In this document: one piece after another, positions 1 through 37,780 of the stretch
Numbering within the stretch: position 1 is the stretch's first letter
How the letters are laid out: each line of letters begins with the position of its first letter
Source: a virus
Taxonomy: Duplodnaviria > Heunggongvirae > Uroviricota > Caudoviricetes
DNA length: 37,780 nt
Direction: 5' to 3' (one strand)
Virus record (IMG/VR): IMGVR_UViG_2541047682_000004
The notes under the pieces: generated by a model
Told to the model about the DNA's origin: nothing
Database searches by the model: none
What the model saw: the letters and a program-made list of their open reading frames with translations, nothing else
Program-made: the position numbers and the translations under genes

Positions 1-1131
1 TCAAATGACCAGTTTTTTCCATTCCTTACCGCGTGCGTCGTTGTAAATATCGGTCATTTTTTGATTCGAATGGCCCAGCAAAATTTTGGTATCAACCCCC
101 TGCTCTCTGAACAATCGCTCTGATAAAGATCTCTGCTCATGGAAAGAGGGTGGGGTGCCATTAGCACGCCAGTTGTAATCCACAGAATCCCGGGCTTTTT
201 TAAATGCAACGGTTAATGTTGCTGGCTTAACCATCCCGCCGCGCTTAGCTGTCCCTTTCGCGTGATGGTGGTGCAATAGCCACGGACTAAGAACGCAATC
301 GCGGCAGGATGACACCACATCATCTAGGGTGAGATTTAATTTATCGCAACGCAGAGCCAGAGGGATGGCAATCCGGGTTCCTGTTTTTTGCTGTTCGACA
401 TGAAGATAACCATCCCGGATATCCGAAAATTGCATTTTGCAAATATCTGAAAGGCGCTGGCCTGTCATCAGTGCCAGCAGCATACCGCGCTGTAAAAAGT
501 AACCATCCTTTTCCGCTGCGTTATAAATCATCATCCACTCATCAAAAGTCAGTCGCTGTCTTGATATCCGCACCTGCGGTTTTTTTGCCGATTCTGCAGG
601 GTTAAAGCCTGGCGGGACATCGCCCGTTTGCTGAGCTTCCCGGAAAACATCGATCAGTACTTTCCTGAAAATTTGTCCCATTCTGTTATGTCCTCTGGCC
701 TTGTACTCTTCCAGTACTGATACCACATCTTTTACGGTTATGGCATCTAACGGTCTGGTGCCAAAACGTTCATCAAATACCCTGAGAGGGGCCGCTTTCT
801 GTTTCAGCGTGTTGAGTTTGATCTCGCCGTTTTCATATCTTTCCTGTTGAATTTTTCTGTAATTATTCAGAAAAATGGTAACGGTTGATGAACCGCCGGT
901 GTCACTAATAATTTTCTCCTGCAGACTGAGCATTTGTTCCATTTGCTGCCGGGCAAGACGGCTGTTCGCTTCTGCTGCAATAGTTTCTGCCAGTTTCTGG
1001 TCAATACTGCCGAGACCGTGATTTTTGCCTGTTATGGGATGCCTGTAACGCCAGTAAACTTTGTTATTTCTTTTGTCAAAATACGGAGATAATCCCGGAA
1101 CATCGGTTTTATATTTTCGCGGGCGCGCCAT
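1..1131 (-). CDS. int: tyrosine-type site-specific integrase (lambda Int family)
   Basis: 376-aa ORF at the prophage edge; C-terminal catalytic region with R...HxxR...H...Y pattern (RLSD, HEQRSL, LLGHSNQKMTDIY); overlapping xis-like gene upstream. Confidence 0.9.
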   Translation of the reverse strand: MARPRKYKTDVPGLSPYFDKRNNKVYWRYRHPITGKNHGLGSIDQKLAETIAAEANSRLARQQMEQMLSLQEKIISDTGGSSTVTIFLNNYRKIQQERYENGEIKLNTLKQKAAPLRVFDERFGTRPLDAITVKDVVSVLEEYKARGHNRMGQIFRKVLIDVFREAQQTGDVPPGFNPAESAKKPQVRISRQRLTFDEWMMIYNAAEKDGYFLQRGMLLALMTGQRLSDICKMQFSDIRDGYLHVEQQKTGTRIAIPLALRCDKLNLTLDDVVSSCRDCVLSPWLLHHHHAKGTAKRGGMVKPATLTVAFKKARDSVDYNWRANGTPPSFHEQRSLSERLFREQGVDTKILLGHSNQKMTDIYNDARGKEWKKLVI

Positions 1132-1357
1132 CTTCCAGTATCCTCTTCAAAGCAGGGTGATCTGTGGCGATCACCTCCGGCTTGTTTACCATTCCGACAA
1201 AGCGAGCTTGCGGATCCACTCGCCAGCGTCTTCCAACTTTTTTGGGGAGAGGAAATATCATTCCGGCTTTAGTGTATTTACTTAACGTACTCGGAGTAGG
1301 GACCGGTTCACTGAATTCCTCCTTTGCCCACTCAGTGAGCAGAATAAGTCTTGCCAT
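1109..1357 (-). CDS. xis: excisionase / AlpA-like DNA-binding protein
   Basis: 82 aa, overlaps int start by 23 nt; winged-helix Xis-like pattern (LTEW...IFPLPKKVGRRW) resembling lambda Xis. Confidence 0.6.
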   Translation of the reverse strand: MARLILLTEWAKEEFSEPVPTPSTLSKYTKAGMIFPLPKKVGRRWRVDPQARFVGMVNKPEVIATDHPALKRILEDGAPAKI

Positions 1358-1421
1358 GAGCGTCGTTCGCTAATCATGGTCGCCGCCACTATAGCTGGTG
1401 GGCAACGACCGGGGTTGAACA

Positions 1422-3893
1422 TTAAAAATCAGCCTGATTTGGGATCAGTTTTTGCCAGATAGCTGAAACGTATTTTGCCTGGTAACGGGCGTCATCAAGT
1501 GCATTATGGCGCTCACCTTCGAATGGAATAGCCGTTCTGGCATCGAAGTCTATGGCTTTCCCCAGCTCAACGATTGTGCGTACATCGCGATCGTTGTAGT
1601 AACGCCACGGGCAGGGGATCCCCTGCCGTTCGTATGAACGGCGCAAAATCGTGTTGTCGAAGTTGGCTCCATTTCCCCAAACCTGAACAAAAAATTCACC
1701 GGAGTTTTCGTCGATAAATTCCCGCAATTGTAACAGTGCATCATCTAACGGGATTTCATCGGTCATAATGGCAGATTGCGCTTCGCGTGATTGCTTAAGC
1801 CACCATTTAATGGTGTCCCGATCAATGACTCCGCCAGCAGTTTCCAGATCGATAGTCTTACTAAATTCCGGTCCCATATCTCCGGTTTGCGGATCGAAAA
1901 ATATTGCACCTATTGAGATGATCGGGGCATCAGGATTTTTTCCCATGGTTTCAAGGTCGATCATTAGATGGTCACACGTCCTGCTGGTGGATGTGATTTC
2001 GTGATGACCGTTCACCTTAATTGGGTGATCTGCCGTCTCGCCAGTTTCATTATCGCTATTGTGATGCTGATTGCCGCCAGTGTTCTCCTTGTGTGGATGT
2101 TCAGCGCCTTCCATTTCCTCCGGATCATCTTCCTGAACTTCAACCTGATACTCTTCATCGAATGTTTCTTGGTATGTTGCGTCGCCCATCACCGCGCCAC
2201 AATCAGGACAGTTGCCGCCGCCGGTCTGACCGCAGGCGGTGCAGGCTTTTTCCACTTCCTGGTGCGCCACTGGTTCAGGCTGTTTCGTTTCTGGCTCGTT
2301 TTGTAACGCATTTGGACTGTTTTGTTCCGCTTTTTGGTAGTTCCGTTCCGATTCATGCTGGTTCTGGCTCACAGAATCGCGGGTCTGGATCCCCTTAATC
2401 CATTTCGGATCATTCGGGTCACTAATCCCTTCAACAAATTCACCACGTGATGCAGCAAGCAACTTATCGGCGTCAGGCTGGCTGATATTGGCTGCCTGCA
2501 TAATTTTGTTTACTTCGTCAGCGGTAACTTTTATCGGCTCTGGTTGTTCTGAATCTTCAGCGGTATCTACATTTTGCGGTAAGCCCGTGTATGTGCCATT
2601 TTTTCGGGCAAAATATTCTTCTTTTGTGATTTCAGTGGCGCCAGCAGCCAGTGCCTTATCCAGACCAGAAAGTTTGTTTGCGCGACCGTATTTTTCTCCG
2701 TCCTTATCTGCGAAGAGGAAATAGAACGGCCCCTCACGCTCTACAGATGGTTCAGCTTCCGGCGCGGTTTCATTTTTTGGGATATCAGATACCTCAGTTT
2801 CCACTGCATCAGTTTGTGTTTCTGATGACTGGAGAACATCAACAGTGCCCAGGTCTGTTTCTTCATTCTCAAACACGCCCTTTGTCGTCAGGTATTCGCA
2901 GATATATTTGTTCAGTGCTACGGGATCTTTGTGAATGTCGATCGGACGCTCACGGACAAGGCCAAAAATAGTTTGGCGGTCGTAGCGAAGGGCATCAGGC
3001 TGTTTGCGCATTGATGCCGAGATACGCTTCCAGTCTTCGCGGTCGTTGTCGATAACTTCTTTTTTTGCCCAGCGATGGATGCTGCCGTCAATGTTTCCGG
3101 CATCCACATCACCAGGCCAGAGAGCGTAGGCCAGTTCGTCATCCAGTGTTTTCCATGTCTGCTTGTATTCGCGATGAATGGCAGCAATGACCGGGCTGAT
3201 TTTTCCTGTTGAATTTTCAGTGTACTGTTGATTGGCTCTGGCGCGGGCGAGATCAACAACAGACGTGTATTTTCCGGTTTCCTTGCGTTCACCTTCGCGA
3301 CGTTTTTTCCAGATGCGCATCTCTGCCTGAATTTCGGGCCATTTAGCACCAGGAATACATTTATGCTTAACCCACCCAATGGCGTGCAACTTAAGCTCCG
3401 GATACATGGCGTTAACTTCTGGCATTTTCATCAACGCTTCAACGATATGTCCGTCGAATGTTGCCATGTCTTCCTGCAACAATTCCTGTGCGCTAATAAC
3501 CATATCAACGGTGATGTTTTCACATGTGTCGAACTTAACCATGACAGCGTTCTGTACTTCAGGGGCCAGCTTGTCAAAAGTGACGTTCATCGGATCGGAT
3601 TCAGTCTCGACCGGAACAAAGGAAGCAGACGCCTCATCCCAGCGGTTTTCCTGCATATATTCAGCATCCCAGGAATCGAGGGCAGGGCGGGGTATACCGG
3701 GTTTATCCTCGCAAACAAGAAATTTATAAGCGCAGTCCTGAGCAGCCGGATAATGTTCCAGGAATTGCCAGTGAAATTTTGCGCGGGCGCGACGTTCATC
3801 ACCGGCTTCAATGGCAGTGGCTACAGCGACGGCACCTTCTTCCTTTATTGCCTGTTCGTCCGGAATGGCGGCGCAAATAAAGACTTTACTCAT
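1422..3893 (-). CDS. large early-region exonuclease with C-terminal DnaQ-like DEDDh 3'-5' exonuclease domain (often annotated exodeoxyribonuclease VIII-like)
   Basis: 823 aa; C-terminal motifs DLETMG (Exo I), NGANFDNTIL (Exo II), HNALDDARYQAKY (Exo III, H-x4-D); central acidic low-complexity linker and a CxxC...CxxC zinc-ribbon (CTACGQ...CPDCG); GAGGT RBS upstream. Confidence 0.7.
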   Translation of the reverse strand: MSKVFICAAIPDEQAIKEEGAVAVATAIEAGDERRARAKFHWQFLEHYPAAQDCAYKFLVCEDKPGIPRPALDSWDAEYMQENRWDEASASFVPVETESDPMNVTFDKLAPEVQNAVMVKFDTCENITVDMVISAQELLQEDMATFDGHIVEALMKMPEVNAMYPELKLHAIGWVKHKCIPGAKWPEIQAEMRIWKKRREGERKETGKYTSVVDLARARANQQYTENSTGKISPVIAAIHREYKQTWKTLDDELAYALWPGDVDAGNIDGSIHRWAKKEVIDNDREDWKRISASMRKQPDALRYDRQTIFGLVRERPIDIHKDPVALNKYICEYLTTKGVFENEETDLGTVDVLQSSETQTDAVETEVSDIPKNETAPEAEPSVEREGPFYFLFADKDGEKYGRANKLSGLDKALAAGATEITKEEYFARKNGTYTGLPQNVDTAEDSEQPEPIKVTADEVNKIMQAANISQPDADKLLAASRGEFVEGISDPNDPKWIKGIQTRDSVSQNQHESERNYQKAEQNSPNALQNEPETKQPEPVAHQEVEKACTACGQTGGGNCPDCGAVMGDATYQETFDEEYQVEVQEDDPEEMEGAEHPHKENTGGNQHHNSDNETGETADHPIKVNGHHEITSTSRTCDHLMIDLETMGKNPDAPIISIGAIFFDPQTGDMGPEFSKTIDLETAGGVIDRDTIKWWLKQSREAQSAIMTDEIPLDDALLQLREFIDENSGEFFVQVWGNGANFDNTILRRSYERQGIPCPWRYYNDRDVRTIVELGKAIDFDARTAIPFEGERHNALDDARYQAKYVSAIWQKLIPNQADF

Positions 3894-3985
3894 TTTGTTT
3901 TACCTCATTACAGATTTAAGGGTGAACAAATCCCTGCCATTGCTGGCATATAAGAATGAAATCGGATGTTTATTACGGAACTGTT

Positions 3986-4186
3986 TTAAAGACCTGCCGG
4001 GATTTCGTTATTATCCTGGTGAATAACTTTATCGACCGGGTAACAGTTACCGGGAATTTTCTGTTCGGTTGCTGCAGTCACACACTCCTGCATTGTCCTG
4101 TGAACACTGACTGCAGTATCAACTGGCTCTCCGGAAACAAGAAAAACTGTCAGAACAAGTGCAAATGCTGTATTCATTGCCAGCAT
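3986..4186 (-). CDS. hypothetical small secreted protein (signal-peptide-like N-terminus MLAMNTAFALVLTVFLVSG)
   Basis: internal ATG of ORF 3986..4231; hydrophobic N-terminus; weak RBS; AT-rich region. Confidence 0.25.
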   Translation of the reverse strand: MLAMNTAFALVLTVFLVSGEPVDTAVSVHRTMQECVTAATEQKIPGNCYPVDKVIHQDNNEIPAGL

Positions 4187-4362
4187 CCTTTTTGTATCGG
4201 ACGTAAACGGGCCAACATTGAAAGAATGCATATTTTATTTAATAGCTCCCGTTCGTGTTTTCTCTTGTTAATGGCATCTTCAGTAAATACAGGGTTACTG
4301 ATAGTGACACCAATTTCAAAACAACCTTCAGACGTATTAACGTTTGGTAATAACGTTTCCAT
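4174..4362 (-). CDS. hypothetical protein (62 aa)
   Basis: ATG at 4362 preceded by GAGGA about 8 nt upstream; inside ORF 4174..4467. Confidence 0.25.
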   Translation of the reverse strand: METLLPNVNTSEGCFEIGVTISNPVFTEDAINKRKHERELLNKICILSMLARLRPIQKGCWQ

Positions 4363-4927
4363 TATCGCGTCCTCAACAATGAATTTTGTGATGCGGTGCC
4401 TGGTGCTTCCAGGTGACGTTAACCAGTTAACAATTAACGCCGGATACAGAGAATCCACCCATAACACTGTTTTTGGTTTTAACTGTTCCGCGTGCGCTTA
4501 GCCGCATTCACCGCATCACAAAATTCACTTTAAAAAGGGCGGCAGAGCAGTCACGGAGTAAAACTGATACCGCCAAACGTCACCAGAAAATTGATAACAG
4601 AGGGCGTTGCAGCGGGGTTGTCACTTAAGCGTATGGTCAACCTGACAACCCGGTGTCCTCAACGGTGGAAGGAATAACCCCGCCATACTTACCGCCGCGC
4701 CATTTCGCGGATTGCCACAACCGGAAGCGCACGGTCGACGAAAATTTAACGACAGGCTATCTATGAACCAGCTACCTCGCCGTGCGCTTTCGCGTTATGG
4801 TCTGACTTTTCAGGGAAATATCCTTTCAGTAAACTGTCAGTGCCGGATGCTCACCCGTGTCCGGCGCACGCACTCCACCTCACCCGTGGAGAACTCCTTA
4901 ATTACCAACCTTAGCTTCGTTGGTTAG

Positions 4928-5149
4928 CTATTCACGCGGGTATGTAATCATTCTGGCAATGCTTAATGCCGCTGCTTTTTCCAGATTGGTGATATCCTGC
5001 TCCAGAGCGGACAGATTTTCAGCCTGCTTAGCCCTGGCTTCATTGGCCCATTTCAAATCCTGCGCTGCATTAATTTTCTGGCGCATCCACTCATAAAGTT
5101 CATCATTGGTATAGTCTGGCGCGATGATGACGGGTTCTCGTTTCTGCAT
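4928..5149 (-). CDS. hypothetical early protein (73 aa)
   Basis: ORF with GAGGAA RBS; last gene of a compact three-gene leftward string downstream of the repressor. Confidence 0.45.
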   Translation of the reverse strand: MQKREPVIIAPDYTNDELYEWMRQKINAAQDLKWANEARAKQAENLSALEQDITNLEKAAALSIARMITYPRE

Positions 5150-5178
5150 ACTGATTCCTCGCGGTGCTGCTTCGCTTA

Positions 5179-5307
5179 TCAGCCGTTAGATTTTGCCGAG
5201 CTGGAAAGCGCCTGTTTAAACTCACTGAAGCTGAGAGCTTCTTCGCCTTCGGCAAGGCCTTCGAAGTATTCTTCGTAAGCCTTTTCCATGATTGTGTCGA
5301 AATCCAT
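5179..5307 (-). CDS. hypothetical small acidic protein (42 aa, MDFDTIMEKAYEEYFEGLAEGEE...)
   Basis: found by manual translation (below the 60-aa ORF-track cutoff); RBS AGGTGAGTG; start 2 nt after the upstream gene stop, stop about 30 nt before the next gene. Confidence 0.3.
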   Translation of the reverse strand: MDFDTIMEKAYEEYFEGLAEGEEALSFSEFKQALSSSAKSNG

Positions 5308-5308
5308 A

Positions 5309-5545
5309 TCACTCACCTGAGTTTCTTTCCAGCCAGCGACGGGCACCATTTTCGGTTTTAAACGTTTTGCTTTTGGTATACGTCATCGCGGTGAACGTAC
5401 CGTCCTGGTTGGGGAACACGCCACATACCAGAGATTCGCTGTTGCCAAGATCGATAGTATCCATGCTGACCTCATTTCCCCTTAACGCCGGGGTAGCGGA
5501 ACAAAAACCTGCTGCATAGTTATTAAAGTTGAACCCTGCCGTCAT
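5309..5545 (-). CDS. hypothetical early protein (78 aa)
   Basis: ORF with GAGG RBS about 8 nt upstream of ATG at 5545; first gene leftward of the repressor. Confidence 0.45.
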   Translation of the reverse strand: MTAGFNFNNYAAGFCSATPALRGNEVSMDTIDLGNSESLVCGVFPNQDGTFTAMTYTKSKTFKTENGARRWLERNSGE

Positions 5546-5756
5546 GTTCTTACGCCTCGGGCTGGCTACTTAACCCCTGACCACTGCCTGGTAACTAGAA
5601 GTATTGCCCTGCATTCTGTGGGGTGGGGAGAGGGAATGAATTAAGTTTAGAAAAATGAACTTTTCAGGTCAATGTTTTTTTATCAAAACATTTTAAGCAG
5701 GCAGCTGTTAAGCCATCACCACGATGGCATACAGTTAATCAAATAGATGAGGTCGG

Positions 5757-6395
5757 TTAAATATTTTGTTGAATTTTAAAGCATACGCCCAATATGCAAG
5801 ATAGATCATCCAGCATAATTGAAGGGTAGCGAGGATTCGTGGGGACTAAAAGAATATCCGGCCCTTCTATCTCCAGTTTACGAATGACAGGTGTTGTGGT
5901 CCCTTTGGGTAAGGCAAGGACAATATTTCCTGGTTGTACGGTTCGATCGGGATCAACAAAAACTGTTGAACCATTTGGGATGGAAACTCCCCCACCAGAT
6001 GTTGACATACTGTCACTCTCTAGAACAACTGCAAAGGTATTGGCCGGGATTTCTCCGACAAGCTGCACACAAGAGGTTATTGAGGAATTTTTCATATAAT
6101 CACTCCAGCTTGCTGCCTGCTGAAGTGATAGTAGCGGAACCGTTTTTATCGGCGGTAAAGATAGATCAAGCGAATCACCTGTATTTAACTCTCCTCCATT
6201 AAGAAGCCAATTTTCGTTTACTTTCAATATTTTTGCCAGTGAACTTATGTAACGCGAGGACGGCGCTCCTCCACCGTTCATCCATTGACTTACGGAGCCT
6301 TTTGATGCGCCAGTGGCATTGACAAGGTCTTTGCCTTTCAGGTTTAGCGCATGCATACGTTGGGTTATGCGTTCAGATATTGTTTGCTTGTTCAT
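5757..6395 (-). CDS. CI-like prophage repressor (N-terminal XRE HTH, C-terminal S24 LexA-like autopeptidase)
   Basis: 212 aa; HTH segment LKGKDLVNATGASKGSVSQWMNG; C-terminal S24-like region (GNIVLALP...VIRKLEIEG); divergent from the cro-like gene. Confidence 0.85.
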   Translation of the reverse strand: MNKQTISERITQRMHALNLKGKDLVNATGASKGSVSQWMNGGGAPSSRYISSLAKILKVNENWLLNGGELNTGDSLDLSLPPIKTVPLLSLQQAASWSDYMKNSSITSCVQLVGEIPANTFAVVLESDSMSTSGGGVSIPNGSTVFVDPDRTVQPGNIVLALPKGTTTPVIRKLEIEGPDILLVPTNPRYPSIMLDDLSCILGVCFKIQQNI

Positions 6396-6486
6396 GTTTT
6401 GATTTTAAAACACAGATGGTTTTGTTTCTTGACTTTCTTTGGTTTTGATTATTAAACTTTTGGCGTTCAGTTTTATGGAGCGACTC
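6396..6486. promoter_or_regulatory. divergent immunity-region promoter/operator region
   Basis: intergenic between repressor and cro-like gene; TTGACT at 6430-6435; repeated GTTTTGATT motifs at about 6398 and 6452. Confidence 0.4.
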
Positions 6487-6729
6487 ATGAAAAAATCAGA
6501 AGTATTAGGCTATTTTGGCGGAGTTGTTAAAACAGCCGCAGCTCTAGGAACGTCAAAAACCACAGTCAGCATGTGGGGGGAAGAGGTTCCGTGGAAATGG
6601 GCGTTGCTAATTCAGGCAGTCACTGCCGGGGCGCTCAAATATGAGTTACACATACCGACGGTTGTCATTCCCGGTTCTGATCATAATCCGCCTTCTAACC
6701 AAGGGGGGATTCATGAAAATCAAGCATGA
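6487..6729 (+). CDS. Cro-like HTH protein (YdaS-like)
   Basis: start at MKKSEV with GGAG RBS; HTH VLGYFGGVVKTAAALGTSKTTVSMW; overlaps the downstream YdaT-like gene as in Rac ydaS-ydaT. Confidence 0.7.
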   Translation: MKKSEVLGYFGGVVKTAAALGTSKTTVSMWGEEVPWKWALLIQAVTAGALKYELHIPTVVIPGSDHNPPSNQGGIHENQA

Positions 6730-7138
6730 ACACATCCGCATGGCGATGAATGCCTGGGCGCGTCCTGATGGCGAAAAAGTTCCGGCAGCTGGAATAACCC
6801 AGGCTTATTTTGAGTTGGGTATGACGTTTCCTGAACTGTACGACGACAGCCATCCGGAAGCCCTGGCTCGCAATACCCAGAAAATTTTCCGCTGGATAGA
6901 GAAAGACACCCCTGATGCAGTTGAAAAAATTCAGGCGTTGTTACCAGCGATCGAAAAGGCAATGCCACCTTTGCTGGTGGCCAGAATGCGCAGCCACAGT
7001 TCAGCTTATTTTCGGGAGCTGGTGGAGACGCGGGAGCGACTGGTGAGAGACGCTGATGATTTTGTCGCAGTGGCAATCGCCGGTTTCAATCAGATGAACC
7101 GTGGTGGCCCGGCAGGAAATGCTGTGGCAGTACATTGA
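6713..7138 (+). CDS. YdaT-like regulatory protein
   Basis: N-terminus MKIKHEHI matches my recollection of E. coli Rac YdaT (MKIKHEHIESV...); C-terminal ..AVH; RBS AAGGGGGG. Confidence 0.65.
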   Translation: MKIKHEHIRMAMNAWARPDGEKVPAAGITQAYFELGMTFPELYDDSHPEALARNTQKIFRWIEKDTPDAVEKIQALLPAIEKAMPPLLVARMRSHSSAYFRELVETRERLVRDADDFVAVAIAGFNQMNRGGPAGNAVAVH

Positions 7139-7203
7139 CTGACAATAGCCATATCGAATCGCTTCCGGCAACTCGTGAGTAAAAAGATTCGGTATCAGAA
7201 GAG

Positions 7204-8280
7204 GTGAGTATGGCTAACGCCTGGCTCAGATTATGGCATGACATGCCAAATGACCCTAAGTGGCGAACAATTGCCAGGGTGTCAGGGCAGCCAATTGCAA
7301 CAGTGATGGCAGTGTATATCCACCTCCTGGTGAGCGCGTCACGAAATGTCACGCGAGGTCACATTGATGTCACGACAGAAGATTTGGCAAGTGCGCTCGA
7401 CGTGACAGAAGAGGTAATTGATTCAATTTTGCAGACGATGCAGGGGCGGGTACTTGATGGTGATTTAATCACTGGATGGGAAAAACGCCAGGTGCTTAAA
7501 GAGGACAACGGCAATATTTCGCAAACCGCAAAATCTCCTGCAGAGCGCAAGAGGGCGCAGCGAGAGAGGGAAAGAAAGCGGGAACAAAATGGCGATTGTC
7601 ACGGCGCGTCACGAAATGTCACGCACATGTCACGACGAGTCACGACAGATAAAGATACAGATAAAGATACAGATCAAGAAGATCAAAACACTATGGTCCA
7701 TGGCGTAAAAAACGCCACGAACCAGGCAGGGGATGTTCAGACCGTCAATCTTGGTCAGCCAGCAGGCACGACACCGGAAGCCGATTCAGCGTATGCGCTG
7801 AAAGCCGATTCGGGCGCTGTGCAGCAGGTGATGACCGCAAGGCCGGAGCAATCACACCAACTGCAGCAGCCCGAAGCCGATTCCGCCATTCAGCGGGAAG
7901 CCGATCGGGTAGTCCCGGAAAACACCGGGCAGTCTGTGGGACGAGTGGATTATCCGGATGTGTTCGAACAGGTCTGGCGGGAGTACCCGTTGCGTGCTGG
8001 GGCAAACCCGAAGAAATCCGCTTTCAGTGCCTGGAAGGCCAGATTACGCGAGGGGGTGCCACCAGAGGCCATGCTGGATGGCGTGAGGCGTTACGCAAGA
8101 TACTTGGCGGCTACCGGGAAAACGGGAACGGAATTTGTTCAGCGAGCGACGACGTTTTTTGGACCGGACCGGAATTTTGAGAACCCCTGGTTGCTCCCGG
8201 TAAGCGGCACGAACAACCAGCGTTGTGTGAATCATATTTCTGAACCGGATAACGAAATTCCGCCGGGCTTCAGGGGGTAA
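7204..8280 (+). CDS. phage replication initiation protein (replisome-organizer N-terminal domain, lambda O-like role)
   Basis: 358 aa; N-terminal W-rich replisome-organizer-like region (AWLRLWHDMPNDPKWR); direct-repeat iterons plus AT-rich tract inside the gene; sits right of the cro-like genes. Confidence 0.7.
   Translation: MSMANAWLRLWHDMPNDPKWRTIARVSGQPIATVMAVYIHLLVSASRNVTRGHIDVTTEDLASALDVTEEVIDSILQTMQGRVLDGDLITGWEKRQVLKEDNGNISQTAKSPAERKRAQRERERKREQNGDCHGASRNVTHMSRRVTTDKDTDKDTDQEDQNTMVHGVKNATNQAGDVQTVNLGQPAGTTPEADSAYALKADSGAVQQVMTARPEQSHQLQQPEADSAIQREADRVVPENTGQSVGRVDYPDVFEQVWREYPLRAGANPKKSAFSAWKARLREGVPPEAMLDGVRRYARYLAATGKTGTEFVQRATTFFGPDRNFENPWLLPVSGTNNQRCVNHISEPDNEIPPGFRG
7338..7374. 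repeat. iteron cluster 1 (4 x GTCAC[G/A] at about 10-bp phasing)
   Basis: GTCACG at 7338, 7348, 7369 and GTCACA at 7358, inside the replication gene. Confidence 0.6.
7598..7690. repeat. iteron cluster 2 (5 x GTCACG at 10-11 bp phasing) plus AT-rich tandem repeat; putative origin
   Basis: GTCACG at 7598, 7608, 7618, 7629, 7639, followed by GATAAAGATACAGATAAAGATACAGATCAAGAAGATCAAAAC; architecture like the lambda ori inside O. Confidence 0.6.
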
Positions 8281-8320
8281 GTGTTAATTTCTGGTCATGA
8301 GGTAATTTTCAGGAGGGCTT

Positions 8321-8743
8321 GTGGCAAAAGTTTTTACACAAGAAGAGCGGGAAAAAATTAAAGGACAGGTTGTTGAACTCGTACGCCAGAGTGGGCGTGA
8401 GACGTTACGGCAACTGGAAGTCAAGACAGGTGCGACAAGATATCTGATGAGCGTTCTCGCAAGAGAGCTGGTTGCCAGCGGCGATGTATGCAACTCTGGT
8501 TACGGGTTATTCCCGTCTGAACAGGCGCGTAAGGACTGGCAAAATGCCAGTAAAAAGCTCTCAAGGGCAAAGCTGAAGAAACCATCTGCGGTTGATCCGG
8601 ACCTTATCTGGTCATTACCTGACGGAGAAATACGTCGCTACGACAGGCGTCAGAACATAATCTGTCGCGAGTGCCGGAAGAGTGAAGTTATGCAGCGCAT
8701 ATTGTCGTTTTATCAGGGTGATGTTCGGTATTTATTGAAGTGA
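8321..8743 (+). CDS. hypothetical protein (140 aa)
   Basis: GTG start with AGGAGG RBS 4 nt upstream; typical GC content. Confidence 0.5.
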   Translation: MAKVFTQEEREKIKGQVVELVRQSGRETLRQLEVKTGATRYLMSVLARELVASGDVCNSGYGLFPSEQARKDWQNASKKLSRAKLKKPSAVDPDLIWSLPDGEIRRYDRRQNIICRECRKSEVMQRILSFYQGDVRYLLK

Positions 8744-8874
8744 CGAGATTAAAGTGCATTAGTTCAGATGCAAATTGACATTTTGTGGCACAGGGTAGAG
8801 CTAGCGTGGTTGTCCGCTTTGTGCCAATAGCGGACATTGCTGGCTCATGGTATGTTAGTTTAAGGAGGCATGTT

Positions 8875-9897
8875 ATGCCCTGTATTTCGCTGTGGTATAA
8901 TAGTTGCGCAATTGATACAAGGGAGCGTTACATCGTGAAAATTGTTTTCGAGGTTAATGGAAAGAAAGTTCCACTAAAATCTTTAAAATACATAAGCAAA
9001 AAAGATCAACTCGAAGTAATGAAAAACTGGTTCTTTGAAAACTTTGAAGATCCGGCAAATGCTTGTCCGTATGAAAGTAGAGAAGGTGGCTATGCTTACA
9101 TATATGGCGGGCCGTATGATGCGAGCGAAGAACTACAATCCATCTTCGGTCAATATGTTAAATCTGAGTATATTGAGGAATTAGTAGATGAATTACAAAC
9201 ACAATGTTTTGACTGGTCTGGAAACTCAAATAATATAGATGATTGGTACGATGATGATATCTACGACGCTGTAACGTCTTCCGGTAATCCGTATTTAAAA
9301 TTCATTGATAATATCGATAAAATAAAAAAACTTGCAAAAGATAAAACTGAACAACAGCAAAAAAACCACTTGCTTAGTTTGCTCTACACGAATGTTATTA
9401 CAGCTTTGGAAACGCTTTATGTTGAGCTATTCATTAATTCTATAGAGAAAGATGATGTCTACATAGCCAATTGTATAGAAAAAGGTAAGACTGAATTTAA
9501 AGTAAGCAAAGATATTGCTGCGTTGCCTTTCAAGGGTGAACCCATCGAGAAAATTAGGGGAGAGCTAATCAGGTCAATCAAGGAACACTTGATCAGTGCA
9601 AGCTGGCATAGCACTAAAAAGGTAATCGACCGCTATGAAGCTACATTCGATATAAAAGTACAAAAAGACTGTCCGATAGAAGCTATTGAATTGGCAACCC
9701 TCAATCGAAATCACTTAGTGCATCGTGGTGGAAAGGATAAAGAAGGGAACCTCGTAGTGATTACAGACCAGGATCTTGAAACGCTGATTGAAAATGCATC
9801 GAACCTGGCAATTATGCTCTACAACAGTTTAAATGTAGCAACGAATAAAACCACCATTTTGCAACCAGATGACAAACCGTTCATTCATGAATTTTAA
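8875..9897 (+). CDS. hypothetical protein with C-terminal HEPN-like Rx4H motif (candidate RNase, accessory island gene A)
   Basis: ATG at 8875 with AGGAGG 6 nt upstream, in frame with ORF 8785..9897; AT-rich codon usage; C-terminal ..ATLNRNHLVHRGG.. (R-x4-H). Confidence 0.6.
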   Translation: MPCISLWYNSCAIDTRERYIVKIVFEVNGKKVPLKSLKYISKKDQLEVMKNWFFENFEDPANACPYESREGGYAYIYGGPYDASEELQSIFGQYVKSEYIEELVDELQTQCFDWSGNSNNIDDWYDDDIYDAVTSSGNPYLKFIDNIDKIKKLAKDKTEQQQKNHLLSLLYTNVITALETLYVELFINSIEKDDVYIANCIEKGKTEFKVSKDIAALPFKGEPIEKIRGELIRSIKEHLISASWHSTKKVIDRYEATFDIKVQKDCPIEAIELATLNRNHLVHRGGKDKEGNLVVITDQDLETLIENASNLAIMLYNSLNVATNKTTILQPDDKPFIHEF

Positions 9898-9912
9898 TAG
9901 CGCAGGTCATAC

Positions 9913-10914
9913 ATGGATATTCGCACACGAAAGACAAAATTTTTAGAGTCGTTAGATTCAACTGAAGTGATACGCAAAGCAGTAAGTCTCGCTATAGATT
10001 GCATTATTGATAATCATAATAGTAATGAAGATACCCCCTTAGTTATTACCAGCTATGATGATCTCTGTAGAATCCAGGTGCTAAATTATGTACAGGAGTT
10101 TTGCGAAGCTGCATTCCCTGATATGGATGAATATTACTTTAGTCCTAACATACTTCGCATCAACGGCAAGACTAGTGAAGAAGCTTGTATTAACTTAATT
10201 AAACTCTTAAGAAGTACAAAAGGCATGCTATTCTGGTCCGATGCCCCATCGTGGTTCGCTAGCCTCCCCGACGGATTATTCCATGTTGTTAACATTGATC
10301 AAAAAATCGTTACTCGCGGCCTTAATAAGAAAAACTCTAAGCCGACAATAATCAATAAAGATTACAGTGTAGATACACTACTATCAGAGCTATTTTTGAA
10401 TGGCGCACACATGGAGCAACCCAACGTACACAACGTTTCTGAGGGAAACATGAAGTTCTATGATGAATGCCATGCTGGATTAATCAGACCAATACCCGCT
10501 CCAATAGGCGCGTCATACGATGAAGAGATCACAATTAATTCTCCAGATTGGCAAAAGCTCGCGTGTGTAGCTTTACGCCGCTATCAGTCGAAGGAATGTC
10601 ATGACGGAATGCAATGGGATACAACCGATCATGGTTGGACTGATGTAATCGCGTATCCATTCGTCGAAGAAATACAATCAATGGATAATAGTGGTTATCG
10701 ACAATGTTTAGTTGGGCTGGTCACAATAAACAATTCAAATGCAAATTCTCCGTACCTATCTACCGTTTGGATACATCCATTTTATCGCAGGAGAGGGTTA
10801 TTAAGTAAGTTATGGCCAAAATTACAAGAGTTATATGGAAGTAACTTCGAAATTGAGCGACCTAATGAAAATATGAAAGCATTTCTGAAAAGTGCGAAAC
10901 ACGCAGATTACTAA
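9913..10914 (+). CDS. hypothetical protein with C-terminal GNAT-like acetyltransferase fold (accessory island gene B)
   Basis: 333 aa; starts 15 nt after gene A stop; C-terminal LVGLVTIN...STVWIHPFYRRRGLLSKLW resembles GNAT beta4/motif A; AT-rich. Confidence 0.55.
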   Translation: MDIRTRKTKFLESLDSTEVIRKAVSLAIDCIIDNHNSNEDTPLVITSYDDLCRIQVLNYVQEFCEAAFPDMDEYYFSPNILRINGKTSEEACINLIKLLRSTKGMLFWSDAPSWFASLPDGLFHVVNIDQKIVTRGLNKKNSKPTIINKDYSVDTLLSELFLNGAHMEQPNVHNVSEGNMKFYDECHAGLIRPIPAPIGASYDEEITINSPDWQKLACVALRRYQSKECHDGMQWDTTDHGWTDVIAYPFVEEIQSMDNSGYRQCLVGLVTINNSNANSPYLSTVWIHPFYRRRGLLSKLWPKLQELYGSNFEIERPNENMKAFLKSAKHADY

Positions 10915-11230
10915 TTTATGAATCAGTCTGTGGAGTTAGGGTTGGTGTCAACAAGTAGGGTAAGAGCCTCAACGTGATGCTATGCCGACCTGCTCCCTGA
11001 GAATTCACACAGAAGGCTGCTAGCAATGTCTGCAGATCGCTCAAAGCGGACTAGAAGGTTAGCTTGCGTCGGACTTGGCGTATTTAAAGAAGTGCTGGTG
11101 GTGACTGGTTGTTGTGTTCCATTTCTACAGAACAAAATCACAGAAACTATACCCAATAGTTATATTGAATCAATGATGAGACAGCCTCATATTTATCAGA
11201 ACTGGTGTACGTCCAATACAGGAGGTTGTC

Positions 11231-11320
11231 GTGCTGGTTCTCAAATGTGCGCTAGCTATTGCGGCTGTAATGGCAATTTATTGTCTTGCTGTTGTTCTTA
11301 TGGATCGCCTTTCTGATTGA
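11231..11320 (+). CDS. putative small hydrophobic peptide (29 aa, GTG start)
   Basis: AGGAGG at 11220-11225, 5-nt spacer, GTG at 11231; single predicted transmembrane helix (LVLKCALAIAAVMAIYCLAVVLM); overlaps Cys-rich ORF 11026..11316 in another frame. Confidence 0.25.
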   Translation: MLVLKCALAIAAVMAIYCLAVVLMDRLSD

Positions 11321-11339
11321 TTTTATATTGGCGAGGTGA

Positions 11340-11531
11340 CGGGAGTTAAGTAGAATTGCTGCGGGTGCTTGAGGCTATCTGCCTCAGGCATGAACACCAA
11401 AGGCAGATAGAGAAAAGCCCCAGTTAATATTACGCGTCCTGCAAGACGCTTAACATTAATCTGAGGCTCAATCTATGAACGGCAAATCTAGGTTAGCCTC
11501 TTACGTGCCGAAAGGCAAGGAGAAGCAGGCT
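11340..11531. promoter_or_regulatory. hok mRNA leader with stem-loops; expected location of the antisense sok-like RNA
   Basis: hairpin CTGAGGCTATCTGCCTCAG at about 11369-11390 and repeated TGAGGC before the hok start; by analogy with the hok/sok organisation. Confidence 0.4.
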
Positions 11532-11687
11532 ATGAAGCAGCAAAAGGCGATGTTAATCGCCCTGATCGTCATCTGTTTAACCGTCATAGTGACGGCACTG
11601 GTAACGAGGAAAGACCTCTGCGAGGTACGAATCCGAACCGGCCAGACGGAGGTCGCTGTCTTCACAGTTTACGAACCTGAGGAGTAA
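11532..11687 (+). CDS. hokD: Hok/Gef-family type I toxin (HokD/RelF-like)
   Basis: 51-aa product MKQQKAMLIALIVICLTVIVTALVTRKDLCEVRIRTGQTEVAVFTVYEPEE, near-identical to my recollection of E. coli HokD; in-frame upstream extension from 11475. Confidence 0.85.
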   Translation: MKQQKAMLIALIVICLTVIVTALVTRKDLCEVRIRTGQTEVAVFTVYEPEE

Positions 11688-11725
11688 GAGACCCGGCGAG
11701 GGAGAAATCCCTCGCCACCTCTGAT

Positions 11726-12133
11726 GTGTCAGGCATCCTCAACGCACCCGCACGTAACCCGCTTCGGCGGGTTTTGTTTTTTCCTGGCATTCTGGTTTAC
11801 AATTCGCACGCCAGCCTGAACAACTGGCACCTGCTGCGCCAGCAGAGACAACCGATGGCGCACGATACCAAATTACACAATTCTGATGATTCTGCCGTCT
11901 TTGCCAGCAGGCACGGGCGGCGTTCCCGCACTTTCAAATCTGACTGGTTCCAGCATCCCCCATGCACTGAAGAACAGGCCGAGTGGCTAATTCAGTGCTA
12001 CCGCAGACACGGATACGAGATTAAGAAAGCCCTCAGCCTCGATTATCGTCACTGGATAATCTCCGTCAGGCTTCCTTACTCCGAACGATCACCGCGTCCG
12101 TCCCGCACATTCCAGCAACGCATCTGGAGGTAA
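11726..12133 (+). CDS. hypothetical protein (start uncertain; alternative ATG at 11855)
   Basis: ORF only; no strong RBS at either start. Confidence 0.35.
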   Translation: MSGILNAPARNPLRRVLFFPGILVYNSHASLNNWHLLRQQRQPMAHDTKLHNSDDSAVFASRHGRRSRTFKSDWFQHPPCTEEQAEWLIQCYRRHGYEIKKALSLDYRHWIISVRLPYSERSPRPSRTFQQRIWR

Positions 12134-12134
12134 C

Positions 12135-13181
12135 GTGCGAGTATTACTTCGACCTGTTCTGGTACCGGAACTCGGGCTGGTGATCGTTAAGCCGGGCCGT
12201 GAATCCATGCCGGTATTCCACAATACCCGGGTACTGGTGGAGCCGGAACCGAAAAGCATGCGTAATCTGCCGTCCGGGGTTGTTCCTGCCGTTCGCCAGC
12301 CGCTAGTGGAAGACAAAACATTGCTGCCGTTTTTCAGTAACGCACGGGTGATTCGTGCTGCTGGTGGTGCTGGTGCATTGTCTGACTGGCTGTTGCGCCA
12401 TATTAAATCCTGCCAGTGGCCACACGGCGATTATCATCACAGCGAAACCGTCATTCACCGTTATGGTACCGGCGCAATGGTGTTGTGCTGGCACTGCGAC
12501 AACCAGCTGCGTGACCAGACATCCGAATCACTCGAGCAACTTGCTCATCAAAACCTGTCAGCATGGATGATTGACGTCATACTCCATGCAATGAATGGCT
12601 CGCAGGAACGGGAATTATCGCTGGCTGAATTATCCTGGTGGGCGGTCCGCAATCAGGTGGCGGACGCGCTACCGGAAGCGGTATTACGTCGTTCGCTGGG
12701 GTTGCGTGCGGAAAAAATCCGCTCAATGTACCGTGAAAGCGACATCGTACCGGGAGAGCAGACCGCCACCAGCATACTGAAGCAGCGCACAAAAAATCTT
12801 GCGCCGCTGCCTCACGCCCACCAGCAAAACCCGCCACAGGAAGAGACGGTGGTCAGCATTGCCGTTGATCCTGAGTCTCCGGAATCTTTCATGAAACGAC
12901 CTAAACGTCGCCGCTGGGTTAACGAGAAATACACACGCTGGGTGAAGACACAGCCGTGTGCGTGTTGTGGTAAGCCAGCCGACGATCCCCATCACCTGAT
13001 TGGTCATGGTCAGGGCGGAATGGGGACAAAATCTCACGATATTTTCACGCTACCGCTGTGTCGGGAGCATCACAACGAGCTTCATGCGGATCCTCTGGCG
13101 TTCGAAGAAAAGCATGGTTCTCAGGTTGATTTAATTTTTCGTTTTCTTGATCACGCCTTTGCAACTGGCGTGCTTGGGTAA
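12135..13181 (+). CDS. nin-region protein with Cys/His-rich zinc-finger and HNH-like C-terminal motif (DUF968-like)
   Basis: GTG start with GGAGGT RBS; CQWPHGDYHH...CWHCDNQ and C-terminal CACCGK..HHLIGHGQGG..LCREHHNELH. Confidence 0.55.
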   Translation: MRVLLRPVLVPELGLVIVKPGRESMPVFHNTRVLVEPEPKSMRNLPSGVVPAVRQPLVEDKTLLPFFSNARVIRAAGGAGALSDWLLRHIKSCQWPHGDYHHSETVIHRYGTGAMVLCWHCDNQLRDQTSESLEQLAHQNLSAWMIDVILHAMNGSQERELSLAELSWWAVRNQVADALPEAVLRRSLGLRAEKIRSMYRESDIVPGEQTATSILKQRTKNLAPLPHAHQQNPPQEETVVSIAVDPESPESFMKRPKRRRWVNEKYTRWVKTQPCACCGKPADDPHHLIGHGQGGMGTKSHDIFTLPLCREHHNELHADPLAFEEKHGSQVDLIFRFLDHAFATGVLG

Positions 13182-13193
13182 AAGAGGTGACTG

Positions 13194-13568
13194 ATGCTCA
13201 TAGATTTGGTTTTACCTTACCCGCCGACGGTGAACACTTACTGGCGACGCCGTGGCAGCACATATTTTATCTCGGAGGAGGGAAAGCGTTATCGCCGGGC
13301 TGTGGCGCTTATTGTTCGCCAGCAGCGGCTGAAATTAAGCCTGTCCGGAAGGCTGGCGATAAAGGTGATTGCAGAGCCACCGGATAAGCGTCGTCGCGAC
13401 CTGGACAATATCCTGAAAGCACCGCTGGATGCGCTGACGCATGCGGGAGTGTTAATGGACGATGAGCAGTTTGATGAAATCAATATCGTTCGTGGTCAGC
13501 CAGTATCTGGTGGACGTATGGGGGTGAAGATTTACCCCATAATGCATGAAGAGCAGGTCAAAAAATGA
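13194..13568 (+). CDS. rusA: RusA-family Holliday junction resolvase
   Basis: 124 aa; LPYPPTVNTYWRRRG and DKRRRDLDNILKAPLDAL match RusA signature; AAGAGGTGA RBS. Confidence 0.85.
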   Translation: MLIDLVLPYPPTVNTYWRRRGSTYFISEEGKRYRRAVALIVRQQRLKLSLSGRLAIKVIAEPPDKRRRDLDNILKAPLDALTHAGVLMDDEQFDEINIVRGQPVSGGRMGVKIYPIMHEEQVKK

Positions 13569-14386
13569 AACTGGAAGATTTACCGAAATACTACTCCCCA
13601 AAATCCCCTGGCCTGACCGATGCATCGGCCTCAACGTCAAAAGATGCGCTGAGTATCACTGATGTGATGGCCGCGCAGGGCATGACACAGAATCGGGCTG
13701 AGATGGGGTTTTCTGCGTTCCTGGGGAAAATGGGCATCAGTATGAATGACAGGGCGCGGGCAACAGAATTACTGGCAGATTATGCACTCAGTCGGTGCGA
13801 TCGTGTGGCGGCGTTGAGAAAACTTCCGGCAGAAATAAAACCGGTAGTGATGCGCATTATGGCTTCGTATGCGTTTGAAGATTATGCCCGTAGCGCGGCG
13901 AGCAAAAAACAGTGCCCTTGCTGTCACGGAAAAAAATTTATTGAAAGCGAGGTTTTTACAAACAAGATCCAGTATCCGGATGGTAAGCCACCAGTGTGGG
14001 CAAAGTGCACAAAAGGCGTGTATCCGTCTTACTGGGAAGAATGGAAAAAAGTCAGGGAGGTGGTAAAAGTTGCCTGTCCGGAGTGTGGCGGAAAGGGTGA
14101 GGTTTCCACCGCCTGTAAGGATTGCCGTGGGCGTGGTGTCGCCATTCATCGTGAAGAGTCGGTAAAACGTGGTATGCCTGTTATCAGAGATTGCCAGCGT
14201 TGTGGTGGTCGTGGCTGTGAAAGGCTGCCATCAACGGAGGCATTTAATGCCATATGCAAAGTGACGAGTGCTATCACGCTTGATACGTGGAAAAAATCAG
14301 TGAAACGCTTTTACGATACGTTGGTGGTTCGGTTTGACATTGAAGAGGCATGGGCGGAGCGGCAGTTAAAGAGGGTAACGCGATAG
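13565..14386 (+). CDS. Q: late-gene antiterminator Q (lambda Q family, with extra CxxC repeats)
   Basis: N-terminal similarity to lambda Q (YSPKSP..., DVMAAQGM, ASYAFEDYARSAA, CPCCHGKK); ATGA overlap with rusA stop; immediately upstream of a lambda-like PR'/tR'. Confidence 0.8.
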   Translation: MKLEDLPKYYSPKSPGLTDASASTSKDALSITDVMAAQGMTQNRAEMGFSAFLGKMGISMNDRARATELLADYALSRCDRVAALRKLPAEIKPVVMRIMASYAFEDYARSAASKKQCPCCHGKKFIESEVFTNKIQYPDGKPPVWAKCTKGVYPSYWEEWKKVREVVKVACPECGGKGEVSTACKDCRGRGVAIHREESVKRGMPVIRDCQRCGGRGCERLPSTEAFNAICKVTSAITLDTWKKSVKRFYDTLVVRFDIEEAWAERQLKRVTR

Positions 14387-14391
14387 TGTTG

Positions 14392-14440
14392 TTGATTTTT
14401 CCCGAATCTGTGGTAAATTTGCTCTAACGATGGGCGTTTT
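14392..14440 (+). promoter_or_regulatory. late promoter PR' with qut-like region
   Basis: TTGATT -35 (14392-14397), TGGTAAATT extended -10, then GCTCTAACGATGGGCG resembling the lambda PR' start region. Confidence 0.65.
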
Positions 14441-14466
14441 ATGCCTGACGTTAGAAGATTTTTTAC

Positions 14467-14491
14467 ACCCCGCCGCCTGGCGGGTTTTTTA
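14467..14491 (+). terminator. tR'-like intrinsic terminator
   Basis: CCCGCC-GCCT-GGCGGG hairpin followed by TTTTTT. Confidence 0.75.
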
Positions 14492-14610
14492 TGACTGAAA
14501 TCGCGTCAGTACAGTAAACGCGCTGGTGGCGGTGAATACCTGTCTTTCAGCTTGCTGGCTTTTTCGACAAGAGTTATTGGTGTGTCACGTTAACCGGAAA
14601 AGGAAAAGAC

Positions 14611-14808
14611 ATGCTAAAACAGCAGGATATGACAGAAACCGCCAGAGTGGTGTTTAATGAATTAAGCGTTACCGACCCGGCGACAGTCGGGGAGATAGCG
14701 CAGAATACTTACCTTTCACGCGAACGCTGCCAGTTAATACTGACTCAGCTGGTTATGGCGGGTCTGGCAGACTATCAGTTCGGTTGTTACAGACGCCTTC
14801 CGCAGTGA
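14611..14808 (+). CDS. hypothetical small protein (65 aa, possible winged-helix)
   Basis: ATG with AAGGAAAAG RBS; followed by an intrinsic terminator. Confidence 0.5.
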   Translation: MLKQQDMTETARVVFNELSVTDPATVGEIAQNTYLSRERCQLILTQLVMAGLADYQFGCYRRLPQ

Positions 14809-14822
14809 AGGCTTTTTTATTT
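14788..14822 (+). terminator. intrinsic terminator
   Basis: GCCTTC-CGCAGT-GAAGGC hairpin followed by TTTTTTATTT; overlaps the stop of the 65-aa ORF. Confidence 0.6.
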
Positions 14823-14958
14823 GTGGTAAATGGGCGGCTGGTGGGTGTTAGGGGCACCCACCAGCCATCTGCTCATGCGTCCGGATCACAAGCAAACCTC
14901 AGGCCCACTGCTTTGCGCAAAAGCAGAATGAGCCTATCAGAGACAGGCTTAATGATCC

Positions 14959-16008
14959 ATGCTTAATACTGTAAAAATATCCAGTTGTGAGTTAATCAAC
15001 GCCGACTGCCTGGAATTTATCCGGTCGTTACCCGAAAATTCTGTTGACCTGATAGTCACGGACCCGCCGTACTTTAAAGTGAAGCCTGAGGGCTGGGATA
15101 ACCAGTGGAAGGGCGACGATGATTACCTGAAGTGGCTGGACCAGTGTCTGGCGCAGTTCTGGCGGGTGCTGAAACCTGCCGGAAGTCTTTACCTGTTCTG
15201 TGGTCATCGCCTGGCATCTGATATCGAAATCATGATGCGTGAACGCTTCAGTGTGCTGAACCATATTATCTGGGCGAAGCCGTCCGGACGCTGGAACGGA
15301 TGCAACAAGGAAAGCCTGCGGGCGTATTTCCCCGCCACAGAGCGCATTCTGTTCGCGGAACATTATCAGGGGCCGTATCGTCCGAAAGATGCCGGGTATG
15401 CGGCGAAGGGCAGTGCACTGAAACAGCATGTGATGGCCCCGCTGATTTCTTACTTTCGTGATGCGCGCGCGGCCCTGGGGATAACGGCAAAACAGATTGC
15501 AGATGCCACAGGAAAGAAAAACATGGTGTCGCACTGGTTCAGTGCCAGTCAGTGGCAGCTACCGAATGAAAGCGATTATCTGAAATTACAGGCGCTGTTT
15601 GCCCGGGTGGCAGAAGAGAAGCATCGGCGTGGTGAACTGGAAAAGCTCCACCACCAGCTGGTGGATACGTATACCTCACTGAACCGGCAGTATGCGGAGC
15701 TGCTGAGTGAATATAAACATCTGCGGCGGTATTTTGGCGTGACGGTGCAGGTGCCGTATACCGATGTGTGGACGCATAAACCGGTGCAGTTCTATCCCGG
15801 GAAACATCCGTGCGAAAAACCGGCAGAAATGCTGCAGCAGATAATCAGCGCAAGTAGCCGTCCTGGTGATCTGGTTGCGGATTTTTTCATGGGGTCGGGT
15901 TCAACGGTAAAAGCGGCGATGGCACTGGGGCGTCGTGCGATTGGTGTTGAGCTGGAGACCGGACGTTTTGAGCAGACAGTCAGGGAAGTTCAGGATTTAA
16001 TCGTTTGA
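14959..16008 (+). CDS. orphan DNA methyltransferase (amino-MTase, DPPY motif; N6-adenine or N4-cytosine)
   Basis: 349 aa; motif IV IVTDPPYF near N-terminus and motif I-like FMGSGST near C-terminus; no adjacent restriction endonuclease ORF. Confidence 0.85.
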   Translation: MLNTVKISSCELINADCLEFIRSLPENSVDLIVTDPPYFKVKPEGWDNQWKGDDDYLKWLDQCLAQFWRVLKPAGSLYLFCGHRLASDIEIMMRERFSVLNHIIWAKPSGRWNGCNKESLRAYFPATERILFAEHYQGPYRPKDAGYAAKGSALKQHVMAPLISYFRDARAALGITAKQIADATGKKNMVSHWFSASQWQLPNESDYLKLQALFARVAEEKHRRGELEKLHHQLVDTYTSLNRQYAELLSEYKHLRRYFGVTVQVPYTDVWTHKPVQFYPGKHPCEKPAEMLQQIISASSRPGDLVADFFMGSGSTVKAAMALGRRAIGVELETGRFEQTVREVQDLIV

Positions 16009-16057
16009 AACGGATGAGATTGCAGAATTAATTACGCACCATTATTATTCTGCTCCC

Positions 16058-16133
16058 GGCCCTTTAGCTCAGTGGTGAGAGCGAGCGACTCATAATCGCC
16101 AGGTCGCTGGTTCAAATCCAGCAAGGGCCACCA
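16058..16133 (+). tRNA. ileZ: tRNA-Ile2 (anticodon CAT, ileX/ileZ-like) or tRNA-Met
   Basis: 76-nt cloverleaf folded by hand: 7-bp acceptor GGCCCTT/AAGGGCC, anticodon loop CTCATAA, T-loop TTCAAAT, encoded CCA; resembles E. coli ileX. Confidence 0.85.
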
Positions 16134-16140
16134 TCACATA

Positions 16141-16217
16141 CCGCCATTAGCTCATCAGGAAAGAGCGCCAGCCTTCGAAGCTGGTTGCGCGGAGTTCGGG
16201 TCCCCGAAGGCGGTCCA
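16141..16217 (+). tRNA. tRNA-like gene, possibly tRNA-Arg (anticodon TCG by position); degenerate
   Basis: cloverleaf possible with anticodon stem CCAGC/GCTGG and loop CTTCGAA, but acceptor and T-stem each have a mismatch and the T-loop is non-canonical (TTCGGGT); may be a pseudogene. Confidence 0.4.
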
Positions 16218-16230
16218 TTATCTGTATCCT

Positions 16231-16307
16231 GCGTTGTTAGCTCAGCCGGACAGAGCAATTGCCTTCTAAGCAATCGGTCACTGGTTCGAATCCAGTACAA
16301 CGCGCCA
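16231..16307 (+). tRNA. argO: tRNA-Arg (anticodon TCT, argU/argO-like)
   Basis: 77 nt; perfect 7-bp acceptor GCGTTGT/ACAACGC, anticodon loop CTTCTAA, T-loop TTCGAAT, encoded CCA. Confidence 0.85.
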
Positions 16308-16412
16308 CACTTATTTTCCCTGGCTCGCTTTTGCGGGCTTTTTTTTAAATGTCTCACAATTCAGGCGGTTGACTGTTGTCTGGTTTGCGGGGAGTTTGTT
16401 AAAAGAAACTGG

Positions 16413-16566
16413 CATGGTGAATCCCCCTGTGCGGAGGGGCAATCAGCGAGTAGGTATATGGGATAATCGCGGATTCAGGTGCTGGTACTGAATTCACCGG
16501 GAGGCACCCGGCACCATGCAATGGCACATAGCGCCACTCTCCAGCCCCTCTCCGGAGGGGCTTTTC
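16413..16566 (+). ncRNA. candidate structured small RNA, unit 1
   Basis: conserved 5' box CATGGTGAATCCCCCTGNGCGGAGGGGC, internal CACCGGGAGGCACCCGGCACCATG (complementary to the 5' CATGGTG), ends in GCCCCTC-TCCG-GAGGGGC plus T-run; upstream TTGACT and TGTTAAAAG. Confidence 0.3.
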
Positions 16567-16756
16567 TGTGCCGGATACATCACAGTTTCTGGAACCTTAG
16601 GTACTACAGTATCAGTCAGGGTGCTATATTTTCAGATGTGATGAAAGCCTGTCAGCAGGCAGGGCGTATCGGAAATGACCCAGTAGAGAAAACGTTGACT
16701 CAGATACCGGTGCTGAGTTACCGGGAAACCGGCATCACATGACCGCTATCCTTCCA

Positions 16757-16786
16757 GGCCCATCCGCTCCGGTGGGCCTTTTTACT
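16757..16786 (+). terminator. intrinsic terminator
   Basis: GGCCCATCCG-CTCC-GGTGGGCC hairpin followed by TTTTT. Confidence 0.55.
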
Positions 16787-16880
16787 GCAGAAAACAGGTT
16801 CCCCGTTAAATGCTATGTTGCTCACAATTCAGTAAGTTGACAGTTGCCTGTCAGACTGGGCATTTGTTAAAAAAATTTCG

Positions 16881-17053
16881 CATGGTGAATCCCCCTGAGC
16901 GGAGGGGCGACTGGTGACGGTATAATCTCTGATTATCAAAACGAGAATGACGCGGGTTTAGTGGCACCGGGCTGAACTCACCGGGAGGCACCCGGCACCA
17001 TGTGCATGATGATACAGATACGCGGCTTTAGCCCCTCTCCGGAGGGGTTTTCT
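16881..17053 (+). ncRNA. candidate structured small RNA, unit 2 (paralog of unit 1)
   Basis: same conserved 5' box, internal CACCGGGAGGCACCCGGCACCATG and terminal CCCCTC-TCCG-GAGGGG terminator, with a divergent middle; upstream CTCACAATTCAG..GTTGACA..TTTGTTAAAA as in unit 1. Confidence 0.3.
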
Positions 17054-17282
17054 TGTGGGCAAAAAAAGCCCGCGCTGGGAGACGCGGGCGGCAAGGAATA
17101 AACAATAAAACGTGAAGTAATATTTCAGCTGGCGAATAATACCCCATAGTAATCACTCTGCGCAACTGCGCGGTCTTTTTCGAATTGCGGGCTGTCGTCT
17201 CTCTTCTGCCATTGTCCTGTAACTTCCGGACTTCAGCCCGCTCCTTATTTTACTCACAATATTATCCCGGCCGGGAGGATTC

Positions 17283-17510
17283 ATGGCATTTAAACACTAT
17301 GACGTGGTCAGGGCGGTATCGCCGTCAGACCTTGCGAAACGACTGACACAAAAACTGAAGGAGGGCTGGCAGCCGTTTGGTAGTCCGGTGGCCATAACCC
17401 CTTATACCCTGATGCAGGCGATTGCAGCAGAAGGTGATGTGGTGGTCAGTGGTGCAACTGAGCCGGATTGGTACTACGTCATCGTACTGGCCCGGCATTC
17501 CAGGCCATAA
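17283..17510 (+). CDS. hypothetical small protein upstream of the holin (possibly DUF1737-like)
   Basis: 75-aa ORF with GGGAGGA RBS; position typical of small conserved ORFs preceding lysis genes. Confidence 0.55.
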   Translation: MAFKHYDVVRAVSPSDLAKRLTQKLKEGWQPFGSPVAITPYTLMQAIAAEGDVVVSGATEPDWYYVIVLARHSRP

Positions 17511-17778
17511 AAGACAGTCTGGCAGTGGGACTAAATGCACTGACGCTGATGGATATTACCAAAAATGTAACGTATGGCGTTGAGATAGAAAGTCTGGCGC
17601 TGGAGATAAATGCACCGGCATCATCATAAAAAGTGAGCCAGTCAAATGGAAGGTATCGTTAAACTCACCGGTAGTGTCAGTGGGTCGTCTGAGACGCTTG
17701 CATGAGTTATCAGAGCCATCAGTAGTTAACTGGTGGCTTTTTTATTGTTTTCAGCTTCCGGATAACGGGAGACGGGGT

Positions 17779-17994
17779 ATGGACCAGATGGAAAAAATCA
17801 CAACAGGTGTGTCATACACCACGTCAGCGGTGGGAACGGGCTACTGGTTCCTGCAGTTGCTGGACAGGGTTTCCCCGTCTCAGTGGGCGGCAATAGGCGT
17901 GCTGGGGAGTCTGCTGTTTGGGCTGCTGACATATCTGACTAACCTGTATTTCAAAATCAGAGAGGACCGTCGTAAGGCGGCACGGGGAGAGTAA
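17779..17994 (+). CDS. S: phage-21-type pinholin S21 (dual-start holin/antiholin)
   Basis: [71 protein letters not shown] closely matches my recollection of S21; dual start M1/M4; GGGAGACGGGG RBS. Confidence 0.85.
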
Positions 17995-17998
17995 TTCA

Positions 17999-18343
17999 AT
18001 GACTCAAAACTATGAACTGATTGTGAAAGGGATCCGCAATTTTGAGAATAAAGTTACGGTAACTTTAGCATTACAGGACAAAGAACGCTTTGACGGTGAA
18101 ATTTTTGACCTGGACATCTCGCTGGACCGTGTTGAAGGTGCTGCGCTGGAGTTTTATGAGGCAGCGGCCAGAAGGAGCATCAGACAGGTCTTCCTGGATG
18201 TCGCTGCCGGGTTATGTGAAGGGGATGAGCAGTCGCCGGAAAAGCGCCCCGTAATTTTAGAGGCGCAGAATGTATGGATAACCTACAAAGGAAAGCTACC
18301 GGGAAGGATTACTGGTTCCCTGAAGACTCCGCCGAAATGGTAG
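17999..18343 (+). CDS. hypothetical protein inserted between holin and endolysin (YdfR-like position)
   Basis: 114-aa ORF starting 5 nt after the holin stop. Confidence 0.5.
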   Translation: MTQNYELIVKGIRNFENKVTVTLALQDKERFDGEIFDLDISLDRVEGAALEFYEAAARRSIRQVFLDVAAGLCEGDEQSPEKRPVILEAQNVWITYKGKLPGRITGSLKTPPKW

Positions 18344-18581
18344 TTTTGCCAGCATAATTTTCTTCCAGCAATGCCGCCAGCCACTTGAAAGAATTTTGTT
18401 GTTCCTGGGACCATTTGGGGTTGCGTGATTCAAAATGAATGGATGCCAGCGTTGGCAGCATTTGCTCCCTGGGAATTGATAAGGCCAGATGTGAAAATGC
18501 AACAGTGAGGGCATTTACATCATCCCGAAGCCTGGAAATGCAGTCGAGCAACTCCTGTAGAGAAATGGTGCTATTGTCCAT
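18309..18581 (-). CDS. hypothetical protein, convergent with the preceding ORF (35-nt 3' overlap)
   Basis: 90-aa ORF with AAGAGGA RBS about 8 nt upstream; unremarkable composition. Confidence 0.3.
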   Translation of the reverse strand: MDNSTISLQELLDCISRLRDDVNALTVAFSHLALSIPREQMLPTLASIHFESRNPKWSQEQQNSFKWLAALLEENYAGKTTISAESSGNQ

Positions 18582-18686
18582 AAATAATCCTCTTGATTGT
18601 CTTTACCTTTTCCCCGCCTGATTCAACAGGCCGGGACAGATAAACATATCCAGGGTTCAGAAACCGATAAATCCTGATAAATATCC

Positions 18687-19221
18687 ATGAACGCAAAAAT
18701 CAAATACGGCCTGTCAGCTGCAGTTCTGGCGCTGATTGGAGCAGGCGCATCAGCTCCTCAGATACTTGACCAGTTTCTGGATGAAAAAGAGGGTAACCAC
18801 ACTACGGCATACCGCGATGGTTCCGGCAACTGGACCATCTGTCGGGGGGGCCACGATGGTGGATGGAAAACCCGTTTTTCCCGGTATGAAACTGTCGAAG
18901 GAAAAATGCGACCAGGTCAACGCCATTGAGCGTGATAAGGCGCTGGCATGGGTGGAGAAAAACATCAAAGTGCCATTGAGCGAACCCCAGAAAGCGGGGA
19001 TCGCGTCATTCTGTCCGTACAACATTGGTCCCGGTAAGTGTTTCCCGTCGACGTTTTATAAACGAATTAATGCAGGTGATCGCAGGGGAGCGTGTGAGGC
19101 GATTCGCTGGTGGATTAAGGACGGTGGCAGAGACTGCCGTATTCGTTCAAACAACTGCTACGGTCAGGTATCCCGTCGTGACCAGGAGAGCGCGCTGGCG
19201 TGCTGGGGTATCGACAGATAA
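18687..19221 (+). pseudogene. R: SAR endolysin (lysozyme-like), interrupted by a frameshift in a G7 homopolymer at 18844-18850
   Basis: N-terminal SAR segment (LSAAVLALIGAGASA) and E...D...T catalytic context in frame 1 (ORF 18687..18929); rest of the lysozyme domain in ORF 18736..19221; removing one G restores a 177-aa product. Confidence 0.7.
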
Positions 19222-19380
19222 GCAGAATATTTTGCTGAAAAATAAGGCATGGCCACGCGGGCGGATAACATGAAATCCTGCGAAGTGGCGAAACGTAAGT
19301 GAATAAAAGTAAAAACCCCGTTTGTTGGCACCAAGCGGGGTTTTGTGTTTCCTGACTCCGGAAAAGTCAAAGGAGAAAGT

Positions 19381-19518
19381 GTGTTTGATTTTAGCAAACT
19401 GATTCGGGAGATTCGAGTGATGGCTGAAAAATTATCCACCTGGAAGTTCATTCTTATCTGGCTGGTGTTTGTGATTATGGCCTCTGGTTATTTCATCGGT
19501 CAGATACGCTGGTGGTGA
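19381..19518 (+). CDS. putative small single-pass membrane protein (45 aa from GTG, or 32 aa from ATG at 19420)
   Basis: AGGAG at 19371-19375 with 5-nt spacer to GTG; hydrophobic core [20 protein letters not shown]; stop 1 nt before Rz start. Confidence 0.3.
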
Positions 19519-19519
19519 A

Positions 19520-19984
19520 ATGAACCGCGTACTGTGCGTGGTCATCATTGCCCTGCTGGTGGCCTGTGGTGCGCTTAGTCTGGGGCTGAATCATTACCGT
19601 GATAACGCCATTACCTACAAAGCCCAGCGCGACAAAAATGTCAGAGAACTGAAGCTGGCGAACGCGGCAATTACTGACATGCAGATGCGTCAGCGTGATG
19701 TTGCTGCGCTCGATGCAAAATACACGAAGGAGTTAGCTGATGCGAAAGCTGAAAATGATGCTCTGCGTGATGATGTTGCCGCTGGTCGTCGTCGGTTGCA
19801 CATCAAAGCAGTCTGTCAGTCAGTGCGTGAAGCCACCACCGCCTCCGGCGTGGATAATGCAGCCTCCCCCCGACTGGCAGACACCGCTGAACGGGATTAT
19901 TTCACCCTCAGAGCGCGACTGATAATAATGCAAAAACAACTTGAAGGGGCACAGCTATACATTCGAGAGCAATGCCTCAGATAA
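19520..19984 (+). CDS. Rz: Rz inner-membrane spanin (i-spanin)
   Basis: 154 aa; N-terminal TM helix then coiled-coil; close match to lambda Rz ([17 protein letters not shown]...). Confidence 0.85.
19740..19922 (+). CDS. Rz1: Rz1 outer-membrane lipoprotein spanin (o-spanin), embedded in Rz in the +1 frame
   Basis: 60 aa; lipobox LVVVGC; proline-rich; near-identical to lambda Rz1. Confidence 0.8.
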
Positions 19985-20291
19985 AAACCGGCCAAGGATA
20001 ATCCGCTGAAGATTCGCCGGTGGCTAAAGTGTGCCAAGAGTTCAATTTACGCAATTACTCCTGTCGATGCTATGTACCGTCTTTGTGAAGTCAATGGATA
20101 CCTGATTTATTTCTGTGCGCTGTATCGTCGCTGTACTCTTGCATTAATTATGACTGTAGCCTGACGGGGAACTCCTTCTGCACAAGTGTGGGGGAATAAT
20201 CAAAAACGATGCACACCGGGGTTACCGGGTACACATATTTCATCATGCCAGCGAGTCCGGTTCTGGCACGGAAGAAACCGGACGTTATGAT

Positions 20292-20702
20292 TTAGTGCGG
20301 AAATATTTGTGTAGTGTTCTGAATGTTCTCAGTAAAGAGTAATGAATTATCAAAGGTATAGTAATACCTTTTGTTTTCGTGGATATTTGTAATCCATCTG
20401 AAAACCCCTGCTGTAGCAAGATTTTTCCTGTATTCGTAAAATGATAACTCTCCTGATTTGAATCCTTTTAAGGTGGCTTCTATAAGGCATTTATTTTTTG
20501 AAAATCTTACATTTACAACCTTACCCTGTCCTTTTATTAAAACCGTATTATCGTTTTCAAGAACAAGATGAATATTCTCTGTGGCTAAATAGTAAATGTA
20601 ATGTGAGACATTGTGACGTTTTAGTTCAGAATAAAACCAGTGATAGTTTAAATTATTTCGCACTTTATCGAATATTTGTTTAAAAATGGCAATCTGAGCC
20701 AT
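20292..20702 (-). CDS. hypothetical protein (136 aa from MAQIAIF; AT-rich; YbcV/DUF1398-like by position)
   Basis: ORF 20292..20717; preferred start at 20702 with GGAAGG RBS; low GC; at the bor-equivalent locus between Rz and cos. Confidence 0.5.
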
Positions 20703-20759
20703 TGTAGTACCTTCCATGTGATATGAGGGGGGGTAGTCTGCACGATTATCTAAATTGCT

Positions 20760-20993
20760 TCAATCTGGTCTGACCTGTTTTCTGAGCAATTCAGTAATGT
20801 CACTCTTTTCTTTGTTTGCTTCAGGCGAAACTCTTTTTTCTGAGCACAGTCTCCGGCGGCAGGCTTCAATGACCCAGGCTGAGAAATTCCCGGACCCTTT
20901 TTGAACAAGAGCGATGTTAATTTGTTCAATCATTTGGTTAGGAAAGCGGATGTTGCGGGTTGTTGTTCTGCGGGTTCTGTTCTTCGTTGACAT
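20760..20993 (-). CDS. ribbon-helix-helix (Arc/CopG-like) DNA-binding protein
   Basis: 77 aa; RNIRFPNQMIEQINIALVQKGSGNFSAWVIEACRRRL fits the RHH beta-strand and two-helix pattern; directly upstream of the 136-aa gene on the same strand. Confidence 0.5.
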   Translation of the reverse strand: MSTKNRTRRTTTRNIRFPNQMIEQINIALVQKGSGNFSAWVIEACRRRLCSEKRVSPEANKEKSDITELLRKQVRPD

Positions 20994-21192
20994 GAGGTTG
21001 CCCTGTATTCAGTGTCGCTGATTTGTATTGTCTGAAGTTGTTTTTACGTTAGGTTGATGCAGATCAATTAATACGATACCTGCGTCATAATTGATTATTT
21101 GACGTGGTTTGATGGCCTCCACGCACGTTGTGATATGTAGATGATAATCATTATCGCTTTACGGGTCCTTTCCGGTGATCCGACAGGTTACG

Positions 21193-21204
21193 GGGCGGCG
21201 ACCT
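21193..21204. other. cosN cohesive-end site (GGGCGGCGACCT) with flanking lambda-like cosQ/cosB
   Basis: ACGGGGCGGCGACCTCGCGGTTTTTCACTATTTATGAAAATTTT closely matches the lambda left-end sequence; about 180 bp upstream of the Nu1 start. Confidence 0.8.
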
Positions 21205-21379
21205 CGCGGTTTTTCACTATTTATGAAAATTTTTCAGGGAAAATCGTGTCGGTACTTCTCGAATATAACTTTTTGTTTTTTTTAATATTGCATTCATAAA
21301 TGTCCGACATGAAAGTGTCCGAAAATGCCTTTTTCTGGCGTTTTCATGTCGGGCCTTGTATTTGATAATGGGTTGTTCT

Positions 21380-21928
21380 ATGAAGGTTAATAAAAAGAGG
21401 CTTGCCGAAATTTTTAACGTGGACCCGCGGACGATTGAACGCTGGCAGTCTCAGGGGCTCCCTTGCGTCTCCAAAGGCAGTAAGGGCATTGAATCTGTAT
21501 TTGATACTGCCATGGCAATTCAGTGGTATGCGCAGAGGGAAACTGATATCGAAAACGAAAAGCTCCGCAAAGAACTGGCCGATTTGCGTGCGGCAGCGGA
21601 GTCAGATTTACAACCCGGCACCATTGACTATGAACGCTACCGGCTCACAAAAGCGCAGGCAGATGCGCAGGAACTGAAAAATGCCCGTGAAGACGGAGTG
21701 GTGCTGGAAACTGAACTGTTTACCTTCATTCTGCAACGTGTGGCACAGGAGATTTCGGGGATACTTGTGCGTGTGCCGTTGACATTACAGCGTAAATATC
21801 CGGACATTTCACCATCACACCTTGATGTGGTGAAAACTGAAATCGCGAAAGCCTCCAATGTTGCAGCTAAGGCCGGTGAAAACGTGGGCGGGTGGATCGA
21901 TGATTTCAGACGCACAGAAGGCAGCTAA
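21380..21928 (+). CDS. nu1: terminase small subunit (lambda Nu1)
   Basis: [23 protein letters not shown]... strongly similar to lambda Nu1. Confidence 0.9.
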
Positions 21929-23828
21929 TGCAGCCGGTGCGATAGCTACAGGGCTTTTATCTCTCATTATTCCTGTTCCACTGACGACAGTTCAGTGGGC
22001 CAATAAACATTATTACCTTCCTAAAGAGTCGTCTTATACCCCGGGGCGGTGGGAAACACTGCCGTTTCAGGTTGGCATCATGAACTGTATGGGCAACGAT
22101 TTGATTCGCACTGTTAACCTGATTAAATCTGCCCGTGTTGGTTATACAAAGATGTTGCTGGGAGTGGAGGCTTATTTTATTGAGCATAAATCACGCAACA
22201 GCCTTCTTTTTCAGCCCACGGACTCAGCTGCTGAAGATTTTATGAAATCTCATGTTGAGCCAACGATAAGGGATGTTCCTGCATTGCTGGAGCTGGCTCC
22301 ATGGTTCGGAAGAAAACACCGCGATAATACGCTCACCCTGAAGCGTTTTTCCTCCGGTGTGGGTTTCTGGTGTCTGGGGGGAGCGGCAGCAAAAAACTAC
22401 CGTGAAAAATCCGTGGATGTGGTTTGTTATGACGAGCTTTCCTCGTTCGAACCGGATGTTGAAAAAGAGGGTTCGCCAACCCTGCTGGGGGATAAACGTA
22501 TTGAGGGCTCTGTATGGCCAAAATCCATTCGCGGCTCGACGCCTAAAATCAAAGGCTCCTGCCAGATCGAAAAAGCCGCTAACGAGTCGGCACATTTCAT
22601 GCGTTTTTATGTGCCCTGTCCGCACTGTGGGGAGGAGCAGTATCTGAAATTTGGCGATGATGCCTCGCCTTTCGGTCTTAAGTGGGAGAAGAATAAGCCA
22701 GAAAGTGTTTTCTACCTTTGTGAGCATCATGGCTGTGTGATCCATCAGTCTGAGCTTGACCAGAGTAACGGGCGGTGGATCTGTGAAAACACGGGCATGT
22801 GGACCCGTGACGGCCTGACATTTTTCAGCGCCCGGGGTGATGAAATTCCGCCGCCGCGCTCCATCACTTTCCATATCTGGACGGCGTACAGTCCGTTCAC
22901 CACCTGGGTACAGATTGTCTATGACTGGCTGGATGCACTGAAAGATCCCAACGGCCTGAAAACCTTTGTGAACACCACGCTGGGCGAGACCTGGGAAGAG
23001 GCTGTGGGCGAAAAACTCGATCACCAGGTGCTGATGGATAAGGTTGTGCGTTACACGGCGGCGGTGCCTGCCCGGGTGGTTTATCTGACGGCGGGCATTG
23101 ACTCGCAGCGAAACCGTTTTGAGATGTATGTCTGGGGATGGGCTCCGGGAGAGGAAGCCTTTCTGGTGGATAAAATCATCATTATGGGGCGTCCCGATGA
23201 GGAAGAGACGCTGTTACGTGTGGATGCGGCGATCAACAAAAAATACCGCCATGCAGACGGAACCGAAATGACCATTTCCCGTGTCTGCTGGGACACCGGG
23301 GGGATCGATGGCGAAATCGTCTATCAGAGGTCAAAAAAACACGGTGTTTTCCGGGTGCTGCCGGTAAAAGGTGCATCTGTTTATGGCAAGCCGGTGATCA
23401 CCATGCCAAAAACCCGCAATCAGCGGGGCGTGTATCTGTGCGAAGTGGGGACGGACACCGCAAAAGAAATTCTCTATGCCCGTATGAAAGCCGATCCCAC
23501 GCCTGCGGATGAAGCCACGTCGTATGCCATCCGTTTTCCTGATGATCCGGAGATTTTTTCGCAGACAGAGGCGCAGCAACTGGTGGCGGAAGAGCTTGTG
23601 GAGAAGTGGGAAAAAGGAAAGATGCGTCTGCTGTGGGATAACAAAAAGCGGCGTAACGAAGCGCTGGACTGCCTGGTGTATGCCTACGCGGCATTACGTG
23701 TGTCCGTGCAACGCTGGCAGCTTGATCTGGCTGTACTGGCAAAATCCCGGGAAGAAGAGACGACCCGGCCAACCCTTAAAGAACTGGCAGCGAAGCTGTC
23801 CGGAGGAGTGAATGGTTACAGTCGCTGA
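21900..23828 (+). CDS. A: terminase large subunit (lambda gpA)
   Basis: about 640 aa; extensive similarity to lambda A ([42 protein letters not shown]); overlaps nu1 end. Confidence 0.9.
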
Positions 23829-24018
23829 ACTGCAGGCGCTGCGTCAGGCGCGCCTTGATTTATTAACCGGTAAACGGGTGGTGTCTGTCCAGAAAGATGG
23901 TCGCAGAATTGAATATACGGCAGCTTCTCTGGATGAGCTTAACCGGGCGATCAATGATGCGGAGTCGGTACTGGGGACAACCCGCCGTCGCCGTCGTCCG
24001 CTGGGAGTGAGGTTATGA
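23812..24018 (+). CDS. W: head-tail joining protein W
   Basis: 68 aa, lambda W-like (LTGKRVVSVQKDGRRIEYTA). Confidence 0.85.
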   Translation: MVTVAELQALRQARLDLLTGKRVVSVQKDGRRIEYTAASLDELNRAINDAESVLGTTRRRRRPLGVRL

Positions 24019-25607
24019 AACGAACGCCTGTCCTGATTGATGTGAACGGCGTTCCGCTTCGGGAGAGCCTCAGCTACACCGGTGGCGGTGCAGGATTTGG
24101 CGGGCAAATGGCAGAGTGGTTGCCACCCTCGCAGAGTGCCGATGCGGCCCTGCTGCCCGCGTTGCGTCTGGGGAATGCCCGTGCAGATGATCTGGTGCGC
24201 AATAACGGAATAGCGGCCAATGCGGTGGCCCTGCATAAGGATCACATTGTCGGGCATATGTTTCTGATTAGCTACCGTCCGAACTGGCGCTGGCTGGGGA
24301 TGCGGGAGACCGCGGCAAAAAGTTTTGTCGATGAGGTGGAGGCGGCCTGGTCAGAATACGCAGAAGGGATGTTTGGTGAGATCGACGTGGAAGGGAAACG
24401 CACGTTTACGGAATTTATCCGTGAAGGTGTGGGCGTTCATGCGTTTAACGGCGAAATCTTTGTGCAGCCGGTCTGGGATACGGAGAGTACGCAACTGTTT
24501 CGTACGCGTTTTAAAGCCGTGAGTCCGAAACGGGTGGACACGCCAGGACACGGTATCGGGAACCGTTTTCTGCGGGCCGGTGTGGAGGTTGATCGATATG
24601 GCCGTGCCGTTGCGTACCATATCTGTGAGGATGATTTTCCTCGCTCCGGGAGTGGACGATGGGAACGGATCCCGCGTGAACTACCCACCGGGCGTCCGGC
24701 CATGCTGCATATTTTCGAGCCGGTGGAGGACGGGCAGACCCGTGGAGCCAATCAGTTTTACAGCGTTATGGAACGGCTGAAGATGCTGGATTCCCTGCAG
24801 GCAACACAGCTTCAGTCGGCCATAGTGAAGGCGATGTATGCAGCGACGATTGAAAGTGACCTTGATACCGAAAAGGCCTTTGAATATATCGCCGGTGCGC
24901 CGCAGGGGCAGAAGGATAATCCGCTTATTAATATTCTGGATAAGTTCTCCACCTGGTATGACACGAATAGCGTGACGCTGGGCGGTGTCAAAATTCCGCA
25001 CCTTTTCCCCGGTGATGATCTGAAACTTCAGACCGCGCAGGATTCAGACAATGGATTTTCGGCGCTTGAACAGGCGCTGCTGCGGTATATCGCCGCCGGT
25101 CTTGGCGTTTCCTACGAACAGTTGTCCCGTGATTACTCGAAGGTCAGTTACTCAAGTGCCCGCGCATCCGCCAATGAGTCGTGGCGCTATTTTATGGGGC
25201 GGCGAAAATTTATTGCGTCCCGGCTGGCCACGCAGATGTTTTCCTGCTGGCTGGAAGAGGCACTTCTTCGGGGGATTATTCGTCCGCCACGGGCACGGTT
25301 TGATTTTTATCAGGCGCGATCAGCCTGGTCACGGGCTGAGTGGATTGGAGCCGGAAGAATGGCCATTGACGGGCTCAAGGAGGTTCAGGAATCAGTGATG
25401 CGCATTGAGGCCGGACTGAGCACGTATGAGAAAGAGCTGGCGCTGATGGGCGAGGATTATCAGGACATTTTCCGCCAGCAGGTCAGGGAATCTGCAGAGC
25501 GGGAAAAAGCCGGACTCTCACGTCCGGTGTGGATAGCGCAGGCGTATCAGCAGCAGATAGCGGAGAGTCGCAGGCCGGAAGAGGAGACAACACCACGTGA
25601 GACGTAA
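24015..25607 (+). CDS. B: portal protein (lambda gpB)
   Basis: 530 aa; strong similarity to lambda B (GANQFYSVMERLKMLDSLQ, LLRYIAAGLGVSYEQLSR). Confidence 0.9.
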   Translation: MKRTPVLIDVNGVPLRESLSYTGGGAGFGGQMAEWLPPSQSADAALLPALRLGNARADDLVRNNGIAANAVALHKDHIVGHMFLISYRPNWRWLGMRETAAKSFVDEVEAAWSEYAEGMFGEIDVEGKRTFTEFIREGVGVHAFNGEIFVQPVWDTESTQLFRTRFKAVSPKRVDTPGHGIGNRFLRAGVEVDRYGRAVAYHICEDDFPRSGSGRWERIPRELPTGRPAMLHIFEPVEDGQTRGANQFYSVMERLKMLDSLQATQLQSAIVKAMYAATIESDLDTEKAFEYIAGAPQGQKDNPLINILDKFSTWYDTNSVTLGGVKIPHLFPGDDLKLQTAQDSDNGFSALEQALLRYIAAGLGVSYEQLSRDYSKVSYSSARASANESWRYFMGRRKFIASRLATQMFSCWLEEALLRGIIRPPRARFDFYQARSAWSRAEWIGAGRMAIDGLKEVQESVMRIEAGLSTYEKELALMGEDYQDIFRQQVRESAEREKAGLSRPVWIAQAYQQQIAESRRPEEETTPRET

Positions 25608-27102
25608 TCTTTCACACATTATTGCAGCAGCATTCAATGAACCGCTGCTTCTGGAGCCCGCCTATGCGCGGGTTTTCTTTTGCGCGCTGGGGCGCGAGAT
25701 GGGGGCAGCAAGTCTTTCGGTACCGCAACAGCAGGTACAGCTTGATGCTCCCGGGATGCTGGCTGAAACGGACGAGTACATGGCCGGAGGTAAACGACCG
25801 GCCCGTGTTTACCGGGTGGTGAACGGTATTGCGGTACTGCCGGTGACCGGCACGCTGGTGCACCGGCTGGGGGGGATGCGGCCATTTTCCGGAATGACTG
25901 GCTATGACGGCATTGTCGCCTGTCTTCAGCAGGCAATGGCAGATAGCCAGGTGCGGGGCATACTGCTGGACATTGACAGTCCGGGCGGGCAGGCCGCCGG
26001 CGCGTTTGACTGCGCTGACATGATTTACCGCCTCCGGCAGCAGAAGCCGGTCTGGGCACTGTGTAATGACACGGCCTGTTCTGCGGCCATGCTGCTGGCG
26101 TCGGCCTGCTCCCGACGGCTGGTTACCCAGACATCCCGTATCGGTTCCATTGGCGTGATGATGAGCCATGTCAGCTATGCCGGTCATCTGGCGCAGGCCG
26201 GTGTGGATATCACGCTGATTTACTCAGGGGCGCACAAGGTGGATGGCAATCAGTTTGAAGCGTTGCCGGCAGAGGTTCGCCAGGACATGCAGCAGCGGAT
26301 TGATGCGGCGCGCCGGATGTTTGCCGAAAAAGTGGCGATGTATACCGGTCTGTCTGTTGATGCAGTCACGGGAACAGAGGCCGCTGTTTTTGAAGGTCAG
26401 TCCGGCATTGAGGCCGGGCTGGCGGATGAATTAATCAATGCGTCGGATGCCATCAGTGTGATGGCCACGGCGCTGAACAGTAATGTCAGAGGAGGCACTA
26501 TGCCGCAATTAACTGCAACGGAAGCCGCCGTGCAGGAGAACCAGCGAGTGATGGGGATCCTGACATGCCAGGAAGCGAAAGGACGTGAACAGCTTGCCAC
26601 GATGCTGGCAGGGCAACAGGGCATGAGCGTTGAACAGGCCCGGGCGATTCTGGCCGCGGCGGCACCGCAGCAGCCGGTGGCATCCGCGCAGAGTGAAGCC
26701 GATCGCATTATGGCGTGTGAAGAAGCGAACGGTCGTGAACAACTGGCGGCAACGCTGGCGGCGATGCCGGAGATGACGGTGGAAAAAGCCCGCCCGATCC
26801 TGGCGGCTGCACCACTGGCGGATGCCGGGCCCTCGCTTCGTGATCAGATCATGGCCCTGGATGAGGCAAAAGGGGCAGAAGCGCAGGCTGAAAAACTGGC
26901 GGCCTGCCCGGGAATGACCGTGGAGAACGCCCGGGCTGTGCTGGCTGCGGGATCAGGTAAGGCCGAACCGGTCTCTGCATCCACAACCGCCCTGTTTGAA
27001 CATTTCATGGCGAATCATTCACCGGCAGCGGTGCGGGGTGGCGTGTCACAGACGTCAGCAGACGGTGATGCGGACGTGAAAATGCTCATGGCCATGCCAT
27101 GA
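25597..27102 (+). CDS. C: head maturation protease / scaffold (lambda gpC with nested Nu3-like C-terminal region)
   Basis: 501 aa; S49/ClpP-like protease region similar to lambda C; C-terminal third has three tandem copies of an approximately 35-aa motif (I/VMxxxEAxG..Q..A.LA...GMTVE.AR.ILAA). Confidence 0.85.
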   Translation: MRRNLSHIIAAAFNEPLLLEPAYARVFFCALGREMGAASLSVPQQQVQLDAPGMLAETDEYMAGGKRPARVYRVVNGIAVLPVTGTLVHRLGGMRPFSGMTGYDGIVACLQQAMADSQVRGILLDIDSPGGQAAGAFDCADMIYRLRQQKPVWALCNDTACSAAMLLASACSRRLVTQTSRIGSIGVMMSHVSYAGHLAQAGVDITLIYSGAHKVDGNQFEALPAEVRQDMQQRIDAARRMFAEKVAMYTGLSVDAVTGTEAAVFEGQSGIEAGLADELINASDAISVMATALNSNVRGGTMPQLTATEAAVQENQRVMGILTCQEAKGREQLATMLAGQQGMSVEQARAILAAAAPQQPVASAQSEADRIMACEEANGREQLAATLAAMPEMTVEKARPILAAAPLADAGPSLRDQIMALDEAKGAEAQAEKLAACPGMTVENARAVLAAGSGKAEPVSASTTALFEHFMANHSPAAVRGGVSQTSADGDADVKMLMAMP

Positions 27103-27138
27103 AGTCAGTGCTGACCATCAATATGAGGTTTTAACAAA

Positions 27139-27486
27139 ATGGTGACGAAAACCATCACTGAACAGCGTGCGGAAGTACGTATTTTTGCCGGTAATGATCC
27201 GGCTCATACCGCCACAGGCAGCAGCGGGATTTCTTCTGCAACACCGGCTCTGACGCCCCTGATGCTGGATGAAGCCACCGGGAAACTGGTGGTCTGGGAC
27301 GGACAGAAAGCCGGTAGTGCGGTTGGCATACTGGTACTGCCGCTTGAAGGCACAGAGACGGTGCTGACCTATTACAAGTCGGGGACCTTTGCGACGGAGG
27401 CAATCCGCTGGCCTGACAGTGTGGATGAACACAAAAAGGCAAATGCCTTTGCCGGCACAGCCCTGAGTCACGCGGCGCTGCCGTAA
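27139..27486 (+). CDS. D: head decoration protein (lambda gpD)
   Basis: 115 aa; NDPAHTATG...TPLMLD...YKSGTF...FAGTA matches lambda D. Confidence 0.85.
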   Translation: MVTKTITEQRAEVRIFAGNDPAHTATGSSGISSATPALTPLMLDEATGKLVVWDGQKAGSAVGILVLPLEGTETVLTYYKSGTFATEAIRWPDSVDEHKKANAFAGTALSHAALP

Positions 27487-27543
27487 CACGTTATCAGGCC
27501 ACCATGGTGACCTGACTGATTTCTGAATGAAAGGAACTGATTT

Positions 27544-28572
27544 ATGGGATTGTTTACGACCCGCCAGTTACTCGGTTATACCGAACAAAAAGTGAAATTC
27601 CGTGCGCTGTTTCTGGAGCTGTTTTTCCGCCGTACGGTGAATTTCCACACCGAAGAGGTGATGCTGGACAAAATTACCGGAAAAACGCCGGTGGCGGCCT
27701 ATGTCTCCCCGATCGTTGAAGGAAAAGTGCTTCGCCATCGCGGTGGTGAAACCCGCGTGTTACGTCCGGGCTACGTCAAGCCGAAACACGAATTTAATTA
27801 CCAGCAGGCGGTTGAGCGCCTTCCTGGTGAAGATCCGGCTCAGCTGAACGACCCGGCCTACCGTCGTCTGCGTATCATTACCGATAACCTCAAACAGGAA
27901 GAGCACGCCATTGTCCAGGTGGAAGAAATGCAGGCGGTGAATGCCGTGCTGTATGGCAAATACACCATGGAAGGGGAGCAGTTTGATACTGTCGAGGTGG
28001 ATTTCGGGCGCTCTGAAGGAAATAACATTGAGCAGGCTGACGGTAAAAAATGGTCTGAGCAGGACCGTGATACGTTTGATCCGACGCATGATATTGACCT
28101 CTACTGCGATCAGGCCAGCGGCCTTGTGAATATCGCCATTATGGACGGTACGGTCTGGCGTCTGCTGAATGGCTTTAAGCTGTTCCGCGAAAAACTGGAT
28201 ACCCGTCGCGGCTCAAATTCACAACTCGAAACGGCAGTGAAAGATCTGGGCGCAGTGGTGTCCTTCAAGGGGTATTACGGCGATCTGGCCATTGTGGTGG
28301 CGAAAACGTCTTATGTGGCAGAGGACGGTACCGAAAAACGTTATCTGCCGGAGGGCATGCTGGTGTTGGGGAATACGGCGGCAGAGGGGATTCGTTGCTA
28401 TGGTGCCATTAAGGATGCACAGGCGTTGTCTGAAGGAGTGGTGGCTTCTTCCCGTTACCCGAAACACTGGCTGACCGTGGGCGATCCGTCCTGTGAATTC
28501 ACCATGACGCAGTCCGCTCCGCTGATGGTGCTGCCGGATCCGGATGAGTTTGTGGTGGTACAGGTGAAATAA
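27544..28572 (+). CDS. E: major capsid protein (lambda gpE)
   Basis: 342 aa; near-colinear with lambda E (YVSPIV.G.V, PGYVKPKHE, TMTQSAPLM). Confidence 0.9.
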   Translation: MGLFTTRQLLGYTEQKVKFRALFLELFFRRTVNFHTEEVMLDKITGKTPVAAYVSPIVEGKVLRHRGGETRVLRPGYVKPKHEFNYQQAVERLPGEDPAQLNDPAYRRLRIITDNLKQEEHAIVQVEEMQAVNAVLYGKYTMEGEQFDTVEVDFGRSEGNNIEQADGKKWSEQDRDTFDPTHDIDLYCDQASGLVNIAIMDGTVWRLLNGFKLFREKLDTRRGSNSQLETAVKDLGAVVSFKGYYGDLAIVVAKTSYVAEDGTEKRYLPEGMLVLGNTAAEGIRCYGAIKDAQALSEGVVASSRYPKHWLTVGDPSCEFTMTQSAPLMVLPDPDEFVVVQVK

Positions 28573-28579
28573 TCCGTGA

Positions 28580-28609
28580 GCGGGGGCGAAATGCCCCCGT
28601 GTCTTTTTT
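28580..28609 (+). terminator. intrinsic terminator-like hairpin between E and FI
   Basis: CGGGGGC-GAAAT-GCCCCCG followed by TGTCTTTTTTC. Confidence 0.55.
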
Positions 28610-28623
28610 CACAGGAGGCTGAG

Positions 28624-29007
28624 ATGGCAACAAAAGAAGAAAATCTGAATCGTCTTCGTCAACTGGCTGACCTGCTGGGGCGCGAGGCGGATATGTCGGG
28701 GAGTGCTGCGGATATTGCTCAACGTGTGTCTGAGTGGGAAGAGGAGCTTGCTGTTTCCCCGGAGGGCATTATGCACTCTGATGAGAGCGGGGCTGATCAA
28801 AATCACACAGACGATGGTGAGCAGTTGAACAACACGGATGCTCCGGATGATGTTAAAGCCGTCCGGGTACGGAAGTGCCTGCAAGTAATGGGGTATTGCC
28901 CGGAGACAGGTCGTCCCGTTGAGCTGGCGTTACGGGGTATGCGTGTTCTGGTGCCATCATCACTGGCAACGGCCATGATACAGCACGGAACGGCTGAATA
29001 TGCGTGA
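28624..29007 (+). CDS. FI: DNA packaging protein FI-like
   Basis: start at MATKEENLNRL with ACAGGAGG RBS; acidic Fi-like composition; overlaps FII start. Confidence 0.7.
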   Translation: MATKEENLNRLRQLADLLGREADMSGSAADIAQRVSEWEEELAVSPEGIMHSDESGADQNHTDDGEQLNNTDAPDDVKAVRVRKCLQVMGYCPETGRPVELALRGMRVLVPSSLATAMIQHGTAEYA

Positions 29008-29353
29008 TTTTCAGAATGCCTTTGATGCTGCCCTCGCCGGGGTAGACAGTACGATCGTTGAAGTGATGGGGCTCTGTGCGCAGTTCACCTCGGGGGCACA
29101 GTGTGGCAGCGAAGTTCAGGGGGTTTTTGATGATCCGGAGTCGCTGGGGTTTGCCGGTGGCGGGGTCCGTATTGAAGGAAGCAGCCCGTCATTATTTGTG
29201 CGGACGGATACGGTTCGTGCCGTGCGGCGTGGTGACACGCTGACCATTAATGGTGAGATATTCTGGGTGGATCGTGTTTCTCCGGATGACGGGGGCAGCT
29301 GTTATCTCTGGCTCAACCGTGGTCAACCACCCGCAGTTAACCGGCGACGATAA
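29000..29353 (+). CDS. FII: head-tail connector protein FII
   Basis: 117 aa; close match to lambda FII (RVSPDDGGSC.LWL.RG.PPAVNRRR). Confidence 0.85.
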   Translation: MRDFQNAFDAALAGVDSTIVEVMGLCAQFTSGAQCGSEVQGVFDDPESLGFAGGGVRIEGSSPSLFVRTDTVRAVRRGDTLTINGEIFWVDRVSPDDGGSCYLWLNRGQPPAVNRRR

Positions 29354-29368
29354 ACGCAGGGTGAAATT

Positions 29369-29902
29369 ATGGCGATAAAAGGGCTTGATCAGGCGATTGA
29401 CAATCTGAGCCGGGTTCGTAAAAACGCCATTCCGGCGGCTTCAGCAATGGCCATTAACCGCGTGGCCACAACGGCGATTAATCAGTCTTCATCACAGGTT
29501 GCCCGGGAGACAAAGGTTCGCCGGAAACTGGTTAAGGAACGGTCCAGACTGAAACGGGCGACGGTCAGAAATCCGAATGCCAGAATTATCGTTAACCGCG
29601 GTGATCTCCCTGTGATTAAGCTGGGGATCAGGATGCTGGGGCGTCGCCCGAACAGCATACTTAAAGCCGGTCAGCATCGGTATCAGCGGGCATTTATTCA
29701 GAGATTAAAAAATGGTCGCTGGCATGTCATGCAGCGTGTGGCCGGGAAAAACCGTTACCCCATTGATGTGGTGAAAATCCCGATGGCGGCCCCACTGAAA
29801 CAGGCATTTGATGAGAATGTTGACCGTATCCGGCGTGAACGCCTGCCTAAAGAACTGGCATACGCGCTGAAACAACAACTGAGGATTGCAATAAAACGAT
29901 GA
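29369..29902 (+). CDS. Z: tail completion protein Z
   Basis: 177 aa; position and lambda Z-like sequence. Confidence 0.8.
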   Translation: MAIKGLDQAIDNLSRVRKNAIPAASAMAINRVATTAINQSSSQVARETKVRRKLVKERSRLKRATVRNPNARIIVNRGDLPVIKLGIRMLGRRPNSILKAGQHRYQRAFIQRLKNGRWHVMQRVAGKNRYPIDVVKIPMAAPLKQAFDENVDRIRRERLPKELAYALKQQLRIAIKR

Positions 29903-30294
29903 AACACACTGACATTCGTGCCGCAGTGCTGGATGCACTCGAGCAGCATGAACACGGGGCGACGCTGTTTGATGGTCGCCCCGTTGTTTTTGACGAAGAG
30001 GATTTTCCTGCGATCGCGGTTTATCTGACGGATGCAGAGTATACCGGTGAAGAGCTGGATGCAGATACCTGGCGGGCCACGCTGCATATTGAGGTGTTTT
30101 TACCGGCACAGGTACCGGATTCAGAGCTTGATCAGTGGATGGAAAGCCGGATTTACCCGGCGATGACCGCGATCCCGGCACTGGCAGGACTGATTACCAC
30201 GATGGTTACGCAGGGCTATGAGTATCGTCGTGATGACGATATGGCGTTATGGAGTTCTGCAGATCTGACTTATTCCATTACATACGAGATGTGA
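29899..30294 (+). CDS. U: tail terminator protein U
   Basis: 131 aa; lambda U-like; 4-nt overlap with Z. Confidence 0.85.
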
Positions 30295-30301
30295 GGACGA
30301 T

Positions 30302-31054
30302 ATGGCAACACCAAATCCCCTTGAGCCGGTAAAAGGTGCCGGTACCACTCTGTGGGTTTACAACGGCAAGGGTGATGCTTATGCAAACCCGTTGTCAGAC
30401 GATGACTGGCAGCGACTGGCTAAGGTGAAGGATCTGACGCCGGGCGAGATGACGGCAGAATCCTACGATGATAACTACCTGGATGATGAAGACGCGGACT
30501 GGACCGCGACCGGGCAGGGGCAGAAATCTGCAGGTGATACCAGTTTTACGCTGGCCTGGAAACCGGGAGAGGAAGGCCAGAAAGGGCTTATAGGCTGGTT
30601 TGAAAGCGGCGATGTCCGGGCCTATAAAATCCGTTTTCCGAATGGCACGGTGGATGTGTTTCGTGGCTGGGTCAGCAGTATCGGTAAGGCCGTGACGGCG
30701 AAAGAAGTGATCACCCGCACGGTGAAAGTCACTAACGTGGGTAAACCTTCTGTAGCGGAAGAACGCAGCAAAATTACGCCGGTCAGTGCGATTAAGGTGA
30801 CGCCGACATCCGGTACGGTGGCAAAAGGGAAAACAACCACCCTGACGGTTTCTTTTGAGCCGGAAAGTGCAACCGACAAGACGTTCAGAGCGGTTTCCGC
30901 CGATCCGTCGAAAGCCACCATTAGTGTGAAAGATATGACAATTACGGTAAACGGCGTGGCGACAGGTAAGGTGCAGATCCCTGTGGTGAGCGGAAATGGT
31001 CAGTTCGCCGCAGTGGCTGAAGTCACCGTTACTGAAGCGGGCGCTGCAGGGTAA
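30302..31054 (+). CDS. V: major tail tube protein V (C-terminal Ig-like domain)
   Basis: 250 aa; lambda V-like. Confidence 0.9.
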
Positions 31055-31067
31055 ACGGAGGTAATAC

Positions 31068-31499
31068 ATGTTTCTGAAAACAGAACAATTTGAATATAAC
31101 GGTGTGTCTGTCACGCTTTCCGAATTGTCTGCGCTGCAGCGTATCGAGCATCTTGCCCTCCTGAAACGGCGTGCAGAACAGGCAGAATCCTGCGGCAACC
31201 TGCAGGTAAGCGTGGAAGATCTCGTCAGAACCGGCGCGTTTCTGGTGGCGATGTCCCTGTGGCATAACCATCCACAGAAAACGCAGTCACCGTCAATGAA
31301 TGAGGCCGTGATGAAGATAGAGCAGGAAGTGCTCACCACCTGGCCTGCCGATGCCATTGCCCGGGCGGAAGACGTGGTGTTGTGCCTGTCCGGGATGATC
31401 GAAGCTGTTCGTCCGGATACTGATATTACTGAAGTGGCGAAAAATAACACGCTGACTGATGATGATTTTTCTGCGGGAAAGTCTTCGACGGCGAGCTGA
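31068..31499 (+). CDS. G: tail assembly chaperone G
   Basis: 143 aa; lambda G-like; slippery heptamer near its 3' end. Confidence 0.8.
   Translation: MFLKTEQFEYNGVSVTLSELSALQRIEHLALLKRRAEQAESCGNLQVSVEDLVRTGAFLVAMSLWHNHPQKTQSPSMNEAVMKIEQEVLTTWPADAIARAEDVVLCLSGMIEAVRPDTDITEVAKNNTLTDDDFSAGKSSTAS
31475..31481 (+). promoter_or_regulatory. programmed -1 ribosomal frameshift site (G GGA AAG) producing the G-T fusion
   Basis: heptamer GGGAAAG in the G frame; downstream T ORF is in the -1 frame. Confidence 0.7.
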
Positions 31500-31525
31500 A
31501 CTTTGCCCTCAGACTGGCGCGTGAG

Positions 31526-31939
31526 ATGGGGAGACCCGACTGGCGCGCCATGCTTGCCGGGATGACATCCACCGAATATGCCGACTGGCACCGTTTTTAC
31601 CGCACGCATTATTTTCAGGATACCCAGCTGGATATGCATTTTTCCGGGCTGACGTACGCTGTACTCAGCCTGTTTTTTTGCGATCCGGATATGCATCCCT
31701 CTGATTTCAGTCTGCTTGTCCCCCGGCATGAGGAAGAGCAGGTGGAGAGGCCGGATGAGGACAAAATGCTGATGCAGAAAGCGGCAGGACTTGCCGGAGG
31801 CGTCCGGTTCGGTGGGGACGGAGGGCGCGATATTTTATCGTCTGCGGATGTGGCGGATGTCATGGTGGATGATGCCGCATTAATGATGGCTTCAGCGGGG
31901 ATTCCGGGAGGTGTGAGATATGTCCCAGCCGGTTGGTGA
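31526..31939 (+). CDS. T: tail assembly protein T (made as a G-T frameshift fusion)
   Basis: ORF in the -1 frame relative to G, contiguous with the slippery site; lambda T-like. Confidence 0.75.
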   Translation: MGRPDWRAMLAGMTSTEYADWHRFYRTHYFQDTQLDMHFSGLTYAVLSLFFCDPDMHPSDFSLLVPRHEEEQVERPDEDKMLMQKAAGLAGGVRFGGDGGRDILSSADVADVMVDDAALMMASAGIPGGVRYVPAGW

Positions 31940-34493
31940 TCTTGTTATTGACCTGAGTCTGGATGCTGTCCGTTTCGATGAGCAGATGAGCCGGGTAAGG
32001 CGTCATTTTTCAGGTCTGGATACCGACGCCAGAAAAACCGCCAGTGCTGTTGAACAGGGCCTGAGCCGCCAGGCGCTGGCTGCACAAAAAGCCGGGATTT
32101 CCGTCGGGCAGTATAAAGCGGCCATGCGAACCCTGCCCGCACAGTTTACGGATATCGCCACGCAGCTTGCCGGTGGTCAGAATCCCTGGTTGATCCTGCT
32201 GCAACAGGGCGGTCAGGTGAAGGACTCCTTCGGCGGGATGATCCCCATGTTCAGGGGGCTTGCCGGTGCGATCACCCTGCCGATGGTCGGGGTCACCTCG
32301 CTGGCGGTGGCGACAGGTGCGCTGGCGTACGCCTGGTACCAGGGCGACGCCACGCTTTCAGAATTTAATAAAACGCTGGTCCTTTCCGGCAATCAGGCCG
32401 GACTGACTGCCGATCGTATGCTGACGCTCTCAAGAGCCGGGCAGGCAGCAGGGCTGACGTTTAACCAGGCGAGAGAGTCACTGGCAGCCCTGGTGAATGC
32501 CGGTGTGCGTGGTGGTGAACAGTTTGATGCCATCAACCAGAGTGTCGCGCGTTTTGCGTCTGCATCCGGTGTGGAGGTGGATAAAGTCGCTGAAGCCTTC
32601 GGGAAGCTGACCACTGACCCGACGTCGGGACTGATGGCGATGGCGCGCCAGTTCCGTAACGTGACGGCAGAGCAGATTGCGTATGTTGCACAGCTGCAGC
32701 GTTCCGGAGACGAGGCCGGGGCATTGCAGGCGGCGAACGATATCGCCACGAAAGGCTTTGATGAGCAGACCCGTCGCCTGAAAGAAAACATGGGAACACT
32801 GGAGACCTGGGCGGATAAAACAGGGAAGGCATTCAAATCGATGTGGGATGCCATTCTGGATATCGGTCGTCCGGAATCCTCAGCGGATATGCTCGCCAGT
32901 GCGCAGAAGGCATTTGATGAGGCGGATAAAAAATGGCAGTGGTACCAGAGCCGGAGCCAGCGCCGGGGAAAGACCTCCTCTTTTCGTGCGAACCTTCAGG
33001 GGGCATGGGATGACCGGGAAAATGCCCGTCTGGGTCTGGCAGCGGCCACGCTGCAGTCGGATATGGAAAAAGCCGGTGAACTGGCGGCAAGGGACAGGGC
33101 TGAGCGTGAGTCGTCACAGCTGAAGTATACCGGAGAGGCGCAGAAGGCGTATGAGCGCCTGCAGACGCCGCTGGATAAATATACCGCCCGTCAGAAAGAG
33201 CTGAATAAGGCCCTGAAAGACGGAAAAATCCTGCAGGCGGATTACAACACGCTGATGGCGTCGGCAAAAAAGGATTATGAATCGACGCTGAAAAAGCCGT
33301 CAGGTGTGAAGGTGTCTGCCGGTGAGCGCCAGGAAGACCGGGCGCATGCAGCCCTGCTGGCGCTTGAAACCGAGCTCAGGACGCTGGAAAAACACAGCGG
33401 TGTGAATGAGAAAATCAGCCAGCAGCGCCGGGATTTATGGGAAGCGGAAAGTCAGTATGTGGTCCTGAAAGAGGCCGCCACGAAACGGCAGTTATCTGAG
33501 CAGGAAAAATCCCTGCTGGCTCATGAGAAAGAGACGCTGGAGTACAAACGCCAGCTGGCTGAGCTGGGAGACAAGATTGAACACCAGAAGCGGCTGAATG
33601 AGCTGGCACAGCAGGCGGCGCGGTTTGAACAGCAGCAAAGCGCGAAGCAGGCGGCAATCAGCGCAAAAGCCCGCGGCCTCACCGACCGTCAGGCGCAGCG
33701 GGAGTCGGAAGAGCAGCGCCTTCGTGAGGTGTACGGTGATAATCCGGCTGCGCTGGCGAAGGCCACATCGGCACTGAAGAACACCTGGTCTGCGGAGGAG
33801 CAGCTTCGTGGAAGCTGGATGGCCGGGATGAAGTCCGGCTGGGGAGAGTGGGCGGAAAGTGCGACGGACAGTTTTTCGCAGGTTAAAAGTGTGGCCACGC
33901 AGACCTTTGACGGTATTGCACAGAATATGGCGGCGATGCTGACCGGCAGCGAACAGAACTGGCGGGGATTCACCCGTTCCGTGCTGTCCATGATGACAGA
34001 AATTCTGCTTAAGCAGGCAATGGTGGGGATTGTCGGGAGTATCGGCAGCGCCATTGGCGGGGCTGTTGGTGGCGGCGCATCCGCGTCAGGCGGTACAGCC
34101 ATTCAGGCCGCCGCGGCGAAATTCCATTTTGCAACCGGAGGATTTACGGGAACCGGCGGCAAATATGAGCCAGCGGGGATTGTTCACCGTGGTGAATTTG
34201 TCTTCACAAAGGAGGCAACCAGCCGGATTGGCGTGGGGAATCTCTATCGGCTGATGCGCGGCTATGCCACCGGTGGTTATGTCGGTACACCGGGCAGTCT
34301 GGCTGACAGCCGGTCGCAGGCGTCCGGGACGTTTGAGCAGAATAACCATGTGGTGATTAACAACGACGGCACGAACGGGCAGATAGGTCCGGCTGCTCTG
34401 AAGGCGGTGTATGACATGGCCCGCAAGGGTGCCCGTGATGAAATTCAGACACAGATGCGTGATGGTGGACTGTTCTCCGGAGGTGGACGATGA
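31920..34493 (+). CDS. H: tail tape measure protein H
   Basis: 857 aa; near-colinear with lambda H (N-terminal PVGDLVIDLSLDAVRFDEQM, C-terminal GLFSGGGR). Confidence 0.9.
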   Translation: MSQPVGDLVIDLSLDAVRFDEQMSRVRRHFSGLDTDARKTASAVEQGLSRQALAAQKAGISVGQYKAAMRTLPAQFTDIATQLAGGQNPWLILLQQGGQVKDSFGGMIPMFRGLAGAITLPMVGVTSLAVATGALAYAWYQGDATLSEFNKTLVLSGNQAGLTADRMLTLSRAGQAAGLTFNQARESLAALVNAGVRGGEQFDAINQSVARFASASGVEVDKVAEAFGKLTTDPTSGLMAMARQFRNVTAEQIAYVAQLQRSGDEAGALQAANDIATKGFDEQTRRLKENMGTLETWADKTGKAFKSMWDAILDIGRPESSADMLASAQKAFDEADKKWQWYQSRSQRRGKTSSFRANLQGAWDDRENARLGLAAATLQSDMEKAGELAARDRAERESSQLKYTGEAQKAYERLQTPLDKYTARQKELNKALKDGKILQADYNTLMASAKKDYESTLKKPSGVKVSAGERQEDRAHAALLALETELRTLEKHSGVNEKISQQRRDLWEAESQYVVLKEAATKRQLSEQEKSLLAHEKETLEYKRQLAELGDKIEHQKRLNELAQQAARFEQQQSAKQAAISAKARGLTDRQAQRESEEQRLREVYGDNPAALAKATSALKNTWSAEEQLRGSWMAGMKSGWGEWAESATDSFSQVKSVATQTFDGIAQNMAAMLTGSEQNWRGFTRSVLSMMTEILLKQAMVGIVGSIGSAIGGAVGGGASASGGTAIQAAAAKFHFATGGFTGTGGKYEPAGIVHRGEFVFTKEATSRIGVGNLYRLMRGYATGGYVGTPGSLADSRSQASGTFEQNNHVVINNDGTNGQIGPAALKAVYDMARKGARDEIQTQMRDGGLFSGGGR

Positions 34494-34819
34494 AAACCTT
34501 CCGCTGGAAAGTGAAACCCGGGATGGATGTGACATCGGCTCCTTCCGTCAGGGAGGTGCGCTTTGGTGATGGCTATTCCCAGCGTGCGCCTGCCGGGCTG
34601 AACGCTGACCTGAAAACGTACAGCGTGACGCTGTCTGTCTCCCGTGAGGAGGCCACGGCGCTGGAGTCGTTTCTGGCTGAGCACGGGGGCTGGAAGGCCT
34701 TTCTGTGGACGCCGCCTTATGGTTACAGGCAGATAAAGGTGACCTGCGCAAAATGGTCGTCGCAGGTCAGTATGTTGCGTGTTGGGTTCAGCGCAGAGTT
34801 TAAACAGGTGGTGAACTGA
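34490..34819 (+). CDS. M: minor tail protein M
   Basis: 109 aa; lambda M-like. Confidence 0.85.
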   Translation: MKTFRWKVKPGMDVTSAPSVREVRFGDGYSQRAPAGLNADLKTYSVTLSVSREEATALESFLAEHGGWKAFLWTPPYGYRQIKVTCAKWSSQVSMLRVGFSAEFKQVVN

Positions 34820-35517
34820 TGCAGGATATCCGGCAGGAAACACTGAATGAATGCACCCGTGCGGAGCAGTCGGCCAGCGTGGTGCTCTGGGAAATCGATC
34901 TGACAGAGGTCGGTGGAGAACGTTATTTTTTCTGTAATGAGCAGAACGAAAAAGGTGAGCCGGTCACCTGGCAGGGGAGGCAGTATCAGGCGTATCCCAT
35001 TCAGGGGAGCGGTTTTGAACTGAATGGCAAAGGCACCAGTACGCGGCCCACGCTGGCAGTCTCTAACCTGTACGGCATGGTCACCGGTATGGTGGAAGAT
35101 ATGCAGAGTCTGGTCGGCGGAACGGTGGTCCGGCGTAAGGTTTACGCCCGTTTTCTGGATGCGGTGAACTTCGTCAACGGAAACAGAGACGCCGATCCGG
35201 AGCAGGAGGTGATCAGCCGCTGGCGCATCGAGCAGTGCAGCGAACTGAGCGCGGTGAGTGCCTCCTTTGTACTGTCCACGCCGACGGAAACGGATGGCGC
35301 TGTTTTTCCGGGGCGTATCATGCTGGCCAACACCTGCACCTGGACCTATCGCGGTGATGAGTGCGGTTATCACGGTCCGGCAGTCGCGGATGAATATGAC
35401 CAGCCGACGTCCGATATCACGAAGGATAAATGCAGCAAATGCCTGAGCGGCTGTAAGTTTCGCAATAACGTCGGCAACTTTGGCGGCTTCCTTTCCATTA
35501 ACAAACTTTCGCAGTAA
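34819..35517 (+). CDS. L: minor tail protein L
   Basis: 232 aa; nearly identical to my recollection of lambda L (MQDIRQETLNECTRAEQSASVVLWEIDL...). Confidence 0.9.
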   Translation: MQDIRQETLNECTRAEQSASVVLWEIDLTEVGGERYFFCNEQNEKGEPVTWQGRQYQAYPIQGSGFELNGKGTSTRPTLAVSNLYGMVTGMVEDMQSLVGGTVVRRKVYARFLDAVNFVNGNRDADPEQEVISRWRIEQCSELSAVSASFVLSTPTETDGAVFPGRIMLANTCTWTYRGDECGYHGPAVADEYDQPTSDITKDKCSKCLSGCKFRNNVGNFGGFLSINKLSQ

Positions 35518-35521
35518 TCCC

Positions 35522-36265
35522 ATGACAGAGACAGAATCAGCGATTCTGGCGCACGCCCGGCGATGTGCGCCAGCGGAGTCGTGCGGCTTCGTGGTAAGCA
35601 CGCCGGAGGGGGAAAGATATTTCCCCTGCGTGAATATCTCCGGTGAGCCGGAGGCGTATTTCCGGATGGCTCCGGAGGACTGGCTGCAGGCAGAGATGCA
35701 GGGTGAGATTGTGGCGCTGGTCCACAGCCACCCCGGTGGTCTGCCCTGGCTGAGTGAGGCTGACCGGCGGCTGCAGGTGCAGAGCGATTTGCCGTGGTGG
35801 CTGGTCTGCCGGGGGGCGATTCACAAGTTCCGCTGTGTGCCGCATCTCACCGGGCGGCGCTTTGAGTACGGGGTGACAGACTGTTACACACTGTTCCGGG
35901 ATGCTTACCATCTGGCGGGGATTGAGATGCCGGATTTTCATCGCGGGGATGACTGGTGGCGTCACGGTCAGAATCTCTATCTTGACAATATGGAGGCTAC
36001 TGGTTTTTACCGTGTCGCACTGACAGAGGCGCAGCCGGGCGATGTGCTGCTGTGCTGTTTTGGTTCATCGGTGCCGAATCACGCCGCCATTTACTGCGGC
36101 GACGGTGAGCTGCTGCACCATATTCCTGAACAACTGAGTAAACGAGAGAGGTATACCGACAAATGGCAGCGACGCACACACTCCCTCTGGCGTCACCGGG
36201 AATGGCACGCATCTGCCTTTACGGGGATTTGCAACGATTTGGCCGCCGCATCGACCTTCGTGTGA
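35522..36265 (+). CDS. K: tail assembly protein K (JAB/MPN plus NlpC/P60-like)
   Basis: start at MTETESAIL after the L stop; HSHPGG (JAMM-like) motif; lambda K-like. Confidence 0.85.
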   Translation: MTETESAILAHARRCAPAESCGFVVSTPEGERYFPCVNISGEPEAYFRMAPEDWLQAEMQGEIVALVHSHPGGLPWLSEADRRLQVQSDLPWWLVCRGAIHKFRCVPHLTGRRFEYGVTDCYTLFRDAYHLAGIEMPDFHRGDDWWRHGQNLYLDNMEATGFYRVALTEAQPGDVLLCCFGSSVPNHAAIYCGDGELLHHIPEQLSKRERYTDKWQRRTHSLWRHREWHASAFTGICNDLAAASTFV

Positions 36266-36834
36266 AAACGGGGGCTGAAGCCATCCGCGCACTGGCCACA
36301 CAGCTCCCGGTGTTTCGTCAGAAACTGAGCGACGGCTGGTATCAGGTACGGATTGCCGGGCGGGACGTCAGCACGTCCGGGTTAACGGCGCAGTTACATG
36401 AGACTCTGCCTGATGGCGCTGTGATTCATATTGTTCCCAGAGTCGCCGGGGCCAAGTCAGGTGGCGTATTCCAGATTGTCCTGGGGGCTGCCGCCATTGC
36501 CGGATCATTCTTTACCGCCGGAGCCACCCTTGCAGCATGGGGGGCAGCCATTGGGGCCGGTGGTATGACCGGCATCCTGTTTTCTCTCGGTGCCAGTATG
36601 GTGCTCGGTGGTGTGGCGCAGATGCTGGCACCGAAAGCCAGAACTCCCCGTACACAGACAACGGATAACGGCAAACAGAACACCTATTTCTCCTCACTGG
36701 ATAACATGGTTGCCCAGGGCAATGTCCTGCCTGTTCTGTACGGTGAAATGCGCGTGGGGTCACGTGTGGCATCTCAGGAGATCAGCACGGCAGATGAAGG
36801 GGATGGTGGTCAGGTTGTGGTAATTGGGCGGTAA
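36163..36834 (+). CDS. I: tail assembly protein I
   Basis: 223 aa; ubiquitin-like N-terminus and Gly/Ala-rich hydrophobic C-terminus as in lambda I; overlaps K. Confidence 0.85.
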   Translation: MAATHTLPLASPGMARICLYGDLQRFGRRIDLRVKTGAEAIRALATQLPVFRQKLSDGWYQVRIAGRDVSTSGLTAQLHETLPDGAVIHIVPRVAGAKSGGVFQIVLGAAAIAGSFFTAGATLAAWGAAIGAGGMTGILFSLGASMVLGGVAQMLAPKARTPRTQTTDNGKQNTYFSSLDNMVAQGNVLPVLYGEMRVGSRVASQEISTADEGDGGQVVVIGR

Positions 36835-36907
36835 TATTATTTTACTCATGTTCTAACTAATTTAATATTTATATCGAACACTGATAATTATTCTATTGGT
36901 TAGCTAT

Positions 36908-37246
36908 ATGAACAAAACGATTTTATTCTGCACGATTATTGCCTTAACAGGATGTAAATCTTTGGATTACGTAAAATCCGGAAAACCTGTAATGGAAGGT
37001 AATTCATTAAAAAATATTGATGAATTGTCAGGCTGCATATCCAGACAATGGGCTGGTAATGGAACACCTATAACATCCCTTCCTATTGAGAATGGGGTAA
37101 GCCTTTTAGTTCCACAGGCTATGGGGGGATATGATGTTGTGCTTGATATCAAAAAAGCAGGAAATGGCAGTAGTTTTACTCTTTATGAACGTGTACCAGC
37201 ATTAACGCCAAAAATTTTTGCTGATAGTGTTAATGCATGTAAATAA
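36908..37246 (+). CDS. lipoprotein encoded by an AT-rich insertion between tail genes I and J
   Basis: ATG at 36908; signal peptide with lipobox MNKTILFCTIIALTG|C; about 96-aa mature part; AT-rich unlike flanking tail genes; followed by an intrinsic terminator. Confidence 0.6.
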   Translation: MNKTILFCTIIALTGCKSLDYVKSGKPVMEGNSLKNIDELSGCISRQWAGNGTPITSLPIENGVSLLVPQAMGGYDVVLDIKKAGNGSSFTLYERVPALTPKIFADSVNACK

Positions 37247-37270
37247 TAGTTAATCCTGTCGTAACTCATG

Positions 37271-37298
37271 AGCCGCCTTTTGGGCGGCTTTGTTGTTT
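37271..37298 (+). terminator. intrinsic terminator after the lipoprotein gene
   Basis: AGCCGCC-TTTTG-GGCGGCT hairpin followed by TTGTTGTTT. Confidence 0.7.
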
Positions 37299-37312
37299 AT
37301 GGAGTGTGAGGA

Positions 37313-37780
37313 ATGGGTAAAGGAAGCAGTAAGGGGCATACCCCGCGCGAAGCGAGGGACAACCTGAAGTCCACGCAGCTGCTGAGTGTGATCGATGCCA
37401 TCAGCGAAGGGCCGGTTGAAGGTCCGGTGGACGGATTAAAAAGCGTGCTGCTGAACAGTACGCCGGTGCTGGACAGTGAGGGGAATACCAATATATCCGG
37501 TGTCACGGTGGTGTTCCGGGCAGGTGAGCAGGAGCAGACACCGCCGGAGGGATTTGAATCCTCCGGCTCCGAGACGGTGCTGGGTACGGAAGTGAAATAT
37601 GACACGCCGATCACCCGGACCATCACGTCGGCAAACATCGACCGTCTGCGCTTTACCTTCGGTGTGCAGGCACTGGTGGAAACCACCTCAAAGGGGGACA
37701 GGAATCCGTCGGAAGTCCGCCTGCTGGTTCAGATCCAGCGTAACGGTGGCTGGGTGACGGAAAAAGACATCACCATTAAG
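37313..37780 (+). CDS. J: tail tip / host-specificity protein J (5' portion; continues beyond the window)
   Basis: MGKGSSKGHTPREARDNLKSTQLLSVIDAISEGPVEGPVDGLKSVLLNST... near-identical to the lambda J N-terminus; open to the window end. Confidence 0.9.
   Translation, partial: MGKGSSKGHTPREARDNLKSTQLLSVIDAISEGPVEGPVDGLKSVLLNSTPVLDSEGNTNISGVTVVFRAGEQEQTPPEGFESSGSETVLGTEVKYDTPITRTITSANIDRLRFTFGVQALVETTSKGDRNPSEVRLLVQIQRNGGWVTEKDITIK

Follow-up and report, generated by a model that had tools for sequence, protein, structure and literature searches.

The window analyzed here, a 37,780-nucleotide stretch of Escherichia coli prophage DNA (IMG/VR record IMGVR_UViG_2541047682_000004, Caudoviricetes), contains an AT-rich island located between a DUF977 gene and hokD in a lambdoid (Rac/Qin-like) prophage. 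The island encompasses two genes on the plus strand, denoted A and B. Gene A (positions 8935 to 9897; WP_014639476.1) has a GTG start and encodes a HEPN protein of 320 aa, and gene B (9913 to 10914; WP_000354966.1) encodes a GNAT-fold protein of 333 aa. A 15-nt spacer (9898 to 9912, plus strand) that includes a weak ribosome-binding site, GCAGG, separates the stop codon of A (9895 to 9897) from the ATG start codon of B (9913). The GC content is 0.389 between 8812 and 11051 compared to 0.512 for the window, and no 2.2-kb stretch of the window is poorer in GC. The initial annotation, made from the sequence alone, was right in describing a co-directional, AT-rich gene pair that was horizontally acquired and occupies a hotspot.

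The ends originally given for the island, 8744 and 10920, have to be moved to 8812 and 11051, respectively, which are marked by homology breakpoints and inverted repeats. The left terminal repeat (8812 to 8844, plus strand) consists of the hairpin GTCCGCT-N10-AGCGGAC plus ATTGCTGGC, and the right terminal repeat (11019 to 11051, minus strand), the reverse complement of which reads GTCCGCTTTGAGCGATCTGCAGACATTGCTAGC, is its inverted copy. Homology to cassette copies in unrelated contexts begins exactly at 8812 and ends with the right repeat, which was detected as a minus-strand pattern match, with none expected by chance; homology to the phage backbone resumes at 11025 and 11037 (Tritos and Evi). 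The left-repeat hairpin has its counterpart within the “left inverted repeat” of GenBank entry AJ512685, the Z region of P2-EC67, and the link to the P2 Z/fun cassettes is based on this annotation together with the sequence match. Like those cassettes, the island has the same 24-bp hairpin core in inverted orientation at both ends, a candidate promoter immediately internal to the left repeat, and foreign, AT-rich open reading frames between the repeats; unlike them, it lies in a lambdoid prophage, flanked by the DUF977 gene and hokD, and is found also in non-phage chromosomal contexts. Inverted-repeat-flanked lysogenic-conversion cassettes in the P2 Z/fun region were reportedly described by Nilsson et al. 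in 2004. Judged from these sequence comparisons, the region from 8812 to 11051 is a cassette whose ends are the hairpin inverted repeats originally annotated in the P2 Z region, which is a new finding of this analysis. Further loci flanked by these hairpins are Gabija, DarTG, PDC-S15, an AbiC-like gene, DS-3, the P2 Z/fun open reading frames, and relBE (in the K-12 Qin prophage), and the hairpin motif is present in 3761 of the 5426 E. coli genomes; text searches of recent hotspot papers returned no mention of hairpin cassettes. To our knowledge, none of the integron attC sites, REP/ERIC elements, IS200/IS605 ends, or dif-like sites fits this hairpin by sequence. No target-site duplications were detected beside the inverted repeats in the 12 contexts inspected, and Rfam showed no RNA family within the cassette, only sok downstream of it (11363 to 11537).

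Gene A had been assigned the ATG at 8875 as its start, but this codon is missing in three cassette copies (L122, L125, and L126). The conserved GTG at 8935 is the start in homologs, in the PGAP annotation, and in the published protein, so that the product comprises 320 rather than 340 aa and AGGAGG (8863 to 8868), initially taken for the ribosome-binding site of A, serves no conserved start codon. The ribosome-binding site assigned here is AGGGAG (8921 to 8927, plus strand), with AAGGGAG or AAGGAGG conserved 7 to 8 nt 5' of the GTG. The promoter-like TTGACA (8775 to 8780) and the TGTGGCACA element (8784 to 8792) that had been credited to the island are indeed present, but they lie outside it, in the phage backbone common to Tritos and Evi, two phages with different cargo. 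No usable −10 element follows them, and a promoter and terminator scan passed over TTGACA and gave no signal above background. A better promoter candidate, suggested by conservation, is the extended −10 element TGgTATAAT (8893 to 8901, plus strand): TGgTAYAAT occurs in every cassette copy, including one without the left hairpin (L127), and is kept in two copies from which A is deleted (L101 and L123).

Protein A consists of a probable HEPN/RES-NTD1 domain (aa ~1 to 115) followed by a HEPN fold (aa ~119 to 308) that is probably of the RiboL-PSP family and carries an invariant Rx4H motif. This motif (R258-N-H-L-V-H263-R264; codons at 9706 to 9726, plus strand) is part of the segment RNHLVHRGG, in which R258, H263, and R264 (320-aa numbering) are invariant among 67 homologs. 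The all-alpha fold and the conserved R-x4-6-H motif of the HEPN superfamily are found in A, in agreement with the original HEPN call. The PF18870 (HEPN/RES-NTD1) profile scored 22.2 bits against the window protein (E = 1.9e-4), below the 27.4-bit cut-off, and matched 63 of the 67 homologs at E <= 0.01. For PF18735 (RiboL-PSP-HEPN), the window protein gave no match at E <= 1 and 35 of the 67 homologs matched (best E = 7e-11); this domain is also precomputed on many homologs of A. HepT toxins (PDB 8xdj, 5yep, and 7ae2) were among the best structural matches, and a profile search of A against PDB sequences returned noise only. The dN/dS values of A are 0.12 to 0.21.

Protein B combines a family-specific N-terminal alpha/beta domain (aa 1 to ~172) with a C-terminal GNAT fold (aa ~175 to 333) that includes the C-terminal STVWIHPFYRRRGLL segment, so that the GNAT call also stands. 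The AF2 model of B is confident and compact (pTM 0.83) and ends after alpha4, without the C-terminal beta6 and beta7 strands. PF00583 scored 19.9 bits against the window protein versus a cut-off of 20.7 and matched 17 of the 45 homologs. The equivalent of the GNAT motif A (Q/R-x-x-G-x-G/A) is R292-R-R-G295-L-L, with the loop R292-R-R-G295 and the P289 codon at 10777 to 10797 (plus strand). R292 is invariant (45/45 homologs), as is P289 (44/44); G295 is present in 37 of the 45 homologs, the last position of the motif is never G or A, and the general-acid Tyr position of GNATs is occupied by Leu. By structure, the nearest neighbors of the GNAT domain are protein lysine acetyltransferases (alpha-TAT, ESCO1, HAT1, and MYST). 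Against the PDB, Foldseek recovered nothing beyond low-TM matches (HAT1, ESCO1, and MYST), too weak to assign the N-terminal domain; profile searches with B and with this domain against PDB sequences produced noise only, and among 1.84 billion representatives, the profile of this domain revealed no fusion to any other domain. In the alignment of 45 homologs, down to 38% identity, 17 columns are invariant and about 50 are nearly so; the reading frame is intact in all 12 cassette copies tested, with dN/dS of 0.20 to 0.42. In sum, B joins a GNAT fold to a private N-terminal domain and is kept under purifying selection.

Initially considered a candidate undescribed system, the island is in fact the anti-phage defense system DS-33, published in 2026. 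Table S6 of the DefensePredictor paper (Science 2026, PMC13092281) lists WP_014639476.1 and WP_000354965.1 as defensive (TRUE) under DS-33, with the working name “GNAT.” Protein A is identical to DS-33A (WP_014639476.1) in 320 of 320 residues, and protein B is identical to DS-33B (WP_000354965.1) in 332 of 333 residues, the sole difference being P289 in the window versus L289 in the published protein. The tandem order and the 15-nt spacer are the same in both, and the published cloning primers map to positions 8744 to 11014 of the window. DS-33 is covered in the tables of that paper only (phenotype and mutants), without discussion in the main text, and no mechanism, cassette boundaries, or comparative genomics are given (PMC13092281). 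The literature was found to describe neither RNA cleavage nor a target, trigger, or abortive-infection phenotype for DS-33. Among the checks proposed in the initial annotation, fold comparison recovered the HEPN and GNAT folds, and PADLOC 2.0.0 gave no credible match for A or B; NCBIfam searches detected nothing meaningful, and PHROGs contained only unknown-function families built from the same proteins.

The proposed defense function is borne out by the published experiments on the same sequence. When cloned in E. coli MG1655, DS-33 reduces plaquing of T7, T3, Bas67, and Bas26 by 2 to 6 logs (−log10 EOP in the screen: Bas26, 4.7; T3, 3.5; T7, 3.0; Bas67, 2.3), with no protection against further phages of the panel (PMC13092281). 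In the two replicates of the mutant analysis, the respective wild-type values were 3.8 and 2.6 for T7 and 5.0 and 5.9 for Bas26; deletion of the HEPN gene abolished defense (−log10 EOP ~0), and so did R258A, the mutation of the Rx4H arginine that had been proposed as a check (PMC13092281). Upon deletion of the GNAT gene, values of 4.8 and 4.3 (T7) and 5.0 and 4.9 (Bas26) were obtained, and relative to wild type, defense changed by +1.0 and +1.7 logs for T7, +1.0 and +0.5 for T5, and 0 and +1.3 for Bas67 (PMC13092281). Thus, DS-33 protection requires gene A and the HEPN arginine R258, and the tested B allele (L289) is dispensable. The P289L substitution affects an invariant residue beside the acyl-CoA loop, and P289 is found in all 209 complete E. 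coli genomes with a B gene. Since this residue does not vary among homologs, the assays may have masked a contribution of B, and the allele underlying the published view of the GNAT gene as dispensable is probably atypical.

DS-33 can be compared with several known systems. PD-T4-2 (Vassallo 2022) is a two-gene E. coli defense system consisting of a DUF262 protein and a RiboL-PSP-HEPN (PF18735) protein. The HEPN subunit of this system is from the Pfam HEPN family to which A probably belongs, and the HHpred analysis in the DS-33 study connects A to PD-T4-2_B, a PF18735 protein, with a probability of 96.1 over 55% of A (PMC13092281). However, the partner here is a GNAT-fold protein rather than the DUF262 NTPase, A contains the extra HEPN/RES-NTD1 domain, and the PADLOC PD-T4-2 models matched neither A nor B at E <= 1. 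HEPN-MNT modules (HepT-MntA, type II/VII toxin-antitoxin) share with A the HEPN fold, supported by the HepT matches, and the Rx4H motif, but A has 320 aa with an extra domain compared to ~130 aa for HepT, A is tolerated without its neighbor, and no NTase domain was detected in A or B, the GNAT-fold protein being the only neighbor. The GNAT-RHH toxins (TacT, AtaT, and KacT) likewise have a GNAT fold and are encoded in mobile conflict loci, but there is no RHH-encoding reading frame between 8812 and 11051, B, with 333 aa, has a private N-terminal domain of 170 aa and protein lysine acetyltransferases as structural neighbors, and a sequence match of B to GNAT toxin families was not found. In the published tables, nothing points to toxicity of B expressed alone from the native promoter in the HEPN-deletion construct. 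The single-protein HEPN abortive-infection defenses, such as AbiD/AbiF (of which RiboL-PSP-HEPN has been described as a distant relative), AbiJ, ApeA, DARNA, and DS-11, are similar in that one gene encodes both a sensor or regulatory domain and, fused to it, a HEPN RNase domain with an Rx4-6H motif and in that mutation of the catalytic Arg or His abrogates defense; unlike in these systems, the putative regulatory domain of A is the N-terminal HEPN/RES-NTD1 and a GNAT gene is co-transcribed.

Comparison across genomes shows that A is a self-sufficient solo gene in most of them and that the A-B pairing is confined to one mobile cassette. Only 2 of the 80 species-representative genomes with homologs of A have B adjoining, and A is solo in 76 of the 78 other species genomes, including monocistronic copies with 75-76% identity in Aeromonas and Yersinia. 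Within the cassette, intact copies with identities as low as 84% (A) and 78% (B) keep the A-B spacing, the one exception being L119, with a spacer one base shorter; three frameshifted or fragmentary contigs were not scorable in this comparison. In two independent natural cassettes that lost A, an intact B lies directly behind the cassette leader, and B evolves under purifying selection in such solo copies (dN/dS of 0.25 to 0.40), which is another new observation of this work. Homologs of B with at most 56% identity occur as solo genes in diverse surroundings that resemble islands, for example, beside a HigBA-like pair (L138), a gene for a 754-aa ATPase-like protein (L141), or recombinase and methylase genes (L123).

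Taken as a whole, the region is very probably a prophage-borne DS-33 cassette with the HEPN protein A as the effector and B as an accessory. A serious contender, if somewhat short of probable, is that B is an independent single-gene module that travels with A and provides either a second defense with another phage range or another lysogenic-conversion function. Acetylation of a phage or host protein by B would be an example of the latter. The solo homologs in varied contexts, the A-deleted cassettes with a selected B, and the proximity of the GNAT domain to protein lysine acetyltransferases are all consistent with such a module, but the HEPN deletion strain, that is, B alone as the L289 allele, was not protected against any of the five phages tested (PMC13092281), the full system covers no additional phage of the panel, the DefensePredictor log-odds for B are only 1.08 (PMC13092281), and PADLOC finds nothing. 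The negative result for B alone is weakened by the P289L substitution in the tested protein.

It is unlikely that A and B form a toxin-antitoxin-like pair in which the GNAT protein restrains the HEPN protein, for example, by acetylation (compare the AMPylation by MNT), with infection relieving the brake. The operon with its nearly constant spacer, the existence of covalently regulated HEPN toxins (HepT-MntA; 8xdj and 7ae2), and the equal or stronger defense of the GNAT deletion in both replicates (T7, T5, and Bas67) would fit such a pair, but the gain could be a polar or expression effect, and the B allele tested may already be impaired. Moreover, the GNAT-deletion strain was constructed and assayed with the native promoter (PMC13092281), so A is tolerated without B, and the solo copies of A and the natural cassettes that keep an intact B without A do not suggest mutual dependence. 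The coupling of HEPN and GNAT that had been proposed is not supported: defense remains intact or becomes slightly stronger without the GNAT gene, and each gene occurs alone, A in most other species and B in distant relatives and A-deleted cassettes. That B is a decaying passenger without function is very improbable; it is dispensable for the measured defense, with a degenerate motif A (R-x-x-G-x-L, the glycine being replaced in some members) and the Leu at the general-acid position, but the intact reading frames, the low dN/dS, the many conserved columns, and the confident AF2 model all argue against decay. A role of A and B in phage replication, recombination, or morphogenesis, suggested by a location with the replication genes on one side and the nin/Q region on the other, is refuted by the unrelated cargo in the same slot of related phages, the non-phage chromosomal contexts, the HEPN and GNAT folds, and the published defense.

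Under the preferred reading, with A as the effector and B as an accessory, A would be inactive before infection, and a phage cue would be sensed by its N-terminal domain or through a rearrangement of the dimer. The HEPN site would then cut RNA (tRNA, rRNA, or mRNA), and by analogy with other single-protein HEPN defenses, this cleavage would stop translation and abort the infection. B would most likely either modify a target of its own in an acyl-CoA-dependent manner or act as a mild brake on A. A more far-reaching combination, in which B is a real partner masked by P289L and, separately, the hairpins are a widespread cassette-exchange system, appears doubtful as a joint proposition. B could then be an acetylation-based brake or a second layer on the HEPN effector, and hairpin exchange may shuttle DS-33, DS-3, Gabija, DarTG, PDC-S15, relBE, and the P2 Z/fun genes among P2-like phages, lambdoid prophages, and chromosomal islands.

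Given that DS-33 is already in the literature, these findings add no new defense system. The mechanistic interest lies in the trigger of the NTD1-HEPN protein, the RNA that it would cut, and the reason why a conserved GNAT-fold gene rides along. The hairpin-bounded structure of the cassette offers a simple sequence handle for further defense cargo in enterobacterial prophages and islands.

The AT-rich island at window 8812-11051 is the known defense system DS-33. Full-text and supplement search located accession WP_014639476.1 in the DefensePredictor paper (Science 2026; PMC13092281), where Table S6 lists it together with WP_000354965.1 (working id “GNAT”) as defensive under the name DS-33; the system is counted there among HEPN-domain systems and never discussed in the main text. 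The two genes, first taken for an undescribed system, have thus already been published. Protein A of the window is identical to DS-33A, the published clone corresponds to window 8744-11014, and the published GNAT deletion to exactly 9913-10914. Screen values of -log10 efficiency of plating (EOP) were 3.0 for T7, 3.5 for T3, 2.3 for Bas67, and 4.7 for Bas26, with a dash for T5 (PMC13092281). The two replicates of the wild type gave 3.78 and 2.60 (T7), 3.30 and 2.40 (T3), 4.0 and 1.98 (Bas67), 5.0 and 5.90 (Bas26), and 0.77 and 0.08 (T5); those of the GNAT deletion gave 4.78 and 4.30, 3.30 and 3.30, 4.0 and 3.30, 5.0 and 4.90, and 1.73 and 0.55, respectively (PMC13092281). Deletion of the HEPN gene reduced the value to at most 0.54 for all five phages, and the R258A mutation to at most 0.78 (PMC13092281). 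The published mutants show that A is necessary for defense and sufficient with B deleted, and that the HEPN arginine is required.

The HEPN assignment of protein A is correct: although its own match to Pfam HEPN/RES-NTD1 is sub-threshold (22 bits), 63 of 67 homologs match PF18870 and 35 of 67 match RiboL-PSP-HEPN PF18735 (best E-value 7e-11), and R258, H263, and R264 (RNHLVHR) show no variation among homologs. HHpred in PMC13092281 linked A to PD-T4-2_B, a PF18735 HEPN protein which, in PD-T4-2, has a DUF262 partner. The NTD1 domain also occurs in RES NADase toxins (per the Pfam definition). Protein A is inferred to be an auto-inhibited sensor-effector, in which infection would be sensed by the NTD1 domain or via a change in the HEPN dimer, whereupon the HEPN site would cut RNA and the infection would abort. 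Published work on DS-33 describes no RNA target, trigger, or abortive-infection phenotype.

The initial annotation was right about the island and both domains and wrong about the 5' details of gene A. The start codon that it proposed, ATG 8875, is absent from three cassette-bearing loci (L122, L125, and L126), which have CATAAC or CATACC there. GTG 8935 with its AGGGAG/AAGGAGG ribosome-binding site is conserved among cassette copies and is the start in homologs, the PGAP annotation, and the published protein, so that protein A comprises 320 aa. TTGACA (8775-8780) and TGTGGCACA (8784-8792), read as a promoter-like and a palindromic element upstream of the island genes, belong to the phage backbone and are unchanged in phages Tritos and Evi, whose cargo differs. 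Inside the cassette, the extended -10 TGgTAYAAT (8893-8901), kept in every copy, is the best candidate for a promoter.

For protein B, the GNAT call likewise holds. The protein itself scores just below the PF00583 cut-off (19.9 against 20.7 bits), 17 of 45 homologs match this family, and motif A reads R292-R-R-G295-L-L. The N-terminal domain (170 aa) is private to the B family; when its profile was run against 1.84 billion representatives, it retrieved just 21 proteins, each sharing the architecture of B or a fragment of it. Published DS-33B differs from the window protein solely at residue 289, L289 in the tested allele, whereas all 44 of 44 homologs have Pro, and the 61 nt around this codon (window 10777-10779) match the window exactly in 209 of 209 complete E. 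coli genomes with B. The residue is three positions ahead of the invariant R292 and directly adjoins the presumed acyl-CoA loop. The DS-33B variant in the published assays may therefore have been impaired.

The two co-directional genes are separated by 15 nt, as described (A stop at 9897; B, 9913-10914), and this spacer is present in all intact copies except L119, where it is one base shorter. B adjoins A in only 2 of 80 species-representative genomes with an A homolog, and these pairs are ~98-100% identical copies, one on an E. coli-like contig and the other in Serratia grimesii. At 75-76% identity (Aeromonas taiwanensis and Yersinia alsatica), A is monocistronic, with neighbors on the opposite strand. 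Homologs of B with at least 78% identity usually directly follow A, and those with at most 56% identity are all solo, among those with enough upstream sequence to judge. The 86% B copies without A are deletion derivatives (L101 5817-7075, L123 1422-2682, and L102 5876-7076, the last after a P4-type primase-like gene), in which the leader (8812 to ~8868 or 8911) is joined, through two different junctions, to the last 60-80 nt of A (from ~9834-9856). This leaves a leader ~80 nt upstream of intact B, with TGgTACAAT conserved in L101 and L123. Given solo A, solo B, and A-deleted copies with intact B, each gene can stand alone, and the pairing is a trait of one cassette lineage.

B could be a mild brake on defense: by the EOP values, T7-like phages were, if anything, restricted more strongly by the GNAT deletion. 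The same gain could simply be a polar effect. The genetics argue against B as an essential partner or classical antitoxin; with the GNAT deletion still defending and A mostly solo, HEPN plus GNAT is not, on present evidence, a functionally obligatory system. Conservation argues against B as junk, as it is intact in every copy tested, with dN/dS versus the window of 0.20-0.42 (0.25-0.40 in A-deleted copies; 0.12-0.21 for A).

The window represents a lambdoid (Rac/Qin-like) prophage, which sits beside ompW in B2/ExPEC-type E. coli such as S88, IHE3034, APEC O1, UTI89, and ATCC 11775. The 2.2-kb region occurs at ~100% identity in 205 of 5426 complete E. coli genomes, where both genes are labeled “hypothetical protein.” Its low GC content was correctly noted (0.389 versus 0.512 for the window), and no 2.2-kb stretch of the window is lower. 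A second low-GC stretch (0.39-0.42; 20001-21500) resembles a further insertion of the moron type; in S88, where it separates the lysis module from the terminase module, it contains DUF1398 and YlcI/YnfO genes on the minus strand. Directly downstream of the cassette lie a sok antisense RNA (Rfam RF01794, 113 bits; 11363-11537) and a hokD-type toxin open reading frame (ORF) (11475-11687); a weak isrK-like match (11696-11777; 27.8 bits) is below the gathering score. In the S88 annotation (L001), the integrase is at the window start (1-1131) beside ompW, and downstream of the Q antiterminator (~15000-16300) comes a DNA methyltransferase, then one tRNA-Ile and two tRNA-Arg genes. Frameshifts are annotated in the S88 genes for lysozyme and the large terminase, so the prophage may be defective.

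Compared with copies in unrelated contexts, among them chromosomal sites, recombinase-bearing islands beside umuDC, and a site immediately behind a Gabija operon, the cassette has sharp homology borders at 8812 and 11051. These coincide with 33-bp inverted repeats (8812-8844 and 11019-11051), each itself a hairpin, GTCCGCT-N10-AGCGGAC, with the 24-bp core GTCCGCTT(T/C)GTGCCA(R)AAGCGGAC. The hairpin recurs in other loci (L126 at 134, 3183, and 6650; L160 at 9155; L153 at 4069 and 5870; L154 at 4069 and 5487; L184 at 3501 and 5099; L185 at 3001). It bounds GajA/GajB in L126 (Gabija; PADLOC E-values 8.6e-205 and 6.8e-123), DarT/DarG in the P2-like contig L160, and an AbiC-like gene in L166. In phage Tritos it encloses a PDC-S15/FRG protein that occupies the identical DUF977-hokD slot, in phage Evi a regulator and a small acetyltransferase, in phage P2 the Z/fun ORFs, and in K-12 Qin relBE, which lies just upstream of hokD. 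It also bounds DS-3, whose cloning primer begins within it (PMC13092281). The hairpin delimits cargo cassettes that are interchangeable and that are found in P2-like phages, lambdoid prophages, and chromosomal islands; 3761 of 5426 E. coli genomes contain the motif, in 1-7 places each. No target-site duplications were seen at cassette ends, and we know of no recombinase for these elements. The same sequences are annotated “left/right inverted repeat” in GenBank AJ512685 (P2-EC67 Z region), which traces the feature to Nilsson et al. 2004, an attribution taken from the record alone. Directly past the DS-33 right end, L122 (3632-5626) and L126 (5286-6673) carry a left-end-like hairpin followed by unannotated ORFs (146 and 334 aa in L122; 263 aa, minus strand, in L126) with no match in PADLOC or Pfam, which suggests tandem cassettes with possible unknown cargo. 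With the system itself already known, the remaining interest of this locus lies in how DS-33 works, what the GNAT gene does, and the family of cassettes bounded by the hairpin.

Follow-up and report, generated by a model that had tools for sequence, protein, structure and literature searches.

A tandem array of STnc100-family small RNA genes, with a putative convergent partner, at the moron site of a lambdoid prophage

Introduction

Three small RNA (sRNA) genes of the STnc100 family, recognised by family membership, by structure, by their genomic neighbourhood and by identity in sequence to Hfq-bound RNAs already published, are arranged head to tail at the moron site of a lambdoid prophage. 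They probably give rise to three independently transcribed, Hfq-associated, trans-acting sRNAs, opposed by a convergent sRNA of the EcOnc08 type; for these copies we infer the start sites, the location of the seed and the action in trans. STnc100 (Rfam RF02076) is a gammaproteobacterial sRNA first listed as a Salmonella candidate, and its relatives EcOnc05, EcOnc27 and PasD bind Hfq in pathogenic E. coli. The family is among the most abundant prophage sRNA groups in pathogenic E. coli, and a direct target has been established for none of its members. An ExPEC prophage with three paralogues and a convergent partner is a convenient system for studying their function, and a covarying pseudoknot and a wide distribution beyond E. 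coli provide handles for mutagenesis and comparative work.

The window, that is, the whole stretch of viral DNA analysed (37,780 nucleotides), has the gene order Q antiterminator, PR', DNA methylase, three tRNAs, sRNA array, DUF1737 and holin (Table 1). Convergent pairs of Hfq-binding sRNAs between PR' and the lysis genes have been described in Sakai, in at least eight of its prophages (Tree et al. 2014, PMC4104026). The present array has the same placement, with Q/PR' and the moron on one side and, on the other, a conserved hypothetical ORF that precedes the lysis genes, and it faces an sRNA gene on the opposite strand, identified by its terminator and by homology to EcOnc08/21/42 and to an intergenic (IGR) sRNA of EPEC.

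Table 1. Positions of the features of the array and its surroundings in the window.
Feature	Position	Strand	Remarks
Q antiterminator	13565-14386		PF03589
tRNA cluster	16058-16307		tRNA-Ile2-like CAT, Arg-TCG, Arg-TCT
Intrinsic terminator closing the tRNA cluster	16322-16347	+	Terminator scan, tRNA calls, RefSeq annotation of identical locus
Unit 1 upstream block	16353-16411	+	CTCACAATTCAG..TTGACT
Unit 1 inferred promoter	16376-16381 / 16400-16405	+	-35 TTGTCT, 18-nt spacer with TG, -10 TAAAAG
Unit 1 sRNA	16412-16568	+	EcOnc05/EcOnc06 type, predicted ~156 nt
Unit 1 P1	16412-16419 / 16512-16519
Unit 1 P2	about 16424-16439
Unit 1 pseudoknot	16442-16448 / 16480-16486		Strand a; partner a' inside P4 loop
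Unit 1 P4	16471-16478 / 16488-16495
Unit 1 P5	16497-16511
Unit 1 tail	16520-16542
Unit 1 terminator	16543-16562	+	Followed by U-run; terminator scan
Middle unit extended -10	16622-16630	+	TGcTATATT
Middle unit sRNA	16636-16785	+	Predicted ~149 nt
Middle unit P1	16636-16643 / 16733-16740		AUGUGAUG / CAUCACAU
Middle unit P2	within 16647-16664
Middle unit pseudoknot	16666-16672 / 16707-16713		GUAUCGG / CCGGUGC
Middle unit P4	16697-16703 / 16713-16719
Middle unit P5	16720-16732		ACCGGGAAACCGG
Middle unit tail	16741-16755
Middle unit terminator	16756-16779	+	Followed by U5; terminator scan
Unit 2 upstream block	16820-16879	+	CTCACAATTCAG..TTGACA
Unit 2 inferred promoter	16844-16849 / 16868-16873	+	-35 TTGCCT, 18-nt spacer, -10 TAAAAA; PasD register
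Unit 2 sRNA	16880-17056	+	Predicted ~175 nt
Unit 2 tail	16988-17029
Unit 2 terminator	17030-17049	+	Followed by U-run; terminator scan
Partner sRNA	17060-17254	-	EcOnc08/21/42 type; 5' end uncertain
Partner sRNA 3' end (terminator)	17089-17068	-	Followed by U7; terminator scan
Partner sRNA promoter-like site	17289-17261	-	Promoter scan
DUF1737	17283-17510

Family Membership of the Units

A preliminary description of this DNA had noticed two paralogous units with conserved blocks and a divergent middle between the tRNA cluster and the lysis genes, and had read them as small RNA genes without recalling a family for them. All the sequence features that it listed are found where it had placed them, and the two units are real; by their Rfam matches, however, they are members of a catalogued prophage sRNA family, so the observation is correct and not new. 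The small RNA reading is supported by these matches, by the published expression of relatives, by covariation and by context. In the Rfam scan proposed at that time, both units match RF02076 over its full length of 206 positions (model positions 1-206), unit 1 with 136.3 bits (16383-16573) and unit 2 with 161 bits (16851-17060), against a curated gathering score of 47 bits, that is, far above chance (E-values of 4e-30 and 2e-36, respectively). The closing helix, the CCCCU/AGGGG hairpin, P4, the CCGGG/CCCGG hairpin, the terminator and the prophage context are common to the RF02076 members and to units 1 and 2. The Rfam model begins about 29 nt upstream of the likely +1 and thus includes promoter DNA. 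Known sRNA genes have clearly been missed by annotation here: RefSeq has no ncRNA at the locus, and the RefSeq record of the identical locus places inside unit 1, on the minus strand, a pseudo-CDS (partial "hypothetical protein") which is probably spurious.

The two units show 79% mean column identity in the block pattern described for them: identity is 97% in the 5' closing strand and first hairpin, 26% in the variable middle, 67% in the P4/pseudoknot segment, 95% in the CCGGG hairpin and 3' closing strand, 35% in the tail, 88% in the terminator and 71% in the upstream block.

Between them lies, to judge by its sequence, a third and divergent copy of the family, which the preliminary description had overlooked. 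This middle unit matches the full RF02076 model at 16612-16785 with 30.1 bits (E = 4.8e-5 for the 281-nt stretch searched), which is under the gathering score of 47, so it is a divergent relative and not a curated member; PasD1 reaches a similar score on the same model (37.7 bits). Of the further terminators that had been thought to flank the two units, both exist, but neither is a mere flank: the third one on the plus strand ends the middle unit, and the minus-strand one belongs to the convergent partner. The middle unit is found in 673 of 5426 E. coli genomes and has an MFE fold with z = -2.5; compensatory changes are present in its variants, and conservation with its 91% and 86% variants begins just upstream of the extended -10. 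Its identification as PasD was considered and rejected, as the alignment with the true PasD1/2 is poor outside the shared scaffold.

The Conserved Core and Its Pseudoknot

The core was compared among 58 homologues from many Enterobacterales genera, using an unfitted MAFFT alignment, which avoids bias toward the structure. Over all helices 86% of the cells pair, versus 39-48% with the partners slid, and the covariation score is 0.32 versus 0.15 in shuffled alignments (0/500). The closing helix P1 includes CATGGTG (16413-16419 and 16881-16887) and its complement CACCATG (16512-16518 and the unit 2 equivalent), a pairing for which a covariation check had been suggested; across the genera it is paired in 98.3% of the cells and 4 of its 6 pairs are changed on both sides. 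The corresponding values are 91.5% and 6 of 6 pairs for P4, and 87% and 3 of 5 pairs for P2. P5 is invariant and uninformative because the homologues were retrieved by an exact pattern inside it (the CCGGG/CCCGG hairpin). In addition, the homologues support a pseudoknot, absent from the RF02076 consensus structure, in which the stretch following P2 pairs with the P4 loop: taken alone, these strands are 69.7% paired versus 28-48%, with a covariation score of 0.39 versus 0.17 (0/500), and a register-based test of cognate versus non-cognate partners gave 0/2000 for the pseudoknot and 0/2000 for P4. The pseudoknot is also absent from the published RNAalifold structures that were compared. The MFE fold of unit 1 reproduces its helices (z = -2.4), and that of unit 2 pairs P2 with the near-identical terminator.

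Promoters, Terminators and Proposed Function

Each gene would have its own sigma-70 promoter with an extended -10, and the predicted +1 coincides with the first nucleotide of P1 (G16412, about A16636 and G16880), in accordance with the mapped 5' end of the relative PasD. The 5' end of PasD1 in EPEC E2348/69, determined by RNA-seq and Northern blotting, is the G of GCATGGTG, downstream of TTGACT-N18-TAAAAA (PMC8550237). The promoters inferred for units 1 and 2 stand in the same register as this PasD1 promoter, whose -10 is followed by 7 nt to the mapped +1. The GTTGAC hexamer that had been called promoter-like is present, but between its TTGAC and the -10-like TAAAAR the distance is 25 nt, which is excessive for a -35; the hexamers with the proper spacing of 18 nt are TTGTCT in unit 1 and TTGCCT in unit 2. 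Among the homologues, a promoter-like match in register with the start of P1 was found in 23/57 copies versus 1-9/56 at shifted positions, a moderate signal, and a terminator follows within 120 nt downstream in 23/60 copies, versus 3/60 upstream. The GC-rich terminator hairpins noted at the unit ends were recovered by the terminator scan, which places three on the plus strand, one per unit, and one on the minus strand (Table 1).

The array would consist of an EcOnc05/06-type unit, a unit of a divergent type and a unit of the type found after stx2B, each producing a scaffold (P1, hairpin P2, the pseudoknot with the P4 loop, hairpin P5) followed by a variable single-stranded tail, its own intrinsic terminator and a U-tail. 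In the lysogen Hfq may bind these RNAs, whose variable parts, above all the 3' tail and perhaps also the variable P3 region, would pair in trans with mRNAs or sRNAs of the host and the prophage; the conserved scaffold would lend stability and bind protein. Target sets would differ between paralogues with different variable modules, recombination between prophages would shuffle the modules, and during lytic growth the Q-modified RNA polymerase would read through the terminators.

Known Relatives

In E. coli O157 Sakai, EcOnc05, EcOnc06 and EcOnc27 were captured by Hfq-CRAC and are visible on Northern blots (PMC4104026). The EcOnc05 Northern probe is a perfect complement (35/35) of the variable interior of unit 1 (16441-16475), the EcOnc06 probe matches unit 1 at 34/35 (1 mismatch), and published STnc_100 qPCR primers match unit 1 exactly; the Sakai Sp4 copy enclosing the EcOnc05 CRAC peak scores 138 bits on RF02076. 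Unit 1 has the target of the EcOnc05 probe as its variable region, and unit 2 has the position of the STnc100 unit after stx2B. Unlike the EcOnc05/06/27 loci, which hold one unit, the present locus holds three in tandem, and it belongs to an ExPEC-type prophage (NU14, UM146, ATCC 11775) without stx. The EcOnc27 probe sequence of Sakai Sp5 is absent here, so the variable region of unit 2 differs from that of EcOnc27. EcOnc27 is the same as sRNA103 (Tree et al. 2014, PMC4104026; review PMC7873438), and its 247-nt species is destabilised in a delta-hfq strain (PMC4104026). The Northern sizes of EcOnc05 (~222 nt) and EcOnc27 (~235/247 nt) (PMC4104026) exceed the 156-175 nt predicted for units 1 and 2, a gap which may be due to additional upstream start sites or to processing from longer transcripts. 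In EDL933, 11 STnc100 copies are transcribed and 1 is Northern-positive.

Common ancestry of PasD and STnc100 has been stated (Zhu, Shabalina and Storz 2026 preprint, 10.64898/2026.05.13.724894). PasD resembles the units described here in its 5' end (GCAUGGUGAAUCC...), promoter register, P1, P2 and P4, it has a counterpart of the pseudoknot (AAUGAUC/GAUCAUU), and its place in the prophage, ahead of the holin gene, is the same; it lacks a full P5. Its seed UGUGAG and its RIL-seq chimeras lie within the last 50 nt, past the core and ahead of the terminator, and Hfq-dependent stability has been reported on Northern blots (PMC8550237). None of the three tails here resembles the PasD tail with this seed. 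The RNA-seq levels of pasD1/pasD2 do not differ significantly (padj 0.26-0.83) in the EPEC table, taken as delta-hfq versus wild type.

IpeX of DLP12 and PA-2 is an sRNA that accompanies a porin moron, its place between Q and the lysis genes being comparable to that of the array. The preliminary description had compared the locus with the site of Stx, porin or IpeX cargo; the Stx/moron placement is correct, but homology to IpeX is not seen, and IpeX was rejected as a relative after nhmmer with the STnc100 profile gave nothing at E up to 10 in K-12 572500-579500 (DLP12 Q-nmpC-essD).

The Convergent Partner

The putative partner on the minus strand would be an sRNA of the EcOnc08/21/42 type, and Hfq-CRAC and Northern data have been published for EcOnc08 (PMC4104026). 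At 17135-17169 the EcOnc08/21/42 probe has a match with 5 mismatches, oriented so that it would detect an RNA from the minus strand, and the 3' 50 nt of the partner align with the EPEC RIL-seq sRNA "E2348C_1409.E2348C_1408.IGR". The terminator GCCCGCGUCUCCC(A/U)GCGCGGGC-U7 and the ..UUGUU.AUYCCUUGC.. segment before it, which carries the predicted EPEC seed, are common to the partner, EcOnc08/21/42 and the EPEC IGR sRNA. The candidate seed of the partner, CCUUGCC, lies directly 5' of its terminator, and the seed region differs from that of the EPEC sRNA by an insertion (CCUUGCCG versus CUUGCG). The minus-strand flank is also present in the Stx2 phage. Rfam holds no family for the partner, the best match being a weak one to OmrA-B at 25 bits.

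AsxR and AgvB are alike in arrangement, each being a short minus-strand sRNA gene that converges on an STnc100-type gene at the moron site. AsxR was first inferred to be the partner from the published distance to stx2B and was rejected when the actual sequences proved absent here: the 3' region of AsxR, AgvB and EcOnc03 (~42 nt, GUAUCUCAUGC..UUGCCCGAACCCAYUCGGGC) has no match within 8 mismatches in the whole window, and the AsxR/AgvB families RF02703 and RF02702 gave no Rfam match at E up to 5.

Alternative Explanations

Typical Hfq sRNAs have their seed as the most conserved part. In the present family, unpaired scaffold nucleotides (GAAUC and the loops GCGG and AGGCA) show no or almost no variation among the 58 sequences from many genera, and the putative targeting parts vary, which together hint at a specific ligand or partner of the scaffold. 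The conserved pseudoknotted core could thus be the functional part, through ligand or protein binding or as a riboswitch or sequestering element, with target pairing secondary or absent and with cis action in some genomes; as a full account of the array we regard this as unlikely. It would suit the P1-closed domain with its covarying pseudoknot and the homology across genera, which is confined to the core and excludes the tail. It would also suit a terminator 20-60 nt after the core, the layout of a transcription-terminating riboswitch, and the fact that some copies in other genera stand in front of genes without a terminator. Abutting copies with no terminators between them occur on a Pantoea plasmid, and the core lies upstream of an operon of KdgM porin and pectate lyase, on the same strand, at 7 loci (Kosakonia, Enterobacter sp., Klebsiella indica), with no terminator between core and operon in the locus examined (L074). 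However, no Rfam riboswitch or protein-binding family matches, most prophage copies have terminators of their own and precede different genes, members of the family have been crosslinked to Hfq and found in RIL-seq chimeras, and the invariance of P5 is an artefact of homologue retrieval. A riboswitch-like strand swap between P2 and the terminator was also rejected: no alternative pairing of core and terminator is conserved, and the terminators in other genera are unrelated to P2, unlike those of the E. coli units. A related idea, doubtful though less so, is that the STnc100/PasD core is a compact pseudoknotted domain with its own function, binding a conserved protein or small molecule, to which phages have added interchangeable tails. 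If so, the pseudoknot would be the key to the function of the core. The domain is conserved across Enterobacterales, where it occurs in prophages, plasmids and chromosomal leaders (kdgM-pectate lyase).

The lysis cassette is immediately preceded by four terminators on the plus strand (16322-17049) and one on the minus strand; by the scan, 15 terminator-like sites occur in the region against 3.1 expected, and the placement between Q/PR' and the lysis genes is kept in several genera. The array might be mainly a transcriptional insulator that, in the lysogen, keeps polymerase started at constitutive promoters of the tRNAs or the moron from reading into holin and endolysin, with the RNAs as by-products and with a Q polymerase that ignores the terminators. 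This is improbable, since a terminator needs neither its own promoter nor a covarying 100-nt pseudoknotted domain nor a variable tail, since RNAs of the family accumulate and bind Hfq, and since copies also occur away from lysis genes. An insulating role could coexist with the sRNA role.

It is highly improbable that the units are genes for small proteins or the remains of a degraded coding gene. The statement that only ORFs of 11-13 codons are present does not hold, as mechanical ORFs of 40-87 aa overlap the units (e.g., 16479-16742 on the plus strand), including an 87-aa GTG ORF, and there is the RefSeq pseudo-CDS in unit 1; besides, some STnc100 copies have a ribosome-profiling coverage above 1, up to 3.2, in EDL933. 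Yet no overlapping ORF has a Pfam match, the substitutions keep base pairs, including G-U pairs sensible only on a plus-strand RNA, the interior indels do not keep a frame, and copies that are nearly identical differ in ribosome coverage, from 0 to 3.2. Equally improbable is a non-functional dispersed repeat (MITE- or ERIC-like) or a recombination scar spreading among prophages, for which the tandem arrays, the mosaic structure, the many copies (up to 17 places per E. coli genome with a wider 1.8-kb query including the tRNAs and the DUF1737 flank) and the GTGAATCCCC stretch of the units, which we take to occur also at the end of the ERIC consensus, may be cited, but which is opposed by strand-specific covariation, by promoters in register with the structure, by terminators, by the documented stable transcripts of relatives, and by the lack of visible terminal inverted repeats or target-site duplications.

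Unit 2 and Its Counterpart in Stx2 Phages

In the Stx2 phage an STnc100 unit lies 75 nt after stx2B and scores 185.7 bits on RF02076. Unit 2 and its flank have 92% identity to this locus directly downstream of stx2B, and the upstream block of unit 2 is nearly identical to the block found there; on this comparison unit 2 is positionally orthologous to EcOnc27/sRNA103 of Stx2 phages. In line with the proposed modularity, the Stx2-phage unit matches unit 2 in its 5' half and has a tail identical to that of unit 1. The TCACA in the conserved upstream block may be half of a CRP site centred at -61.5 (TGTAA-N6-TCACA in the Stx2 phage); a CRP site is not claimed for the units in the window, which keep the half-site only (8/10 matches). 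In a recent machine-learning study, variants that lie shortly after stx2B and overlap the STnc100 unit were the strongest predictors of haemolytic uraemic syndrome (HUS) (PMC12711010), and in our mapping these variants fall in the inferred promoter of the Stx2-phage unit.

Identity of the Repeated Units

The best-supported reading of the RNA array is that of three independently transcribed, Hfq-associated, trans-acting sRNAs together with a convergent partner. On reading 15600-17700, all motifs quoted in the preliminary description were found: units 1 and 2 open with CTCACAATTCAG..GTTGAC..TTTGTTAAAA, continue with CATGGTGAATCCCCCTG(T/A)GCGGAGGGGC, a divergent middle and CTGAA(T/C)TCACCGGGAGGCACCCGGCACCATG, and have as their 3' ends CCCCTCTCCGGAGGGG and a T-run. 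In alignment the two units are 79% identical overall, with a sharp alternation of conserved blocks (5' closing strand and first hairpin, 97%; 3' hairpin and closing strand, 95%; terminator, 88%) and less conserved blocks (middle, 26%; tail, that is, the segment from the closing helix P1 to the terminator, 35%; segment of the inner hairpin P4 and the pseudoknot, 67%). An Rfam 15 scan of the whole window identifies both units as RF02076, STnc100, over all 206 model positions (gathering score 47), and the CATGGTG/CACCATG and CCGGG/CCCGG pairings proposed earlier are both among the Rfam consensus helices. The earlier reading of the units as small RNA genes is supported by curated-family membership, structure and near-identity to experimentally detected RNAs. 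Because units 1 and 2 are curated-family members nearly identical to detected RNAs, this finding is already known. What may be added to the known family is a sub-threshold third paralogue, a covarying pseudoknot, probable promoter DNA at the start of the Rfam model and a wide spread of the family in Enterobacterales, with leader-like sites outside prophages among its locations; the main interest is the conserved pseudoknotted core.

The two units described earlier are both real, but a third, sub-threshold copy lies between them, and the "third terminator", although present, is part of this middle unit and not a mere flank. The middle unit matches RF02076 end to end under permissive thresholds (30.1 bits, gathering score 47). 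Every helix is kept with different sequences (P1, AUGUGAUG/CAUCACAU; first hairpin, within GCCUGUCAGCAGGC; P4, CUCAG/CUGAG; last hairpin, ACCGGGAAACCGG), and the distance between its extended -10, TGcTATATT, and P1 equals that of the other units.

In addition, 1.8 kb of the window is 100% identical to B2/ExPEC prophages (NU14, UM146, ATCC 11775 and others). RefSeq annotates no ncRNA at the identical locus (L001), only a partial pseudo "hypothetical protein" opposite unit 1, which is probably a spurious call, given its lack of a Pfam match and its location within a covarying RNA.

Features of the array, its homologues and its surroundings
Feature	Sequence	Position	Strand	Remark
DicF	window	4537-4588	-	RF00039, full-length, 76.7 bits
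sok	window	11363-11537	+	RF01794, full-length, 113 bits
Terminator past Q	window	14469-14484	+	CCCGCCGCCTGGCGGG + T6
tRNA	window	16058-16133
Unit 1, opening motif	window	from 16353	+
Unit 1, RF02076	window	16383-16573	+	136.3 bits
RefSeq pseudo ORF	window; L001	16402-16527; 4503-4628	-	inside unit 1
Unit 1, predicted start	window	G16412	+	RNA about 156 nt
EcOnc05 probe	window	16441-16475		perfect complement
EcOnc06 probe	window	16454-16488		one mismatch
Unit 1, terminator	window	16543-16562	+
Middle unit, RF02076	window	16612-16785	+
Middle unit, extended -10	window	16622-16630	+
Middle unit, predicted start	window	about A16636	+	RNA about 149 nt
Middle unit, terminator	window	16756-16779	+
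Unit 2, opening motif	window	from 16821	+
Unit 2, RF02076	window	16851-17060	+	161 bits
+90 (T/C), inferred	L002; window	~4321; equivalent ~16866		extended -10
+103 (delta-T), inferred	L002; window	~4334; equivalent ~16878		spacer before +1
Unit 2, predicted start	window	G16880	+	RNA about 175 nt
Unit 2, terminator	window	17030-17049	+
Convergent terminator	window	17089-17068	-
EcOnc08/21/42 probe	window	17135-17169		five mismatches; detects minus-strand RNA
Endolysin gene	window	18687-19221		rrrQ-like
kdgM-context core	L074	3078-3205	-
Other kdgM-context cores	L029, L056, L066, L077, L092, L105
pAPP145_2 cores	L091; L067; L121	896-1984 (L091)
Convergent hairpin	L043	about 4285-4370		gcaaaaaaaagcccgcatggtttcatgcaggc
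Array with iraM moron	L127	1346-1681		iraM opposite to array

Structure and Context of the Conserved Core

Homologues were retrieved by searching one genome per species for exact matches to the pattern of the 17-nt hairpin core (120 loci), and nhmmer gave 71 copies in 55 loci, without exception from Enterobacterales (Kosakonia, Enterobacter, Klebsiella, Raoultella, Salmonella diarizonae, Citrobacter, Pantoea, Erwinia, Rahnella and others), with homology between genera limited to the core, P1 to P1. In an unfitted MAFFT alignment of 58 distinct cores, 86.2% of the cells of the whole structure are paired versus 39-48% with partners slid by 1-3 columns, and the covariation score is 0.320 versus 0.153 for shuffles (0/500); these sequences are related, and the shuffle controls, here as for the pseudoknot below, leave phylogeny uncorrected, whereas the slide controls correct for it. 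The closing helix proposed earlier (CATGGTG/CACCATG), P1, is 98% paired over these cores, and P4 is 91.5% paired with both-side changes at 6/6 pairs, while the CCGGG hairpin is invariant solely because it was the search pattern.

Moreover, the P4 loop pairs with 5-8 nt beginning 2-4 nt past the first hairpin to form an H-type pseudoknot (unit 1, AUCAGCG/UGCUGGU; unit 2, CUGGUG/CACCGG; middle unit, GUAUCGG/CCGGUGC; 59 distinct pairs overall). In a fixed-register test it gives 6.13 contiguous pairs for cognate versus 4.56 for non-cognate partners (0/2000 permutations), the values for P4 being 7.10 and 4.72. In the MAFFT alignment the pseudoknot alone is 69.7% paired versus 28-48% slid, with covariation of 0.39 versus 0.17 (0/500). 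It is kept in PasD as in the STnc100 units (AAUGAUC/GAUCAUU), and it is absent from both the Rfam structure and the RNAalifold structure of the 2026 Storz laboratory preprint (10.64898/2026.05.13.724894). Single-sequence folding reproduces the nested helices in unit 1 and the middle unit (z about -2.4); in the full-length minimum-energy fold of unit 2 (16880-17056, z -0.9), CCCCCU of the first hairpin pairs with GGAGGGG of the terminator, so that this fold departs from the comparative structure. First hairpin and terminator are near duplicates in the E. coli units, not in other genera.

The window has the gene order Q antiterminator (PF03589), small ORF, DNA methylase, three tRNAs and RNA array, followed by DUF1737, holin, DUF1327, endolysin and Rz. 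When neighbouring ORFs in other genera were clustered and scanned with Pfam, a Q-type antiterminator was found upstream in 5 loci and holin plus endolysin downstream in 7, all on the same strand; therefore the late-operon site is conserved well outside E. coli. At seven loci (Kosakonia species, one Enterobacter, Klebsiella indica) the core lies 85-200 nt upstream of an operon that encodes a KdgM porin and a periplasmic pectate lyase, with a divergent LuxR-type regulator upstream, and in L074, the locus examined, no terminator separates core and kdgM; this context is leader-like, unlike that of the prophages. Tandem arrays are common, with six copies on a Pantoea plasmid, five in Superficieibacter and three in several other genomes. 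The plasmid pAPP145_2 of Pantoea sp. App145 carries at least 10 core copies, six within 1.1 kb, and some pairs abut with a TATAAT-containing spacer only and without a terminator.

The core may alternatively have its own ligand or protein partner or act in cis, a view favoured by the pseudoknot, the invariant unpaired bases and the kdgM context and weakened by the search for a conserved switch, which found none. As trans-acting sRNAs, the window RNAs would each join a conserved scaffold to variable targeting segments, and the differences between the paralogues are concentrated in tails and middles. The seed most likely lies in the tail between P1 and the terminator, because the PasD seed UGUGAG and the RIL-seq chimeras lie in the PasD tail. 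Identical or homologous RNAs are known to bind Hfq, and by homology the window RNAs would do so too.

Probable Promoters and Transcript Ends

PasD1 was mapped to 1060260-1060432 of E2348/69 by RNA-seq coverage and Northern size (PMC8550237). It begins with the G of GCATGGTGAATCC, which opens P1, and upstream of this G stand TTGACT, an 18-nt spacer, TAAAAA and 7 more nt. The corresponding elements of units 1 and 2 are TTGTCT and TTGCCT, an 18-nt spacer with TG, TAAAAG and TAAAAA, and 6 nt before the first G of P1, and from this shared register we infer the starts and predict the RNA lengths in the table, which are exceeded by the Northern sizes of EcOnc05 and EcOnc27 (222-247 nt). Among other-genus copies, a sigma-70-like match scoring at least 8 stands in the P1-start register in 23 of 57 (1-9 of ~56 at shifted positions), and a terminator lies within 120 nt downstream in 23 of 60 and upstream in 3 of 60. 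The element CTCACAATTCAG..TTGAC, described earlier as promoter-like, is fully conserved, yet too far upstream to be the -35 of the inferred one; the first ~29 positions of the RF02076 model are probably promoter DNA.

All terminators described earlier were recovered by a terminator scan, with 15 terminator-like sites in the region versus 3.1 expected. The array could also be mainly a terminator stack shielding the lysis genes, as a rival to the reading as independently transcribed sRNAs.

Relation to Published Prophage RNAs

In O157 Sakai lambdoid prophages, Hfq crosslinking revealed Hfq-binding sRNAs arranged as convergent pairs (Tree et al. 2014, PMC4104026). They are flanked on one side by PR', together with any moron, and on the other by a conserved hypothetical ORF that precedes the lysis genes (PMC4104026); such pairs are termed "dyads" and their logic is described as unclear (review, PMC7873438). 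O157 EDL933 has 11 STnc100 copies, with RNA-seq reads for 11/11 and Northern confirmation of STnc100_4 (PMC5331693). When Northern probe sequences from the supplement of Tree et al. (PMC4104026) were matched to the window, those of EcOnc05 and EcOnc06 fell in unit 1, so that this unit shares its RNA type with EcOnc05 (about 222 nt, from Sp4) and EcOnc06 (about 177 nt, from Sp17) (PMC4104026). The Sakai Sp4 locus has a single STnc100 copy (138 bits) spanning the EcOnc05 crosslinking peak, and the "STnc_100" qPCR primers used for detection in STEC outer-membrane vesicles (PMC12370729) match unit 1 exactly.

The minus-strand terminator is likewise present, but it belongs to a convergent RNA of the EcOnc08/21/42 type and is not a mere flank. 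Besides the probe match, the last 50 nt of this element align with the EPEC RIL-seq sRNA "E2348C_1409.E2348C_1408.IGR", whose predicted seed CUUGCG immediately precedes the common terminator, and in Sakai EcOnc08 lies directly after EcOnc05 and converges on it (probe/locus data, PMC4104026). Consequently, the locus is of the published dyad type with the plus-strand member triplicated. AsxR, first guessed for this element from the stx2B distance, was rejected; a search of the window with the AsxR, AgvB and EcOnc03 sequences (supplement, PMC4104026) found none of them. A Klebsiella grimontii prophage copy (L043) is followed by a similar convergent hairpin, so the dyad layout may extend beyond Escherichia.

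Unit 2 and its 3' flank share 92% identity with an Stx2a phage segment starting about 40 nt after stx2B, where an STnc100 unit (185.7 bits) sits at the EcOnc27/sRNA103 position. The tail of unit 1 is identical to that of the Stx2-phage unit, whose 5' half matches unit 2; the units are mosaic. Variants predictive of HUS lie at +90 (T/C) and +103 (delta-T) after stx2B (PMC12711010). In the Stx2 phage locus L002 these would map to the extended -10 of the STnc100 unit and to the short stretch just ahead of the inferred +1, respectively, and because of these positions they may alter transcription of the unit.

Distribution and Variants of the Middle Unit

Of 5426 complete E. coli genomes, 673 carry the middle unit, roughly half of them with at least 99% identity and the other half as a variant of about 91%; it also occurs in five phage records (86% identity). 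In the variants conservation begins at the promoter, UCUGCC/GGCGGA replaces CCUGUC/GGCAGG in the first hairpin, a pseudoknot U-G pair becomes U-A, and the terminator is re-formed from other sequence. Small proteins encoded by the units and a dispersed repeat are both poorly supported in view of these compensatory changes and the covariation on 58 cores, to which the lack of a Pfam match is added against the former. E. coli Ecol_AZ147 represents a second lineage with a matching three-unit array (138, 30 and 134 bits). After this array (L127) an iraM (anti-adapter) moron lies on the opposite strand; the site therefore accepts different morons next to the array.

PasD1 was related to STnc100 by the 2026 Storz laboratory preprint (10.64898/2026.05.13.724894). 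Alignment with the PasD1/2 sequences ruled out that the middle unit is PasD; since PasD1 scores 37.7 bits on RF02076, the middle unit is a comparably distant STnc100 relative.

Other Features of the Window

The tRNA at 16058-16133, tRNA-Met (CAT) by ARAGORN versus tRNA-Ile in RefSeq, corresponds to the ileZ-like tRNA found in Stx-type phages; lysidine modification makes its CAT anticodon decode Ile. A strong intrinsic terminator about 85 nt past the Q gene (scan; 14420-14490) is at the expected PR'/tR' place, where Stx phages have the StxS sRNA. The endolysin gene has seven G at about 18850 versus six in the otherwise matching NU14 prophage and is therefore frameshifted into two ORFs, by either a defect of the prophage or a homopolymer sequencing error. 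Furthermore, the presence of a sok antitoxin RNA implies that a toxin-antitoxin module of the hok/sok type lies in the early region of the prophage, and the window also contains DicF, a prophage-borne Hfq sRNA.

What the first reader, a model, noticed from the sequence alone, without database searches (positions are those of the whole stretch)
18687..19221. SAR endolysin split by a +1 frameshift in a G7 homopolymer
The endolysin N-terminus (SAR segment and catalytic E/D/T context) and the rest of the lysozyme domain lie in two overlapping frames that meet at GGGGGGG (18844-18850). Deleting one G gives a contiguous 177-aa endolysin. This is either a sequencing or assembly error, an inactivating mutation that traps the prophage, or a slippage-prone tract acting as a switch on lysis competence.
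Basis: seen in the sequence. Interest (0 to 1): 0.45.

Follow-up and report, generated by a model that had tools for sequence, protein, structure and literature searches.

The report
Frameshifted prophage endolysin pseudogene in E. coli
One extra G in a run of Gs has broken the cell-wall-cutting (lysis) gene of a resident virus in one branch of the E. coli ST95 lineage; it is a real, inherited mutation already flagged as a pseudogene in public annotations, so it is ordinary.

Summary
GGGGGGG sits at 18844-18850. An 80-aa ORF (18687-18929) and the +1 frame running to 19221 together encode one lysozyme. Deleting one G gives a 177-aa protein (Pfam Phage_lysozyme, 4e-24) that aligns end to end with the phage 21 SAR endolysin R21.

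It is not a sequencing error. The window is a lambdoid prophage at ompW of E. coli ST95-type strains. The same G7 allele occurs in 34 complete genomes, including ATCC 11775, S88 and APEC O1, and PGAP marks it "lysozyme, frameshifted" in all 11 G7 records opened. The same prophage at the same site in UTI89, IHE3034 and at least 60 other records has G6 and an intact gene.

It does not behave as a switch:
- Only G6 (107 records) and G7 (34) exist; G5 and G8 have none.
- All 32 records carrying a derived linked SNP are G7, so there are no revertants.
- Most homologues interrupt the run with synonymous changes.

Best reading: a replication-slippage insertion, arisen once or at most twice, that knocks out the endolysin of an otherwise open-reading prophage. 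It is one of several independent decay lesions seen in this prophage. The lysis-defective phenotype is inferred, not tested. Low interest; already known.

The parts
18687..19221 (+). Whole endolysin pseudogene (rrrQ-type lysozyme; 535 nt instead of 534)
   Evidence: 100% identical over 535 nt to loci that PGAP annotates as 'lysozyme, frameshifted' in ATCC 11775, S88, APEC O1 and others. The G6 version equals WP_000992052.1 in UTI89, IHE3034 and SCU-123.
18687..18929 (+). 5' fragment ORF, 80 aa: 54 native residues (basic N-terminus, Gly/Ala-rich membrane segment about 7-25, E35/D44/T50) plus 26 out-of-frame residues, then TGA
   Evidence: This exact 80-aa sequence is on 185 contigs in the public protein collection.
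18844..18850 (+). G7 homopolymer, the site of the one-base insertion (ancestral G6 = codons CGG GGG GCC, R53 G54 A55)
   Evidence: Counts with identical flanks in 5,426 E. coli genomes: G7 34 records, G6 107, G8 0, G5 0.
18850..19221 (+). 3' part of the lysozyme domain (A55-R177) in the +1 frame; an internal ATG at 18856 would give a 121-aa fragment lacking the export segment and catalytic residues
   Evidence: The 121-aa fragment is called as a protein on 304 contigs.
17779..17994 (+). Intact class II holin of the phage 21 S family (candidate pinholin partner), 71 aa
   Evidence: Pfam PF04971 'Bacteriophage P21 holin S', 9e-33. ORF is open.
17999..18343 (+). YdfR/DUF1327 gene lying between holin and endolysin
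   Evidence: Pfam PF07041, 6.9e-44.
18309..18581 (-). Antisense 90-aa hypothetical ORF between holin and endolysin
   Evidence: Annotated as WP_001351274.1 in related genomes. No Pfam hit.
19520..19984 (+). Intact Rz (i-spanin), 154 aa
   Evidence: Pfam PF03245, 1.4e-52.
19740..19922 (+). Intact Rz1 (o-spanin lipoprotein) embedded in Rz, 60 aa
   Evidence: Pfam PF06085, 5.4e-20.
8549..8549 (+). Derived SNP (A) in the DUF977 gene, linked to the G7 allele
   Evidence: A in all 9 G7 sequences of the main clade and C in all 8 G6 sequences compared. The exact A-allele 76-mer is in 32 records, and all 32 are G7 records.

Best explanation
The feature is a true, vertically inherited pseudogene.

Origin. 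In a lambdoid prophage integrated next to ompW in E. coli ST95-type strains, a G6 run in the endolysin gene (codons R53-G54-A55) gained one G. The most likely cause is slipped-strand mispairing during replication.

Effect on the protein. Translation now gives 54 native residues followed by 26 missense residues and a stop. The native part holds the signal-anchor-release (SAR) membrane segment and the E35/D44/T50 catalytic residues. The remaining 123 codons of the lysozyme fold are left out of frame. No active muramidase should be made.

Inferred phenotype. The partner holin is of the phage 21 S family and Rz/Rz1 are intact. An induced cell would therefore be killed by holin triggering but would not lyse, and virions would stay inside unless another prophage supplies an endolysin.

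History. The insertion happened once, or at most twice, in a sub-lineage that includes ATCC 11775, S88, APEC O1 and O1/O2:K1:H7 avian strains. It has been stably inherited since. It is one of several independent degradative lesions that this prophage has collected in different ST95 lineages.

Shown: the insertion, its inheritance, the loss of the reading frame, and the identity of the gene. Inferred: the slippage mechanism and the lysis-defective phenotype.
For: 1. Anatomy.
2. Gene identity: the repaired protein aligns over residues 9-174 with the full-length phage 21 endolysin 3HDE (3.4e-16) and with RrrD 4ZPU. E35/D44/T50 are conserved. The N-terminal segment is 58% G/A/S/T and has no Cys before C52.
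3. Same prophage with and without the extra G: the window is 99.898% identical over 36,365 nt with no gap to ATCC 11775 (G7). It is 99.879% identical with a single gap, the G, to SCU-123 (G6, intact WP_000992052.1).
4. Reproducibility: 34 complete genomes carry G7, including older reference genomes such as APEC O1 and S88. The four UTI89 chromosome records all read G6 at the same coordinates. The exact 80-aa product is on 185 contigs.
5. Clonal inheritance: in 50-kb alignments, G7 co-segregates with a chromosomal SNP in kch, in 8 G7 genomes against 7 G6 genomes. It also co-segregates with a prophage SNP in DUF977, in 9 G7 sequences including the window against 8 G6 sequences. Database-wide, all 32 records with the derived DUF977 allele are G7.
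6. PGAP calls the gene 'frameshifted' in all 11 G7 records opened.
7. Decay context in the same prophage:
- terL frameshift in S88 and MS7163.
- IS1 insertion in SF-173.
- IS3 insertion upstream of the endolysin in E12053.
- IS3 in the holin plus an IS1-associated deletion in AHB12.
- Shortened M gene in ATCC 11775.
Against: No phenotype was measured. Low-level +1 slippage on G GGG GGG could still make a trace of full-length enzyme. Many G7 genomes hold 1-3 further homologous lysozyme genes that might complement in trans ('places in record' 2-4).

All other 48 mapped prophage genes in the window are open. The prophage is therefore not obviously dead, and the lesion could be recent relative to the rest.

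Two G7 genomes (19AR1321 and 19AR0253) carry the ancestral alleles at both linked SNPs. A second independent insertion, or a recombinational transfer, cannot be excluded.
Confidence: 0.9

Rival explanations
1. Sequencing or assembly error: the real genome has G6 and an intact endolysin.
For: Homopolymer length errors are common. In the same alignments, private single-genome differences occur at other runs: PU-1 at the G7 run equivalent to window 20727-20733, and APEC O1 and ST95-32 at a T run.
Against: The G7 allele is identical in 34 complete genomes from many laboratories and dates. It co-segregates with two linked SNPs. The exact truncated product is on 185 contigs from NCBI, ENA, JGI and Logan assemblies. 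An error would not follow a lineage.
Confidence: 0.01
2. Phase-variable contingency tract: the G run switches between G6 and G7 at high frequency and toggles the lysis competence of the prophage.
For: A G6/G7 run is intrinsically more mutable than non-repetitive sequence, and both states exist within ST95. Two G7 genomes lack the linked derived SNPs, which could mean a second G6-to-G7 event.
Against: - Only two lengths exist: G5 0, G6 107, G7 34, G8 0 records.
- There are 0 of 32 revertants in the clade marked by the derived DUF977 SNP.
- G7 is perfectly congruent with a chromosomal SNP 23.7 kb away in 8 versus 7 genomes.
- The tract is not conserved. Among 120 IMG/VR loci the six bases are GGGGTG in 76, GGGGGG in 28, GAGGGG in 11 and GTGGTG in 5, all six bases long.
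- The four UTI89 chromosome records all read G6, although they share identical length and coordinates and may be the same sequence redeposited.
Confidence: 0.03
3. Recoding: a programmed +1 ribosomal frameshift, or RNA polymerase slippage on the G7 run, restores a useful amount of full-length endolysin, so the gene is functional as written.
For: A tRNA-Gly slip from GGG (18846-18848) to GGG (18847-18849) would put GCC next and recreate exactly the wild-type C-R-G-A-T sequence (read). The downstream frame is undamaged in all 30 genomes listed at 100% identity.
Against: - No canonical +1 signals: the 0-frame codon after the run is the common GGC rather than a stop or rare codon, the 0 frame runs on for 26 codons, and there is no Shine-Dalgarno-like stimulator upstream (read).
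- The prophage itself carries a tRNA-Arg(TCG) able to read the preceding rare CGG.
- Every homologue outside this clade is a single ORF, so the arrangement is not conserved.
- The undamaged downstream frame carries no weight, because the whole 47 kb compared has only two clade-specific SNPs.
- A genuine programmed frameshift is present in the same window for contrast: the lambda G/GT site GGGAAAG at 31475.
Confidence: 0.04

Closest known systems
Phage 21 SAR endolysin R21 (PDB 3HDE/3HDF) with pinholin S21
   Same: - GH24 / Phage_lysozyme fold.
- Alignment covers the N-terminal Gly/Ala-rich segment as well as the catalytic domain.
- E35, D44 and T50 sit at the same positions.
- No Cys in the N-terminal segment, as in R21 and unlike the P1 Lyz type (the latter from my own knowledge).
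- The upstream holin belongs to the phage 21 S family.
   Different: Here the gene is interrupted after codon 54. Two extra ORFs (YdfR/DUF1327 and an antisense ORF) lie between holin and endolysin. Relatedness to R21 is only moderate (phmmer E 3e-16).
RrrQ (Qin) and RrrD (DLP12, PDB 4ZPU), the cryptic-prophage lysozymes of E. coli K-12
   Same: PGAP names this locus rrrQ. The gene order holin - ydfR - lysozyme - Rz/Rz1 and the neighbours dicB, ydfA-D and hokD are Qin-like.
   Different: The K-12 genes are intact ORFs in heavily deleted prophages. Here the ORF is frameshifted in a prophage in which every other gene checked in the window is open.
R endolysin of Stx-converting phages (for example Stx2-converting phage 86 'r', 534 nt)
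   Same: Closest sequenced phage gene: 95.5% nucleotide identity over the full length, same 177-aa size.
   Different: The phage genes are intact. No phage record reaches 99% identity, so this prophage allele (G6 or G7) has not been deposited as a free phage in that collection.
Homopolymer-indel pseudogenes of decaying prophages
   Same: Same kind of lesion as the A7-to-A6 terL frameshift of S88 and MS7163 in this very prophage.
   Different: Nothing substantive. This is the category it belongs to.
Poly-G contingency loci of Neisseria, Haemophilus and Campylobacter
   Same: A coding G run whose length sets the reading frame.
   Different: The run is shorter. Its length is stable within the marked clade, it is not conserved in homologues, and only two states are seen.

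Membership tests
Phage 21-type SAR endolysin (GH24, Pfam PF00959) | Phage_lysozyme (GH24) catalytic domain | tested here: met
   The repaired 177-aa sequence scores 85.7 bits (cut-off 22.3), E 4.1e-24, over residues 33-167.
Phage 21-type SAR endolysin (GH24, Pfam PF00959) | Catalytic triad E-x8-D-x5-T | tested here: met
   E35, D44 and T50 are present, and the surrounding EG...D...WT block aligns with the 3HDE sequence. That these are R21's catalytic residues is from my own knowledge.
Phage 21-type SAR endolysin (GH24, Pfam PF00959) | N-terminal weakly hydrophobic, Gly/Ala/Ser-rich, uncleaved membrane segment | tested here: met
   Residues 7-25 (YGLSAAVLALIGAGASAPQ) are 58% G/A/S/T, with a maximum 19-residue hydropathy of 1.67. 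R21 gives 63% and 2.11. The segment aligns with the R21 N-terminus. ASA is followed by Pro at +1, which by established knowledge blocks signal peptidase I. The evidence is composition and alignment only.
Phage 21-type SAR endolysin (GH24, Pfam PF00959) | Sec-dependent export and release from the membrane on depolarisation | not testable with these tools
   Needs fractionation and energy-poison experiments.
Phage 21-type SAR endolysin (GH24, Pfam PF00959) | Partnered with a pinholin-type (S21 family) holin | tested here: met
   ORF 17779-17994 hits PF04971 'Bacteriophage P21 holin S' at 9e-33.
Phage 21-type SAR endolysin (GH24, Pfam PF00959) | One continuous ORF encoding the whole enzyme | tested here: not met
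   The frame breaks after codon 54 at the G7 run. It is therefore filed as a pseudogene of this family, not a working member.
Phase-variable contingency locus | Tract length varies among close relatives, with several lengths and reversions | tested here: not met
   G5 0, G6 107, G7 34, G8 0 records. All 32 records with the derived linked SNP are G7.
Phase-variable contingency locus | Repeat tract conserved in homologues | tested here: not met
   92 of 120 IMG/VR homologues interrupt the run with synonymous changes.
Phase-variable contingency locus | Length heterogeneity within one culture | not testable with these tools
   Needs reads or amplicon sequencing.
Programmed +1 ribosomal frameshift (prfB type) | Shift site followed by a 0-frame stop or hungry codon, with an upstream Shine-Dalgarno-like stimulator | tested here: not met
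   The 0-frame reads CGG GGG GGC CAC and runs 26 codons further. There is no SD-like motif in the 25 nt upstream.
Programmed +1 ribosomal frameshift (prfB type) | Two-frame arrangement conserved across homologues | tested here: not met
   The 30 listed phage matches are 531-534 nt, which fits an uninterrupted gene. The 120 IMG/VR loci and the 107 G6 E. coli records all keep the six-base spacing.
Programmed +1 ribosomal frameshift (prfB type) | Full-length trans-frame protein is made | not testable with these tools
   Needs a reporter assay or proteomics.

The most novel reading that the evidence does not exclude
The G7 allele may be kept, not merely tolerated. One version is that loss of endolysin was selected in the O1/O2/O45:K1:H7 branch of ST95 as a step in domesticating the ompW prophage: the host keeps DicB/DicF, HokD, the methyltransferase and the tRNAs without releasing phage. 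The other version is that the allele is leaky, with rare +1 slippage on G GGG GGG giving trace enzyme and a delayed, partial lysis phenotype.
Probability: 0.05. Interest if true: 0.35.

Novelty: already known. Interest (0 to 1): 0.08.

Why it matters
The practical value is small.
- The lesion is a clean, stable marker for a sub-lineage of the extraintestinal pathogenic clone ST95. That sub-lineage includes the E. coli type strain ATCC 11775.
- Prophage predictors that call this roughly 45-kb element "intact" should be read with care. In this window it lacks a working endolysin, and in sister lineages it carries other lesions.
- It is a tidy example of stepwise prophage decay by homopolymer indels and IS insertions.

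It does not open a new question.

Tried and rejected
- Literature. Four full-text searches found no paper dealing with this locus or with induction of this prophage. The term sets were: ATCC 11775 / prophage / mitomycin; ST95 / prophage / ompW; UTI89 / prophage / induction / lambdoid; endolysin / frameshift / prophage / homopolymer.
- Placing the two odd G7 genomes (19AR1321 and 19AR0253):
  - Their 13-bp difference at the ompW-int junction is a copy-number change of a short tandem repeat. It also occurs in unrelated O121 and other strains, so it is homoplasious and uninformative.
  - A 5-kb search with their endolysin-to-terL segment gave a G6 genome (AHB12, 99.8%) as nearest neighbour, followed by main-clade G7 genomes (99.7%). 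The right arm is mosaic, so one versus two origins stays unresolved.
- Repressor. I considered that the CI-like repressor might be truncated, because PGAP annotates only 112 aa. In the window the ORF is open for 212 aa (5757-6395, minus strand), so this was rejected.
- Not run, because they would not change the verdict: structure prediction, the large protein searches and the metagenome scan.

Full report
**1. The observation**

The window reads TGTCGGGGGGGCCACG, with seven G at 18844-18850. An ATG-initiated ORF runs 18687-18929 (80 aa). A second open frame, +1 relative to the first, runs through the G run to a stop at 19221. Deleting one G gives a 534-nt, 177-aa ORF.

The repaired protein matches Pfam Phage_lysozyme (PF00959, 4.1e-24, residues 33-167). 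The 80-aa fragment alone matches nothing. Native sequence ends at G54. It is followed by 26 missense residues and a TGA.

A G7 run is not remarkable by itself: 3 runs of G>=7 occur in the window against 3.8 expected from composition. What is beyond chance is that both frames belong to one protein family.

**2. What the gene is**

The repaired protein aligns over residues 9-174 with full-length phage 21 endolysin R21 (PDB 3HDE, 3.4e-16) and with RrrD of prophage DLP12 (4ZPU). The alignment includes the N-terminal segment.
- E35, D44 and T50 form the E-x8-D-x5-T motif.
- Residues 7-25 are 58% Gly/Ala/Ser/Thr and only moderately hydrophobic, like the R21 SAR segment.
- There is no Cys before C52.
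- ASA is followed by Pro, which by established knowledge blocks signal peptidase I.

The surrounding cassette is complete:
- a phage 21 S-family class II holin at 17779-17994 (PF04971, 9e-33);
- a YdfR/DUF1327 gene;
- an antisense 90-aa ORF;
- the endolysin;
- a 45-aa membrane ORF;
- Rz at 19520-19984 and the embedded Rz1 at 19740-19922.

**3. Where the window comes from**

The 535-nt segment is 100% identical to chromosomal loci in at least 30 complete E. coli genomes. These include the type strain ATCC 11775, S88, APEC O1, MS7163 and SF-468.

In ATCC 11775 the locus lies in a lambdoid prophage integrated next to ompW. PGAP annotates it "rrrQ, lysozyme, frameshifted". The window is 99.898% identical to that prophage over 36,365 nt without a gap.

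No record in the phage collection reaches 99% identity. The best is Stx2-converting phage 86 'r' at 95.5%, an intact 534-nt gene.

**4. Error, mutation or switch**

*The same prophage exists with and without the extra G.* SCU-123, UTI89, IHE3034, SF-166, MS8345, ST95-32 and others carry it at the same ompW site with G6 and an intact 177-aa lysozyme, WP_000992052.1. The window differs from the SCU-123 prophage by 43 substitutions and one gap over 36 kb, and that gap is the G.

*Tract lengths in 5,426 complete genomes.* Searching with 74-77-nt probes that differ only in tract length gave exact matches in 34 records for G7, 107 for G6, none for G8 and none for G5.

*Public protein collection.* The exact 80-aa product is on 185 contigs from NCBI, ENA, JGI and Logan. 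The intact protein is on at least 1,000 contigs.

A sequencing error is excluded for the lineage.

**5. Inheritance**

I aligned 50-kb stretches running from purU through ompW and the prophage left arm to terL. The set comprised 8 G7 genomes plus the window, and 7 G6 genomes plus SCU-123.
- The extra G co-segregates perfectly with a chromosomal SNP in kch, 23.7 kb away and outside the prophage.
- It also co-segregates with a SNP in the prophage DUF977 gene (window 8549). There is no conflicting site.
- The DUF977 allele found with G7 is the derived one. Its exact 76-mer occurs in only 32 of 2,810 matching records, and all 32 are on the list of 34 G7 records. Within the marked clade there is not one revertant.

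The two remaining G7 genomes, 19AR1321 and 19AR0253, are both from New Zealand. They share the same private features, so they form one lineage. They carry the ancestral allele at both linked sites. They are either basal to the clade or a second, independent insertion. Two attempts to decide this failed.

The G6 run is not conserved among homologues. In 120 IMG/VR loci the six bases are GGGGTG (76), GGGGGG (28), GAGGGG (11) or GTGGTG (5), and always six bases long.

Taken together, this is a rare insertion at a mildly mutable run that has been stably inherited. It is not a contingency switch.

**6. Recoding**

A +1 slip of tRNA-Gly within G GGG GGG would recreate the wild-type peptide, so trace read-through cannot be excluded. 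None of the usual signals is present, however:
- The next 0-frame codon is the common GGC.
- The 0 frame continues for 26 codons.
- There is no upstream Shine-Dalgarno-like element.
- The two-frame arrangement is confined to this clade.

The undamaged downstream frame in the 30 genomes listed at 100% identity says nothing. The whole 47 kb compared has only two clade-specific substitutions, so there has been no time for decay.

For contrast, the window holds a genuine programmed frameshift. This is the lambda-type G/GT tail chaperone site GGGAAAG at 31475, with the T frame open from 31466.

**7. State of the prophage**

Mapping 48 annotated genes from ATCC 11775 onto the window shows every one open, from int and xis through Q, terS/terL, portal, capsid, tail tube, tape measure and genes L, K and I. 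The CI-like repressor ORF is open for 212 aa. In this window the endolysin is the only evident inactivating lesion, apart from two gene remnants that the G6 strains share.

Across ST95 the same prophage has collected other independent lesions:
- an A7-to-A6 frameshift in terL in S88 and MS7163;
- an IS1 insertion in SF-173;
- an IS3 insertion upstream of the endolysin in E12053;
- an IS3 in the holin plus an IS1-associated deletion of the immunity and replication region in AHB12;
- a shortened M gene in ATCC 11775.

The endolysin frameshift fits this pattern of piecemeal decay of a long-resident prophage.

**8. Mechanism and consequence**

Shown: a one-base insertion truncates the enzyme after residue 54.

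Inferred from established lysis biology of phage 21 and lambda (my own knowledge): the 80-aa product cannot form the lysozyme fold. With a pinholin-type holin, the SAR endolysin is indispensable. Induction would therefore stop respiration and kill the cell without lysis, leaving virions inside, unless an endolysin from another co-induced prophage complements. Several G7 genomes have 1-3 further homologues, whereas ATCC 11775 has none.

**9. Verdict**

The identification is correct.

The lesion is already marked as a frameshifted pseudogene in RefSeq, and it belongs to a thoroughly known gene family and a thoroughly known kind of decay. Interest is low.

Noticed in passing
window 31068-31939 (slippery site at 31475): Lambda-type tail assembly chaperone genes G and T carry the canonical -1 programmed frameshift heptamer GGGAAAG near the end of G. 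The T frame is open from 31466. This is a genuine recoding site in the same window.
   Followed up: partly
window 16058-16307 and 16383-17060: A prophage tRNA cluster with anticodons CAT (PGAP calls it tRNA-Ile), TCG (Arg) and TCT (Arg). It is followed by two copies of the sRNA family STnc100 (16383-16573 and 16851-17060). This is the Q-to-S region where Stx phages carry stx.
   Followed up: no
window 4537-4588 (-), 11363-11537 (+), 11532-11687 (+): DicF antisense RNA next to dicB, and a sok antitoxin RNA with hokD. These are Qin-like cargo of the prophage.
   Followed up: no
window 23333-23339 (A7 run in terL): S88 and MS7163, both G7 strains, have A6 here, and PGAP marks their terL as frameshifted. 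This is a second homopolymer knockout in the same prophage within a sub-lineage. The window itself has A7 and an open terL.
   Followed up: partly
window 20727-20733 and 25869-25875: Two more G7 runs. The first lies about 10 nt upstream of the start of the minus-strand DUF1398 gene and is G6 in strain PU-1 only (private change or error). The second lies in frame inside the S49 peptidase gene.
   Followed up: partly
window 5757-6395 (-): The CI-like repressor ORF is open for 212 aa in the window, and its C-terminal part is what PGAP calls a LexA family protein. PGAP annotates only the C-terminal 112 aa in all related genomes, so the annotated start is probably too far downstream.
   Followed up: partly
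window 36365-36603: A 30-nt length difference from ATCC 11775 and SCU-123 inside the Gly/Ala-rich part of the tail assembly protein I gene. The ORF stays open (201 aa).
   Followed up: partly
window 34490-34819: Tail gene M is full length (109 aa) in the window and SCU-123. It is annotated as only 270 nt in ATCC 11775.
   Followed up: no
window 19312-19344: A strong terminator-like hairpin (13 pairs followed by a T run) sits between the endolysin stop and the small membrane ORF and Rz, inside what should be one late transcript.
   Followed up: no
L005 26270-26300 (just left of the window, ompW-int junction): A short tandem repeat CTCTGCAAAAC(C) at the attachment junction varies in copy number: 3 copies in most ST95, 2 in 19AR1321 and 19AR0253 and in unrelated O121 strains.
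   Followed up: partly
NZ_CP082083.1 (strain MS20654), hits H224 and H264: The G7 endolysin (at about 0.58 Mb) and the DUF977 gene of the same prophage (at about 2.10 Mb) lie 1.5 Mb apart on opposite strands. This suggests a large inversion with a breakpoint inside the prophage.
   Followed up: no
L142 (NZ_OZ546967.1, isolate AHB12) 33733-44308: A G6 strain in which the same prophage has an IS3 inside the holin gene. It also has an IS1-associated deletion that removes the immunity and replication region.
   Followed up: no

What the first reader, a model, noticed from the sequence alone, without database searches (positions are those of the whole stretch)
20292..20993. RHH regulator plus AT-rich 136-aa protein at the bor-equivalent locus, opposite to the late genes
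Between Rz and cos, where lambda carries bor on the opposite strand, there is a minus-strand pair: a 77-aa ribbon-helix-helix protein followed 42 nt downstream by an AT-rich 136-aa protein with a GGAAGG RBS. An RHH-first two-gene arrangement is typical of toxin-antitoxin and some abortive-infection modules. The same arrangement also resembles ybcW-ybcV of DLP12, which is uncharacterised.
Basis: partly seen in the sequence, partly recalled or inferred. Interest (0 to 1): 0.5.

Follow-up and report, generated by a model that had tools for sequence, protein, structure and literature searches.

The report
Lambda's ynfO–ydfO accessory gene pair
The two minus-strand genes are the well-known but functionally uncharacterised ynfO (DUF3950) and ydfO (DUF1398) genes that phage lambda and the K-12 cryptic prophages also carry next to cos; they are not co-conserved like a toxin–antitoxin pair, so the finding is ordinary.

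Summary
Two minus-strand ORFs lie between Rz and cos: 20760-20993 (77 aa) and 20292-20702 (136 aa).

They are already named. The 77-aa protein is a YlcI/YnfO-family protein (Pfam DUF3950). The 136-aa protein is a DUF1398 protein, about 75-80% identical to E. coli YdfO, whose NMR structure is PDB 2HH8. RefSeq annotates both at these positions in identical E. coli B2 prophages such as UTI89. K-12 Qin has the same layout (nohA / ynfO / 57 nt / ydfO). Lambda and DLP12 carry both genes with ybcW and bor added.

The toxin-antitoxin or abortive-infection reading is not supported:
- DUF3950 occurs without DUF1398 in most phages sampled.
- DUF1398 occurs alone in about 30 chromosomal loci of about 25 enterobacterial assemblies.
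- DUF1398 has its own conserved promoter-like block, which includes a PdhR site reported in K-12.
- The fold has no close match in the PDB other than YdfO itself, and no toxin or defence family matches.
- The lambda homologue is dispensable for lytic growth.

"RHH" is plausible for DUF3950 but unproven.

Best reading: two separate prophage accessory genes at the lysis-packaging junction. One is a small basic DNA-binding protein tied to the terminase boundary. The other is a host-regulated soluble protein of unknown activity. Known genes, function unknown, low interest.

The parts
20760..20993 (-). ynfO-type gene: 77-aa YlcI/YnfO-family (DUF3950) protein. It is very basic (pI 10.9). Residues 1-50 are conserved and the C-terminal tail is variable.
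   Evidence: Pfam PF13132 scores 72.8 bits against a cut-off of 25, and NCBIfam NF041551 scores 35.2 against 30. RefSeq annotates it as ynfO in UTI89. It is about 97% identical to YnfO-type copies at K-12-like Qin positions, in the same layout as K-12 ynfO. Synonymous changes outnumber non-synonymous ones in the first 50 codons. Alignment A1 shows the invariant N-terminus and variable tail.
20292..20702 (-). ydfO-type gene: 136-aa DUF1398 protein. It is soluble and built from two alpha-alpha-beta3 repeats. An upstream in-frame ATG at 20717 would give 141 aa.
20710..20715 (-). Shine-Dalgarno-like GGAAGG, 7 nt upstream of the ATG at 20702.
   Evidence: Position. The motif is conserved upstream of the ydfO and ybcV/lambda-type copies, and AGAGG/AGAGA occupies the equivalent place in ycgX-type copies.
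20735..20763 (-). Promoter-like block TTGAAG-N17-CAGACT for the DUF1398 gene. The -35-like hexamer overlaps the TGA stop of ynfO.
   Evidence: The two hexamers and the 17-nt spacing are kept upstream of ydfO, ybcV and ycgX types while the spacer sequence varies. The simple consensus scan did not call it. Inferred, not demonstrated.
20763..20779 (.). PdhR-box-like palindrome AACAGGTCAGACCAGAT (minus-strand reading), inside the last codons of ynfO and just upstream of the DUF1398 promoter-like block.
   Evidence: It is an exact match to the PdhR gSELEX site reported in K-12 in the ynfO-ydfO region (PMC7660256). The related DLP12 site lies between ybcV and ybcW, and ybcV mRNA fell 10-fold in a pdhR mutant.
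20256..20282 (-). GC-rich hairpin starting 10 nt after the DUF1398 stop codon. A weak terminator candidate with no U-tract.
   Evidence: The fold is -23 kcal/mol but the z-score is only -1.2. The terminator scan did not call it.
21063..21095 (.). Inverted repeat ATCAATTAATACG/CGTCATAATTGAT, 70-100 nt upstream of the ynfO start. A candidate operator, untested.
   Evidence: Found. It lies in the 199-nt cos-to-ynfO spacer, which is nearly identical in lambda, 434 and 2H10. No counterpart was found upstream of the HNH-terminase-type copies.
21193..21204 (+). cosN core GGGCGGCGACCT (context only). It lies 199 nt from the ynfO start codon. The Nu1-type small terminase gene follows.

Best explanation
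The two ORFs are orthologues of ynfO (DUF3950, YlcI/YnfO family) and ydfO (DUF1398) of the E. coli K-12 Qin prophage. Lambda carries the same two accessory genes to the right of bor, and DLP12 carries them as ylcI and ybcV. This window holds the compact variant, without bor and ybcW.

They are best read as two separate prophage accessory ('moron'-type) genes sharing the slot between the lysis and packaging modules, not as a two-component module.

ynfO encodes a small, very basic, probably ribbon-helix-helix-like DNA-binding protein. It always sits divergently next to the terminase/cos boundary, whatever lies downstream of it. I infer that it is a transcriptional regulator: an autoregulator, or a regulator of leftward accessory transcription running antisense to the late operon.

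ydfO encodes a soluble protein whose fold has no close PDB match other than YdfO itself. It is dispensable for lytic growth. It appears to be transcribed from its own conserved promoter-like block, which carries a PdhR-bound site. It is AT-rich, and published work reports strong induction by stress or by perturbing H-NS-dependent repression. I infer a binding or modulating role in the lysogen's physiology rather than a toxin.

Shown here: identity, family membership, fold, gene order and lack of co-conservation. Inferred: DNA binding by YnfO, the promoter, and any physiological role.

For: Independence of the two genes.
- Phage records: 152 hold DUF3950 and 43 hold DUF1398.
- Phage 434 reads cosQ-DUF3950-bor-Rz. 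BP-4795 and 783R2 read Rz, DUF3950 alone, then HNH-TerS-TerL.
- Of 77 diverse IMG/VR DUF3950 loci, 55 lack DUF1398. In every locus where a terminase or Rz homologue was found, the terminase gene (Nu1, or HNH-TerS) lies on the upstream side of DUF3950 and Rz on the downstream side.
- About 30 chromosomal loci in about 25 assemblies have a monocistronic DUF1398 with no DUF3950 homologue within about 5 kb. They include E. coli ycgX, Klebsiella, Kluyvera, Raoultella, Citrobacter and Salmonella diarizonae.
- Among complete E. coli genomes, 5376 of 5426 have DUF1398-like DNA and 4187 of 5426 have DUF3950-like DNA.
- GC content is 31% for DUF1398 and 45% for DUF3950.

Own regulation of DUF1398. A GACCAGATTGAAG-N17-CAnACT block is conserved upstream of the ydfO, ybcV and ycgX types whatever lies further upstream. 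It contains the exact PdhR gSELEX site reported in K-12, and ybcV mRNA fell 10-fold in a pdhR mutant.

Not needed for lytic growth. lambdap78 is non-essential by CRISPRi.

Expression and physiology from published work. ydfO was induced about 100-fold by an ionic liquid, and YdfO overexpression is reported to raise oxidative-stress resistance. ybcV rose more than 1000-fold when T4 MotB, which alters H-NS-dependent repression, was overexpressed. ybcW and ylcI form a convergent overlapping transcript pair in K-12 RNA-seq data.

DNA-binding hints for YnfO. There are 6 K/R residues in positions 1-16 and the pI is 10.9. The model shows coil 1-18, then helices 19-32 and 34-54. hhalign places NIRFP on Arc's NLRWP. 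The weak top Foldseek hits are DNA-binding proteins: Reg576 and TCP-domain proteins, which are RHH-type to my knowledge. There is a weak PHROG hit to HicB-like antitoxins.
Against: No experiment assigns a function to either family in the papers searched.

The RHH assignment is not statistically supported. hhalign probability is 1.9%, all Foldseek E-values exceed 5, the model pLDDT is 63, and profile searches of the PDB found nothing.

The proposed DUF1398 promoter has poor hexamers and was missed by the consensus scan. No promoter was found for ynfO.

In lambda-cos-type prophages, every phage-type DUF1398 locus with enough flanking DNA but one (L114) also has DUF3950 upstream. Some functional coupling in that lineage therefore cannot be excluded.

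ybcV overexpression gave a glycogen phenotype in the same category list as the toxins yoeB and hokA, so a growth effect is not ruled out.
Confidence: 0.6

Rival explanations
1. Type II toxin-antitoxin or abortive-infection module. The RHH protein would be the antitoxin and autorepressor, and the DUF1398 protein the toxin or effector.
For: Regulator-first order, same strand, short gap (57 nt) and small proteins. There is a weak PHROG hit of the 77-aa protein to HicB-like antitoxins at E=0.055. All phage-type DUF1398 loci with enough flanking DNA but one (L114) have DUF3950 upstream. ybcV overexpression changes glycogen content, as the toxins yoeB and hokA also do in the same screen.
Against: The two genes are not co-conserved in either direction. 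About 30 chromosomal DUF1398 loci have no DUF3950 homologue nearby. In lambda and DLP12 an opposite-strand gene separates the two.

The DUF1398 gene carries its own conserved promoter-like block. It matches no toxin, defence or enzyme family in Pfam, NCBIfam or PADLOC. Its fold has no close PDB match other than YdfO, and no catalytic-looking invariant residues appear.

A YdfO structure was solved by NMR. YdfO overexpression is reported as protective. In the TraDIS-only essential list read here, ydfO appears and ynfO does not, the opposite of what an antitoxin would show.
Confidence: 0.06
2. The DUF3950 protein is a DNA-binding accessory of the packaging/cos boundary. It might insulate or regulate transcription across cos and into the terminase genes, or act at cos. 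DUF1398 would be an unrelated passenger.
For: In every sampled locus where a terminase homologue was found, the DUF3950 gene is divergent from a terminase gene. This holds for two different packaging modules, Nu1/A and HNH-TerS-TerL, while its downstream neighbour varies. The 199-nt spacer to cosN is nearly invariant among lambda, 434 and 2H10. YlcI/YnfO proteins are also listed in capsid-forming PICIs of Enterobacter.
Against: The linkage could be simple hitch-hiking with the recombination module that contains cos. The gene reads away from cos. No operator-like sequence is shared between the lambda-type and HNH-type upstream regions. No packaging phenotype is known. The CRISPRi screen of lambda listed only annotated genes in this region and did not include the DUF3950 ORF.
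Confidence: 0.15
3. One or both genes are cargo of a phage-host conflict hot spot, for example an anti-defence protein, a superinfection-exclusion factor or a defence trigger.
For: The slot between Rz and cos is variable and holds lysogenic-conversion genes such as bor. A listed preprint mentions the neighbouring lambda gene lambdap79 in the context of a bacterial immune NADase, but its text could not be read. DUF1398 is a small protein with no fold relative of known function, as many anti-defence proteins are.
Against: There are no PADLOC matches. DUF1398 is widespread as a chromosomal, non-prophage gene in Enterobacteriaceae, with a more distant relative in Epilithonimonas (Bacteroidota). 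That fits a general cellular role better than a phage-specific one. No experimental link was found.
Confidence: 0.1

Closest known systems
E. coli K-12 Qin prophage ynfO (b4533) - ydfO (b1549)
   Same: The architecture is identical: a Nu1-type terminase gene (nohA), a 389-nt spacer, a 234-nt DUF3950 gene, a 57-nt gap, then a 411-nt DUF1398 gene. The PdhR-box sequence at the junction is identical to the reported Qin site. YnfO-type copies at K-12-like Qin positions are about 97% identical.
   Different: The DUF1398 protein is only about 75-80% identical to K-12 YdfO. Here the pair sits in a prophage that still has its lysis, terminase, portal and head genes around it, whereas Qin is a cryptic remnant.
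Phage lambda right end (bor, lambdap78, lambdap79, unannotated 64-aa DUF3950 ORF) and DLP12 borD-ybcV-ybcW-ylcI
   Same: The same two families occur in the same order and orientation between Rz and cos. The cos-proximal spacer and the proximal DUF1398 upstream block are conserved. DUF3950 is 95% identical over residues 1-55 and DUF1398 about 76%.
   Different: Lambda and DLP12 have two extra genes: bor downstream, and the plus-strand ybcW between the two. The two genes there cannot be one operon, and the DUF3950 C-terminal tail differs (64 versus 77 aa).
Arc/Mnt-type ribbon-helix-helix repressors (phage P22)
   Same: Both are small phage-encoded basic proteins. The predicted pattern is strand-like N-terminal segment, helix, G-x-S turn, helix. 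hhalign aligns NIRFP...KG with Arc NLRWP...NG in the expected register.
   Different: There is no significant sequence, profile or fold match. Dimerisation and DNA binding are untested. YnfO also has a long, variable C-terminal tail.
E. coli YcgX and other chromosomal DUF1398 genes of Enterobacteriaceae
   Same: They share the domain and length and are 23-47% identical. Upstream of ycgX-type copies there is a related promoter-like block.
   Different: They are stand-alone chromosomal genes with no DUF3950, terminase or lysis neighbours within about 5 kb.

Membership tests
Pfam DUF1398 (PF07166) / YdfO-like fold | Full-length match to the family profile above the curated cut-off | tested here: met
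   147 bits against a cut-off of 22, covering profile positions 1-119 of 119.
Pfam DUF1398 (PF07166) / YdfO-like fold | Same three-dimensional fold as the solved member YdfO (PDB 2HH8) | tested here: met
YlcI/YnfO family (Pfam DUF3950 PF13132; NCBIfam NF041551) | Match to the conserved N-terminal domain above the curated cut-offs | tested here: met
   PF13132 scores 72.8 bits against 25. NF041551 scores 35.2 against 30.
Ribbon-helix-helix (Arc/MetJ-like) DNA-binding superfamily | Significant sequence or profile similarity to known RHH proteins | tested here: not met
   No RHH family appears in Pfam at E<=1. There are no PDB hits with a single sequence or with a profile. hhalign against Arc gives probability 1.9%. 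The only hint is a weak PHROG HicB-like hit at E=0.055.
Ribbon-helix-helix (Arc/MetJ-like) DNA-binding superfamily | Beta-strand then two helices, forming an intertwined dimer | tested here: inconclusive
   The monomer model shows coil 1-18 and helices 19-32 and 34-54, which is compatible, but pLDDT is only 63. The best Foldseek hits are DNA-binding proteins (Reg576, TCP domain) at E>5. No dimer was modelled.
Ribbon-helix-helix (Arc/MetJ-like) DNA-binding superfamily | Sequence-specific binding to repeated operator half-sites | not testable with these tools
   A candidate inverted repeat lies at 21063-21095, but it is not shared with the HNH-type copies.
Type II toxin-antitoxin system | The two genes are conserved together as neighbours across genomes | tested here: not met
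   Phage records: 152 with DUF3950 against 43 with DUF1398. Of 77 diverse DUF3950 loci, 55 lack DUF1398. About 30 chromosomal DUF1398 loci lack DUF3950. E. coli genomes: 5376 against 4187 of 5426.
Type II toxin-antitoxin system | Single autoregulated operon with overlapping or abutting genes | tested here: inconclusive
   The gap is 57 nt with no terminator between the genes. However, a conserved promoter-like block and a PdhR site lie in front of the second gene. In lambda and DLP12 an opposite-strand gene separates the two.
Type II toxin-antitoxin system | The second protein belongs to, or folds like, a known toxin family | tested here: not met
Type II toxin-antitoxin system | Toxicity of one protein, neutralised by the other | not testable with these tools
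   Only indirect literature exists: a YdfO structure was solved and YdfO overexpression is reported as protective.
Known anti-phage defence systems (PADLOC-DB) | Match to a defence-system protein model | tested here: not met
   The only hit is Csx23 at E=0.026 and 12.6 bits, which is noise. The 77-aa protein has no hit.
Bor/Iss lipoprotein locus | A Bor homologue is present between Rz and cos | tested here: not met
   tblastn of lambda Bor against the whole window gives only noise (E>2). The bor segment is missing from the lambda alignment.

The most novel reading that the evidence does not exclude
In lambda-cos prophages, YnfO (a ribbon-helix-helix-like DNA binder) and YdfO (a protein with no fold relative of known function) might work together as a lysogen-expressed switch. 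It could be a new kind of toxin-antitoxin, abortive-infection or anti-defence pair, or a split transcription factor whose sensing half is DUF1398. It would be wired to host pyruvate sensing through PdhR. The solitary copies of each gene elsewhere would then be degenerate or re-used forms.
Probability: 0.07. Interest if true: 0.55.

Novelty: already known. Interest (0 to 1): 0.18.

Why it matters
Very little is new. The genes are named, annotated at these exact positions in RefSeq, present in most E. coli genomes, and one has a solved structure.

The residual interest is that phage lambda, the best-studied virus, still carries two genes next to cos with no known function. The comparison made here narrows the options:
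- The two genes are separable units.
- DUF3950 tracks the terminase boundary.
- DUF1398 carries its own host-regulated promoter-like block with a PdhR site.

These points would guide a simple genetic test, but they do not open a major question.

Tried and rejected
1. Toxin-antitoxin or abortive-infection module. Rejected as the main reading on co-occurrence counts, the separate promoter-like block and the lack of any toxin or defence match.

2. A real DUF3950-DUF1398 fusion protein as evidence of functional coupling. Database proteins P0014 (233 aa, 761 members) and P0010 carry both domains. However, both have W exactly at the ynfO TGA stop, so they are gene calls made with genetic code 4. The gap length also varies by 1-3 nt among loci, so the shared reading frame is not conserved.

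3. Proving the RHH fold. PDB phmmer and profile searches, hhalign against Arc, an AF2 monomer and Foldseek gave nothing significant.

5. An operator shared between the lambda-type and HNH-type DUF3950 upstream regions. None was found.

6. Sigma-70 promoter and intrinsic terminator scans. No minus-strand promoter appeared upstream of either gene, and no terminator was called. The hairpin after the DUF1398 stop is not significant.

7. The annotations 'head protein' (PHROG 413) and 'putative envelope protein' (lambda records) for DUF1398. No evidence found here supports either label, and a family member's structure was solved by solution NMR.

8. The first genome-contig scan, with an 18-sequence alignment, failed for lack of a conserved stretch. 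It was repeated with 7 sequences.

9. The preprint mentioning lambdap79 could not be read.

Full report
**What is there**

The window is a lambdoid prophage of E. coli phylogroup-B2 strains. The 1.9 kb around the finding is 100% identical to UTI89, S88, NU14 and ATCC 11775.

Between Rz (19520-19984, with an embedded Rz1 ORF at 19740-19922) and cosN (GGGCGGCGACCT, 21193-21204) lie two minus-strand ORFs. One is 20760-20993 (77 aa). The other is 20292-20702 (136 aa, or 141 aa from an upstream ATG at 20717).

GGAAGG sits 7 nt before the ATG at 20702. The 136-aa ORF starts 57 nt after the stop of the 77-aa ORF. Homologues support the 136-aa start. In the lambda/DLP12-type upstream sequence the upstream ATG falls out of frame while GGAAGG is kept. 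RefSeq and K-12 both annotate 411 nt.

The 136-aa gene is 31% GC. Its neighbour is 45% and the window 51%.

**Identity**

The 77-aa protein is a YlcI/YnfO-family protein: Pfam DUF3950 at E=2e-20, and NCBIfam NF041551 above its cut-off. The 136-aa protein is a full-length DUF1398 protein at E=3.3e-43. It matches the NMR structure of E. coli YdfO (PDB 2HH8) at E=2e-69, about 75-80% identity depending on the method.

RefSeq already annotates both genes at these positions in UTI89, as 'ynfO: YlcI/YnfO family protein' and 'DUF1398 domain-containing protein'.

K-12 Qin has the same architecture: nohA, 389 nt, ynfO (234 nt), 57 nt, ydfO (411 nt). DLP12 has rzpD, borD(-), ybcV(-), ybcW(+), ylcI(-), nohD.

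Lambda itself has bor, lambdap78 (DUF1398), lambdap79/ybcW (+) and a 64-aa DUF3950 ORF before cos. That ORF carries no annotation in several lambda-family records. The DLP12 counterpart of the 77-aa protein is therefore ylcI, not ybcW. The window holds the compact form of lambda's own right end. Bor and YbcW are absent from the whole window.

**Are the two genes a module?**

That criterion is met.
- In 50,697 phage records, tblastn finds DUF3950 in 152 and DUF1398 in 43.
- Phage 434 reads cosQ-DUF3950-bor-Rz.
- BP-4795 and vB_EcoS-783R2 read Rz, a solitary DUF3950 gene, then HNH endonuclease-TerS-TerL.
- In 80 IMG/VR loci chosen with the BP-4795 protein (63-100% identity), 77 have at least 1 kb downstream of DUF3950, and 55 of these have no DUF1398 anywhere in the locus. 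In every locus where a terminase or Rz homologue was found, the terminase gene (Nu1, or HNH-TerS) lies on the upstream side of DUF3950 and Rz on the downstream side.
- A one-genome-per-species scan found about 30 chromosomal loci, in about 25 assemblies, with a DUF1398 gene and no DUF3950 homologue in the roughly 5 kb held on each side. They include E. coli and Shigella ycgX (43% identity), Citrobacter, Klebsiella, Kluyvera, Raoultella, Pseudocitrobacter and Salmonella diarizonae. More distant relatives occur in Epilithonimonas. In eight of these loci read in detail, the gene is flanked by non-coding DNA and by ORFs with no phage character.
- Among 5,426 complete E. coli genomes, DUF1398-like DNA is in 5,376 and DUF3950-like DNA in 4,187. 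Copy numbers reach 6 and 12 per genome respectively.

There is linkage inside the lambda-cos lineage. All but one (L114) of the phage-type DUF1398 loci with enough flank have DUF3950 upstream, and 79 of 80 loci with the window-type DUF3950 have DUF1398 57-60 nt downstream. Inheritance of one recombination block explains that as well as function does.

An apparent fusion of the two domains turned out to be an artefact. The database proteins P0014 (233 aa, 761 members) and P0010 have W at the ynfO TGA stop, so they were called with genetic code 4. The gap length varies by 1-3 nt among loci.

**The DUF1398 gene as its own unit**

About 75 nt upstream of its start codon are conserved among the ydfO, ybcV/lambda and ycgX types, whatever lies further upstream. 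The conserved pattern is GACCAGATTGAAG, a 17-nt variable spacer, then (T)GCAnACTAC, followed by a short leader and the ribosome-binding site.

Conserved hexamers with a variable spacer are what a promoter looks like, although the hexamers are weak and the consensus scan missed them. In the window the -35-like TTGAAG (20758-20763) overlaps the ynfO stop codon.

Immediately upstream is AACAGGTCAGACCAGAT (20763-20779). This is the exact sequence reported as a PdhR genomic-SELEX site in the ynfO-ydfO region of K-12. The same study found the related site between ybcV and ybcW, and a 10-fold drop of ybcV mRNA in a pdhR mutant (PMC7660256).

Other published observations:
- ydfO is induced about 100-fold by an ionic liquid, and YdfO overexpression is cited as raising oxidative-stress resistance (PMC4077768).
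- ybcV rose more than 1000-fold when T4 MotB, which alters H-NS-dependent repression, was expressed (PMC7827196).
- ybcV was up in a sabinene-tolerant strain.
- ybcV overexpression changes glycogen content.
- lambdap78 is dispensable for lambda plaque formation by CRISPRi (PMC10695390).
- ydfO is 'essential' by TraDIS only, while ynfO is not listed. That is the reverse of what a toxin-antitoxin pair would give. I suspect a technical cause, such as multi-mapping reads or protein-occluded AT-rich DNA.

**Structure**

The AF2 model of the 136-aa protein is confident (pLDDT 87.7). It is made of two alpha-alpha-beta-beta-beta repeats.

The labels 'head protein' (PHROG 413) and 'putative envelope protein' have no support.

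For the 77-aa protein, residues 1-50 are almost invariant and the tail is hypervariable. Synonymous differences dominate (19 against 6 codons versus the 783R2 copy), so it is a real gene under purifying selection. It is very basic (pI 10.9, six K/R in the first 16 residues).

The RHH idea is compatible with four weak observations. The model shows coil 1-18, then helices 19-32 and 34-54. hhalign places NIRFP...KG on Arc's NLRWP...NG. The weak top Foldseek hits are DNA-binding proteins, Reg576 and TCP-domain proteins, which are RHH-type to my knowledge. There is a weak HicB-like PHROG hit. None of these is significant, and profile searches of the PDB found nothing. I treat DNA binding as likely and the RHH fold as plausible.

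**How it most likely works**

This is inference. These are two independent prophage accessory genes in the variable slot between the lysis and packaging modules, both read antisense to the late operon.

YnfO is a small DNA-binding regulator fixed to the terminase/cos boundary. The 199-nt spacer to cosN, with an inverted repeat at 21063-21095, is nearly identical in lambda, 434 and 2H10. In K-12 RNA-seq data, ylcI and ybcW form a convergent overlapping transcript pair.

YdfO is a host-regulated soluble protein (PdhR, and probably H-NS) that modulates lysogen physiology by binding something still unknown.

Rivals are a TA/abortive-infection pair (about 6%), a packaging-boundary role for YnfO with YdfO as a passenger (about 15%), and conflict-related cargo (about 10%).

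**Verdict**

The toxin-antitoxin interpretation is not supported. The biochemical function remains unknown. Novelty: already known. Interest: low.

Noticed in passing
L094-L113, L126-L128 (e.g. L097 = CP136411.1, L096): Contigs or contig ends carrying about 3.5 kb of lambda's right end (Rz-bor-lambdap78-ybcW-DUF3950) sit in assemblies of unrelated taxa. Examples are Arcanobacterium 'plasmid unnamed1', Brevibacillus 'plasmid pContig2', Pedobacter, Flavobacterium, Cohnella and Bradyrhizobium. This looks like lambda control-DNA carry-over from sequencing; to my knowledge the nanopore control strand is a 3.6-kb lambda amplicon. Papers on Arcanobacterium and the fungus Metarhizium that list YlcI/YnfO/DUF1398 may reflect this.
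   Followed up: partly
window 20760-20762; proteins P0014, P0010: Database 'fusion' proteins carrying both DUF3950 and DUF1398 (one cluster has 761 members) have W at the ynfO TGA stop. They are gene calls made with genetic code 4, not real fusions. In this window the two ORFs happen to be in the same frame, separated by that single TGA.
   Followed up: yes
window 20727-20733: A run of 7 G (7 C on the coding strand) lies in the leader of the DUF1398 gene, between the promoter-like block and the ribosome-binding site. Its length differs among otherwise near-identical loci (about 4-7) and accounts for the 57-60 nt gap variation.
   Followed up: partly
window 20763-20779: This is an exact copy of the PdhR genomic-SELEX site reported in E. 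coli K-12 in the ynfO-ydfO region. It implies host pyruvate-sensor input into a prophage accessory gene. The core GACCAGATTGAA is conserved even upstream of chromosomal ycgX.
   Followed up: partly
window 19740-19922 (+): An Rz1-type o-spanin lipoprotein ORF (60 aa, with a lipobox-like LVVVGC motif and a proline-rich stretch) is embedded out of frame in Rz. The RefSeq UTI89 annotation lists only a 'lysis protein' here.
   Followed up: no
window 19222-19519, ORF 19345-19518 (+): A 297-nt gap separates the lysozyme gene from Rz. It holds a 57-aa ORF ending just before the Rz start, with a hydrophobic stretch ([18 protein letters not shown]). It is not annotated in RefSeq.
   Followed up: no
window 18309-18581 (-): Another minus-strand ORF (90 aa, annotated as hypothetical in UTI89) lies antisense inside the lysis cassette, between the YdfR-family gene and the lysozyme gene.
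   Followed up: no
L150 (Kluyvera genomosp. 1), 4986-5414 and 6258-6554: A chromosomal DUF1398 gene is followed about 850 nt downstream, on the same strand, by a Bor-like lipoprotein gene (49% identical to lambda Bor), with no terminase or DUF3950 nearby. The DUF1398-bor neighbourhood therefore also exists outside recognisable prophages.
   Followed up: no
window about 14960-16310 (from L001 1461-2809): A DNA methyltransferase gene is followed by three tRNA genes (Ile, Arg, Arg) upstream of the lysis cassette, as annotated in the identical UTI89 prophage.
   Followed up: no

What the first reader, a model, noticed from the sequence alone, without database searches (positions are those of the whole stretch)
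36835..37312. Lipoprotein gene inserted between otherwise lambda-like tail genes I and J
The tail genes H-M-L-K-I-J are nearly identical to lambda in the parts I can compare from memory, and lambda has no gene between I and J. Here a 450-bp AT-rich insertion encodes a lipoprotein (lipobox LTG|C) followed by its own terminator. A small outer-membrane-directed lipoprotein beside the receptor-binding gene is the classic layout of receptor-masking superinfection-exclusion factors (Cor of phi80/HK022/N15, Llp of T5) or of virulence morons such as Bor and Lom.
Basis: partly seen in the sequence, partly recalled or inferred. Interest (0 to 1): 0.5.

Follow-up and report, generated by a model that had tools for sequence, protein, structure and literature searches.

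The report
Uncharacterised lipoprotein moron between tail genes
A lambda-like E. coli prophage carries an extra, foreign-looking gene between tail genes I and J that encodes a small outer-membrane lipoprotein of a widespread but unstudied phage family; it is unrelated to the known receptor-blocking lipoproteins, and its function, possibly blocking entry of other phages, is untested.

Summary
Relative to lambda, 451 nt (36831-37281, 33-39% GC against about 58%) replace 33 nt of the I-J spacer. They carry one conserved ORF (36908-37246) for a 112-aa lipoprotein: lipobox LTG|C, Lys at +2, two further invariant cysteines.

The gene is real. dN/dS is 0.07-0.31, and 337 of 5426 complete E. coli genomes have it. 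Homologues at 50-60% identity occur in Klebsiella, Enterobacter, Citrobacter, Kluyvera and Jejubacter.

It is a mobile accessory gene. The same gene sits at three tail-operon junctions (I|J, K|I, chaperone|tape measure). Distant relatives lie in other phage modules, a satellite-like element and an island.

It belongs to phrog_914 (unknown function, no Pfam family). It is not Cor, Llp, Bor or mEp Lpp by sequence, and its predicted fold differs from the published Llp/Cor fold (alpha+beta, nearest Flpp3).

The receptor-masking reading is weakened. Near-identical alleles accompany at least four J receptor-binding domains, and the commonest of these occurs in about 50 phage records without the gene. 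No consensus promoter was found. The "own terminator" is the hairpin lambda already has.

Best guess, at moderate confidence: an envelope-acting exclusion factor not tied to its own receptor. This is an ordinary kind of feature from an uncharacterised family.

The parts
36163..36834 (+). Tail assembly gene I (223 aa), left flank of the insertion
   Evidence: ORF list. About 97% nt identity to lambda I up to 36830. Annotated 'tail assembly protein' in UTI89.
36831..37281 (+). Segment absent from lambda: 451 nt replacing 33 nt of the lambda I-J spacer
   Evidence: blastn break points against lambda. Junction alignment. GC 0.33-0.39 against about 0.58 in the flanks.
36835..36907 (+). AT-rich 73-nt leader. 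No consensus sigma-70 promoter, only a weak -10-like GATAAT at 36883-36888 read by eye, and a weak Shine-Dalgarno
   Evidence: Sequence. Promoter scan found nothing on the + strand. The Klebsiella and Enterobacter copies also lack a consensus promoter.
36908..37246 (+). Lipoprotein gene (112 aa precursor, 97 aa mature), family phrog_914
   Evidence: ORF. phrog_914 E 7e-33 over its full length. Homologues in several genera. dN/dS 0.07-0.31. AF2 model pLDDT 83.7.
36908..36955 (+). Signal peptide with lipobox L-T-G-C (codons 13-16 at 36944-36955). Cys16 is the lipidated residue and Lys17 is at +2
   Evidence: Translation. C16 is invariant in 59 diverse members. No Asp at +2 in 56 members with a lipobox.
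37270..37299 (+). Terminator-like hairpin (9 bp, 6 G-C) plus T-rich tail, homologous to the hairpin in lambda's own I-J spacer
   Evidence: Scan. Folding energy -19.1 kcal/mol, z -3.4. Alignment with lambda and the Lpp-less L043.
37313..37780 (+). 5' end of tail tip / host specificity gene J, cut by the window end; right flank
   Evidence: Sequence. 96% identity to lambda J from 37282. Annotated gpJ in UTI89.

Best explanation
The segment is a horizontally acquired accessory ('moron') cassette in the late tail operon of a lambda-like prophage.

Product (inferred from sequence). A small Sec/Lsp-processed lipoprotein. [quoted passage not shown] It is a compact alpha+beta domain probably stapled by a Cys43-Cys111 disulfide. 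Because it is exported, it cannot be a virion part.

Expression (inferred). It lies inside the Q-antiterminated late transcript, so it is at least co-expressed with the tail genes during lytic growth. Expression from the repressed prophage is possible but unproven.

Most likely function (inferred, not shown). It acts on the cell envelope to stop other siphophages at or after adsorption. It would do this by binding, from the periplasmic side, a conserved envelope component or the incoming tail-tip/tape-measure machinery. It would not mask the particular receptor recognised by the neighbouring J allele. Made late, the same activity would also protect progeny from being wasted on the dying cell.

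Confidence. That it is a real, mobile, exported lipoprotein moron of family phrog_914: about 0.95. That its role is envelope-level phage exclusion: about 0.4.
For: Anatomy. The insertion is defined against lambda and has deviant GC. It has a lipobox, Lys at +2 and no Asp at +2 anywhere in the family. Three cysteines are invariant across 59 members that share only 23% mean column identity. The AF2 model is confident. Selection is purifying.

Mobility and accessory status.
- The same gene (48-59% aa identity) lies at I|J in E. coli, at K|I in Klebsiella-type prophages and phage Fraca, and at chaperone|tape measure in HK97-like Enterobacter prophages.
- Distant phrog_914 members lie on the opposite strand in a PolA-phage replication module, at the end of a capsid-encoding satellite-like element, and in an integrase island.
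- It is present in only 349 of about 12,500 lambda-like K-I-J clusters in complete E. coli genomes and in none of 110 sequenced lambda-like phage records.

Analogy.
- The chaperone|tape-measure slot is where the HK97 gp15 moron sits. gp15 is a proven exclusion protein that acts on the incoming tail rather than on the receptor (PMC3594210).
- Unrelated lipoproteins encoded in the structural cluster of mEpimmI phages exclude OmpA- or LamB-dependent phages by experiment (PMC11893012).
- Llp works from the periplasmic face of FhuA (bioRxiv 10.64898/2026.03.26.714494).

Fast sequence divergence over a conserved fold fits an arms-race protein.
Against: - There is no experimental datum for any family member. 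All are annotated hypothetical, lipoprotein or phage protein, and no paper was found.
- There is no sequence or fold relationship to any known exclusion protein, and no PADLOC hit.
- No consensus promoter lies upstream in three independent contexts, so lysogen expression is unproven. The E. coli copy also has a weak Shine-Dalgarno.
- The nearest solved fold, Flpp3, is a Francisella virulence-associated lipoprotein and not a phage-defence protein.
- The seven Lpp-carrying strains listed hold 2-5 lambda-like tail clusters each. This gives no sign of broad exclusion of lambda-like phages, though it is weak evidence because the order of acquisition is unknown.
Confidence: 0.4

Rival explanations
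1. Self-receptor masking in the manner of Cor or Llp. The lipoprotein would bind the outer-membrane protein that this phage's own J uses and inactivate it. That would exclude the same and related phages and stop progeny adsorbing to debris.
For: It is a small lipoprotein predicted to go to the outer membrane, encoded in the tail operon next to J. Llp, Cor and mEp Lpp010/Lpp021 show that this strategy is common. Like Llp, it has a disulfide tying the C-terminus to the body of the protein.
Against: - Lipoprotein alleles at 98% identity or more occur with at least four J C-terminal domains, at 93-100%, 66%, 46% and 17% identity to the UTI89 type.
- The commonest J C-terminal type is 95% or more identical in 52 phage records, of which at most the two distant tblastn hits carry any homologue of the gene.
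- Homologues at about 50% identity serve phages whose J is 3100-3400 aa with CBM domains, and there they lie 1-6 kb further from J.
- Fraca has a homologue plus its own Cor.
- It is not homologous to Cor, Llp or mEp Lpp and has a different fold.
Confidence: 0.12
2. A lysogenic-conversion fitness or virulence factor for the host, like Bor/Iss or Lom. As an outer-membrane lipoprotein it would improve serum resistance, envelope robustness or host interaction, with no role in phage-phage conflict.
For: - Exact copies are in ExPEC/APEC ST95-type strains: UTI89, S88, IHE3034, APEC O1 and NU14.
- The same prophage carries a Lom/Ail gene after J.
- The best structural neighbour, Flpp3, is a Francisella virulence determinant, and BamC-N is also a neighbour.
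- Morons with such roles are well known (PMC3594210).
Against: - There is no homology to Bor: no Pfam hit, and only a signal-peptide match to a Bor sequence recalled from memory.
- The ST95 distribution can be explained by vertical inheritance of one prophage.
- Family members also occur in non-pathogen contexts, in a satellite-like element and in a PolA phage.
- No consensus promoter for lysogen expression was found.
Confidence: 0.25
3. A helper for the phage's own lytic cycle, made with the late genes. It could be a periplasmic inhibitor or immunity protein against the C40/NlpC-P60 peptidase domain of tail protein K, or a modulator of lysis or of tail-tip interaction with the envelope.
For: - The close subfamily is always inside a lambda/HK97-type tail operon in the same orientation.
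- In Klebsiella-type prophages and Fraca it lies directly after K, a Prok-JAB + NLPC_P60 protein.
- The lack of a consensus promoter suggests mainly late co-transcription.
- From general knowledge: periplasmic lipoproteins serve as immunity proteins for NlpC/P60 effectors in type VI secretion.
Against: - Most lambda-like phages with near-identical K, I and J lack the gene and are viable.
- Adjacency to K is not conserved, since the gene also sits at I|J and T|H.
- Distant members lie outside tail modules.
- No fold match to known immunity proteins or lysis proteins appeared among the best matches.
Confidence: 0.1
4. A selfish or neutral passenger: a gene that hitch-hikes at permissive hairpin-bearing junctions of tail operons and brings no benefit to phage or host.
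For: It inserts at intergenic hairpins that exist without it. It is present in a minority of otherwise similar prophages.
Against: The ORF is intact and under purifying selection across genera. The cysteines and core motifs are strictly conserved. It recurs independently at three junctions.
Confidence: 0.05

Closest known systems
Cor (phi80, N15, HK022, T1; phrog_1119) and T5 Llp (PDB 8a60_B)
   Same: A small phage-encoded lipoprotein predicted to reach the periplasmic leaflet of the outer membrane. It has one disulfide involving the C-terminus and is encoded in or next to the tail/receptor-binding gene cluster.
   Different: - No sequence relationship.
- The mature protein is 97 aa with a 5-strand sheet and two helices. 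Llp/Cor is about 60 aa and beta-rich.
- It lies upstream of J, or at K|I or T|H, rather than just downstream of J or next to pb5.
- It does not co-vary with the receptor-binding domain, and a distant homologue coexists with Cor in Fraca.
Lpp021 and Lpp010 of mEpimmI phages (phrog_4281, phrog_12984; PMC11893012)
   Same: Lipoproteins encoded within the structural gene cluster of temperate coliphages with lambda-like tail tips. They show by experiment that such genes exclude phages (OmpA- or LamB-dependent).
   Different: They are 72-82 aa, lie downstream of J on the opposite strand, and resemble this family only in the signal peptide.
HK97 gp15 moron (YebO-like; PMC3594210)
   Same: An AT-rich moron inside the tail operon. 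The Enterobacter homologues of this lipoprotein occupy the same chaperone|tape-measure slot. gp15 excludes phages without blocking the receptor and depends on the incoming tail, which is the mode proposed here.
   Different: gp15 is a small inner-membrane protein and not a lipoprotein. There is no homology: no Pfam hit for any of 59 members.
Lambda Bor / Iss
   Same: A prophage-encoded outer-membrane lipoprotein of about 100 aa, common in ExPEC strains.
   Different: No Pfam Bor hit. It sits in a different genome position, the tail operon rather than the lysis region. No serum-resistance data exist.
Flpp3 / DUF3568 (Francisella; PDB 6pny, 9nlt_B) and the BamC N-terminal domain
   Different: Only 6-10% identity and no Pfam match. 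Similar scores go to many unrelated helix-grip proteins (KA1, Bet v 1, DUF302), so this is fold resemblance only.

Membership tests
phrog_914 (PHROGs v4, unknown function) | Full-length match to the family HMM | tested here: met
   E 7.3e-33, residues 1-112 on profile positions 1-118 of 118. The Fraca homologue and the distant members P0143, P0144 and P0146 hit the same family.
Bacterial lipoprotein sorted to the outer membrane (Lsp/Lgt/Lol) | Short basic-hydrophobic signal peptide ending in a lipobox [LVI][ASTVI][GAS]C | tested here: met
   MNKTILFCTIIALTG|C. The Cys is invariant in 59 members.
Bacterial lipoprotein sorted to the outer membrane (Lsp/Lgt/Lol) | No Asp at +2 (the Lol-avoidance signal of Enterobacteriaceae) | tested here: met
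   Lys at +2 here. No Asp at +2 in 56 family members with a lipobox. Actual localisation was not tested.
Moron (Juhala/Hendrix sense) | Extra DNA between genes that are adjacent in close relatives | tested here: met
   451 nt replace 33 nt of lambda's I-J spacer. It is absent from 110 lambda-like phage records.
Moron (Juhala/Hendrix sense) | Base composition unlike the neighbours | tested here: met
   GC 0.33-0.39 against 0.56-0.60. The homologous copies are also below their flanks.
Moron (Juhala/Hendrix sense) | Own promoter | tested here: inconclusive
   No + strand sigma-70 consensus site upstream in the window, in Klebsiella L003 or in Enterobacter L007. There are only weak -10-like hexamers read by eye. 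No transcript data are available.
Moron (Juhala/Hendrix sense) | Own terminator | tested here: inconclusive
   A stable hairpin with a T-run follows the gene in every tail-embedded copy. However, a homologous hairpin is present at the I-J spacer of lambda and L043, which lack the gene.
Moron (Juhala/Hendrix sense) | Expressed from the repressed prophage | not testable with these tools
   Needs RNA-seq, 5'-RACE or reporter fusions in a lysogen.
Cor superinfection exclusion (phrog_1119) | Match to the Cor family profile | tested here: not met
   No phrog_1119 hit even at E <= 10. The Fraca Cor hits it at 6.8e-34. The A2 profile aligns only to the Cor signal peptide.
Cor superinfection exclusion (phrog_1119) | Gene immediately downstream of J, and inactivation of FhuA | tested here: not met
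   The gene lies upstream of J, or at K|I or T|H. The FhuA phenotype is not testable here.
T5 Llp (lytic conversion lipoprotein) | Sequence or fold similarity to Llp (about 60-aa beta-rich fold) | tested here: not met
mEpimmI Lpp types A and C (phrog_4281 / phrog_12984) | Sequence similarity of the mature protein | tested here: not met
   Only signal-peptide alignment, 6-8 bits. They fall in different PHROGs.
Bor / Iss | Match to the Pfam Bor family | tested here: not met
   No Pfam family at E <= 10. None for 59 members.
DUF3568 / Flpp3 | Pfam DUF3568 match, as opposed to fold resemblance alone | tested here: not met

The most novel reading that the evidence does not exclude
phrog_914 would be a new and widespread class of phage- and satellite-borne anti-phage lipoproteins with a Flpp3/BamC-like helix-grip fold. 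They would act from the periplasmic face of the outer membrane, independently of which receptor the incoming phage uses. For example, they might intercept the ejected tail-tip or tape-measure proteins, or a conserved envelope factor needed for DNA passage. That would explain why one allele serves prophages with unrelated J receptor-binding domains.
Probability: 0.15. Interest if true: 0.6.

Novelty: new member of a known kind. Interest (0 to 1): 0.35.

Why it matters
Small envelope proteins encoded by prophage morons shape which phages can infect clinical E. coli, Klebsiella and Enterobacter. That matters for phage therapy and for prophage-driven strain fitness.

This family has no Pfam entry and no characterised member. 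Even so, it is in about 6% of complete E. coli genomes, including the reference ExPEC strains UTI89, S88, IHE3034 and APEC O1. The exact protein has been seen on at least 1000 contigs.

If it excludes phages without regard to the receptor, it would add a mechanism beside Cor/Llp and HK97 gp15. If it does not, it is one more moron of unknown role.

The test is cheap: clone the gene and plate a phage panel.

Tried and rejected
Searches that found nothing or only generic matches:
- Pfam and NCBIfam gave no family. The only NCBIfam line was a VirB7 signal-peptide match at E 0.08, below cutoff.
- PADLOC gave nothing for 59 members.
- PDB sequence searches with the single protein and with the profile gave only signal-peptide or chance matches.
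- BFVD gave one convincing but uncharacterised match, from Pseudomonas phage phiAH14a.
- The afdb50 library was not available.
- A locus search with the diverse alignment failed for lack of a conserved stretch, so the close alignment was used instead.
- Literature searches for the RefSeq accession, the PHROG id and the N-terminal peptide found nothing.

Ideas considered and dropped:
- Tai tail-assembly-interference systems (PMC11364771). In phi80 these are orf63/orf64, outside the tail cluster by section title, and nothing links them to an exported lipoprotein.
- A structural tail component. This was rejected because a Sec/Lsp signal peptide exports the protein from the cytoplasm, where tails assemble.
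- A spurious ORF in AT-rich DNA. This was rejected on conservation and dN/dS.

The promoter scans were negative in three contexts, so I do not claim a promoter.

Full report
**Observation**

The window from 34390 to 36830 is 95.2% identical to lambda 13000-15440, which covers genes M, L, K and I. The stretch 37282-37780 is 96.0% identical to lambda 15474-15972, the start of J. Between these, 451 nt of the window replace 33 nt of lambda's I-J spacer. Divergence begins at the stop codon of I. GC content drops to 0.33-0.39 in the insert, against 0.56-0.60 on both sides.

The insert holds one sizeable + strand ORF, from ATG 36908 to the stop at 37246. It encodes 112 aa beginning MNKTILFCTIIALTG|CKS, which is a signal peptide, a canonical lipobox and Lys at +2. 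A 9-bp hairpin with six G-C pairs and a T-rich tail follows at 37270-37299. It folds at -19.1 kcal/mol, z = -3.4 against shuffles. J starts at 37313.

**The gene is real and common**

- The 478-nt segment is 95-100% identical in 337 of 5426 complete E. coli genomes, with 349 places in all. These include UTI89, S88, IHE3034, APEC O1, NU14 and ATCC 11775. It is annotated 'hypothetical protein' (WP_001332187.1) between 'tail assembly protein' and gpJ.
- Lambda-like K-I-J clusters occur at about 12,500 places in 4448 genomes, so only a few percent carry the insert.
- None of 110 lambda-like phage records that match the flanks contains it.
- The exact protein is seen on at least 1000 contigs, always unnamed or called lipoprotein or phage protein.
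- Homologues at 48-62% identity occur in Klebsiella, Enterobacter, Citrobacter, Kluyvera and Jejubacter.
- Pairwise dN/dS is 0.07-0.31 wherever dS can be computed.

**The wider family**

An exhaustive profile search found 125 clusters at 50% identity with E <= 1e-3. Nearly all are 105-125 aa.

Across 59 diverse members, mean column identity is only 23%. The lipobox Cys16, Cys43 and Cys111 are invariant, and P27, W48 and G63 are nearly so. This is the pattern of an exported, disulfide-bonded domain whose surface evolves quickly.

No member matches any Pfam or PADLOC model. The window protein, the Fraca homologue and three distant members all match phrog_914, which has no known function.

**Structure**

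AlphaFold2 with the 12-sequence alignment gives mean pLDDT 83.7 and pTM 0.76. The order of elements is short helix, strand, long helix, four strands, C-terminal helix. That makes a five-stranded sheet covered by two helices, and each helix carries one of the conserved cysteines.

In the viral structure set, the one convincing match is an uncharacterised 93-aa protein of Pseudomonas phage phiAH14a (E 1.4e-5, 25% identity).

**Genomic context: one gene, several junctions**

- E. coli type. In all IMG/VR loci of this type and in UTI89, the order is I | Lpp | J.
- Klebsiella type. In these prophages (L003-L006, L070, L078, L079) and in phage Fraca (31% identity), the gene lies between K and I.
- Enterobacter/Citrobacter type. 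In HK97-like prophages (L007-L009, L071-L076), it lies between the tail chaperone T and the tape measure. That is the slot of the HK97 gp15 moron (PMC3594210).
- Distant members. One lies on the opposite strand in the replication module of a PolA-type phage (L083). One lies at the end of a small element with primase, capsid, portal and terminase genes (L085). One lies in an integrase-bearing island (L081).

The gene is therefore a mobile accessory gene, not part of a conserved tail pathway. Because it is exported, it cannot be a virion component.

**The terminator and the promoter**

Every tail-embedded copy is followed by a hairpin, a T-run and then the Shine-Dalgarno and start codon of the next tail gene. 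However, lambda and an Lpp-less cluster in L043 have a homologous hairpin at the same place before J, for example lambda ACCGCCTGCGGGCGGTTTTGTCATTTATGGAG. The hairpin is thus a resident feature of the junction, or a scar left there, and not something the insert brought with it.

The consensus scan found no + strand sigma-70 promoter upstream of the gene in the window, in Klebsiella L003 or in Enterobacter L007. By eye there is only a weak -10-like GATAAT at 36883-36888.

The E. coli copy also has a poor Shine-Dalgarno, whereas the other copies have AGGAG or GGAGG.

Transcription with the late operon follows from the gene's position. Expression in the lysogen is not shown.

**Test of the receptor-masking idea**

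- The UTI89-type J is about 97% lambda-like up to residue 800. Its last 170 residues are only 46% identical to lambda's LamB-binding end.
- That C-terminal type is 95% or more identical in 52 phage records, including VT1-Sakai and long-tailed Stx2a phages. Of these, at most the two distant tblastn hits carry any homologue of the gene.
- Among 26 Lpp-bearing loci with a full-length J, lipoprotein alleles at 98% identity or more accompany J C-termini that are 93-100%, 66%, 46% and 17% identical to the UTI89 type.
- The Klebsiella homologues serve phages whose J is 3100-3400 aa and carries CBM domains.
- Fraca carries its own cor gene downstream of J in addition to the homologue.

The gene is therefore neither a fixed partner of one receptor-binding domain nor consistently placed beside it.

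**Comparison with known exclusion lipoproteins**

- Cor. Cor is phrog_1119. The Fraca Cor hits that model at 6.8e-34, and the window protein does not hit it at all.
- T5 Llp. It is in the PDB as 8a60_B. The family profile aligns only to its signal peptide (E 1.1).
- Fold. Llp and Cor share a beta-rich fold of about 60 aa with an N-to-C disulfide (bioRxiv 10.64898/2026.03.26.714494). The domain predicted here is a 97-aa alpha+beta domain.
- mEpimmI Lpp021 and Lpp010. By experiment these exclude OmpA- and LamB-dependent phages and are encoded in the structural cluster (PMC11893012). They lie downstream of J on the other strand, belong to other PHROGs, and resemble this family only in the signal peptide.
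- Bor. There is no Pfam Bor hit.

These results reject membership in each of those families. They do not reject a similar way of working.

**Most likely mechanism and rivals**

Shown:
- The segment is an AT-rich inserted cassette.
- It encodes a conserved lipoprotein precursor.
- The gene is mobile among tail-operon junctions and other mobile-element contexts.

Inferred from established rules of lipoprotein biogenesis:
- The protein is lipidated at Cys16.
- It is sorted by Lol to the outer membrane, because no member has Asp at +2.
- It faces the periplasm and forms a disulfide.

Inferred by analogy: it interferes with phage entry at the envelope. I favour a target that does not depend on the receptor-binding domain of the neighbouring J, such as a conserved envelope component or the incoming tail-tip/tape-measure proteins. 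HK97 gp15 shows that a moron in the same slot can act on the incoming tail rather than on the receptor. I put this at about 0.4.

Rivals:
- A Bor/Lom-like host-fitness factor: 0.25.
- Classic self-receptor masking: 0.12.
- A late lytic-cycle helper, such as an inhibitor of the C40 peptidase K next to which it sits in Klebsiella-type phages: 0.1.
- A neutral passenger: 0.05.

**Verdict**

The finding is real and correctly described. Its interpretation is partly supported. It is an accessory lipoprotein gene of a familiar kind, a moron in a tail operon, but from an uncharacterised family (phrog_914) that has no Pfam entry and no literature found.

It is moderately interesting. It is common in clinically important Enterobacteriaceae, easy to test, and possibly a receptor-independent exclusion factor. 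Nothing in the evidence makes it extraordinary.

Noticed in passing
L080 (lambda NC_001416) about 2462-2495, i.e. lambda about 15461-15494; compare window 37270-37299: Lambda's own I-J spacer holds a G+C-rich hairpin with a T-run, homologous to the hairpin that follows the lipoprotein gene. Similar hairpins precede the next tail gene at the K|I and T|H junctions of other phages. These junction hairpins may mark sites where morons insert or are lost.
   Followed up: partly
window 36163-36740 (gene I): The window's I allele is about 97% lambda-like at the nucleotide level. UTI89 and all other Lpp-bearing loci examined have an I only 74-82% identical in protein where it aligns as one piece. All are identical again over the last 95 nt or so of I and into the insert. 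This implies a recombination break point inside I. No complete E. coli genome matches 35500-37780 better than 96.8% over its full length.
   Followed up: partly
L069 3060-7910: In this prophage, the K|I junction carries about 4 kb of accessory genes. By eye these are a ribbon-helix-helix-like protein, Bro/KilA-N/ANT-like antirepressor-type proteins and an HTH regulator. They are followed by the phrog_914 lipoprotein and then a second, unrelated 149-aa lipoprotein (phrog_3152, unknown function). L070 has a KilA-N-like ORF in front of its copy.
   Followed up: partly
L087 (mEp021 MH706966) 45958-46524: In phage mEp021, the same I|J junction is occupied by a putative HNH endonuclease gene. The junction therefore accepts other cargo.
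   Followed up: no
L002 (phage Fraca LR597645) 5725-5994 and 11579-11812: Fraca has a 90-aa ORF without a signal peptide directly upstream of its phrog_914 homologue. It also has a bona fide cor gene downstream of J.
   Followed up: partly
proteins P0091 (1047 aa) and P0115 (782 aa): Two long proteins match the lipoprotein profile in 5-6 separate stretches. This suggests that the domain, or a repeat resembling it, also occurs in tandem in large proteins.
   Followed up: no
L001 (UTI89) 15431-15955: The receptor-binding end of this prophage's J is 97-98% identical to that of VT1-Sakai, many long-tailed Stx2a-converting phages and 'PPompW' prophages. It is only 46% identical to lambda's LamB-binding end. 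The receptor for this J type was not identified here.
   Followed up: partly
L043 (IMGVR_UViG_2695420744_000007) 1-12040: This 14-kb locus shows three successive lambda-like tail-tip clusters (L-K-I-J', H-M-L-K-I-Lpp-J', H-M-L-K-I-J') with truncated J genes. Only the middle one carries the lipoprotein. It could be tandem remnants or an assembly artefact.
   Followed up: no
window 36890-36907 compared with L003 5985-6000, L007 5985-6000 and L078 6985-7000: The E. coli copy has almost no Shine-Dalgarno (ttggttagctatATG). The Klebsiella and Enterobacter copies have AAGGGA, GGAGG or AGGAG at the usual distance. Translation efficiency may therefore differ between lineages.
   Followed up: no
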